Of a stretch of 39,851 nt of DNA, positions 1-39,851 are shown in pieces. The notes under the pieces are model-generated. The model was given only the letters and a program-made list of their open reading frames with translations. It was not told the DNA's origin and ran no database searches. Source of the stretch: a virus (lineage: Duplodnaviria > Caudoviricetes); the IMG/VR virus record IMGVR_UViG_3300043184_000018, positions 1-39,851 of that record; one strand, written 5' to 3'. Position 1 is the stretch's first letter; the number at the start of each line of letters is the position of its first letter. The position numbers were made by a program, and so were the translations under genes.

Positions 1-26
1 ACGTATGTAAGTTGAACGTATAGGTC

Positions 27-66
27 TATATGTACGTGCGTGTACGCGTGTGCGCGCGCGTACGTA
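27..66. repeat. 40-bp perfectly alternating pyrimidine/purine tract (Z-DNA/cruciform-prone)
   Basis: TATATGTACGTGCGTGTACGCGTGTGCGCGCGCGTACGTA alternates without a break; contains a GTACGCG...CGCGTAC inverted repeat. Confidence 0.85.
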
Positions 67-121
67 GGGCTGGGTCTTTTTGTTGCAGAAGTTGGTCGTT
101 TTTTGTGTAAACCTAGTAAAG

Positions 122-170
122 TTGCTTGGTTTTTTGAATTTGCGCAAAATTGCTTGATTTTTTGAATTTG
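122..170 (+). repeat. 21-bp direct repeat x2 overlapping the early promoter
   Basis: TTGCTTGGTTTTTTGAATTTG (122-142) and TTGCTTGATTTTTTGAATTTG (150-170), 20/21 identical. Confidence 0.85.
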
Positions 171-182
171 GGCTGGTATAAA
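154..182 (+). promoter_or_regulatory. sigma70-type early promoter
   Basis: TTGATT-17 bp-TATAAA with extended -10 TGn, in an AT-rich region upstream of the first + strand gene. Confidence 0.65.
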
Positions 183-220
183 TAAATTGTCGCTGCAGGA
201 AAGGCGACACGAGAGCCACT

Positions 221-511
221 ATGAAGAAAGAGCTGCTACACACGCCCTTAGCCGACTTTGTCGGCCCGAAAACCGCGAAGATCGGGAAGAACGAATTCGC
301 CGAATTGTGCGAGGTCAACGACGTTGCGCCTCACTTCAACCTCGAGAACTTGCCGAACCTTATCCGGTTCGCCTTAACGTTGCGCGGTGAGGACGGGCGG
401 CGACGCCCAAGTCTGGACACGGTCCGCAACTGGTGTAGGTTCGACTTTACCGGCAACAGCGACGACGCATGTCAGATTCGGCTGAATCGCGGGCGTACGC
501 GCATCGCTTAA
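221..511 (+). CDS. hypothetical protein, possible HTH-like DNA-binding protein
   Basis: 96 aa ATG ORF after the promoter; PSLDTVRNWCR resembles a recognition helix (weak). Confidence 0.6.
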   Translation: MKKELLHTPLADFVGPKTAKIGKNEFAELCEVNDVAPHFNLENLPNLIRFALTLRGEDGRRRPSLDTVRNWCRFDFTGNSDDACQIRLNRGRTRIA

Positions 512-517
512 CCTACC

Positions 518-535
518 GCCCCGGTTCGCCGGGGC
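518..535 (+). other. 7-bp GC hairpin with UUCG loop immediately 5' of twister 1
   Basis: GCCCCGG-TTCG-CCGGGGC; the same stem with a GCGA loop recurs at 1177 and 5962. Confidence 0.85.
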
Positions 536-587
536 TCCTTAACCACGCCGAAGACGGTCACAAGCCCGTATAAAGTGGGAGTGAGGA
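536..587 (+). ncRNA. twister ribozyme, type P1 (copy 1)
   Basis: P1 UCCU/AGGA; U^AA cleavage site (540/541); P2 CCAC/GUGG; T2 GC/GC; P4 ACGG/CCGU; L4 UCACAAGC; conserved GA; T1 CAC/GUG; fits the twister-P1 architecture element by element. Confidence 0.9.
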
Positions 588-596
588 AGACACACC

Positions 597-1016
597 ATGA
601 AAGAGTTTACAATCGAAAACCTAGCGGCTGACGAGGACTACAGTAGCCGCATCGAGTACGCCGAGACCCTCATCAAAGATGGGCGCAATCCGCTCGCGGC
701 GTGTATCGAAGACGGCTACGTCGACTACGCAATCTGGCTGATGTCTAACGGCTACGTCGAGAAGAGCGACGAAATGCGTGCCATCGCATGTATGGACCCG
801 GGTTACGCATACCTCTACGCGAGGTACATCCAACGCGCTCCGTGCGATGCTACCCGGGCCGCCGCGTGTATGGACCCGGGGTGCGCGTACCTTTACGCGC
901 ACCATGTTGATGGCGGCCCTCACCCCGCCACCCTTGCCGCCGCGTGCAAGAGCCCGCGTTACGCGTACATGTACGCGGTGTACGTTGACCACGCAACCCT
1001 CGATGACACCTGGTAA
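597..1016 (+). CDS. helical repeat protein (ACxDPGYAYLYA repeats), paralog of 5381-5869, probably C-terminally truncated
   Basis: 139 aa with ~26 aa repeats; GAGGA SD; repeat-like coding continues past the TAA. Confidence 0.8.
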   Translation: MKEFTIENLAADEDYSSRIEYAETLIKDGRNPLAACIEDGYVDYAIWLMSNGYVEKSDEMRAIACMDPGYAYLYARYIQRAPCDATRAAACMDPGCAYLYAHHVDGGPHPATLAAACKSPRYAYMYAVYVDHATLDDTW

Positions 1017-1080
1017 TCCGCCTGCAAGAACCCGCAGCACGAACACCTTTACAAACAGTGGGGGGGGGGGAAGACACACT

Positions 1081-1170
1081 ATGAAAGAAATCCAGAAGAA
1101 AGAATCCGAACTCGCCGTTTACCAATTCGCCGTTCATATGGAGGAGCGTAACGCGAACGCGCTACGCTGA
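1081..1170 (+). CDS. 29 aa microprotein MKEIQKKESELAVYQFAVHMEERNANALR (copy 1)
   Basis: ATG after a G-rich SD-like run; exact duplicate at 5866-5955; stops just before the hairpin-twister cassette. Confidence 0.6.
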   Translation: MKEIQKKESELAVYQFAVHMEERNANALR

Positions 1171-1176
1171 ACCCGT

Positions 1177-1194
1177 GCCCCGGGCGACCGGGGC
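1177..1194 (+). other. 7-bp GC hairpin with GNRA (GCGA) loop 5' of twister 2
   Basis: GCCCCGG-GCGA-CCGGGGC. Confidence 0.85.
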
Positions 1195-1196
1195 TC

Positions 1197-1248
1197 CCTC
1201 TAACCACGCCGACGCCGGTCCCAAGCCCGGGAAAAGTGGGAGGGGAGG
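1197..1248 (+). ncRNA. twister ribozyme, type P1 (copy 2)
   Basis: P1 CCUC/GAGG; U^AA (1201/1202); P2 CCAC/GUGG; P4 CCGG/CCGG; L4 UCCCAAGC; GA; T1 CCC/GGG; core GCCGGUCCCAAGCCCGG matches the well-known rice twister core as recalled. Confidence 0.92.
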
Positions 1249-1259
1249 AATACACAACC

Positions 1260-1454
1260 ATGAACCGACACTCGCAACACACCCAAACGACCGCCGACCG
1301 TATCACGATCAGACCCCTCCGCCAAGGGGGGTACGAACTGTACACGATGCGCCGCGGACAGTTTTTCAGCCGCGTGTACTACTTCATGCCCAAACAAGAT
1401 GCCCTGAAAGACTTCCGGGCATACGTTTCCGCTGAATTGCAAGAGGTACACTAG
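1260..1454 (+). CDS. hypothetical protein
   Basis: ATG at 1260 with GGAGG SD at 1244-1248; 64 aa. Confidence 0.7.
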   Translation: MNRHSQHTQTTADRITIRPLRQGGYELYTMRRGQFFSRVYYFMPKQDALKDFRAYVSAELQEVH

Positions 1455-1478
1455 TCAAGCCTGACAAGGTTTCACACC

Positions 1479-2075
1479 ATGAAAAACCAACACCAACACC
1501 AGCAACCGCTTAAACCCATCACCCGCGAGGCTTTCGAATCCGAAGTCTTCGATCACCACAAGCCCGCCGTCGCATTCATACGGTGGTGCCTCCACTACCG
1601 GCTGGACGTGCCGACCGAATGCGCGAAACACCACCCGGGTTATCTTTCATGGCTGATTTGGGAAGGATTCAATTGCGAATCCGCGCGTACGCGGTACTTG
1701 ACATGGAACAGCAAGGGGGACCTGATCTACAATCTGAGCCACGATGCAACTGCCGCGGCGGGCATCCACACAACCGTTTACGCGGGTCATGGCGCGAAAG
1801 TTGACGTGGGGTCGGGCTCCACAGTTACAGCCGGCTTTTACTCGAACATCACCGCCGGACATGACTCGATCGTTACCTGCGGTGGTGGCTCGGACGTCAT
1901 AGCGGGGGTGGGGTCGACCATTACTGCTGGGGACACAAGCTCGATCACCGTAAGATGGTACGACGAATCTGGGCGGTACAGATTCACCGCCCACTACGTC
2001 GACGAAAACGGCATCAAGCCTAACACGCCGTACCGGTGCAACGAGGATGGCAGTCTTTCGGAGGTGGAAGGGTGA
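1479..2075 (+). CDS. protein with 8-aa (S/T)xVTAG beta-solenoid-like repeats, paralog of 6453-6980
   Basis: 198 aa; GSTVTAG/YSNITAG/GSTITAG repeats; C-terminal ENGIKPNTPY motif. Confidence 0.85.
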   Translation: MKNQHQHQQPLKPITREAFESEVFDHHKPAVAFIRWCLHYRLDVPTECAKHHPGYLSWLIWEGFNCESARTRYLTWNSKGDLIYNLSHDATAAAGIHTTVYAGHGAKVDVGSGSTVTAGFYSNITAGHDSIVTCGGGSDVIAGVGSTITAGDTSSITVRWYDESGRYRFTAHYVDENGIKPNTPYRCNEDGSLSEVEG

Positions 2076-2401
2076 ACTGCCACTACCAATCAGTCAACGA
2101 GTTCCTTCGCGCCAACCGCCAAGATTGCCAAGACGCCGCCAACGCTCACCGGCTTCCGGATGAGGTTGAGGATTACGAGTTCTGGGGGGAACGCTTCACC
2201 GTCGCCACGCCGGGCGAACGCTCCGCCGGAACCCCGACCGAATGGTACGTTGACTTCCTCGAGCAGACCATCCGGGACATTGTCCGCGAGAGCGAGCGGG
2301 CGCGGGAGTACCTCCACATCGCACCCCCGCTCCCGGCAACCCCGGGGGACTTCGACCCTTTCGACATCGACCCGCTTAACATGGAGGCATTCGATGAATG
2401 A
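2072..2401 (+). CDS. hypothetical acidic protein
   Basis: GTG start overlapping the upstream TGA, GGAGG upstream; overlaps the next start. Confidence 0.7.
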   Translation: MNCHYQSVNEFLRANRQDCQDAANAHRLPDEVEDYEFWGERFTVATPGERSAGTPTEWYVDFLEQTIRDIVRESERAREYLHIAPPLPATPGDFDPFDIDPLNMEAFDE

Positions 2402-3140
2402 CCGGACAGCCGCGACCATCGGGGCGCGGCTGTCCGCCCCCGTGCCGAATGCCCTGCTCAGGGCCCGCACAGGGGCGAAAGGCCGGAAACTAACCTACAT
2501 TCCCGGACACCACGCGATCCGGATTGCGAACGAAGTCTTTGGATGGGATGGGTGGGCGCATGAAGTGACCCGCCTGGACCTCATGAACATGAGCCAGGTT
2601 AAACAGGACCGGGGAGAAAGCTGGTGCGTCTCTTTCATCGCCGTCGTGCGGGTCACGGTCACCGCACAAGGGCGTCCAGTCACAAGGGAGGACGTAGGGT
2701 TCGGGAGTGGCACGACCTACGACGAACACCCCGGAGACGCGATAGAGGCCGCCGTAAAAGAGGCCGTGACGGACGGCATAAAGCGGGCCCTGAAATCATT
2801 CGGCCCCGCACTTGGGCTCGACCTCTACGACGAAAAGTGGCGAGACGCCAACATCGACAAGACCACTGGCTTACCGAAGGCGAAGCACGAACCCCAACCG
2901 AAGGCCGCGCCAACCATCAGCCAACCGCGAGCCGCGTCCATCCTCGAACACGCAGGCTTTGAACGCGCGGCGGCCACGGAACTGATCCGGCAGCTGAAAG
3001 CCGCTGGGTACGACCCCGTGCGGGAAATCTGCCTCTACACCGGCGAACCTTCGCGCGAGGCATTCACCGCGCACATCGAACACCTCGTCACACGGGCGCA
3101 GACGCAAGATGCCGTAGACGAATTTCAACCCGAGGGTTAG
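2394..3140 (+). CDS. sak: Rad52/Rad22-family (Sak-like) single-strand annealing protein
   Basis: LTYIPGHHAIRIANEVFGWDGW, EDVGFGSG, AVKEAVTDGIKRALKSFGPALGLDLYD; GGAGG SD before ATG 2394. Confidence 0.92.
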   Translation: MNDRTAATIGARLSAPVPNALLRARTGAKGRKLTYIPGHHAIRIANEVFGWDGWAHEVTRLDLMNMSQVKQDRGESWCVSFIAVVRVTVTAQGRPVTREDVGFGSGTTYDEHPGDAIEAAVKEAVTDGIKRALKSFGPALGLDLYDEKWRDANIDKTTGLPKAKHEPQPKAAPTISQPRAASILEHAGFERAAATELIRQLKAAGYDPVREICLYTGEPSREAFTAHIEHLVTRAQTQDAVDEFQPEG

Positions 3141-3510
3141 GTGAATGGAACTTACGCACCCGCTCATCACACACAAGCGCGTCATCGACGTAGAACCCGC
3201 AAGATGTCATGACGTCCTTGATCCCCTTAACCAGATTGTCACAATCCGGACGGGTGATCTTGAAAACGACCTGCTCACGAACCGCCTTCCGGTGGGATTT
3301 CGGGTGGGGGAAGAACAAATCAAGTTCCAACCCCACCGGTCCATCCATCGGGGAAGTGGGCGCAAACGGAGCAATCCGCGCCGCAAGCTCCGCGATCTGA
3401 CGCGCGTAGGTGGCATCTCGGTACGTCCGAAGCTGGCCACCACGAGCGGACCAACGCCGCGATTGCGCGGTTATCGTCATCGGCGCACCCTCTAAAACTA
3501 CAAAGACCAC
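3088..3510 (-). CDS. rusA: RusA-family Holliday junction resolvase
   Basis: RPDCDNLVKGIKD...FYVDDALV catalytic Asp/Lys pattern; start uncertain (GTG 3510 or ATG 3480). Confidence 0.88.
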   Translation of the reverse strand: MVFVVLEGAPMTITAQSRRWSARGGQLRTYRDATYARQIAELAARIAPFAPTSPMDGPVGLELDLFFPHPKSHRKAVREQVVFKITRPDCDNLVKGIKDVMTSCGFYVDDALVCDERVRKFHSPNPRVEIRLRHLASAPV

Positions 3511-3595
3511 GAAAACAGTATGACCAAGACTAAGACAAACCTCAACGCTAGCGCGACTGGACGCGCCCACCGACCCCGCACCGCAGAGGCTAACC

Positions 3596-3991
3596 ATGAG
3601 TGACGTCTGCAAGCTGGGGGTTCTCACGACGACCGCCGCCGTGCCCGTCACCGACCCACCCAAACTCATCCGCGACAAGTCCGGGCGAGAGTTCTCGGAG
3701 ATGCGCTCGCGCTACAGGTCGGGAACCTACGAGTACACAGTCACCCTCACCTTCCGAGGGAAGACCGCGTGTGATACCGCCATGACCCTCACGCGCGGCG
3801 ACCTCATCTCCGTAAACGGTACGCCGTACACGCGCATCATCAGCTACAAGGACAAGTCCACTGGTGAGGAGAAAACAATGGCCATGCTCTACCTGACCTG
3901 CTTCGAGCCGCCCCAAATCCTCACGCGATCCGCGCGAGGCAACAACCCCCACGAGAGCGCAGGCGGGCAGGAGGACTGGTTCAATGTCTGA
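3596..3991 (+). CDS. ssb: single-stranded DNA-binding protein (OB fold)
   Basis: FRGKTA..LTRGDLISVNG..YKDKSTGE pattern, acidic/aromatic tail QEDWFNV, next to the annealase. Confidence 0.78.
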   Translation: MSDVCKLGVLTTTAAVPVTDPPKLIRDKSGREFSEMRSRYRSGTYEYTVTLTFRGKTACDTAMTLTRGDLISVNGTPYTRIISYKDKSTGEEKTMAMLYLTCFEPPQILTRSARGNNPHESAGGQEDWFNV

Positions 3992-4064
3992 GGCGGTGAC
4001 CGTCCTCTGCGTTTTCATCATTGGCGTTGTTGTTGGGTACAGTAACCGCGCAGGCAAGCCATGA
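3984..4064 (+). CDS. 26 aa single-TM microprotein MSEAVTVLCVFIIGVVVGYSNRAGKP
   Basis: GGAGGA SD at 3970-3975, overlaps the ssb stop, hydrophobic core. Confidence 0.5.
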   Translation: MSEAVTVLCVFIIGVVVGYSNRAGKP

Positions 4065-4120
4065 CCCTGCCGTGAACAAACCCGAAGAAACGCCACACCA
4101 GACAGACCACAAGTAACACC

Positions 4121-4315
4121 ATGAAGAACCAACCCATCAACCCCGGAGACCAATTCCGCGACGAAAGCGGCAACCTCGTCACCATCGTCAAGACGTGGAA
4201 AGAAGGCAACGGCAACTGGTACGAAACCTCAGCCGGTGAACGCGTCATCAAGTCCACCATCTCGTACCGCCTCAGTAAACGCATCTGGACCCGCGTCGAG
4301 GAGACAAACCCATGA
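4121..4315 (+). CDS. hypothetical protein
   Basis: 64 aa, ATGA-coupled to the next gene. Confidence 0.7.
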   Translation: MKNQPINPGDQFRDESGNLVTIVKTWKEGNGNWYETSAGERVIKSTISYRLSKRIWTRVEETNP

Positions 4316-4620
4316 AAAACAACCAAGAAGAACAAGACTCGCAGTACTACATCGTCCGTTGCAAAGGGGCGGGCGTATGGTTCGGAAAGATCGCCCAGCG
4401 CACCGGCGACGAGGTAGTCATGACCGACGCCCGAAGGCTTTGGCGGTTTAGCGGCGCGACCGAATGCGCGTGGCTATCCGTCAATGGCGTGACGAGGCCC
4501 GGCCAATGCAAGTTCACTATCTGGGTAAAGACCGTCACCGTGCTCAACGTTGTCGAGTTCATCCCATGTACGGATAAAGCGTCTAAGTCACTCTCCGAGG
4601 TGCCAGCGTGGACCCCGTAA
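4312..4620 (+). CDS. conserved phage protein (DUF6948-like)
   Basis: YIVRCKGAGVWFG...ARRLWRFSGA...EFIPCT; family recalled as preceding GxGxG-repeat genes. Confidence 0.75.
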   Translation: MKNNQEEQDSQYYIVRCKGAGVWFGKIAQRTGDEVVMTDARRLWRFSGATECAWLSVNGVTRPGQCKFTIWVKTVTVLNVVEFIPCTDKASKSLSEVPAWTP

Positions 4621-5384
4621 CCGCATTCCTAAGCGTGGCCTATGGCCATGGCGATGGCGATGGCGATGGCGATGGCTATGGCTATGGCGATGGCGATGGC
4701 GATGGCTCTGGCTCTGGCGATGGCTATGGCTATGGCGATGGCTATGGCTCTGGCGATGGCGATGGCTGTGGTTATGGCTCTGGCTCTGGCTATGGCTATG
4801 GCTATGGCGATGGCAATGGCCATGGCGATGGCTATGGCTATGGCGATGGCTGTGGCTATGGCTCAGGCCGTGGCTCAGCCGATGGCGATGGCGATGGCGA
4901 TGGCGATGGTACCGGCATATACGAAATCAACGGCGAGCGAGTCTACAAGATCGACGGCGTCCAAACCATCATCCGCAAAGTAAAGGGGAACATCGCCAAA
5001 GGGTTTATCTTGACCCGCGCGTTAACGCTGACGCCCACCTACGTCGCCAAGGTCGGCGACTGCTTCGCGCACGGCGAGACTGCCGCTAAAGCACTACACG
5101 ACGCCACCGAGAAAAGCCTGATCAACGCACCTGCCGAGGAGCGCATCCGTATCGCGCTTGCATGGTTCGACATCTCTACCGGCCACACCGGAAAGGAGTG
5201 GCTCAACTTTCACCGCGCGATCACCGGTAGCTGTGAGCAAGGTTGTAAATCCTTTGCCTCAGATCGCGGCATTGACCTAGACAAGCCCTACACGCTCGCG
5301 GAGTTCATCTCCGCGGCGGATGGCGCATACCCGCGCGGACAAGAGGCGATCGACATTCTGAAGCAGAAACTACAACAACCATGA
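4608..5384 (+). CDS. Gly-X (GDGYG) repeat protein with globular C-terminal domain
   Basis: 258 aa; GGAGG SD before GTG; ~90 aa GD/GY/GS repeats, then FAHGET...FHRAITGSCEQG. Confidence 0.85.
   Translation: MDPVTAFLSVAYGHGDGDGDGDGYGYGDGDGDGSGSGDGYGYGDGYGSGDGDGCGYGSGSGYGYGYGDGNGHGDGYGYGDGCGYGSGRGSADGDGDGDGDGTGIYEINGERVYKIDGVQTIIRKVKGNIAKGFILTRALTLTPTYVAKVGDCFAHGETAAKALHDATEKSLINAPAEERIRIALAWFDISTGHTGKEWLNFHRAITGSCEQGCKSFASDRGIDLDKPYTLAEFISAADGAYPRGQEAIDILKQKLQQP
4638..4910 (+). repeat. hexamer minisatellite (GGCGAT/GGCTAT/GGCTCT)n
   Basis: About 45 degenerate GGCNNT units encoding Gly-X. Confidence 0.9.
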
Positions 5385-5869
5385 AAGAGTTTACAATCAA
5401 AAACCTCAAGGCAGACGACGCACTGGCAAACCTCATACGATACGCAAGAAGGCTCATCAAAGATGGGCGCAATCCGCTGGCCGCATGTATCGAAGATAAG
5501 AATCTCTTCGCTGCCAGCTGGCTCTTCAAAAACGGCTACGTAGCAAAGAGTGATCAAATGCGTGATCTCGCATGTATGGACCCGGGTTACGCATACCTCT
5601 ACGCGAGGTACATCCAACGCGCTCCGTGCGACCATACTCGCGACGCCGCGTGCATGGTCCCGGGCTACGCGTACCTTTACGCGCACCATGTTGATGGCGG
5701 CTCTCACCCCGCCACCCTTGCCGCCGCGTGCATGGAACCCCAGTACGCGTACCTGTACGCGCACTATGTCCATGGCGGCCCTCACCCCGCTACCCTTGCC
5801 GCCGCGTCTAGGGACACGTACTACGCCGGACTATACCGCGAGTGGGAGGAATCACTACAAAAGCCATGA
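5381..5869 (+). CDS. helical repeat protein, paralog of 597-1016
   Basis: 162 aa; same N-terminus (MKEFTI..LIKDGRNPLAACIED) and repeats; ATGA overlaps at both ends. Confidence 0.85.
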   Translation: MKEFTIKNLKADDALANLIRYARRLIKDGRNPLAACIEDKNLFAASWLFKNGYVAKSDQMRDLACMDPGYAYLYARYIQRAPCDHTRDAACMVPGYAYLYAHHVDGGSHPATLAAACMEPQYAYLYAHYVHGGPHPATLAAASRDTYYAGLYREWEESLQKP

Positions 5870-5955
5870 AAGAAATCCAGAAGAAAGAATCCGAACTCGC
5901 CGTTTACCAATTCGCCGTTCATATGGAGGAGCGTAACGCGAACGCGCTACGCTGA
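5866..5955 (+). CDS. 29 aa microprotein (copy 2, identical to 1081-1170)
   Basis: ATGA overlap with the upstream stop; GGAGG upstream. Confidence 0.6.
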   Translation: MKEIQKKESELAVYQFAVHMEERNANALR

Positions 5956-5961
5956 ACCCGT

Positions 5962-6024
5962 GCCCCGGGCGACCGGGGCCTCTAACCACGCCGACGCCGG
6001 TCCCAATCCCGGGTGAAAGTGGGA
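5962..6024 (+). pseudogene. hairpin plus degenerate twister ribozyme (copy 3)
   Basis: Hairpin, UAA, P2, P4 and GA retained; L4 AAGC>AAUC breaks T2; the 3' strands of T1 and P1 are absent. Confidence 0.8.
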
Positions 6025-6063
6025 AGAATCACTACAACAACCACAAACCGACAAGGACACACC

Positions 6064-6456
6064 ATGAACAACAACAACCAAGAACCGAAGTCAATCAAAG
6101 CCCCCTACTCCGTTCGCGATGCCGCTTGGGAGATCTACGCCGAAGCAAGCCTTGGCATGGGCGGCCACGACGAAGACTTTGCCGCCGCCCTGCAACGAGA
6201 CGGTGAAAAGCTACTCGCGCTAGCCGCTGAAGAGCAAGGCGAAAAGTCACGGCACGAAATGCTAGAAGCTTATGCCGTAATGGGCAAAGTAGTCTTCTCC
6301 GAGATATGCGAGGCTGTCGCCAAGCGTCTCGTTGATATTGCCACTGAAGAGGAATCAACGCTTCACGATTACCTTCAAGCTGCAAGAGCCGCTGTTAGCC
6401 ATTTAGTGCTAATCGCCATCACCGCAGACACGCTCGTAGAGGAGGTGAAGCCATGA
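6064..6456 (+). CDS. hypothetical helical protein
   Basis: AAGGA SD before ATG 6064; ATGA-coupled downstream. Confidence 0.75.
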   Translation: MNNNNQEPKSIKAPYSVRDAAWEIYAEASLGMGGHDEDFAAALQRDGEKLLALAAEEQGEKSRHEMLEAYAVMGKVVFSEICEAVAKRLVDIATEEESTLHDYLQAARAAVSHLVLIAITADTLVEEVKP

Positions 6457-6980
6457 GCGAACCGCAACTTATCCCCATCACGCGCGAGACGATTCTGGAA
6501 AATGTGTGCAACCCAATACCCCGCGCATTTGCCATGCAGTGCATTGAGAGCGGGCTGGACGTGCCGACCGAATGCGCGAAACACCACCCGGGTTATCTTT
6601 CATGGCTGATTGGGGAAGGATTCAATTGCGAATCTGCGCGTACGCCGTTTCTGACATGGGACAGCGAGGGGCATATGACCTACACGGTGGGTGACTATGC
6701 GCTCATAACATCGGGCTATAAAACGCAAATCACGGCGGGCGACTGCTCGACTATTGCTGGATGCGGGGATTCGGCCCTTGCTTGCGGCGATTATTCGACC
6801 GTTATTGCGGGAGAAAGATCGACTGTCACCGCCGGGGAGGGTAGCTCGATCATTGTAAGGTGGTTTAACGAATCTGGGCGGTACAGATTCACCGCCCACT
6901 ACGTCGACGAAAACGGCATCAAGCCTAACACGCCGTACCGGTGCAACGAGGATGGCAGTCTTACCGAGGTGAAGCCATGA
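6453..6980 (+). CDS. 8-aa repeat protein, paralog of 1479-2075
   Basis: 175 aa; identical LDVPTECAKHHPGYLSWLI and ESGRYRFTAHYVDENGIKPNTPYRCNEDGSL blocks. Confidence 0.85.
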   Translation: MSEPQLIPITRETILENVCNPIPRAFAMQCIESGLDVPTECAKHHPGYLSWLIGEGFNCESARTPFLTWDSEGHMTYTVGDYALITSGYKTQITAGDCSTIAGCGDSALACGDYSTVIAGERSTVTAGEGSSIIVRWFNESGRYRFTAHYVDENGIKPNTPYRCNEDGSLTEVKP

Positions 6981-7366
6981 CGATACCGAGCATCTTCGAA
7001 GGGCTTAGCGAGGAGGACATTGAAGCGATCCGAAGCAGGCAAACAAACTTGATAAAGGATTTTTGGTTAACGGAACATGAGACTAGTGTCAAAGGCAGAA
7101 CGTTAATCAACAAGCCGCTTTTTGGTGGCAACATCAATTGTTACGTATGTGCTGGACGAAGCTCTTCGCTATGGAGATTCAGCCCGATTGCCAACCACTG
7201 GGTTTTGGCGACGTGGAGATTCATGTTAGACGATCAACCAGGCCCGGCCATTTCGGACGCCTCCGATCACTCAGCCACCGCTACAAAACTCGCCGCCCAA
7301 ATGGCATACGAGGTCTGCAAGATGCTAGGCCTACCAACGACCGGACTGCCGGAGGCGGAGAAGTGA
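6977..7366 (+). CDS. hypothetical protein
   Basis: GAGGTG SD, ATGA overlap. Confidence 0.7.
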   Translation: MTIPSIFEGLSEEDIEAIRSRQTNLIKDFWLTEHETSVKGRTLINKPLFGGNINCYVCAGRSSSLWRFSPIANHWVLATWRFMLDDQPGPAISDASDHSATATKLAAQMAYEVCKMLGLPTTGLPEAEK

Positions 7367-7782
7367 AACCCGACATTGCAACATGCATCATTCGGGAACT
7401 GGAGCGCGATAGCTTTGACCCCATCCTACTGCCTTTAACCGACAATGTTCGCGAGAAGGCAGAAAGCGGTGAAGACTTCACTGCCTTATGTTTATACAGG
7501 CTAAAAGACTCGGAACTCGAAATCTTTTGCGAAAGGGGGCGTTACTGCGGATTAGTATGCGCCCATTGCAAAGTCTCGCTCAGCAATGCGTACGCGGCTA
7601 GTTCATATAGAATAGCTCGTGGAGACACCAAATGGCGGTTCATTTCGTGCTACGAGCCGTGGGCAAAGTTGCCTGAGCAAAAATCAAAGGCTGACCGAGA
7701 CGCTTGTCGCGAGTTAGCCCGGCAGGTTATCCGCGAAATGAAAGCGATTATTGAACTCCCCGAGGCGCAGTTATGGAAATGA
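7363..7782 (+). CDS. hypothetical Cys-rich protein
   Basis: GTGA overlap, GGAGG SD; CGLVCAHC. Confidence 0.65.
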   Translation: MKPDIATCIIRELERDSFDPILLPLTDNVREKAESGEDFTALCLYRLKDSELEIFCERGRYCGLVCAHCKVSLSNAYAASSYRIARGDTKWRFISCYEPWAKLPEQKSKADRDACRELARQVIREMKAIIELPEAQLWK

Positions 7783-8279
7783 AACTCCGAATTACTAACC
7801 TACGCGAATGGCTTCCGTCCCGCGCTCGCCAACACCCCGTCACGACGATCGTCGCCCACGCGACGGCGGGCGCATCGGCTACCTCGTCTATCGCGTGGCT
7901 CTACCGCCTAGCCCGCGACCTGATCCGAGGCAACGAGGCCAGCTACCACTACATCATCGAGCGGGACGGGTCCGTCACGAAATGCGTACCAATCACGCGC
8001 GTGGCGTTCCACGCTGGACGAAGCGTAGGGCCGAACGGCCCGAATGTCAACAACTACTCAATCGGCATCGCGTTCGCCAACCGCAACGACGGCGTCGAGC
8101 GCGTCACACCAGCTCAAGAATCTGCCTTCTATGCGCTAGTCGCCGAACTTGCGGTCGCATTTCCCGACCTCAAGTTTGTGACGACGCACTACGCGATCTC
8201 CCCGCGCCGCAAGACCGACCCCGTCAAATGGATGCCGGACGCGCGGAGGTTGCCCGATAGGGTGAGGGTGTGGCTGTGA
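7779..8279 (+). CDS. N-acetylmuramoyl-L-alanine amidase (Amidase_2/AmpD/T7 lysozyme family)
   Basis: IVAHAT, ASYHYIIERDG, AFHAG, NNYSIGI, THYAISPRRKTDP Zn-ligand pattern. Confidence 0.92.
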   Translation: MKLRITNLREWLPSRARQHPVTTIVAHATAGASATSSIAWLYRLARDLIRGNEASYHYIIERDGSVTKCVPITRVAFHAGRSVGPNGPNVNNYSIGIAFANRNDGVERVTPAQESAFYALVAELAVAFPDLKFVTTHYAISPRRKTDPVKWMPDARRLPDRVRVWL

Positions 8280-9259
8280 ACCCAGACGATTTCGCACGTG
8301 CACCATTTCCCTACTTCGGCGGCAAGAGCCGCGCCGCCGAGATGATTTGGCAACGCCTCGGCGCGGACATTGGCAACTATGTAGAACCGTTCTGCGGGTC
8401 CTGTGCGGTGGCACTAGCGCGGCCCGCTTCATTCAAGGGTTGGATCACACTCAACGACCTCGACGGGTTTGTTGTGAACTTTTGGCGGTCAATGATTCAT
8501 GACCCGGTCACGGTTGCTCAACACGCGGCGAACCCGGTTATCGAGGCTGACCTGCACGCAAGGCACCTTCACTTAGTGAATATGCGTGACCGGTTGACTG
8601 AGCGGCTGATGGCCGACCCTGATTATTACGATGCGAAGGCTGCCGCATGGTGGGCGTGGGGCGCGTGTTGCAATATAGCGGGCGGATGGTGTAGCGGCGA
8701 CGGTCCTTGGGTTGCTGGTCTAGACGATGAAGGTTTTTTAACGTTGACTTTGCGTGAAAAGGGTAGTGGACGGCAGGGCGTCAACCGGCAACTGCCGCAT
8801 CTAGGTGGCGGACAGGGCGTCAACCGGCAACTGCCGCATCTAGGTGGCGGGCGGGTAGATTGGCTATCGGAATGGTTTCGTGAGCTTTCGCGGCTACTTG
8901 TAAACGCCCACGTGACGAACGGAAGTTGGGCACGCGTCATGTCCGTAGGAACGCTTACGAGAAACGGCGTTGCGGGCATATTGCTCGACCCGCCATACAG
9001 CCTGACAAATGAGGTTTACGCGTGTGATGGCAACCAAATTTCAGCGCAAGTCCGCGAGTGGTGCAAAGCGAACGGCGCAAACCCCGCGCTCCGGATAGCC
9101 CTATGCGGGCACAGCGGCGAAGGGCACGAAGAACTCGAATCCGCCGGTTGGCTGGTGAGCACGTGGCACAAGGGCGGCGGCTATCAAGGCGCAGACGACC
9201 GTGAACGTATCTGGTTCAGCCCACATTGCAATTCTGAACTGGGCGGGCTTTTTGAGTAA
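8270..9259 (+). CDS. DNA adenine methyltransferase (D12/Dam-like)
   Basis: FPYFGGKS, YVEPFCGS, LNDLD and DPPY motifs. Confidence 0.92.
   Translation: MAVNPDDFARAPFPYFGGKSRAAEMIWQRLGADIGNYVEPFCGSCAVALARPASFKGWITLNDLDGFVVNFWRSMIHDPVTVAQHAANPVIEADLHARHLHLVNMRDRLTERLMADPDYYDAKAAAWWAWGACCNIAGGWCSGDGPWVAGLDDEGFLTLTLREKGSGRQGVNRQLPHLGGGQGVNRQLPHLGGGRVDWLSEWFRELSRLLVNAHVTNGSWARVMSVGTLTRNGVAGILLDPPYSLTNEVYACDGNQISAQVREWCKANGANPALRIALCGHSGEGHEELESAGWLVSTWHKGGGYQGADDRERIWFSPHCNSELGGLFE
8774..8851 (+). repeat. 39-bp in-frame tandem duplication in the methyltransferase
   Basis: QGVNRQLPHLGGG x2, 38/39 nt identical. Confidence 0.95.
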
Positions 9260-9294
9260 CATTTTCCGAAAACAATATGGTAAGGTAGCTTGCG

Positions 9295-9534
9295 GTGACA
9301 CCCCAGAATAAACACAACGAAACCGATGACCTAATGCTTCCGTTTGAATCTGTGGCCAAGCTTTATGCGCTCCAGCGACAGGTGGACGAAAAGCAAAGGT
9401 TACTCGACGAGATGATTCGCGCACATCAACAGGCCCGGGACGAATTTCGCAAGGTAAACCATGTCACGGCTATTGTGGTTATCGCAATTTGCGTGGCACT
9501 TGCGCTTGCTGGCTTTGCCGCGGGGGCCCTGTGA
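9295..9534 (+). CDS. coiled-coil protein with C-terminal TM helix
   Basis: 79 aa; TAIVVIAICVALALAGFAAGAL. Confidence 0.65.
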   Translation: MTPQNKHNETDDLMLPFESVAKLYALQRQVDEKQRLLDEMIRAHQQARDEFRKVNHVTAIVVIAICVALALAGFAAGAL

Positions 9535-9740
9535 TTCGCGAGCTTTCAGTCGGGGACGTGATTGTTTCCCCGTTCGGGGAGCCGTACAACATCACTCACA
9601 TTTGGGATGGTGATACATGGCGAAACCGAATTTACACAACCGATAAGGGTCGCAGGTTCTTGTTGGGGGAGCTTTGCGCTCTCATTAACTTGCACGGGTG
9701 GGGCTACCGCCTTAAAGGGGAGCCAGTAGAACAACGATGA
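9531..9740 (+). CDS. hypothetical protein
   Basis: GTGA and ATGA overlaps at the two ends. Confidence 0.6.
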   Translation: MIRELSVGDVIVSPFGEPYNITHIWDGDTWRNRIYTTDKGRRFLLGELCALINLHGWGYRLKGEPVEQR

Positions 9741-10150
9741 ACACACTACAGCAACGATTCGCAGACATCGCCGCCTCCATCGAGGCGCGTCAGGCCGCTC
9801 TGACCCCAGAGGCTGCCACTCTTGACATGTACCTCGCGGCGAAAGTTGACCTGAAATCCGCGGAGTCCCGGGTGAGGGAACTTCGCGACGAGATTATTGC
9901 CCTAGTGGAAGGCGGGGCGAACATTGTGCTCGATGAGTGCTACCCTCACGTTGCGGTCACAGCTAAGGATGCCGTTGATGAAGCGATGGCGATGGCCATC
10001 CTCGGCGACGACTGCCCTCTTACGGCGGTGGTTGACACGAAGAAGGTGCTTGGCATGGTGAAGGCGGGCAAGATTTCCGGGGAAGACGCGCAGAAAATTA
10101 TCAAGCGCACCGAGGTGAAGACACTCAGCATCCGGAAGGTGAAGGCATGA
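9737..10150 (+). CDS. hypothetical coiled-coil protein
   Basis: 137 aa, translationally coupled on both sides. Confidence 0.75.
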   Translation: MNTLQQRFADIAASIEARQAALTPEAATLDMYLAAKVDLKSAESRVRELRDEIIALVEGGANIVLDECYPHVAVTAKDAVDEAMAMAILGDDCPLTAVVDTKKVLGMVKAGKISGEDAQKIIKRTEVKTLSIRKVKA

Positions 10151-10677
10151 TCACCCCTAAGGATGTGCCTGCGTTTCGGTCGAACACCGGCTGGAGGGAC
10201 GCGTACTGCGCAGGGCTCTTTGACCTCGTGGAGATGGTCGCGGAGTCGCTCGGCGAAAATGAAACCCGCGCGACGACCCTGGACTGCATTGCGGGTTGCG
10301 TGTTGAGGCTTTCCGCTAACCTTGACGACGTGTACGCTATCGTGTCGCAAAGCCGAGAAAAGGGTCTGGCCGCGATGCGGAGCCACCTTGAGTCGGACGA
10401 TCTGACCTACTCAGAGATCGCGGAGCGGTTTGGCTTGAGGCTGTCTACAGTAAGTTACTACGCGCGGCAATGGGGGCTGTCGCGTAGCGTCAGAGCGCGG
10501 TCTAAGAGGGCAGAGCAAGAGGCCAAGGTGCTCGAGATGGCGAAGCAACCCTACGTTCGTGCATCAGATATTGTGCGGGCAACGGGAGTTTCGCGCTTTC
10601 ACGTGGACAAAATCTTGAAGGAGGCGGGGGTTACGCTCACCGGTTCCCGAAAGATGGATACTGAAACAGAGGGGTAG
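10147..10677 (+). CDS. DNA-binding protein with two HTH-like segments
   Basis: LTYSEIAERFGLRLSTVSYY and ASDIVRATGVSRFHVDKIL. Confidence 0.8.
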   Translation: MITPKDVPAFRSNTGWRDAYCAGLFDLVEMVAESLGENETRATTLDCIAGCVLRLSANLDDVYAIVSQSREKGLAAMRSHLESDDLTYSEIAERFGLRLSTVSYYARQWGLSRSVRARSKRAEQEAKVLEMAKQPYVRASDIVRATGVSRFHVDKILKEAGVTLTGSRKMDTETEG

Positions 10678-10681
10678 TTCT

Positions 10682-10870
10682 ATGCCAGACATCGCCATGT
10701 GCGTAAACAAAGATTGTCCATTTCGCCACAAGTGTTACCGTTTCATGGCGGTACCCGACACGCATCAATCCTACATGGTCATCTTCCCGAACACTGATGG
10801 CACGTGCGACCAGTTTCTCCCGCTTAACAGCGATGGTCGCGCTTTCAAGGGGGAAGAAGATGGCCGGTAA
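10682..10870 (+). CDS. small Cys-rich phage protein
   Basis: MPDIAMC-x4-CP-x4-CYRF...C; GAGGGG SD. Confidence 0.75.
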   Translation: MPDIAMCVNKDCPFRHKCYRFMAVPDTHQSYMVIFPNTDGTCDQFLPLNSDGRAFKGEEDGR

Positions 10871-11912
10871 GCCGTGGCTCATCGAGGAGGATGAATACCT
10901 GCGCGAGCATTACCCCAAGGGTACAGACCTAGTAACTCTTGCGGAGGTGCTTGGCCGGACCGTTGCGTCCGTGCGCAACCGGGCACGTGAGTTAGAACTG
11001 CGATGGGCATCGGGCCGCACGTTCAGTATCGCGCAAGCCATGTCGCCCCCCCGCTCTATACCCAGCCTTCTAGAGCAGCAATTCGAACGGTACCGGCACA
11101 AGCAGGAAAACGCGAAACAGAAGCAGTCCGGGATAGACATCATGATTCACGAACCGGGGCCGTTCGGGCTACTCTGCTTTGGCGACCCGCACGTGGGGGA
11201 CGACGGTTGTGATATGGAACAGCTGATCGCCGACATGGATTTCGCTCGGGCTACCGAGCACGTGTACGCGATCAACATGGGTGATCTATCGAACAACTGG
11301 GTCGGGCCGCTCAAGCGTCTATGGGCGCACCAAGGCACGACCGAGGAGGAGGAGGAGGCACTCGTCGCATGGTTGATCGAGTACCTTCCGTGGGTGGTCG
11401 TGATTCTTGGGAACCATGACAAGTGGTCACCGATGGCCGCCCGTATTTGCCGGGACCGTAACGTATTCACCGTCTCCCACGGCGGACGGCTAGTCTTCCG
11501 GACGCCGGGCGGTAGACCGCTTTACATGGACGCGAGGCACGACCATCGCGGGTTCTCGATGTACAACCCCGCACACGCCCAGATACGGAAGAAGTTCCGT
11601 GGTAACCCGTGCGACGTAATCATCGGGGCGCACACCCATGAGAGTGGCTACACCAAGCTTTACAACGACAACAGTAAGACGCTTGGACATTGTGTACAGG
11701 TGGCGTCCTACAAGGACGCAGACGAGTACGCAGACGCCAAAGACCTATCAAACTCAAAGATTAGCCCGAGTGTACTGATTGTGGTGGACCCCCAGTGTGA
11801 TGGGATCGGGTTCGTCCACGTGTTCGAAGACCTTTCTTACGGTGCCCTGTTCTTGCAAGCCTTGCGTGATAGATATGAACACACCCACCCCTCTTCCGAT
11901 ACTCCCTCGTAG
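10860..11912 (+). CDS. calcineurin-like metallophosphoesterase with N-terminal HTH/Myb-like domain
   Basis: GDPH, GD, GNHD, H and AHTH motifs; N-terminal W.xEEDEYL...LAEVLGRTVASVRNRA. Confidence 0.88.
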   Translation: MAGKPWLIEEDEYLREHYPKGTDLVTLAEVLGRTVASVRNRARELELRWASGRTFSIAQAMSPPRSIPSLLEQQFERYRHKQENAKQKQSGIDIMIHEPGPFGLLCFGDPHVGDDGCDMEQLIADMDFARATEHVYAINMGDLSNNWVGPLKRLWAHQGTTEEEEEALVAWLIEYLPWVVVILGNHDKWSPMAARICRDRNVFTVSHGGRLVFRTPGGRPLYMDARHDHRGFSMYNPAHAQIRKKFRGNPCDVIIGAHTHESGYTKLYNDNSKTLGHCVQVASYKDADEYADAKDLSNSKISPSVLIVVDPQCDGIGFVHVFEDLSYGALFLQALRDRYEHTHPSSDTPS

Positions 11913-11930
11913 CGTGATTCTCCGACAATA

Positions 11931-13307
11931 ATGGAGTTTGATTCTTCACACCCGCTTCACAACGTTGAGGCGGAGATGGCCGTGCTGGGCTCTATGCTCC
12001 TGTCTGCACGCGCCACGGATACCTGCGTGTCCATGCTTGCGGTAGATGACTTCTATCGCCCCGCACACCAGACGCTTTTCGGGGTCATGCGCGGGCTCTG
12101 CGTTCGCGGCGTAGAGATTGACTACCTCACGTTGAAGGACACGCTGGTGCAGAGCGATGCGCTTGACAACGTGGGCGGCGAGGCGTATCTAGTCCACGTG
12201 GCGGAGTTTGTTCCGTCGCCCGCTAACGCGGAGTACTACGCGGATATTGTGCTTGGCTTGTCGCGCATCCGGCGCATGAGGAAGGCCATGCAGTCGGCGT
12301 TGAACCTGCTCGTTGACCCTGAGGCTGGCACCCCGGAAGAGCGTATCGAGAAGGCGGAAGGTGCAATTTTCGATGTCGGGAAAGGCTCTGCTCAGTCCTA
12401 CTTCCAAGGCGTCTCGGAGCTTGCCGACGAATACCTTTCGGTGGTGTCCAAGGTGCATGGTACAGGCCGCCCGCTCAAGGGCCTCACGGTGGGCTTTGAC
12501 GCGCTGGATGATGTGACCACGGGGTTCGGGCCGGGTGATTTCGTGGTGATCGGGGCGCGGCCCGGCATAGGAAAGACCGCGCTCGTGCTCGATTTCGCGC
12601 TAAATGTAGCGAGGCAAATTGCGATGCAGGAAACGCGGGGCTCGGTGGCGTTCTTCTCCCTTGAAATGTCTTCGGCCCAATTGATGTCGCGGATGGCATC
12701 CATGATGGCGGGCATCTCCTCAAAACGCCTCAAGCAAGACTGGCGATTAAGCGACGAGGAATACGTTGCCCTGTCTGACTCCGCGAGCATGATTAGCGAC
12801 CTCCCCATCTACATTGATGACCGCACCGATCTTACGTCTACAGACATGCGGGCCAAATGCAGGCGGCTTAAGCAGGACAAAGGTCTTTCCCTTATCATTC
12901 TGGACTACCTGCAACTCATGAAGGGCACACGTAAGTTTGAGAACCGCGTAAACGAAGTGGCGGAGTTCGCGCGGTCGTGCAAACGCCTCGCCAAAGAGCT
13001 AGGTGTTCCCCTGATCGCGCTTGCTCAGCTATCGCGGCAAGTCGAGAACCGCGCCGGGCCCAAGAAGCCACAACTCTCCGACCTTCGGGACTCTGGTTCC
13101 ATAGAGGCGGATGCCGACATCGTGCTCCTACTTAACCGAAAGGAAGGCCAGGCGGATGCCGATGAACTGAAGCGCAACCCAAACCACGTACAGGAAGTAG
13201 AAGTCGATGTCGCGAAGAACCGGCATGGTGAAACTAGGACCATCCGGCTTGGGTTCCAACCGTCATACACGCGCTACCGGAACGTTGATCAAGACGCGTG
13301 GAGCTAA
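11931..13307 (+). CDS. dnaB: replicative DNA helicase DnaB
   Basis: EAEMAVLG, GARPGIGKT, FFSLEM, LDYLQL, LAQLSR, DLRDSGSIEADAD, KNRHG. Confidence 0.97.
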   Translation: MEFDSSHPLHNVEAEMAVLGSMLLSARATDTCVSMLAVDDFYRPAHQTLFGVMRGLCVRGVEIDYLTLKDTLVQSDALDNVGGEAYLVHVAEFVPSPANAEYYADIVLGLSRIRRMRKAMQSALNLLVDPEAGTPEERIEKAEGAIFDVGKGSAQSYFQGVSELADEYLSVVSKVHGTGRPLKGLTVGFDALDDVTTGFGPGDFVVIGARPGIGKTALVLDFALNVARQIAMQETRGSVAFFSLEMSSAQLMSRMASMMAGISSKRLKQDWRLSDEEYVALSDSASMISDLPIYIDDRTDLTSTDMRAKCRRLKQDKGLSLIILDYLQLMKGTRKFENRVNEVAEFARSCKRLAKELGVPLIALAQLSRQVENRAGPKKPQLSDLRDSGSIEADADIVLLLNRKEGQADADELKRNPNHVQEVEVDVAKNRHGETRTIRLGFQPSYTRYRNVDQDAWS

Positions 13308-13308
13308 C

Positions 13309-13338
13309 AAAAAAAGCCCGCCCCGCAAGGAGGCGAGC
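13309..13338 (-). terminator. intrinsic terminator of the late (- strand) operon
   Basis: Minus-strand GCUCGCCUCC-UUGC-GGGGCGGGC followed by U7, where the two arms converge. Confidence 0.8.
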
Positions 13339-13362
13339 CAAGAACAACGTACCCACATATAA

Positions 13363-15357
13363 TTACGCGGGGCTAGCCACGAAAGTTTCACTGCCCGAGC
13401 CAATAAGCGTCCTTTGGGTCGAAAGTACCGGGTTATTGATGTAGATCGTCCCGCTGTCCTGAACGGCGTAGCGCGATGCAGTGTTGATGTTGCCGCCGTT
13501 TGGGTCGCGGTAGTTCGCATCGTAGACCCATATGCGCGACGCGTCGGCGACCGTTACGATGGTGCCACCACCCGCCACGGAGATCCCTACCGCAGTCTGC
13601 ACGGTCGTACCGGTCGACCGGTAGAAGTACCCGCCAAACACGACCCGGTAGGAAAGGACGCCGCGTTCGTTGACGTCTTGGATGGCCGGGCCTTGCGTAT
13701 CTGAAATCTCGCACTCTACCGTGATGCCCCGCGCCCCCGAGTGGCCGGTCGTCCCTTGGTTGATATTGTTGGTCAGCCCCGCACCGCAACCGTAAACCAT
13801 CACGTTGTCTTCCCAGAAATGGCGAAGCGCACGGTAGTCGATGCCGTCGGTGGGTGCACCCGCAAGTACGCAGTTTTGCAGGAACGTTGTGCCCCATCCC
13901 TCAAATTGCACACCGTTAGAGCCCGATCCGCAACCGAGCGCAAATCCGCAATTAAAGAACCCCTGCACCATTTCGGGGGTCTTGCGCACCGCTACACCGG
14001 AATTCGCCGTACCGTTCCCCGCAGACGCGAGTGTGATGGTGTAGGTGTTTGACGTGACGCCACCAATAACGAAGTCGCCATTAAGCGAAGGAACGCCTTG
14101 GATACCCGTGTGGGTGACCGTATTGCCGTTGGCCCAGCCGTGCGCCGCGCCAGTGGTGATCGTGTAGGTCCCTGAACCGCCATCTACCGATGACGAGATG
14201 AGGTGGCCGCAAATGGACGAGAAGATGATCGAACCGCCGATGAACACCACATCGCGCCAAAGCGTTCGGAATGCGGGGTTGTTGTGGATGTGCCGCGCCG
14301 AGTTCGCTGAAACAAACGTGTACGCGCCGCGCGGGGCCACTGTGGTGCTCCCATTGTTGTAGTAGAGAACATCGTTCACACGGGCGCAACGCTGGGCAAC
14401 CACGGCGTCCATCAACGCAACCGTTCCACCACTCGTGTAAGAGCCTGCGAACGTAGAACCGTTCAGCGTAAACGTGGTCGTGTTCACCACTGTGACGATC
14501 CAGGCCCCGTTCGCCGCCGTAACCCCGCCCACGGAGAAGATGACCACCCGCGCGCCTGTCGTCAAACCGTGCGCCGCCGACGTAGTGATGAGAATCGCCC
14601 CCCCGCTATTCGTAGCGTTCGTGATGGTCAGGGTAGAGGGGGTGACAACTTGGTTGATGTTCGGCAACCCAAACGTGTTTAGGACATCGAAATCGACTAC
14701 CGCCGCCGGACTGATTGTCGAGATGCCAGCGGTATTGTTCGTCCACATCCCCAGCGTGGTGTTGAGCGTCCACGTGATGTCGTCCGTCGTGTTCAGAAAG
14801 TTGGTAATGACCGCCGACTGGCCGGGCGTCCATGACTGAACAATCTTGTTCGCCCCCGCATCTAGCCCGCCGAGCCCACGCGCCTGAGTGAACGCTACCC
14901 CTGACTTAATCGCGAGCCTCACCGTCTCCCAGTCACGGTTTCGGAGTGCCGCTACCACGTCATAACCGCAAGGCGGAAGATAAATGCATTGGTCGGTCGC
15001 AAGGTTGTACTGCGTTCCAAGTGTTAGCTTCGGGCCACTCGACCCACTGTACGGGGTAGCACCCGAGTTCCCGTCCGCCCCTAGCATGGAGACAAACACG
15101 CGGCCATAAGAGCCGTAACCGACCGGTAGCAAACTGCCCCACGAAACATCCGTGCGGTACCTGCCCGTCACCCCCCGAAACACCTTGTACGCCGCATACG
15201 CCGTGGGTGGCGACGGGAAGAACGTCGAATAATCGGGAATGGTAGAGAGCAGCACCTCTGATTCCGTGACCACTTGCCATCCACGCTGGACAAGCGTCTG
15301 TGCCGCAACCACGCCCGCCGCGAAACGGCTCGCGCCCTTCCCGTCAAGAATTGGCAT
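13363..15357 (-). CDS. tail fibre/tailspike-like receptor-binding protein
   Basis: 664 aa G/T/N-rich; two TxxxAHGxxxG...NG beta modules; C-terminal beta-helix-like repeats; last gene of the late operon. Confidence 0.7.
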   Translation of the reverse strand: MPILDGKGASRFAAGVVAAQTLVQRGWQVVTESEVLLSTIPDYSTFFPSPPTAYAAYKVFRGVTGRYRTDVSWGSLLPVGYGSYGRVFVSMLGADGNSGATPYSGSSGPKLTLGTQYNLATDQCIYLPPCGYDVVAALRNRDWETVRLAIKSGVAFTQARGLGGLDAGANKIVQSWTPGQSAVITNFLNTTDDITWTLNTTLGMWTNNTAGISTISPAAVVDFDVLNTFGLPNINQVVTPSTLTITNATNSGGAILITTSAAHGLTTGARVVIFSVGGVTAANGAWIVTVVNTTTFTLNGSTFAGSYTSGGTVALMDAVVAQRCARVNDVLYYNNGSTTVAPRGAYTFVSANSARHIHNNPAFRTLWRDVVFIGGSIIFSSICGHLISSSVDGGSGTYTITTGAAHGWANGNTVTHTGIQGVPSLNGDFVIGGVTSNTYTITLASAGNGTANSGVAVRKTPEMVQGFFNCGFALGCGSGSNGVQFEGWGTTFLQNCVLAGAPTDGIDYRALRHFWEDNVMVYGCGAGLTNNINQGTTGHSGARGITVECEISDTQGPAIQDVNERGVLSYRVVFGGYFYRSTGTTVQTAVGISVAGGGTIVTVADASRIWVYDANYRDPNGGNINTASRYAVQDSGTIYINNPVLSTQRTLIGSGSETFVASPA

Positions 15358-15659
15358 TACCCAAGCACCGCCGCCGAAAGCGTGGTCGGCGAAGCGCAGA
15401 ACGCATAAATCGCCGTGGTCGTGGTGTTTACCGGAATGAAGAGCGTGTCGGCGGGCTGGCAGATAAACTCGAAGAGCGACGCCGAGACCGTGGGCGCAGT
15501 GCCCGCGCGGTTCGCCAACCGGAAGTACACCGGATTCGTCGTCGATGGGTTACCAAAGGACACCAAGGACCCGCCCGCATTTACCGGCACCAGCGCACTG
15601 GCCCCCGCAGTAAACGTCAAGCCTTGGAGTAGGGTGAGACCGTGTTCTACCGTGACCAT
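15357..15659 (-). CDS. small beta-rich putative virion protein
   Basis: 100 aa, TAATG-coupled to the fibre gene. Confidence 0.7.
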   Translation of the reverse strand: MVTVEHGLTLLQGLTFTAGASALVPVNAGGSLVSFGNPSTTNPVYFRLANRAGTAPTVSASLFEFICQPADTLFIPVNTTTTAIYAFCASPTTLSAAVLG

Positions 15660-15681
15660 GCCGCGTTAAGTATACGACAGG

Positions 15682-15942
15682 TCAACAGTTCCACTTCTTA
15701 AGAGCCTTACAGATGCGTTTCTTTGGTTCCTTCGCGCAGTCGATCCCGTGCGCCCTCTTCTGGCCGCCCATCCGCGAGCAAAAGGATTTGCGACGCGACG
15801 CATCCTTCTTTGTCTTGGGGTTCGGAGCGGGCGGTTTAAGGTTCCCGCCCGTGGCCGAATTGTACGCATTTCGCCCGGCAGAATTCAGACCGCCCGAAGG
15901 GTCTTTATGCTTTGCCTTGAGCGTGAACTTCTTCTTGCTCAC
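15682..15942 (-). CDS. basic conserved phage protein (DUF6321-like)
   Basis: KDPSGGLN..GR...NLKPP...RRKSFCSRMGG...ALKKWNC. Confidence 0.8.
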   Translation of the reverse strand: MSKKKFTLKAKHKDPSGGLNSAGRNAYNSATGGNLKPPAPNPKTKKDASRRKSFCSRMGGQKRAHGIDCAKEPKKRICKALKKWNC

Positions 15943-16052
15943 TTCTTCTTGGCCTTCTTGGCCTTCTTCATGAACGGCGGCATCATTTTCATGTCACCCT
16001 TCATGTCGCCCTTGTCGCACGAGCCCTTCTTGCCCTTACCGTACTTTTTCAC
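15939..16052 (-). CDS. 37 aa Lys-rich microprotein MKKYGKGKKGSCDKGDMKGDMKMMPPFMKKAKKAKKK
   Basis: GAGG upstream, GTG start, GTGA overlap with the next gene; exactly fills the gap. Confidence 0.65.
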   Translation of the reverse strand: MKKYGKGKKGSCDKGDMKGDMKMMPPFMKKAKKAKKK

Positions 16053-16056
16053 AACC

Positions 16057-16392
16057 TCATTTTACATCAGATGTGCGCGGGCGGTCATCCGGCGGCAGGT
16101 AGCGCGACTCCTCGATGACATTTATCGCCTCCGTCAACGCGGCGGTGGCAAGAGTTGGGTTTGCGCCCCATGATACGTGCGCGACGGGGCTTCCGGGTGA
16201 CACGCACGTTGCAACAAAGACAATGCCGTGAGCTATCGTTCGTTCCTGCAAGATGGCGAGATAGGACATGAGCAGGTCAAGCTGCTTGTTTGGGTCTGGT
16301 TCAATCTCCCACGCAAATTGAGCAATGATGTCGTCAAGCTCAGGGCAACGCTCTGATGTAACTTGGTCTGATGGGGCACTTCGTTCGTTCAT
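16057..16392 (-). CDS. hypothetical protein
   Basis: 111 aa, ATGA-coupled to the large upstream gene. Confidence 0.7.
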   Translation of the reverse strand: MNERSAPSDQVTSERCPELDDIIAQFAWEIEPDPNKQLDLLMSYLAILQERTIAHGIVFVATCVSPGSPVAHVSWGANPTLATAALTEAINVIEESRYLPPDDRPRTSDVK

Positions 16393-19300
16393 AGCTTCGG
16401 TAACTTTACCTCAGGCCCGAACGTCAACCCGTCCAAAACATCCTTTGCGGGCTTAGGTTTCTTCTTCGGGGTCATCGGTTTGTCGCCCGGCACGTTGTAC
16501 TGGTACCGGATGTTCTGCGCCGCCTTCACAAGATCGAACGGGTATTCACGCATCTTGGCTTGCCCGATCCGCTGGGTATCCGTACGCCCCGCCTTCTTGT
16601 CCGCCTCACGCTCTTTCGGTGGCTTGTAGTCCTTGATGTCGGCGCGGATTCCCACAAACGAGAATGCGCCCACGAGTAGCGCGGCGACCGCAAGCACCGG
16701 GTTCGTCGGGTTTTTGTCATCAACCGCCCGGTACGCAGACTGCGCAAACAGAGGGAAAGGCTCCTCCATAAGCGTGGACGGCGAGAGCGGGTAGGGCCCA
16801 ACCACGGGCACTCGTGCGCCCGACTGGTCCCCGGGCACGAACCGGTTGACATCGGCCTTATTAACCGTGACCGCTAATGCCTTCTGCGCGGTCGGGCTTA
16901 GCTTGTTGCTCACAAAATCTGCTGGCGGCACATAGTAGCGTTCTGGGTCGCGCGGCTCTTTCTCCTCAAACTTCGAGCGCGTAAACAGCTTTAGCGGCCC
17001 GTACCGTTCCCCTTTGCCGGGCTCACTTATTCGCGGGGGCTCTTGCGTCAACATCTGCGCGTACAGCCGCCAATACGGGGCAAGGTTCAACGTCCAGTCC
17101 ACCGCGAAATACTTCCCCCCCGGAAGCGGGAACCTTGCAAACCCGAAGTCTTTGTCACGGATGTCGGTAACCACGTCGCCGCCCATCATGTTTGCCGCGT
17201 AACCAAGCATAGCGAGTGTAATCGCCGACGCTCCTACGCGCCGCGCGTCATACAACGCCGCCGCTTTCATCGTGCCCTCACCGATCTCTTTGTTCTTCAG
17301 CGTCTTGCGCACCAACGCTTTACTCGTCGCGGTGAGGGGTGCCGACATCTGAACGCTTGCGGAGAAAAACTGCGCCGCGTACATCACGTGGTTCAATGCT
17401 TCAGCCTGCTCCACTTTACCCTTCCCAGAAAGAACGTTCGTCACGTCGGCGAGAAGCTGTAATTCATCCTTGTTCAGGCTCTTCCCGCCCTGAAACCGAA
17501 CCGCTGACGCGTGGAACGACTTGAATGTCTCTAGGCGCGTACGGTTCAAATACGCGTTGAATGACCGCTCAGACCATCGTTTCCACGCGCTAACCCCGGG
17601 GCTGTTCTCGATGAGTTTCGTCATAAACAGCCGGTTGTGCAATGGCCGCTCGCCCTCACCAAGAAGCCCCGTGCGAGAGAACGATACACCCGCACCACGC
17701 GCAAGGTTGTAGATCGGGTCGGATTCCAGTTCAAACTGCACACGGTTAAACCCTGCACTTGTGCGTGAGCGGGCCATATCACGCACACCCTTAGCGACAA
17801 CATCAAACTTAAGTGTACGGATAAGCTCCGCGCCCTGAGCTCCCACCGCTGAGATGTCGCCCATCGCCTGTAACGTGCGTGGGGCGTTCAAGATGTCGAA
17901 CACTTGAACCGTTCCCTTCATAAACGGGTTGAGCGCGTCGTACTGCGCCTCCGCTTCTGCCTGCAACACCTTCTCTTGCAATTTTGCGCGAAGGGAGGAA
18001 AGCTTTAGTCCGGCCTCGAATTCGGCCGTAGTCTGCGCCTTCCGGGGTTTCGGTGTAAGTCTGCCCGCTTCAGCGTCACGCAGTAGCTTCTCTAGTCGTT
18101 CCTCCGCAAGTTTACGGTTAAGGTCATCAATATCCTTGCGTACAGCATCAATCTCAGGGTTAGACGGCTTCGGTTGTTTCACTGTCTCGCGACCCGCCAT
18201 CGCATCCGCGATCTTCTTCTCTACGTCACGCTTGCGGCGCAGTAGCGCGGTCAGCATCCTCGTTTGTTCCTTTACAGGGTCGGTCGCAGGTTTTTCACCC
18301 GCCTTCTTGCTGGTGGGCGGCTTCGAACGCGCGGCCCTCACCGATGATGCGCGGGCCCCCGTCGCCTTCGCCTCCTTCTGCATGGCATCTAGTTGCGATT
18401 CCGCCTCAACCTTGCGCACTTTCGGGGTCTGCTTCTGTTCGCTCTCTAGCACCTTTATGCGGGCCGTAGCTTTCTGAAACGCGCGACGATCTTCCGTCGT
18501 CGGGTTTTGTTTTGCGCGGAGGTCCTCTACCTGCTTCTTGAGCCCCGCAAGTTCCTTGTTTGCGCTTACTGCCACCGGTGACGGCGGAGTGGGTTTACGG
18601 GTTTCCTTTGCTACAAGAATGTCTTGAAGCTCTTTATCGGTCAGCTTCGCAAAAATGTCTGCATCGTCTTTTTGTAGCCGCTTCCGCAGCACTGCTAAGG
18701 TGATGTTCTCAACACCGTCAATCACCATGAGGCGAATGCGCTCACGAATGATCACGCCGTACAGCTTCATCTGCTCGGGGCCCGTGCCGAAATCCAATGC
18801 GCCCGCTTCCTTGCCCTTGACTCCTTTCTTGGGTTGAGCTTTCAGCGCGGCAAGCCTAGCTTTTGCGTCCGCAATCGCCTTGACCGATTTCTCGCGTTTA
18901 ACTGATGCGCGGGACGTGTCGACACTAGAGCGGGTCCCTTTCGCGCGAGCGTCGAGTTCCTCGCGGACGCGCCCCACCACTGCTTCTTCCGCGTCGTCCT
19001 TCGCCTTCACGCGGGCATCCTCTAGTTCTCGCTCAGCGGCTTTCAGTTCCCGTGAAAGGACCCGGAGTTCCGCCTTCTGCTCTGGCGTCAGCTTGTTCCT
19101 TGCCATGATGCCGAAGCGCGAAAGAATTCCGTGATAAGAGAAATCGTCGCCGACGGCCACGCCACGCGAGGCAAGCGCGCGAGCGGTGTTTGTGCCTGCA
19201 ACCGAAAGCGTCTGCACAATGCGCTCTCGCTCTAGGTTTAGGGTCCGGTATGCGTCCGACGCCTCATCCAAACTGTCTAGCGTTTGGTTGATTGAGTGAA

Positions 19301-20999
19301 GCCGGAAATCTAGCGCAATAACATCACGCTCAGTCAGGAGCGCATATTCACTGCGAGCCGCTCGGTCCATGATCTCAGCCGCGCCTTCCTGCGTGTACAT
19401 CTTGCGCGACACAACGTCGTCAATCACGTCACTCCACGCCTGACGCCCGGGCGGGGGAACGTCGAGTTTGAGCATCCGCTGGAAGTACGCCCGGCTACCG
19501 CCCGTCACCGTGGGGTCCGCCTCGATCTTCTTCGCCACCGCCACCTCATCCGGGGTGAGTCCGTCCATGTCGACAGGCGGCATTTTACGTTCCACCGGCA
19601 ATGGTTGAGCGTCCGGCAAACCTGGAAGCTTAGTAGGTGCTACTGCGGCTGGCGTGACCGCCTCGGGGGTGACTGTAACCGGAGTCACGTCGGGCGGCAC
19701 CGCTGGGGCACTCGGGATGGCCGAAGGGGACGCTGCAACTGGCGCGGGTACAGGAATGGCCGCCGGGGCCGCGCCGCCGTATTCAGCCTCGATCTTCTTT
19801 ACGATGCCGGGATTCGGGGTACCACTAGAAAGGGATTGGCGCAACGCTCTCTTGTCGCGCACCATCCCGTCGTATGCCGCGCCAGTCTTCTTGGCTTCCG
19901 CGATCCTTCCATCTAGGTCCTTCAACGCCGCCGTAGTCTTGTTTCGCCAGTGCTTCTGGACATAGCCCGGCATTGAGCCCGTAACGTCGTCGATCTTGCG
20001 AAGCGCGGCGGTGGCGGCGTCCTCTTCCATGCCGGTTGTTTTACGCAAGTCCGCTACCCGCTCGGCGAAGGTCTTGCCTTTTGCCTTGTCCTCTACCGCC
20101 CGCATTGCGGCGCGGGCCCGTAACCCCGCCGTTGCCCCTTTCGCACCAATCGCACCCGCCACCGCAGTGCCCCTCACTCCCGCCTTGACCGCGCCGGTGA
20201 CACCACGCGCGGCGGCACCAGCACCCGCAAGTGCGGATCCGATATTCACCACCGCCATGATCCGCGCTACGGGGTCAGCCTTGGGGTCAAACGCCGCACC
20301 GTAACTTTCGTACAACGCCTGCTCAGGGTCCTCGGCCATTTGCGCCACAGAGTCAAACTGCGACTTCACGAACTCACTAGGCACTACTAGTGAGCCCAAC
20401 CCCGCCTTCTTTGCCTCTTTTGTAATACGGGCCGCCGGGTTAAGTGACGTTGCGATCTCGCCCGCCTTGCGCAACGTTCCGCCTACGCCCTTCGCGCCGA
20501 CCGCTTCTAGCCCCTCGCCCGCCGCGCGCAGGACCTGCCCCTGGGGGTCCACCACAACACCGCGCACAGCGTCTACCATGCGCATAACATCACTCTGCGC
20601 GACGGCTGATCCCGCTGAGCGCAACGCCTTGCCGATCGCGCGTTGGGCGTCAGCAAGCGCGTTCCCCGTACTCGGCGGTTCTTTCGCTTCTTGCTCGATC
20701 TCCGCCCTTAGCTTTGCTATATTCGCCTGCTTCTTCTTCTTGCGCGGGAGGGTTACTTCCCGGTAATAACGCACGTCCTCTTCCACTAGCAACTGCTGGG
20801 CCGCAGGAGGAATCTGGCCGTCAACCAATTCACCCTTGTACCGGTACTTACGGCCTGTAAGTTTGCTCACAATGCGCCGTGGGTCAGGTGGACCCTGCGG
20901 ATTCGCATTCACTGTAGGCTTAGGCTTAGGCTTAGGCTTAGGCACACCCCACTCGTCGCCCGTAAGCTTGCTCGCTGCGGCAAGGTTCGCGCTTAGCAT
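16389..20999 (-). CDS. large internal virion/ejection-type protein
   Basis: 1536 aa, Ala/Lys-rich, helical with Pro-rich linkers; podovirus position after the nozzle; function inferred from synteny. Confidence 0.7.
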   Translation of the reverse strand: MLSANLAAASKLTGDEWGVPKPKPKPKPTVNANPQGPPDPRRIVSKLTGRKYRYKGELVDGQIPPAAQQLLVEEDVRYYREVTLPRKKKKQANIAKLRAEIEQEAKEPPSTGNALADAQRAIGKALRSAGSAVAQSDVMRMVDAVRGVVVDPQGQVLRAAGEGLEAVGAKGVGGTLRKAGEIATSLNPAARITKEAKKAGLGSLVVPSEFVKSQFDSVAQMAEDPEQALYESYGAAFDPKADPVARIMAVVNIGSALAGAGAAARGVTGAVKAGVRGTAVAGAIGAKGATAGLRARAAMRAVEDKAKGKTFAERVADLRKTTGMEEDAATAALRKIDDVTGSMPGYVQKHWRNKTTAALKDLDGRIAEAKKTGAAYDGMVRDKRALRQSLSSGTPNPGIVKKIEAEYGGAAPAAIPVPAPVAASPSAIPSAPAVPPDVTPVTVTPEAVTPAAVAPTKLPGLPDAQPLPVERKMPPVDMDGLTPDEVAVAKKIEADPTVTGGSRAYFQRMLKLDVPPPGRQAWSDVIDDVVSRKMYTQEGAAEIMDRAARSEYALLTERDVIALDFRLHSINQTLDSLDEASDAYRTLNLERERIVQTLSVAGTNTARALASRGVAVGDDFSYHGILSRFGIMARNKLTPEQKAELRVLSRELKAAERELEDARVKAKDDAEEAVVGRVREELDARAKGTRSSVDTSRASVKREKSVKAIADAKARLAALKAQPKKGVKGKEAGALDFGTGPEQMKLYGVIIRERIRLMVIDGVENITLAVLRKRLQKDDADIFAKLTDKELQDILVAKETRKPTPPSPVAVSANKELAGLKKQVEDLRAKQNPTTEDRRAFQKATARIKVLESEQKQTPKVRKVEAESQLDAMQKEAKATGARASSVRAARSKPPTSKKAGEKPATDPVKEQTRMLTALLRRKRDVEKKIADAMAGRETVKQPKPSNPEIDAVRKDIDDLNRKLAEERLEKLLRDAEAGRLTPKPRKAQTTAEFEAGLKLSSLRAKLQEKVLQAEAEAQYDALNPFMKGTVQVFDILNAPRTLQAMGDISAVGAQGAELIRTLKFDVVAKGVRDMARSRTSAGFNRVQFELESDPIYNLARGAGVSFSRTGLLGEGERPLHNRLFMTKLIENSPGVSAWKRWSERSFNAYLNRTRLETFKSFHASAVRFQGGKSLNKDELQLLADVTNVLSGKGKVEQAEALNHVMYAAQFFSASVQMSAPLTATSKALVRKTLKNKEIGEGTMKAAALYDARRVGASAITLAMLGYAANMMGGDVVTDIRDKDFGFARFPLPGGKYFAVDWTLNLAPYWRLYAQMLTQEPPRISEPGKGERYGPLKLFTRSKFEEKEPRDPERYYVPPADFVSNKLSPTAQKALAVTVNKADVNRFVPGDQSGARVPVVGPYPLSPSTLMEEPFPLFAQSAYRAVDDKNPTNPVLAVAALLVGAFSFVGIRADIKDYKPPKEREADKKAGRTDTQRIGQAKMREYPFDLVKAAQNIRYQYNVPGDKPMTPKKKPKPAKDVLDGLTFGPEVKLPKL

Positions 21000-22495
21000 T
21001 AGTTATTGTCCACCCGGAATAAGTCGCTAAAGGACCGCGACGTCTTAGGTGCCCCGCTTTGAGGCTTGCGCTTCGGGGTTGGCCTCTTGGCCGGTGAGGG
21101 TGGCGCGGGAATCCTGAGTGGGGTAATGTTGCGGAAATCAATCTCGCCAACAATGGGGAGTGGCGTGATGGTTCCACTTACCTTTCTGGTTGCCCGCGAC
21201 GCGCCCGCAACAGGGGCCACCTTCATCTGGAAGTTCTTCTCCGCTTGCTTCTTTGCCTCAATAAGGCTATCCCGTGCGGCATACAGCTCACCCAGCATCG
21301 CGCGGGCCTGCTTCACTTCCTCCGTCTTTTCCTCGGGGTCGCTTGCTTTGAGACCCTTGATCTTCGCCTGGAGCATCCGAATCGTGCTCTGCGTCGAACC
21401 AAGCTGACGATTCGCGTCCGTAAGCATCGTGCCGTAAACGCGAGCTTGCTGGGTCTGCACACCCTTACCGACGCCCTCTTGCCTTAACGTCACCTCCGCC
21501 TGTAATCTGTTCGCGGACAATTGGGCGCGGTACACCTCAAGCGCGAACTCCGGCTGAAGCAAACTCGTGCGCCCGGCCAAATTGAGTGCGGACTGGCGCA
21601 ACTGCTCCGCCCGGGCCTTGACCTCTTCCACCCGCCCCGGCGTGAGTGCCGCTAATGCGGCGGACTGCGCCTTGTTGAGCCCGATCTTGGATAGCCCCAA
21701 CTCCTTATTGACGCCCTCCATCCGCTTCGCGAAGTCGGTCTGTTGCGCAAGTGAACGCGTTCGCTCCTCAGTAAGACCCTTATTCGCCATCGCAAGGACC
21801 TCTTGGTAACCCGGGATCCCCAACGCCTGAGCGTTGATCTGTACGTCCGGAAGGATGTCCGCATTCTGCTGGTAAATCTGCTGGACCGCGCTTGCCGCGT
21901 TCATGCGCACCTGCGCGTTTGGATTCGCCATCTGCGGGGCGAAGACGCTCAACTGCCGATTCACTTCACGAATGCGGTTCTGCTGGGAAAGTTGGTCCAT
22001 TCGGTCACGCGCAAGGACATCACGCTCCCGCGCTTGATCGCGGCGCAAGATGTCATCCAAAATATCGCTCGTCTCGCGCTGCAACGTAGCATCCTTTAGG
22101 GAAAGTGCTCTTAACTGCTGTTCACCCGCGCGGGATTGCCCCTCGAACCGGTTTACGCGGGCTTGCGTGTCCGCCGCCGCTTGGTTTTGTTTTGCGCCAA
22201 GGAACCCCGCAAGGGTGGGCGCGATCTCGCGGCCACCCCCGCCGAGCAAAAGCGCAAGCCCTAGCGCGATGGCGTCCGGCGTCCGAAACGCAGGAAGCAC
22301 TTGCTCTGGGGCATCCATCTGCCCCATCCGCCCAAACACAGCCTGCATCTGCTCGTCGTTCTGCGCTTGCCGCATCCGCGCGTCCGTAAGCCGTGGGTCA
22401 GCAAATGGTTCCGCTCCCACCGTCTCGACATCACGTTCGGGTTGAATGCCCTTGAGCGTCGCGAAATCCACCCGTGACAGGTACGGAATCCTCAC
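20999..22495 (-). CDS. coiled-coil internal virion protein
   Basis: 498 aa Q/A/R-rich with a hydrophobic ALGLALLLGGG segment. Confidence 0.65.
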   Translation of the reverse strand: MRIPYLSRVDFATLKGIQPERDVETVGAEPFADPRLTDARMRQAQNDEQMQAVFGRMGQMDAPEQVLPAFRTPDAIALGLALLLGGGGREIAPTLAGFLGAKQNQAAADTQARVNRFEGQSRAGEQQLRALSLKDATLQRETSDILDDILRRDQARERDVLARDRMDQLSQQNRIREVNRQLSVFAPQMANPNAQVRMNAASAVQQIYQQNADILPDVQINAQALGIPGYQEVLAMANKGLTEERTRSLAQQTDFAKRMEGVNKELGLSKIGLNKAQSAALAALTPGRVEEVKARAEQLRQSALNLAGRTSLLQPEFALEVYRAQLSANRLQAEVTLRQEGVGKGVQTQQARVYGTMLTDANRQLGSTQSTIRMLQAKIKGLKASDPEEKTEEVKQARAMLGELYAARDSLIEAKKQAEKNFQMKVAPVAGASRATRKVSGTITPLPIVGEIDFRNITPLRIPAPPSPAKRPTPKRKPQSGAPKTSRSFSDLFRVDNN

Positions 22496-23145
22496 CGAAA
22501 CACCCCGGGGTTACTGGCGAGTCCGCCCGCGACCTGACCAAGCAACGCGCCGATCCCTGGGCCGCGCGATTGTTGCCGGAACTGGCTGTTACTCTCCGTC
22601 TGCGCATTCATTGCAAGTAGTTCCTGTAGGTAAGGGTTCTGACTGATTACGTTCTGAAGCAAGGACACAAGTTGCGCCATATCCTCGTCCCGCCGAGCGG
22701 GGTCGTTGTAATAATTCACCGCGCTTCCCGCTTCCCGCGCCGCGCTGAGCGAATTTGCGCCAAGGTAGCCACCGAGAACCCCTTCACCGAGGCCCTGCGC
22801 CCGGGCTTGGTTTGCACCCTGCATCGCGGCGTTCGCGTACTGGGCGCGGATTCCGCCTGCCGCCCGCTCCCCCTCTTGAGCATAATTGCGGCTCTGAATA
22901 CGGTTCAATAAATCCCGCACGACGCCTTGGTAGTCGTCCTCGAGGCCAAGGTTAAACGAACCCCGATTGGCCGCGCCCATGTACGAACCCACCCCGAGCC
23001 GTTGAAGCGCGGTATTTAGTTCGTTGTTCCCGCGCGGATTGAGTCCCGCGCCACGGAATAGGTTTCCCGTACCAGACAGGGTTGTCGCCGCGAGGGATTG
23101 GTTGTTAAGGCCCCCGGACGTTCGGGCCCATGCGTTCGGTGCCAT
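22492..23145 (-). CDS. putative DNA pilot/ejection protein
   Basis: G/A/N/Q-rich with C-terminal GIGALLGQVAGGLA; ATG 23145 lies 6 nt after TACACT. Confidence 0.65.
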   Translation of the reverse strand: MAPNAWARTSGGLNNQSLAATTLSGTGNLFRGAGLNPRGNNELNTALQRLGVGSYMGAANRGSFNLGLEDDYQGVVRDLLNRIQSRNYAQEGERAAGGIRAQYANAAMQGANQARAQGLGEGVLGGYLGANSLSAAREAGSAVNYYNDPARRDEDMAQLVSLLQNVISQNPYLQELLAMNAQTESNSQFRQQSRGPGIGALLGQVAGGLASNPGVFR

Positions 23146-23163
23146 ACTGAAAGTGTACACCAC

Positions 23164-23721
23164 ATGACCATTAGCGATATCAAGAAAGCGTCCGTACGGT
23201 GGCTGAACTACATGTCACGGATGCGCAAGGAACCCGTCACCGCGCTCCGGATGAACGCAATGGCCTACGTAACCGAGGTGTGTGACTACGCCACCCCGGG
23301 CAAGTTCTTGGAATGGTACGAAGGCAACTTTGGGCAACGACTTAACCGCAGGACATGCGTCGAGCTTTTCGATGAACTGCACCGCCGGTTAAGGGTGCTC
23401 ATCCGCACCCCGCTCGGATACCTGCCCATCTTCCGCGAGGAGGGGGAGCCACGGTTTGTCGCCTACGTAGATAACATCCCCTTCGGGAGTGGCGCATTCT
23501 ATATCGAACCATCCGAAGAACTCGTCGCTGCAATCACTAAGTTCTGCCATGATTCGCACATACCAGTGCGGGTGGCGCAACTCCGCATCAATGGGACGTG
23601 GGCAGGTGATGTACCGGAATGGGCGTTCGGCTACCATGATGTCAGCCCGCATAACCCACCGCGTACACTTCAAGAACCGCCCAATCGTCCGATGTCAGAT
23701 ATTGGAATCGACCGCCTGTAG
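23164..23721 (+). CDS. hypothetical protein, antisense to the late operon
   Basis: 185 aa ATG ORF filling the gap between - strand genes; globular composition. Confidence 0.65.
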   Translation: MTISDIKKASVRWLNYMSRMRKEPVTALRMNAMAYVTEVCDYATPGKFLEWYEGNFGQRLNRRTCVELFDELHRRLRVLIRTPLGYLPIFREEGEPRFVAYVDNIPFGSGAFYIEPSEELVAAITKFCHDSHIPVRVAQLRINGTWAGDVPEWAFGYHDVSPHNPPRTLQEPPNRPMSDIGIDRL

Positions 23722-24181
23722 TTGGCACCCACGCCATTGTTCCGCTCTGGTCACCCGCGGCGGACGATGCCCTTTGTGACTTCGCGGTAACCTCCATCCC
23801 CCCATCAAACGCCCGCACCTTAAACTCCGCGAGCGGCTGAGACGCATCCGCCGCCGTGCCGCCGAAAATCTCCAGCAAGACCGCGCTGGCACCAGCGGGA
23901 ACACCATCTAACGCCACTGAAACCCACCCCGTCATCGCCGCGCTTGTCGTCACGGTCACTTTGCCCGGGAAGAACGTCACAATCGGGCCGGTTGGGGTCG
24001 CCGCTAGTGCTGGTCGGGACTGAGTGATGTTCCCTTGCGGCGCGGACCGCGCCAGTGAACTGACCGCCGACTTTACGTTCGCAATGCTTTCCTCGATGCG
24101 ACGAGACTTCTCGCGAATCTCCTCAATTGTTGCCCTGATCTCATCCACTTCTTGCGCCACTTTGACCTCCCTCAATATCAA
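23642..24181 (-). CDS. putative tail needle/short fibre protein
   Basis: N-terminal coiled coil plus beta-rich C-terminus, directly after the nozzle gene. Confidence 0.6.
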   Translation of the reverse strand: MILREVKVAQEVDEIRATIEEIREKSRRIEESIANVKSAVSSLARSAPQGNITQSRPALAATPTGPIVTFFPGKVTVTTSAAMTGWVSVALDGVPAGASAVLLEIFGGTAADASQPLAEFKVRAFDGGMEVTAKSQRASSAAGDQSGTMAWVPTTGGRFQYLTSDDWAVLEVYAVGYAG

Positions 24182-26876
24182 CCGTTACGGCGTAAAGCAC
24201 ATGCCCACCCGGGACCGTGTATTCCACGTTTAAGCTGGGCCCGTAACCCGCCGCGCCCGGTATTCCCCCCGTACCGGTCTGGTCATAACGCCACCCCGGT
24301 GACGCCGCTACATTAAGCCCCACCTGACCGGTCACACCAGCCCCGGTTTGGTCCGGTAACCCGTCCGCGCGAAACGCGCGTGTGAATGTCATGAACCCTG
24401 ACGCGTGGGGCTGGAAGACCGCGCCCGCCCGCCCTAGACGTGCCGTCGTAAACGGAGCGGCAAGAATGCGGGACTCTAGCCGACACGCAATGTTTTCGCC
24501 CGCATCGGTCGCGGTGCCCGGCTTGTCCCACTCATACACCGCGCCCGTCTGGGTAATTGCAACCATCTGCCTACGCGGGGAAACGTCGTACGGGAGAACG
24601 GCGCGAATGTCAATATTGAACGCATCTTGCACAAAACCCTGCGTGTCGACATCGTAGAGTAGTCCACGATTGTTCGCCCCCGCGCCCGCCTCCTCGCGGT
24701 AAAACAGTTGATAACGCTGATGCGCCGCGTAGCCACACGCATTTGTGATGTTCCCCGCGCGGAGCAAGTCGTCTACCACCTGATAGGACACCGATCGACT
24801 AGCCGCACCGTAGCTCTGTACCCGCATCTGCCCCTCGGAATCTAGCCAGTAAATCACGTTGTCAAAGGTTGCGATCGAAGAAACGGAACCGATCCCTTTC
24901 GTGACAACCTGCGCCGCTTGCGTAATCTGGAGCGCGTTGAACCCGCCAAGTCGGTACCCACTTCTATCCGTCAGCAAGAACACCGCGTCCACCCCGTAAA
25001 TGTCAGACTGGAGCCGAACCATTGCCTTCACCTGCTCGCCCCCAAATGTACGGAAAGTAGGTGATGTCACAAGAAGCGTACCGAACGCATCACTACGCAC
25101 CACACGTGAGAAATCAAAGAGATCGGTATCGCCCGACACCCACAGTTGAGACTGTCCGCCCGCGATTCCTTTGATGCCCGCCACATACAAGCGGTTATTC
25201 ACATTGAGGAACACACCACCCTTCGGGATCACTTGGTGCGTTTCGTCGTAAGCCAATCGCACAAGGCTTCGGTCAGAACCGAGCGTGTTGTCAGTCTTTA
25301 GGTTCAACGCACCCGCCGGGAGGGAGCCCGGTAACGCAAAAGAACCGTTTACGCCAAGGTGGTAGAAGGGGCCGAGCGCGGTCACGCCGTTAGACTCCTC
25401 GGGGTCGCTACGGTAAAAATACAAACTCCCCCTCACTGACGTTGCCGCTAGGTCGGATTGCACCCAGAACGCAGTGCTCGTCCCGCTTGGCGGAGCGTAT
25501 GCGTAAGCTTGAGCAGCGGGTGAACGGAACGCGCGGGTGAACCGGGTCGCCGCTACAGCCGACCCTTCCGAATAGGCGGCATCAAGCCCCGCCGCGACCG
25601 CGTAGAGCGATTGAGAGTCCACTTGCCCAGTCGTGAACACGCTCACTATCACGTCCCCGAATGTCGCCACTGGCTTCTCAACCGTCACGCGCAAGCCTGA
25701 CCACTGCGTCAAACCTCGCAACTCTAGGCATGGGTAGAACGCGCTAAAGTGTTGACTGGAACCGCCAACATTGCTAGGCACCACGGTTGGGGCTGAATCA
25801 CTTGCACGTGCCCACGCGTCGTAGAACGCAAGTCGGTATGCCGTCCCGAACGCCACGTAAGACCCGCCGAAAGCTGCGCCCTGCAAATCAAACGTATTTG
25901 GATCAATGACGGTCACTTTCCGCACACCGTTCGCGCCCGTCGCGCCCGTTACCCCCTCAACGCGCACGTAGTCATTCGTGCTGTAACCATGCCCAGCGAC
26001 CGTCACGCGAGGGGCACCGCTCCCGTTGTCCACTACATTCGTCACCGCTTTACCCAATTCGCCCGTCGCAAGCGCGAGAGCCTCTACTTTCGTCAGCACG
26101 TCGTACAGCTTGTTCCCCTGCGTCACAAACCCTATCTCGTTCTGGATGGTCGCGCCAACAACGCCCGGCACTCCGCTCGATGACGTGTGGAGGTACGCCG
26201 CATCGAATGTCAGCACCGCCGTCGCGCTTGCCGATGACCCCGTAGAGAACGCGTCAACATCAATGAACCCTGTGGAGGTGATGCTCGGAATGCTGAACGT
26301 CGTCGCATCACTCTCGTCGAGGTCCCGCGCGTACGTGCTCGTGCAGTCAAACTCGGCAAACGGGACGGGCCGCTGAGTGACCGTTGTCGGCACACCGGGG
26401 TCATCGTGGACCGCGATCACATTCGGCGAGCCAAACTGGAATATGCGGGGGGCATCAAACCCATTGCCCATCACCACTACATCCTGAACTGCAAACAGGG
26501 TTTGCAGTGGGCCGCGATTCACTTGGCACACCTCGAACCCAACCATGCCGTCCTGAGTGAACCGAGTAGCCGCAGTCGTCATCTCGATCCACACCGCGCC
26601 GCTCCACGCGTAGCACCGCGTCGTCCCCGCTATACGGAACGCCGCGAAAATCCATTGGCCACCACCGACGCTTGCCGTCATCGCTCCACGAAACTCTGCC
26701 GCCGCGTCAATCTGCGCCGTCAGCGCGATCCCGTAACCGTTGCGGGCCTTGATCGCTAGGCTGTCCACCCGGACGTTCCGAAGAAGCCGGGCGTAGCTAT
26801 TCGGCAGGAACTCTGGCTCGACCGCCGTAATCATCCCCCGCACCGGCGCGTTTGCCCCGAATACAGGAACGTTCAA
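24141..26876 (-). CDS. tail nozzle/stabilisation protein (P22 gp10/T7 gp12-like)
   Basis: 911 aa beta-rich; NRLYVAG...LWVS, GIGSVSSIA...IYWL propeller-like motifs; follows the adaptor. Confidence 0.72.
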   Translation of the reverse strand: MNVPVFGANAPVRGMITAVEPEFLPNSYARLLRNVRVDSLAIKARNGYGIALTAQIDAAAEFRGAMTASVGGGQWIFAAFRIAGTTRCYAWSGAVWIEMTTAATRFTQDGMVGFEVCQVNRGPLQTLFAVQDVVVMGNGFDAPRIFQFGSPNVIAVHDDPGVPTTVTQRPVPFAEFDCTSTYARDLDESDATTFSIPSITSTGFIDVDAFSTGSSASATAVLTFDAAYLHTSSSGVPGVVGATIQNEIGFVTQGNKLYDVLTKVEALALATGELGKAVTNVVDNGSGAPRVTVAGHGYSTNDYVRVEGVTGATGANGVRKVTVIDPNTFDLQGAAFGGSYVAFGTAYRLAFYDAWARASDSAPTVVPSNVGGSSQHFSAFYPCLELRGLTQWSGLRVTVEKPVATFGDVIVSVFTTGQVDSQSLYAVAAGLDAAYSEGSAVAATRFTRAFRSPAAQAYAYAPPSGTSTAFWVQSDLAATSVRGSLYFYRSDPEESNGVTALGPFYHLGVNGSFALPGSLPAGALNLKTDNTLGSDRSLVRLAYDETHQVIPKGGVFLNVNNRLYVAGIKGIAGGQSQLWVSGDTDLFDFSRVVRSDAFGTLLVTSPTFRTFGGEQVKAMVRLQSDIYGVDAVFLLTDRSGYRLGGFNALQITQAAQVVTKGIGSVSSIATFDNVIYWLDSEGQMRVQSYGAASRSVSYQVVDDLLRAGNITNACGYAAHQRYQLFYREEAGAGANNRGLLYDVDTQGFVQDAFNIDIRAVLPYDVSPRRQMVAITQTGAVYEWDKPGTATDAGENIACRLESRILAAPFTTARLGRAGAVFQPHASGFMTFTRAFRADGLPDQTGAGVTGQVGLNVAASPGWRYDQTGTGGIPGAAGYGPSLNVEYTVPGGHVLYAVTVDIEGGQSGARSG

Positions 26877-27559
26877 ATGAACCTCGTCTGCTTGCCAGCA
26901 ATGAACGGGACATACTTGGGGGCGCGAGCCTCACGGAGCCGACGTGAAACGTGGACACGCATCATGCCGATGTAGCGCGCGTACCTATCCTCCCAGTACC
27001 CCACCCTCTCGTGGTCGCGCCGCTCCGCCCACCGTAACGCCATTCCGCACAAGAATAAATCGTCGGTCAGGAACCCCGCAGGAATCGCCTCGGTCCCCGT
27101 AATGTCTGCCCGCACCGTGGCTTCAAGTCGCACACGCGGATACGTGCCCGACGTGCCAAGCGTAGGCGTAGGGTAGAACCCGATCGTCTGTACGCCCACA
27201 TCACCCACCGCGCCACCGCTCGTATAACAAAGAATAGGCGTGATGCCTGAAGCGTTGCGCCACTGAGGGTAGAACATCCGTAAATAATCAAGGTCCTGCA
27301 CATCAAGGCGAGTGTGAGTGTTAATCACCGCCGAGGGCTCGTACCACACCTCGTGGATCGCGATCACCTCTTCTGAAAGCGTGTACTGCGCTACCCCGCT
27401 CGTCAAGCTCACATAAGCCGGAGCCGTACGCACCTGAAACATCGACAACAGCTCTCGGTACGTGTTGTTAAACAGTTCAGTGGCGACTGCCGTAGGACAT
27501 TCCGGGTAGTACCCAGAGTCCGTAAACTTGGTGATCACTTGGTCTACGGTAGACGCCAC
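26873..27559 (-). CDS. head-tail adaptor protein
   Basis: 228 aa; LTSGVAQYTL, IGFYPTP, C-terminal helices. Confidence 0.72.
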   Translation of the reverse strand: MASTVDQVITKFTDSGYYPECPTAVATELFNNTYRELLSMFQVRTAPAYVSLTSGVAQYTLSEEVIAIHEVWYEPSAVINTHTRLDVQDLDYLRMFYPQWRNASGITPILCYTSGGAVGDVGVQTIGFYPTPTLGTSGTYPRVRLEATVRADITGTEAIPAGFLTDDLFLCGMALRWAERRDHERVGYWEDRYARYIGMMRVHVSRRLREARAPKYVPFIAGKQTRFI

Positions 27560-27786
27560 TAGAAGAACCTCCGTGGCCGCGCCGCCCTAGGAGCGTCCCG
27601 CTCGTCCGCGTCGTCCGTATAGCAAAACGCTACCCGCTTGCTCCTCACTAACCCAAACGTCAGGACGCTAAGGCGGCCATCCCCCACCGTTAACCCCGCG
27701 CCGCCCGTGACGGGGGATAGACACCGCCCGTAATAACCCGGCACCCGCACTAAATAGGTCACATACGGACTCGGCGCGAACCTCAC
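27559..27786 (-). CDS. hypothetical protein
   Basis: 75 aa; start and stop overlap both neighbours. Confidence 0.5.
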   Translation of the reverse strand: MRFAPSPYVTYLVRVPGYYGRCLSPVTGGAGLTVGDGRLSVLTFGLVRSKRVAFCYTDDADERDAPRAARPRRFF

Positions 27787-28337
27787 TGGAACCGCCCCTT
27801 CTCACCACCGTTAATCGCTTCCGTAAACGTGGAAGCCATGAGCGGGGTGGCGTTGTCATCGGCATACACAATAACTTGGTCCGCCGGGGTAGCGGTGCGG
27901 TTACGGAAGAACCGAAACAGTGTCGCGAGCACTGAGCCAAAGCTTGCCGCGTTCGGGCTGGGAGCGAACACACCCTCCAGCTGAGACCACACCGCAAGCG
28001 CAATCTGCGCAAGGGTCAGTTGCTCAGGTCGGAGCACTAACTCATCACAGTTCACGTGCGCATTCACGCTATCGACCGTCGCCTCCACGTGCACGAGGTA
28101 ACACTTATTCACTTCAAACCCGTTCGCCGCAGTCAGCGCAATATCAGCCGCGTACAGCCCCGTCCTGTTCGTGTCATCCAGTAGCGCAAGGGTTCCGGTC
28201 AGGATCGGAGTGCCTACAGCTTGTTTGTACACCTGGTAAGTCACGCTCCCGGTCGCGTCGTACTTCGCGCCCGTCGTAAACTGGGACGCCGCCGCGTACA
28301 CTGTCCAAGTATCGTTCAGGTAACAGATTGACTTCAT
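27783..28337 (-). CDS. putative virion protein
   Basis: 184 aa Ig-like beta N-terminus (TGLY motif), IALAVW segment. Confidence 0.7.
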   Translation of the reverse strand: MKSICYLNDTWTVYAAASQFTTGAKYDATGSVTYQVYKQAVGTPILTGTLALLDDTNRTGLYAADIALTAANGFEVNKCYLVHVEATVDSVNAHVNCDELVLRPEQLTLAQIALAVWSQLEGVFAPSPNAASFGSVLATLFRFFRNRTATPADQVIVYADDNATPLMASTFTEAINGGEKGRFQ

Positions 28338-28912
28338 TGGACGCAGAACCCCTTGAGCACCTTCACCGAACGGATACCGTCAGCAAGCGGCAACTCACCA
28401 CCCACATTATACATAGCGGTAAGCCCGTCCGCCGTTACCGTAGGGGCTACCGGGTACAGAACCGGAGGCACCTCCACCTCCGCCTCAAGCCGGAACCAGA
28501 AATACACGTCGCCTGCATTCAGTGCCGCAATGGTCACACCGTCCGTCAAACAGTCAAACGAGTACAGCGTCAACCCTGAAGGCAACCGAGCGGGCGTGGC
28601 CCCTAGTGCCGCATTTGTCCCCAGCGGTCCCGAAACGTCACCAAGGGAAACCACGGCCCAATTCGACCACGCCGCGTTCGGGAACGGGGACGTCGGGTTC
28701 GGGATTGCCCCCACTTGAATTTGTAGCGATATATACGGCGGAAGCGATATAAATGGCGGAGAGGGCACATCAACCCTCACCCGCACCCAGTCTGTCTTCA
28801 CCTGTGCGGTTGCACTCGGACCAACCGGAGAGAATATGTCACTTAGGTTAGACCACGGGTTAGCCGTGGGGAATGCCACGTTCGTTGGGACGGACAGCGA
28901 AAGGATTGGCAT
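28334..28912 (-). CDS. putative virion protein
   Basis: 192 aa P/V/S-rich; coupled on both sides. Confidence 0.7.
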   Translation of the reverse strand: MPILSLSVPTNVAFPTANPWSNLSDIFSPVGPSATAQVKTDWVRVRVDVPSPPFISLPPYISLQIQVGAIPNPTSPFPNAAWSNWAVVSLGDVSGPLGTNAALGATPARLPSGLTLYSFDCLTDGVTIAALNAGDVYFWFRLEAEVEVPPVLYPVAPTVTADGLTAMYNVGGELPLADGIRSVKVLKGFCVQ

Positions 28913-29013
28913 TACTTCTTGCCCTTCTTCCCTTTCTTCTTGCAGGAACCGGGCGCGTAAGCCTTCTTCCCCTTAACAGGCTCGTACCCCTTCCAGCAAC
29001 GACCGCGCTTCAT
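28912..29013 (-). CDS. 33 aa basic microprotein MKRGRCWKGYEPVKGKKAYAPGSCKKKGKKGKK
   Basis: CWKGY...GSC motif; TAATG overlap with the next gene; TACACT 6 nt upstream of ATG. Confidence 0.7.
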   Translation of the reverse strand: MKRGRCWKGYEPVKGKKAYAPGSCKKKGKKGKK

Positions 29014-29032
29014 GGCAATAGTGTACCCCTGT

Positions 29033-29102
29033 AAAAGAGTGAGGGAGCCCGCCACACCAACGGACCCCCTACAGCAACACACCACCACACTGACTGGGTG
29101 AC
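29033..29102 (-). ncRNA. candidate ~70 nt GU-rich small RNA
   Basis: Lies between a near-consensus promoter and a 12-bp hairpin (29042-29070; G-U pairs valid only on the - strand) followed by CACUCUUUU; no ORF. Confidence 0.55.
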
Positions 29103-29108
29103 GTATTT

Positions 29109-29137
29109 AATGTACCACGGGACTGGCCGTTTGTCAA
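29109..29137 (-). promoter_or_regulatory. strong sigma70-type promoter
   Basis: TTGACA-17 bp-TACATT with extended -10 TG; overlapped by the inverted repeat CACGGGA-N19-TCCCGTG (29116-29148). Confidence 0.8.
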
Positions 29138-29153
29138 CCCTTCCCGTGAGAAT

Positions 29154-29684
29154 TTACACCACCGTCACGTAAAGCGTGGCAACAAGGCTGTTGACGTTGC
29201 CCGATGCCTCCGCTACGTTCAGGAATCCCGTGCTCCCCCATACCTGCGACGGACGCCCGTTCGTGCCCGCTTCCGCCGCGACGATGTTATCGAAGAGCCC
29301 CCCGGTCGCGCCCGACAGCCCGTCAAACAGCCCGTCGTTAGCGGTAGCCGCATTTGCGCCCACCCCAATATCCAACGTGCTCGCCGCGCCGCTCGCCGTA
29401 GTGATCCGCAAGACTGCGCGGATAATCCGCACCTCTGCCCCAAACGGGTTTGCAATCGACGCGAACACGCCGGTACTCCCCGCCGCGCCCGTGATGTTCA
29501 GCGCAACCGTGCGCGGAACGCTGAGCACCGAAGTCCATTGCGCCGCAACCTGGCCCGCCGCGTTCAGGATTTGAGGGTTCCCGGACGCATCGAAATGCAG
29601 CCCGGCCCTGGACACGTTGTCGGAGTCCAACCCGAGGGTTGGACGTCCGTTCGGCTCCACGTTGCGAGACGTGTAAACCGCCAT
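29154..29684 (-). CDS. putative head decoration/minor capsid protein
   Basis: 176 aa G/A/T-rich, TAATG-coupled to the capsid gene. Confidence 0.7.
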   Translation of the reverse strand: MAVYTSRNVEPNGRPTLGLDSDNVSRAGLHFDASGNPQILNAAGQVAAQWTSVLSVPRTVALNITGAAGSTGVFASIANPFGAEVRIIRAVLRITTASGAASTLDIGVGANAATANDGLFDGLSGATGGLFDNIVAAEAGTNGRPSQVWGSTGFLNVAEASGNVNSLVATLYVTVV

Positions 29685-30607
29685 TACGACCCCAGTCCGG
29701 TAGAACCGAGAACGCCGCGCCAGTCCCCGATCGCCCGGCCCCACGCCTGACGAAGGTAGAAGAAGTGCGCGTTCGTGCTCGCCAACCGGCTGTCATCGCG
29801 CGTGTACACGCGTGGCGACTTGTCCAGCATGTACATCTTGTGGGATTCGTGCACCAAGAACCACGCGGCGGGGTTCGTGATGAAGTTCGACACCACCAGA
29901 TCAATGCCACTCGAGATGACATTCTTCGCGTTCGTGTCGTTTTGCGGTTCACCCATTGATTCAAGCAGCGTTCGCGCCCGGAACCGGTTCGCCGGAGAAA
30001 CCACCAGCTTAAATCGGCCCGTGATGATTTGTGGACCTGCACCTTGGACGTGCGGCGGAGTGTTCTCTGCCTGAATCAATGCCGCCTCAAGCGAGGAGTA
30101 CGTTAAGGGGGGGTTCGTGACGCTTCCCGCAACGATAATGTTGGACGCCGTGCCGACCGCAAGCGGGTGCGCCGCCGAGAACAGTGCCTGGCCGTCAGGA
30201 CATGGAATCCCGATCCCGGTAGACACGAACCCACCGTTGAAGAAGTTCGCCATGTCCTGCTCAATGGCGGTGTCCATCGCTTGACGCATTGGCTTGTCTT
30301 GCATCTTCGCGATAACGCCGTACTTGTCCGTGCGCACCGCGTCTATGTCAACCGCGTGGCCAAACGCGCGGCGGAACGCCATGTACTCCGCGCTAAACGG
30401 AGTCACGAAGTCCACGATGGGGTTGGGGCTACCTTGGTTGACAATCGGCGGGACCGGGAACCCTGCGTATGTGAACATCCGCAAAGTCATTTCGTCCAGC
30501 AACATCTCCTTCGTGAACTGGGTCCACTGACGAACGGCATTGCGTTCGTCTAGATTAATCGCCTCTTGCTTTTCCTTGTCGTTTAACAGCTTGGTTTCTA
30601 CTCGCAT
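29684..30607 (-). CDS. major capsid protein (Mu gpT-like, HK97 fold)
   Basis: CPDGQALFSAAHP, LVVSP, AWFL, DWRG..GSTG; AGGAG SD; head module position. Confidence 0.88.
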   Translation of the reverse strand: MRVETKLLNDKEKQEAINLDERNAVRQWTQFTKEMLLDEMTLRMFTYAGFPVPPIVNQGSPNPIVDFVTPFSAEYMAFRRAFGHAVDIDAVRTDKYGVIAKMQDKPMRQAMDTAIEQDMANFFNGGFVSTGIGIPCPDGQALFSAAHPLAVGTASNIIVAGSVTNPPLTYSSLEAALIQAENTPPHVQGAGPQIITGRFKLVVSPANRFRARTLLESMGEPQNDTNAKNVISSGIDLVVSNFITNPAAWFLVHESHKMYMLDKSPRVYTRDDSRLASTNAHFFYLRQAWGRAIGDWRGVLGSTGLGS

Positions 30608-30619
30608 AATGCCTTCTCC

Positions 30620-31171
30620 TTAGAACTGCGGGGTCCCCCAGTACAGCGTGTACTGACTCGTGTTGTCATTGTTGTCGTACTGCTCAAACAGCTTTGCGAC
30701 CGGGTTGGTTGTGCCGGCGAGGTTCCAACCGTAACCGCTTCCGTAGAGCGTTGTGTTGACCCGGCAAATCTCGTAGGCCGCGCCCGCCGAAACGTCACGC
30801 GGTTCCGCCGCGCCCGCCGTCGCCGCAATAAGCGGGAACGCGAACTCGTTGTTAGGGGACCAACGCGCAACCTGAATACTGTTCGCGTTCGCTTGCTCTA
30901 TGTCCACACCGGAAGCGTTCGTCTTGATGTTTTGGAGCGCAACCCCGACAATCACAAGGGCGCCCAACTGAGGAGTCGTCGCTCCTGCCACAGGAAGCGT
31001 AAGGGCTTGCTCTACCGTGTCGCCGCCCGCCGAGCGCACGAGCACATCACCCTCGCGAATGTCTTGGTTTGCCGCAACTCGATGCGAGGCTTGAGCGACT
31101 ACCGTGCCGCCAACCCCGCGCACAAGATTCGCCGGGACAATGGTGCCCGGGATTAGGTTCTGAAAAGACAT
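30620..31171 (-). CDS. putative capsid cement/decoration protein
   Basis: AAGGAG SD; IREGDVL, IVGVA motifs; directly upstream of the capsid gene. Confidence 0.7.
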   Translation of the reverse strand: MSFQNLIPGTIVPANLVRGVGGTVVAQASHRVAANQDIREGDVLVRSAGGDTVEQALTLPVAGATTPQLGALVIVGVALQNIKTNASGVDIEQANANSIQVARWSPNNEFAFPLIAATAGAAEPRDVSAGAAYEICRVNTTLYGSGYGWNLAGTTNPVAKLFEQYDNNDNTSQYTLYWGTPQF

Positions 31172-31225
31172 GTCGTCGTATACTCCTTGTTGCGGCAATG
31201 ACCGCGAAATTCAGTATACGACGAC
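31172..31225. repeat. 13-bp perfect inverted repeat with inner hairpin at the start of the capsid gene block
   Basis: GTCGTCGTATACT (31172-31184) and AGTATACGACGAC (31213-31225). Confidence 0.9.
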
Positions 31226-31237
31226 TTTTTAATTGGC

Positions 31238-31615
31238 TTATTCGGCCAGAACGAGTGCGCTCCGGGTGGCCGCGTCTTCCGTGCAAACAATGCCCTTCGG
31301 CGGGTTTGCGTTCATGGCTTCCTCGGAAACCGTGTTCACGTGCATGGCTAATCCCGCTTTTGCTTCTGCTTGCGCACGAAGCTCTTCGGCCAACTCCTTG
31401 CGCATCCGCAACAGTGTTCCGCGCCCCGTGTACTCCTTGACCTCTTCCGCGCCGCGCTGGATGTAGTACGTCCAGATGTAGTTATGGTCCGCCGTCGCGT
31501 GATGGTCATTTGATGGCGGGTCAAAGAGCATGTAGTGATAACCGTCACCGTACGTCTTGTTCCAGTGCGACGCCTCAGATTCCGGCGACCGGAACTTTTT
31601 TGTGATTTGCCTCAT
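31238..31615 (-). CDS. hypothetical head-module protein
   Basis: 125 aa, AGGAGG SD, ATGA overlap. Confidence 0.75.
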   Translation of the reverse strand: MRQITKKFRSPESEASHWNKTYGDGYHYMLFDPPSNDHHATADHNYIWTYYIQRGAEEVKEYTGRGTLLRMRKELAEELRAQAEAKAGLAMHVNTVSEEAMNANPPKGIVCTEDAATRSALVLAE

Positions 31616-32259
31616 GCGTTTCCTCCTTGTCTTTCTCGCTTAAGAACTTCCCGGATGTCGTCTTCGGACATCCCGAACGCCCGAAGCTTTGCAACGTCAA
31701 GCGTTGTCTTTGCCGCAGGGCGCGACGCCTTTGGCGATGCGTCTGACGCTACCGGTTTCGCCGGGGTCTTCTTCGCGGGAGTCGCCGCGTTCTTGCCGGA
31801 CGCCTTTACCAATGCCTGAAAGTCAGGATCGGCGATTATCGCCGCTTGATACTCCGCCTTAAACTTGGACGCAAACCGTTTTACCGCCGCCCGTTTGTCC
31901 TCTGGGATGGCCTCGAGGGCCCTTGGCACCTCAACCCGCGCGGTCAAGATGTCAATCTGGCGTTGCAACGGAGCCGTTGCGCGGCGCACGATGGCGTCAA
32001 CGTCGTACGGGTCCACCTCTTCCTCGTCTTCATCCGGATCCGGTGCCGCTTCGGGCTCCTGCCGCCCGTTTTGGACCATCTCCACCAACGCCTGCGCGAG
32101 CCGTCGAGTAATGTCTTCAGACTGCTCAGGAGACTCCTCCCCGTCCGAGTCGTCCTCTTCGTAGCCTTCCTGTTCGTCGTCAGGCAATTCCTCCAGTTGC
32201 TCTTCAGTGCCCCCGGGGCCCAGTAAATCCTCGGTAGTGTTCAGCTCTTCGTTATCCAT
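31612..32259 (-). CDS. capsid scaffolding protein
   Basis: Very acidic N-terminus, helical middle, basic P/K linker and C-terminal FGMSEDD helix; between portal and capsid. Confidence 0.75.
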   Translation of the reverse strand: MDNEELNTTEDLLGPGGTEEQLEELPDDEQEGYEEDDSDGEESPEQSEDITRRLAQALVEMVQNGRQEPEAAPDPDEDEEEVDPYDVDAIVRRATAPLQRQIDILTARVEVPRALEAIPEDKRAAVKRFASKFKAEYQAAIIADPDFQALVKASGKNAATPAKKTPAKPVASDASPKASRPAAKTTLDVAKLRAFGMSEDDIREVLKRERQGGNA

Positions 32260-32482
32260 TGATCCGTCCTTGTTCGTTCCTTACGTGCGAAATGAAATTG
32301 TCCATGTACTTGGTGCCCACCAGCCGGTCAATCAAGGAAATCTCCGCCTGCCGCGCTACCATCGCTAGGTGATCCGATGGCGGCGTCGTCAAGAGGGAGC
32401 GAACCAGTTCCCGCTGGGTCCGCAAAAGGTCCTGAAGGTAAAGCCGCAGGGCTACCGATTCCGGGATCGCCCGGGGGTCCAC
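32252..32482 (-). CDS. small helical protein overlapping the portal 3' end
   Basis: Open frame to 32551; GTG 32482 is a guessed start; amphipathic helices; stop overlaps the scaffold start. Confidence 0.55.
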   Translation of the reverse strand: MDPRAIPESVALRLYLQDLLRTQRELVRSLLTTPPSDHLAMVARQAEISLIDRLVGTKYMDNFISHVRNEQGRING

Positions 32483-34124
32483 CTGCGCCACTAGTGAGGG
32501 ACTGTAGCCCGGCAACGATGACTGCTTTAGGATCGACTCCACTTTGCTCAATTTCTCCTAGCATCGCCTTAACTTCCGCGTCGGCGTCCTTCATGATTTG
32601 TTCCGGCCTGATCGGAAGCTCCATTGCCTTCACCATCTCCGCTACCACCTTACCCACATCAACGGGTGAACCAGGGATAAGTGCAGTCTCAAGAAGCATC
32701 TTATACTTCGCAAGTTGCACCTCGGGGTTACTGTCCGCCGTACGCCCGGTAAGTTCTGGGCGGTACGTGTGGCTTGTCCAGCTTACATTGCTCAGCATAT
32801 CGTCCGGTAGCACCGCAAGGTACTGAGGCGAAATCTCCGACAGAGAGCGTTGTAGCACCTCAAGCACAAACTCGCCCGCTTGCTCGACCCCATTTGCGAC
32901 CGAATCAAGGAAGATTCCCATCCGTGCGCGGTCTGATTGCGCCACCAAGTTCGCCACCGTTGCCTTCGTTTTCGTGGGGACCATCCCGCTACTGCTGAGC
33001 GGCGACATTCCAAATAATTGGTCCAATTGTTGACCTAGCTCACCAATGAACCACTCCATTGCGTTTGGGTTAAACGGGATCGCTAGTGCGTCCATCGACT
33101 CGTTCGGGCCGAGGTGGAATATCTCACCCGGTGTCACCTTGTCCGTGGTGGAGTCGTCTGCGCCGCCGCGCTTCACTAGCACCGGGAACGCGGAGAAGTT
33201 CATCCCCATGTTCAACGTGTTCATGGTGTCGTTATAGAGGGCCATCAGTTGCTGGGCCAGCGACATCAGGGACACATTGCAAATCACGCGGTCTTCCGCG
33301 CAAAGAAGCTGGTAAGTCGAATACCAAGTGTTCTCGTAAGGGTAATCGACTGCGCGGAGCACTGTGCTCGTGTCCCGCATCAGTGTCACCAGTTGCCGCT
33401 TCCCCGCGTGGCTGGTGATTAGCTCGAAGCACTCTACCGTTTCGGATTCACGGTCCACTGGAATGGTGCGCCCGTGCGTGACATCAACCTCTCCCGGGAC
33501 GCGTGTGTGTTGCGACCGCTCCGTATGGCCCGGAATCTCCTCCTCTGGAACATCCCGGTACTGACCCGCATCAATCTTCTCCTTGATCTCGCCGACCGTT
33601 TGGGAGAAGCGGTGCCCGACCGTGCGAGCCTGCCGCAAGGACGCAACATCCGGCGGGTAAAGCATAAAGTTCCGAGGGTCAACTGACTCCGCCTCGAAAT
33701 CTACAATCTGGCCGCCCGCTTGAATCGGGACAATCCGCATCACGCCCATGTTTGCAAGCAACGCCCACATCAGCGCGAGGTTCAATTCCTTCAGGTACCG
33801 GCTCTTTTGAAGCACGCGCTGGACAAACACTTCAACCCCCGACGCGTTCAGGTTATCATCGCTCGTCCAGGGCGCAAACTGTAACACCGGACTACCCGAG
33901 CGCACCGCTACCCCAAGCTCTCCGACAAGCTTATGGGACTTGCTCGCCGCTACAGGGAACGCGTAAGCCTCAATCCCCACATCAATCGTGTTTTGGGACA
34001 CCGCGTCTGGGTCCACTGAATATAGCCGGTAGCACTGGTCCCAACGTTCAACGCAATCAGACTGGTAACTTTCCCATGCGTTAATTTCCGCAACCAGTTT
34101 CTGCCCTAGCTCGTCATAGTTCAT
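32328..34124 (-). CDS. portal protein
   Basis: 598 aa downstream of TerL; VDPRNF, TPGEIF, KATVA patterns typical of P22-like portals; GGAGG SD. Confidence 0.82.
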   Translation of the reverse strand: MNYDELGQKLVAEINAWESYQSDCVERWDQCYRLYSVDPDAVSQNTIDVGIEAYAFPVAASKSHKLVGELGVAVRSGSPVLQFAPWTSDDNLNASGVEVFVQRVLQKSRYLKELNLALMWALLANMGVMRIVPIQAGGQIVDFEAESVDPRNFMLYPPDVASLRQARTVGHRFSQTVGEIKEKIDAGQYRDVPEEEIPGHTERSQHTRVPGEVDVTHGRTIPVDRESETVECFELITSHAGKRQLVTLMRDTSTVLRAVDYPYENTWYSTYQLLCAEDRVICNVSLMSLAQQLMALYNDTMNTLNMGMNFSAFPVLVKRGGADDSTTDKVTPGEIFHLGPNESMDALAIPFNPNAMEWFIGELGQQLDQLFGMSPLSSSGMVPTKTKATVANLVAQSDRARMGIFLDSVANGVEQAGEFVLEVLQRSLSEISPQYLAVLPDDMLSNVSWTSHTYRPELTGRTADSNPEVQLAKYKMLLETALIPGSPVDVGKVVAEMVKAMELPIRPEQIMKDADAEVKAMLGEIEQSGVDPKAVIVAGLQSLTSGAGGPPGDPGIGSPAALPSGPFADPAGTGSLPLDDAAIGSPSDGSAAGGDFLD

Positions 34125-34531
34125 GTCCCCTCCACTTGCCAGAGCGCATCATCGTAAAAGTCTTTTTGAGTGTCATACACCCGCAAGATGAACCCGCGCG
34201 GGATCGCTTCAAAGTCCGAGTGGTCCATCTCCGTGCATCCGCCATTGGTCTGGCTACTGACATGAAACCTCGGCGACCCCTTAATCTCGAACACGGGCGA
34301 GAATGCAATTACGGCAGGAACAACTTTTGCGCCCTCACGGCCCGACGCCTCCGCGCGTCGTTGCACGTCTGTTGCCACCCAGATGCCCCGGTTCAAAGTA
34401 TGGTTTTCCCGCGCTTCCAGCACGACGCCAATTTTTCCTGCGCTCGTAAGCCTAGCGTGAATCTTGGTCGCTGCTTCTTCTAGCTTATTCCAAGTGTCTT
34501 TGCTAGTCGTCTCGATCAGTTTTTCTACCAT
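34121..34531 (-). CDS. hypothetical protein
   Basis: 136 aa between TerL and portal, overlapping both. Confidence 0.7.
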   Translation of the reverse strand: MVEKLIETTSKDTWNKLEEAATKIHARLTSAGKIGVVLEARENHTLNRGIWVATDVQRRAEASGREGAKVVPAVIAFSPVFEIKGSPRFHVSSQTNGGCTEMDHSDFEAIPRGFILRVYDTQKDFYDDALWQVEGT

Positions 34532-35924
34532 GCTTTCCTGCGTTCATGCGCCGAATGCGGCGTGTTTGGGTCATCATACCAGAAAGCTCCGCTAGGTGCG
34601 TGACTCCTATTACTAGCGCGTCCATCCGGTCGGGTGACTTGCGCTTTTTGTTTGTTGGGTCCCAATTACACATCTGGTCCTCGAGTTTCGTGAGTACGCT
34701 CTTGCGCCTCTTCTGACCCTCTTCGTCGATCTTCATGGTGTCCACGTGATGTACGCGCCCGCGCTCATACATGTCGGCCACGGGGCCAGCGCGAACCACC
34801 TTCCCTTTTGATGAGTGGCGGCCCGTCAATATTGCGCGTGGCATCTGCAGTGCTAGCGCGTCCCGTATCCACTCGTTCCCCGCGTTAGATTCATACACAA
34901 CCTCCGCCGCCTTGTAGCGTTCGCATAGCTCCTTCACAATATCTACTGCTTGCTTTGGCGTGTAGATACCTGAGCGGTCACCATGAACGTACACATCGTT
35001 GTCCTCACAGAGCGATAGCACGATGATCCCCGTCTCGTCACTTGTCGCGTGGCTTGTGAGTGCGGGGTCGATGGATATGATGGTCCGCACACGGTAGGGG
35101 CAGTGCTTGTCAATGCGGCGATGTTCGTCAATGATTTCCCGCTTGAAGATTGCCGTCTGTGGGGCGATCGGGCCCCAGATGCCTTCTAGCACCCGTTGCC
35201 TCATTCCGGGGCTAAGCCCGCGAAGCGTCGCTTCGTACTCCTGCGCGTCAATGTAGGGGTTGTCGTACAGTCGCGACGGGATAAATACGCGGTCGGGGTC
35301 ATCAGACTGCACGAAGTGCTCATTCACCCACGCGTAACCCGGGCCTATCGGGTTCGCCGATGCTCGTATCCGCAATGCGATGCCGCTTCGCTTGGCGTCT
35401 TGGCTCTGCCTCAGCCGGAAAATTATAAGCTCGTAGACTTCGTGGCTGAAGTTACAGATTTCGTCAATGCCGATGTACGTGTAAGTGGCACCCTGGTAGC
35501 GTCTTGCGTCCTTTGCGTTCGAGCAGAACCCAAACTGTAGACGTCCGCCGCCCTTGAAGTAGTACGTTTTGAGGTCCGAATCATAGCGCACCTCTTTCGT
35601 TTGCACAAACGGCGCGAGCCACTGGTGGGCGAGGTCTAGAATCCCGCCCGCTTCTTCAAGTTCCGCGTACGTTTCACGAAGGATTAGCCCCGAGAAGTAC
35701 GGGTTGTCAACCTCCCGCAATGCGTCCATCAGCAGGCACACGGTCTTGCCGCCGCCGCCCGCGCCGCCAAATAGTGCCTCCCTTGCTTTGCATTCGAGAA
35801 ACTCCTTCTGTTTCCCGTGCGGCACCCACGGAATATAGCGGTTCAGGCCGCTGCTGCCCGCGTTACGGACTTCGCGCACGACACGTTCAAGCTGGTTACT
35901 GACGCTAAGTTTCGGTTTCGTCAC
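34503..35924 (-). CDS. terL: terminase large subunit
   Basis: Walker A GGAGGGKT, Walker B IGIDE, SANP, RNase H-like IDPA..DETG, YESN, PDRMDA. Confidence 0.95.
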   Translation of the reverse strand: MTKPKLSVSNQLERVVREVRNAGSSGLNRYIPWVPHGKQKEFLECKAREALFGGAGGGGKTVCLLMDALREVDNPYFSGLILRETYAELEEAGGILDLAHQWLAPFVQTKEVRYDSDLKTYYFKGGGRLQFGFCSNAKDARRYQGATYTYIGIDEICNFSHEVYELIIFRLRQSQDAKRSGIALRIRASANPIGPGYAWVNEHFVQSDDPDRVFIPSRLYDNPYIDAQEYEATLRGLSPGMRQRVLEGIWGPIAPQTAIFKREIIDEHRRIDKHCPYRVRTIISIDPALTSHATSDETGIIVLSLCEDNDVYVHGDRSGIYTPKQAVDIVKELCERYKAAEVVYESNAGNEWIRDALALQMPRAILTGRHSSKGKVVRAGPVADMYERGRVHHVDTMKIDEEGQKRRKSVLTKLEDQMCNWDPTNKKRKSPDRMDALVIGVTHLAELSGMMTQTRRIRRMNAGKHGRKTDRDD

Positions 35925-36349
35925 GCGGTCTCGGAATCAAAGTCGCTCTGGATACGGTTCGTCACGGCGGTCTTTACCCTGTCCATGATCGTTTCGCCAT
36001 CAATGCCCATGTCCTTTACGGCGTCCCAGAGCTCTTCGAAGAACACCCTTGCGAACTCGAGGTTGTCCACCGCTACGGTTGTCACGTTCCCAACGCTATG
36101 GGTCAGGACGATCTTTGCCGCTTCAAGCCGGTCGCGCGTCTTTTCACTGTCGTCACTAAGAACACCGTCCAGCATCTCCACGGCTTTGCTGTTGGCTAGC
36201 TCCATCATGCGCCGCCGAATCTCGTTCGGGAGGGTCGCTGCGGTCGCAAGCTTCTCGGGGCCGACCAGCCGGACGATCTTTCCCCCTTCGATTTTTGCTC
36301 CGGGTTCCCCGAATGCGTTCAGCGCGTCTGGGTCAAGCGGTCGCGACAC
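35921..36349 (-). CDS. putative terminase small subunit
   Basis: 142 aa helical, RLEAAKIVL motif, coupled directly upstream of TerL. Confidence 0.6.
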   Translation of the reverse strand: MSRPLDPDALNAFGEPGAKIEGGKIVRLVGPEKLATAATLPNEIRRRMMELANSKAVEMLDGVLSDDSEKTRDRLEAAKIVLTHSVGNVTTVAVDNLEFARVFFEELWDAVKDMGIDGETIMDRVKTAVTNRIQSDFDSETA

Positions 36350-36689
36350 TGTTCAGCATCTCCCTTAACTCCTCTTGTGTCACCACTGCTGGCATGTAGG
36401 CAATTGCGCCAATCGTTTCGTGCCACTCTACAAAGTCCTTTCGCGCTTCCCCCTTGAAGTGCTTGTACATCTCCTTCACCATTGGCGCGTACGGACCGTA
36501 GTACTCTTCGGTGAAATCATGGTTGTTTGCTACGTCGCGCAGAACCTCCCTCAGGAAGTTCTGCAGCGCAATTGATGGGCTTGTTCGGCGCAGGGCGCAT
36601 TCAAACGCTACGACGGCAGAGCGGAAGTTATCGTCGCCAGGGTCTTCCGCCGCGTCCACTAATTTTGCGATTGAAACGCCTTGTGCCAT
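36333..36689 (-). CDS. hypothetical protein
   Basis: 118 aa, GAGGA SD, TAATG overlap. Confidence 0.7.
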   Translation of the reverse strand: MAQGVSIAKLVDAAEDPGDDNFRSAVVAFECALRRTSPSIALQNFLREVLRDVANNHDFTEEYYGPYAPMVKEMYKHFKGEARKDFVEWHETIGAIAYMPAVVTQEELREMLNSVATA

Positions 36690-36877
36690 TACCGTTCCTC
36701 GAGCACGAAGTCCACGCTCGGAAACACTTGCCGGATCACTTGCAACGCTTCCACGGCGCGGTCAAACTCTGCTCGGGTGATCTTGGTCACAATGATTGCC
36801 GCGTTAGGCAGAAATCCGCGTCTACGGATACCGACCCTTACGGACACGAGCTTACTGTTTGAGTTCATCCAGTTCAT
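36689..36877 (-). CDS. hypothetical protein
   Basis: 62 aa, overlapping its neighbours. Confidence 0.6.
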   Translation of the reverse strand: MNWMNSNSKLVSVRVGIRRRGFLPNAAIIVTKITRAEFDRAVEALQVIRQVFPSVDFVLEER

Positions 36878-37079
36878 CCCCTTCCTCGGTAAGCGTCATC
36901 ACGTTTTCGTCGTCCATTGAAACGCCAAAGAGTGATGCGGATTGCTCGGTTGTCGTCGCGTTTTCGATCGCGGTAAGAAACCACTGGGACGGTTCGCGGA
37001 ACGTCGCCGATGCTCGTATGTGGTGGCCTTGGTAGATGCGCACCTGTATGGTGACATCTGGCTTATTGGTTGGTTTCAT
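36852..37079 (-). CDS. hypothetical protein
   Basis: ATG 37079 in ATGA overlap; 75 aa. Confidence 0.6.
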   Translation of the reverse strand: MKPTNKPDVTIQVRIYQGHHIRASATFREPSQWFLTAIENATTTEQSASLFGVSMDDENVMTLTEEGDELDELKQ

Positions 37080-37288
37080 TTTCGTTCTTTGATGTAGATT
37101 GCGATAAGGTCGTACGCGGATCCTAGGCCGAAGCCCACAAACCACGTGATAGCGTCAACCGCTTCTTGTGACATTCCTGACAGCTCAAAGTTGAGTGCAC
37201 GGGCAATGAGCATTACGAGCAGGGAGGACAGGATCGCGGTTCTCCGCGAAACTTCCTTGTCGAATGTGTCTGGCCTAGGGTCGTTCAT
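37076..37288 (-). CDS. holin-like two-TM membrane protein
   Basis: 70 aa, two hydrophobic segments, basic C-terminus IKERK. Confidence 0.55.
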   Translation of the reverse strand: MNDPRPDTFDKEVSRRTAILSSLLVMLIARALNFELSGMSQEAVDAITWFVGFGLGSAYDLIAIYIKERK

Positions 37289-37731
37289 GGGTTTTCCTTT
37301 TCAGAGTGTAGCCCACGCGGTGATTGTTTGGGGCGGATTCCTTGCGCTTCTCGGTGACGTCTCCGGTATTCCTCGGGGGTCACATGTTTCGCTTCATCAA
37401 ACTGGTCTTGCCTGATAAGGTACTGGTTTCCGCTTTGCATATCCACGACGTCAATGAGTTTGCTTACGTAGTTAGCCCAAACTTTGGCTTGAACGAGCTC
37501 GCGAATGCTGAGGATTTCCTGCCTCACTTGTCCGGCACGGGGGAAGAAGTCGCTTCGCGCCACCAGCCGCCGAAACGCTTCGATCGCTTCAACGGTATTG
37601 GCCTCAATGTCCGCGAGCGCAAAATTCCATTCACCGATAATCGCTTTACGGTGTTGCTCGCCGGGAAACCCTTGTTTAATCGCAAGCATTGGCATCGCCA
37701 TCTCGATGACGTCAGTGAAATCCGTTTGCAT
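37285..37731 (-). CDS. putative helicase loader/replication accessory protein
   Basis: W..AL.D...EA...L....FFP....R pattern recalled for G39P/lambda P-like loaders; follows the initiator. Confidence 0.6.
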   Translation of the reverse strand: MQTDFTDVIEMAMPMLAIKQGFPGEQHRKAIIGEWNFALADIEANTVEAIEAFRRLVARSDFFPRAGQVRQEILSIRELVQAKVWANYVSKLIDVVDMQSGNQYLIRQDQFDEAKHVTPEEYRRRHREAQGIRPKQSPRGLHSEKENP

Positions 37732-37740
37732 AGCGTGACG

Positions 37741-38589
37741 TTACCTGATGCCGAACATTTCCTGTTGGCGTTTCTTCCACTCCTCTACCGAAATCCCGAG
37801 CCGCTCAGCCGATTCCTTGATGGTTGTCTCAGGATCAATTGCCCTTCCGTTTCGGTCGAGTGCCCCGCTTTCAGGTTTATCGTTCATCCTGCCAACCCAC
37901 GTAAGCACCGCCCCTTTCCATGATTTGATAGGTTTCTTCCCGTCTCTGCCTTGGGTCCATCCGTTGGCGATGTAGTACCCAAGAAACCGCTGTGCACATG
38001 CATTTGCATTCGGCACCCCTTTCTCCCTGAACTCCGCTTCAACCTCCTCGATGCTTGGTGGATTCTCTTTCAAATCAGGCTCTTTCACGCCAGTTTTTGG
38101 GTTCGCGCGTTGCGCGATGCCCAAAAGAGAAGATTTATCTTCTCTTTTCTTTGTTTCTTTTTCTGTTGCTGTGTCTGTTTCTGTTGCTGTTGCTGTGTAT
38201 GCATTTGCATCATCACTTTTAGCCTTTCGTTTGGTTCGCTTTTGGGCTGGCTCAGGTTCATTGTCCCACCGTTTGCGGGCGGCGGCGGCGCGTTTCTTGC
38301 TGACTTCGAGTGCTTCGTTGTATGCATTTGCATACAGTGGGTTTTCGCGTCCACCGCTAACGATGGGGAACAGGGGTTCCAGTTCGTTCCAGACGGCGAG
38401 AAATTCTTCTTCGGTGGTTCTCAGGATGCGGGCGAGCATCTGTGGGCATTCCGGGAGCGGTTTTCCGCTATGGAACTGGAGGGACACGAGTTCATAGAAC
38501 ATCCCTCTTGCGGCCCACGAAAGGGCGTTGTACATAGGGTCAACGAAATGCTCCTTGTATTGGAGCTTCAGCCAGTGGTATCTCGGCAT
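37741..38589 (-). CDS. phage replication initiator/replisome organiser (DUF1376-like N-terminus)
   Basis: LSWAARGMFYEL, AARKRW, low-complexity linker, PPSIEEV...FLGYYIANGW...WKGAVLTW. Confidence 0.82.
   Translation of the reverse strand: MPRYHWLKLQYKEHFVDPMYNALSWAARGMFYELVSLQFHSGKPLPECPQMLARILRTTEEEFLAVWNELEPLFPIVSGGRENPLYANAYNEALEVSKKRAAAARKRWDNEPEPAQKRTKRKAKSDDANAYTATATETDTATEKETKKREDKSSLLGIAQRANPKTGVKEPDLKENPPSIEEVEAEFREKGVPNANACAQRFLGYYIANGWTQGRDGKKPIKSWKGAVLTWVGRMNDKPESGALDRNGRAIDPETTIKESAERLGISVEEWKKRQQEMFGIR
37998..38333. promoter_or_regulatory. candidate replication origin: three ATGCATTTGCAT iterons plus an AT-rich segment
   Basis: Exact 12-mer at 37998, 38199 and 38322; A/T-rich 38130-38230; inside the initiator gene. 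Confidence 0.55.
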
Positions 38590-38605
38590 GGTCTGCCGAT
38601 GGTAC

Positions 38606-38845
38606 CTACTTCTGGCGGATGGCTTGATCGATCTTGGTTTCGATGCGGGCGAGGCGGTCAATCACGGAATCGGAGAATGCCTTTGTTTTGATTTGTTCGG
38701 TTTTAAGGAGATCGATTTCGTGTTCAATCTTCCCCCACGCGGTCGCTACGATGACAATTGGCACCACGATGGCGGTCAGGACGGCCAGCGCAATTTGCAA
38801 TTGGTTCACGTTCACTGTCAGGTTTTGGTTCGTGTGTTGCGCCAT
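38606..38845 (-). CDS. single-TM plus coiled-coil membrane protein (holin-like)
   Basis: IALAVLTAIVVPIVIVATAWG followed by ...LARIETKID. Confidence 0.7.
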   Translation of the reverse strand: MAQHTNQNLTVNVNQLQIALAVLTAIVVPIVIVATAWGKIEHEIDLLKTEQIKTKAFSDSVIDRLARIETKIDQAIRQK

Positions 38846-39027
38846 CTTCGTATAGCCGGAGCCCTCTTTTGTAGTATACGAGACGTTTCATCTTGAGTGT
38901 AATAGCCTTGACGGCTCGGTCTTCTGCTTCCATGTCTCACCTTACCGTTCTTGCTCAAATTGGCGCAATTTCTGCTCGTTGGCTGTTTATGCTGGGTTTC
39001 TTGGTCTTGGGTTGGGTTTAATGGGGC

Positions 39028-39135
39028 ATGGACATTTCTAAGCCGCCTGCGTTTTGGCGCAAGAAGGCAGACGTTGCGGAATGGGTGGAAATGACGATTT
39101 CCCTTGATCGGTTTAGGGTTTGGTGTGCGGAATGA
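39028..39135 (+). CDS. 35 aa microprotein
   Basis: MDISKPPAFWRKKADVAEWVEMTISLDRFRVWCAE; ATGA-coupled to the next ORF. Confidence 0.4.
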   Translation: MDISKPPAFWRKKADVAEWVEMTISLDRFRVWCAE

Positions 39136-39347
39136 CGTTGCATGTACGCGGCGTCATCGTTAGTTCCGCGCTGTACGCGGAGAATCCTTCCTATGTCCTT
39201 GTTGGCGAGTCTGGTTTTCACTGGATTGAGGGTCAGGACGCGGTGTGCCATGATGGTGACGAGGTTAATGCGGTCCTTGTGCGTTCGAGCGAGGATGACA
39301 TTGATTTGGCTCCCTGGCGGATTTTAGAGTTGGCGGTGGCCAAGTGA
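39132..39347 (+). CDS. hypothetical protein
   Basis: 71 aa; ATGA/GTGA overlaps on both sides. Confidence 0.55.
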   Translation: MTLHVRGVIVSSALYAENPSYVLVGESGFHWIEGQDAVCHDGDEVNAVLVRSSEDDIDLAPWRILELAVAK

Positions 39348-39433
39348 TCTTGTGGTTGCCGCTTATGTTCATGGTGGTTTACCTGCTATTTTTATTGAAG
39401 GCGGTTTTGGGTGACGAGGACTTTTATGACTAG
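39344..39433 (+). CDS. 29 aa single-TM microprotein MILWLPLMFMVVYLLFLLKAVLGDEDFYD
   Basis: GTGA overlap; strongly hydrophobic with an acidic tail. Confidence 0.45.
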   Translation: MILWLPLMFMVVYLLFLLKAVLGDEDFYD

Positions 39434-39533
39434 CTGGTTGTATGAGGTTGCGTAGGGTTATTTCGGTGTGGCGACCGGAAACTTCGAGTTCTTGTTTGGA
39501 CTAGGCACCCGTGCGTTGGCGGTGATTAGGTCA

Positions 39534-39542
39534 TGGTATACT
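39534..39542 (+). promoter_or_regulatory. extended -10 promoter
   Basis: TGGTATACT; predicted start G39549 coincides with the first paired base of the structured RNA. Confidence 0.55.
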
Positions 39543-39548
39543 TTGCTT

Positions 39549-39830
39549 GACGACATCTGCGGGCCAGCCTCCGCTCGCTAGCACAAATCGAAAGGGGTAG
39601 GACTCACCCTAAGAGAGTTCACGCTATGGGCCTCCGGTGCGATTCCGGGCAGGGAGCATCGGCGAGAGGGTTACCAGTGATGGTAGCCAGCTGCAAAGGG
39701 GCGCAGATGGGGCTACGGTCCGTTTCGTCATCGGGCTAGGTTCTGGGACATGGCGCATGTAAGTGAAGACCGGGGAATAGGGATGCATGCGTGACCGACC
39801 AGAGGAAACCAACGGGAACATCGGTCAAGC
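39549..39830 (+). ncRNA. candidate large structured ncRNA, family unassigned
   Basis: Nested stems GACGA/UCGUC, CAUCUGCG/CGCAGAUG, CUCGC/GCGAG; GUGA and cUACGg tetraloop hairpins; T-arm-like hairpin; two more 3' stems; no + strand ORF in the track. Confidence 0.6.
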
Positions 39831-39851
39831 GTAGGTTAACCAATGCCTGAA

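Follow-up and report, generated by a model that had tools for sequence, protein, structure and literature searches.

Type-P1 twister ribozymes between putative early genes of an uncultured phage overlap the Shine–Dalgarno sequence of the next gene

A freshwater phage genome and its putative early region

The window analysed here, 39,851 nucleotides long, is the whole of IMG/VR record IMGVR_UViG_3300043184_000018, a member of the Caudoviricetes that is classed as linear and estimated to be 64% complete. It encodes a terminase, portal-like and head proteins, DnaB, an amidase, a Rad52-like recombinase and RusA. Given that the best named relatives of its DnaB are from Fimbriimonadaceae (61%) and Fimbriimonas ginsengisoli (53%), the host likely belongs to the Armatimonadota. 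Searches with the protein encoded at 5381 returned no phage relatives, DnaB matched viral and genome contigs at only 34–42%, and the terminase, with a best other match of 35% over most of its length, revealed no close phage relative; annotated phages produced only short matches (≤43% of the query), none of them spanning the whole unit. The single public run that contains this DNA is a freshwater metagenome, and no RNA run is listed with it among public sequencing runs, which says nothing on expression. The contigs of that DNA run, possibly the window's own source, show no alternative letters over positions 1–7200; a loose end at 518 in these contigs did not recur on a second look. A 32,326-base contig of the run covers 1–813 and extends beyond the window's first base; should that contig reach the window's far end, this would make the genome a circle that is almost complete.

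On the plus strand, a likely early promoter was read at 154–182 (TTGATT, 17 nt, TATAAA, with TG just upstream of the −10 element); the consensus scan, which demands a T at hexamer position 6, did not call it. Two copies of TTTTTGAATTTG (at 131 and 159) flank the promoter, and their overlap with what is likely a sigma-70-type element (131–182) could mark an operator. We infer that the small plus-strand genes that follow constitute an early operon. The first ORF (221–511, 96 aa) has no family by profile searches or in the ESM Atlas. The second (597–1016, 139 aa) encodes a repeat protein without a Pfam or PHROG match, from a large repeat-protein family that has no Pfam name, and has its N-terminus in common with a paralogue at 5381–5869, for which 557 relatives were found at E ≤ 0.001. 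Its reading frame ends at the TAA at 1014–1016, and a paralogue-like tail runs on in frame to a run of 11 G residues (1060–1070), shortly ahead of the ATG at 1081; the stretch 1014–1083 possibly records a recent truncation or a slippery tract. A 29-codon ORF (1081–1170) and a 64-aa ORF (1260–1454) complete the series, the latter matching only itself and owing its gene status to the Shine–Dalgarno (SD) sequence, start context and gene call in this DNA alone. Elsewhere, the 258-aa product of an ORF at 4608–5384, beside DUF6948, contains a long Gly-Asp/Tyr dipeptide repeat, and many plus-strand starts have ACACC, CAACC or AAGCC ahead of the ATG. SD-like motifs precede most listed starts of this phage, typically by 4–9 nt, which makes SD-led initiation plausible.

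The ORFs at 221 and 1081 each stop 6 nt ahead of a GC-rich 7-bp hairpin, P0, located at 518–535 with a UUCG loop and at 1177–1194 with a GCGA loop. Rho-independent termination was rejected for these hairpins, which have no U-tract and are followed by UCCUUAA and UCCCUCUAA instead; they are not among the nine terminator-like sites found in 1–14000. Next to each hairpin, on the same strand, lies a type-P1 twister, copy 1 at 536–587 and copy 2 at 1197–1248, matching Rfam family RF03160 over the full model (1–68) with cmscan scores of 55.0 bits (E = 1.7e-10) and 57.9 bits (E = 2.6e-11), respectively. Both scores fall under the family's gathering score of 67.2 bits, so that an Rfam scan at the gathering threshold returns zero matches. 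This cut-off is strict for phage members, because all 18 twister-P1 matches among 20 other viral loci are also below it (40–60.6 bits).

A pair-by-pair check found the same pairing in the two copies (P0, 7/7; P1, 4 bp; P2, 4/4; T2, 2/2; P4, 4/4; T1, 3/3), giving the stems P1, P2 and P4 with termini in P1 and the pseudoknots T1 and T2 that define RF03160. The conserved L1 and L4 bases, the U^A site, the general acid A and the general base G are likewise in place: U540^A541, A542, U558, A562–A563, G579 and A580 in copy 1, and U1201^A1202, A1203, U1219, A1223–A1224, G1240 and A1241 in copy 2, with cuts predicted at U540/A541 and U1201/A1202 and with G579 and G1240 as the general bases. P3 and P5 stems are absent from both model matches, leaving no P3/P5 insert able to sense a ligand. 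Between the copies, five core pairs are altered on both sides (3/4 in P1, 1/4 in P4 and 1/3 in T1), although the three double changes in P1 could stem from one register slip per strand rather than from three events. The folding z-scores of this phage's three copies (the third is described below) are weak (−1.96, −1.05 and −1.34), as expected for pseudoknotted RNAs such as twisters, and were not counted as support. Taken by their sequence, copies 1 and 2 are genuine members of a known ribozyme class, and self-cleavage is predicted. A sequence-only reading of this DNA had described two complete type-P1 twisters with compensatory changes in P1, P4 and T1 and had proposed a twister-P1 scan as the check; it holds up in these respects, the matches lying below the gathering score and the changes in P1 perhaps reflecting the slip, and all of its coordinates are correct. 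No other Rfam family was found in 7900–39851 at E ≤ 1, and miRNA and snoRNA matches within 1–8000 were dismissed as weak or as lying on simple repeats.

The same reading had placed the SD of the following gene in the 3′ strand of P1/T1, and the sequence bears this out for both copies. The likely SD of the gene at 597 is GAGGA at 583–587, 9 nt before the ATG, with G583 in T1 and AGGA forming the 3′ strand of P1; that of the gene at 1260 is GGAGG at 1244–1248, 11 nt before the ATG, with G1244 in T1 and the rest in P1. Duplexes with an E. coli-type anti-SD tail amount to −8.3 and −11.2 kcal/mol, respectively. The distance from T1 to the start codon is 13 nt for copy 1 and 15 nt for copy 2, and the SD spacings of 9 and 11 nt are at or past the long end of the phage's range. 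P1 is unextended at 4 bp, position 5 being a mismatch in each copy. The P1 5′ strand and cut site of copy 1 (535–541) read CUCCUUA, resembling the 3′ end of the E. coli 16S rRNA, and a nested fold lengthens P1 of this copy to 6 bp, into T1, modelling a possible inactive state that would hide the SD more fully.

A third, decayed copy at 5979–6031 on the plus strand, overlooked in the sequence-only reading, matches RF03160 with 27.7 bits (E = 0.012). Here the pseudoknots of the family are broken, T1 keeping 1/3 pairs and T2, with a C·U mismatch, 1/2, and the inner P1 pairs are gone. Its P0 hairpin (5962–5979) is intact, and 5866–5979 equals 1081–1194 exactly (114 nt, comprising the 29-codon ORF and P0), the changes relative to copy 2 being concentrated in the ribozyme. 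Since pseudoknot mismatches reduce cleavage in published tolerance data (PMC11662667), copy 3 is likely weak or inactive. The next start, ATG 6064, has a separate SD, AAGGA at 6053–6057, with 6-nt spacing and outside the decayed ribozyme. An SD outside the decayed copy and inside both intact ones fits SD release, as a single case in which decay itself erased the old SD. Copy 3 lies in a duplication, whereby the block 594–2066 recurs in part at 5378–6971, ~4.8–4.9 kb away, with 82–100% identity and shuffled gene order.

Twisters and translation starts in other viral genomes

Two pattern scans of IMG/VR yielded 31 and 135 loci, the second covering 8 of 64 parts of the database, with full flanks for 80 loci and an estimated ~1000 such stretches overall. 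A structural descriptor recognised 117 distinct P1 twisters, or 101 after flank clustering and 96 without the window's two and three with short flanks; it assigned no type-P3 twister in the surveyed viral loci. Starts were called by our own SD-plus-ORF rule, and related loci were merged from their k-mers and by manual inspection rather than on a tree. Among the 96 clusters, the SD was outside the ribozyme in 48, inside in 4 and overlapping with an outside alternative in 2, whereas 16 were followed by an SD-less ORF and 26 gave no call.

The positions of these twisters relative to genes depart from random expectation. An SD-led start lies within 50 nt downstream of 54/98 viral P1 twisters (the window's two included), compared to 401/2867 random positions; in 48/71, an ORF on the same strand ends upstream of the cut and no more than 90 nt from it, compared to 22/71 on the opposite strand and 183/710 at random; and a hairpin of −6 kcal/mol or better abuts P1 in 64/99, compared to 24% of 495 random windows. 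In this partial IMG/VR sample, viral twisters thus mostly share one design, namely stop, hairpin, twister, linker, SD and start. The SD position differs from that of our phage: among the 44 SD-led twisters of the 135-locus sample it is wholly outside the ribozyme in 40, only inside in 2 and overlapping with an outside alternative in 2 more, which makes SD-in-P1 a minority form. In this sample, T1 and the start are separated by a median of 29 nt, roughly room for a ribosome, and the 13 and 15 nt of this phage belong to the short tail. Together, the stop, hairpin and SD statistics and the 40/44 outside cases indicate that gene-to-gene cutting is the common feature and SD overlap an optional one. 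The hairpin–twister–SD–ATG arrangement that the sequence-only reading had suggested looking for in related phages does recur in other phages, with the SD mostly outside the ribozyme. Moreover, the P1 3′ strand is SD-like in 25/48 spaced twisters that have a separate SD, so that loss of the linker alone would place an SD in P1.

In loci L001, L004, L006, L014 and L019, a RAGATH-24 RNA lies just upstream of the twister and an AT-rich SD-less start ~23 nt past T1. Three to four type-P5 twisters form an array spanning less than 1.5 kb in L002 and in L005. A single contig bears three twisters (L074–L076), and a 1010-nt metagenome contig (L170, 1–1010) has a similar twister before an SD-less ORF in a different context. 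In L010/L192, the hairpin and twister are followed by a 5-codon ORF (MESTP), the likely SD of which is P1 and the stop of which overlaps the next ATG.

A scan aimed at the compact form returned 101 loci in 65 clusters, with the SD inside the ribozyme in 21, or ~14 lineages after hand-collapsing kin, some of these calls being weak (L199, L223). The compact SD-in-P1 form is thus real and recurs across lineages. At 11 distinct Mu-like loci, AGGAGG sits inside a P1 of at least 6 bp, 6 of them before a transposase-type ORF. These loci (L177, L183, L186, L204, L230 and L245, also L178, L187, L203, L229 and L242) stand before a transposase-type ORF or a neighbouring gene, and Pfam PF09039 was matched in L177 and L204. 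Such Mu-like prophage loci are stronger candidates for gated translation than our phage, with the leaders of L177 and L204 the strongest.

P1 is slightly longer in compact than in spaced twisters (4.5 versus 3.7 bp, p = 0.033), with no difference in P1 energy (p = 0.17). Positions 5–6 are paired in 46/68 cases in compact twisters compared to 37.3 after shuffling (reached in 7/3000 shuffles), and in 27/40 compared to 20.2 after collapse of kin (34/5000). Spaced twisters have no such excess (29/96 compared to 24.8; 359/3000). Because the shuffle ignores descent, we take the excess as a hint of anti-SD selection in some compact lineages.

Possible consequences of cleavage

When a twister cleaves at U^A, the upstream piece is left with a cyclic phosphate and the downstream piece with a 5′-OH. 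We consider it reasonably probable that the twisters of this phage serve constitutive, host-independent mRNA processing, with a modest release of the SD as a side effect. Copies 1 and 2 would cut the nascent early message constitutively at 540/541 and 1201/1202, splitting the polycistronic early mRNA into gene-sized, separately protected pieces without host enzymes. The upstream piece would end in P0 plus 5–7 nt and a 2′,3′-cyclic phosphate, much like a terminator end, whereas the 5′-OH of the downstream piece, at A+1, would lie hidden within the double pseudoknot. Once cut off, the anti-SD strand of 4 nt would depart quickly, easing translation without gating by a signal. Self-processing of the polycistronic early message, as the sequence-only reading had it, is well backed by both structure and context, and has already been proposed in print for phage ribozymes (PMC3088659, PMC6765202). 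Hints against plain processing include the pairing at positions 5–6 in compact twisters and the presence of the SD inside both intact copies.

These hints point to cleavage-gated translation, in which the SD stays locked in P1/T1 until the cut and factors that slow cleavage (P0, Mg2+ or a protein) set the level of the downstream protein; we regard this as unlikely. By sequence and by a nested model that leaves out pseudoknots, the SD is paired in P1 before the cut and freed after it, the opening cost falling from 5.5 to 1.9 kcal/mol in copy 1 and from 5.5 to 3.5 kcal/mol in copy 2 (drops of 3.6 and 2.0 kcal/mol). An engineered twister with the SD in P1 gave 5-fold expression (PMC5052635), and P1 is retained although it is dispensable for catalysis (PMC11662667). 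The targeted scan, with its 21 SD-inside clusters of 65 (14 after hand collapse), and the AGGAGG-bearing Mu-like loci argue in the same direction, as does the above-shuffle pairing in compact but not spaced twisters, on a shuffle blind to relatedness. Against gating stand the mere 2 inside cases and 2 overlaps among the 44 SD-led twisters, an SD-like P1 strand in about half of the spaced cases anyway, P1 energies that do not differ between the two forms and a mismatch-bounded 4-bp P1 here. The engineered design also stayed low in expression because its structure persists after cutting (PMC5052635), and a ribosome footprint from −20 to +13 (577–609 and 1240–1272) reaches over T1 and the catalytic G and, for copy 1, into P2, so that T1 and the catalytic G remain within the footprint even after the cut. 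The proposal that cleavage releases the SD is physically plausible, whereas a role as a switch fits poorly with these features, and no regulatory input is visible.

The duration of such a lock can be gauged from published rates. A model twister cleaves with kobs ~2.4/min (PMC5408937), which corresponds to a half-time of ~17 s, and an unregulated lock would therefore be short. The uncut state may nevertheless outlast this estimate, since P0-bearing twisters cleave less in vitro (0.40 versus 0.85; PMC11662667). The G579A and G1240A mutants put forward in the sequence-only reading as inactive controls would be poor ones, because both positions lie within the ribosome footprint and natural G-to-A variants still cleave (0.54 versus 0.76; PMC11662667). 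A broader version of gating holds that phages repeatedly evolved it, with the P1 5′ strand of compact twisters selected as an anti-SD, protein made only after the self-cut and the delay set by P0 or cell conditions, in the first early genes of this phage, in Mu-like transposase genes and in about a dozen other lineages. This we find doubtful.

Cleavage might instead destabilise the downstream piece, as the 5′-OH product of glmS is degraded by RNase J1 (PMC3997798); a glmS-like attack of RNase J-type exonucleases on the 5′-OH end would make the downstream early mRNA short-lived and limit the early proteins. Our impression that many surveyed loci seem Firmicute-like by their strong SDs, and the likely Armatimonadota host indicated by DnaB, would be compatible with such a decay trigger. 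We nonetheless consider it distinctly improbable, given that most viral twisters retain strong SDs and a hairpin upstream, which fits expression of both pieces, and that in E. coli neither expression nor mRNA changed when a twister cut in a 5′ UTR whose SD was free (PMC5052635).

We give very little credence to a coupling in the reverse direction, whereby a ribosome on the SD would prevent cutting by melting T1 and P2, leaving only untranslated message to be cut. The footprint over the catalytic G, T1 and part of P2 would allow it, and T1 mismatches do reduce cleavage (PMC11662667), but folding should come first, because the ribozyme would be complete before the AUG exits RNA polymerase, and the idea is inapplicable to the 40/44 spaced cases. 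Just as improbable is a recombination cassette, a hairpin–twister–start unit that mainly shuffles early genes and is near-neutral for expression: the partial duplication, the decay of copy 3 despite its unchanged upstream 114 nt and the varied neighbours (0/17 early proteins match any of 267 twister loci) suit it, but two copies that retain every core pair with compensatory changes require selection on the fold.

Relation to known systems

Constitutive processing, as favoured here, would mean, if cleavage protects both pieces, that phages bring their own enzyme-free mRNA processing. Were gating true, a design thought to be synthetic would exist in nature, sharpest before Mu-like transposase genes with AGGAGG in a 6-bp P1; engineered aptazyme switches would then have their equivalent in nature, and twisters in bacteria a defined part in gene control. 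Compact and spaced twisters are natural controls for each other, which makes the role directly testable; our phage is a clean yet weak case, being uncultured, with a 4-bp P1 and no relatives found.

The layout has an analogue in the early region of phage T7, where a polycistronic early mRNA is cut at RNase III sites and the resulting pieces retain hairpins that protect them. The T7 sites differ in that they require a host enzyme and yield 5′-phosphate and 3′-OH ends, whereas here the RNA would cut itself.

Another parallel is offered by the clustered prophage hammerheads and the HHphage ribozyme of haloviruses HF1 and HF2 (PMC3088659), where several self-cleaving RNAs likewise lie between phage genes and were proposed to divide long transcripts into mRNAs the size of a gene. 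In vitro, polycistronic RNAs of 2 kb are cleaved by the clustered prophage hammerheads, one set of which is also active in E. coli; HHphage lies 13 nt ahead of the start of an early gene, and a 5′ end has been mapped close to its cut (PMC3088659). These belong to another ribozyme class, and SD masking goes unmentioned in the accessible part of that paper, where the terms "ribosome binding" and "translation" occur 0 times. A review extends the processing proposal to twisters, terming it unproven (PMC6765202), and reviews treat what twisters and hammerheads do close to phage genes as an open question (PMC6765202, PMC5408937).

In structure, the two copies match the type-P1 twister with an optional P0 (RF03160; PMC5408937, PMC11662667), sharing P1, P2, P4, T1, T2, the U^A site, the acid A, the base G and an upstream P0. 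They differ from the standard RF03160 twister in lacking P3 and P5, in scoring below the gathering cut-off and in a P1 3′ strand that also serves a phage gene as its SD. P0 occurs in ~10% of a published test set (PMC11662667), compared to the abutting hairpin in 64/99 viral twisters here, under differing definitions.

Self-cleavage upstream of a bacterial gene that leaves a 5′-OH on the coding piece is also known from glmS (PMC3997798), which is ligand-dependent and triggers decay, whereas no ligand site is evident in this phage's twisters. In fungal RNA viruses, 5′-UTR ribozymes that cleave near the start codon are tied to translation initiation, as shown for a chrysovirus hammerhead, on eukaryotic ribosomes and with no SD; that study discarded matches from DNA phages (PMC13725137). 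Full-text literature searches listed no paper on a natural SD-in-P1 twister in phages, and published twister alignments may already hold cases. A further parallel is the engineered P1–SD switch (PMC5052635), in which SD and anti-SD form P1 in a 5′ UTR and cleavage raises the reporter 5-fold over an inactive control, at a low absolute level. That construct is synthetic and monocistronic and operates in E. coli, whereas the natural P1 here has 4 bp, with the SD partly in T1. Processing of mRNA by phage ribozymes has been proposed and SD-in-P1 has been engineered; the twisters of this phage represent a compact minority form whose P1 supplies the SD of the next gene.
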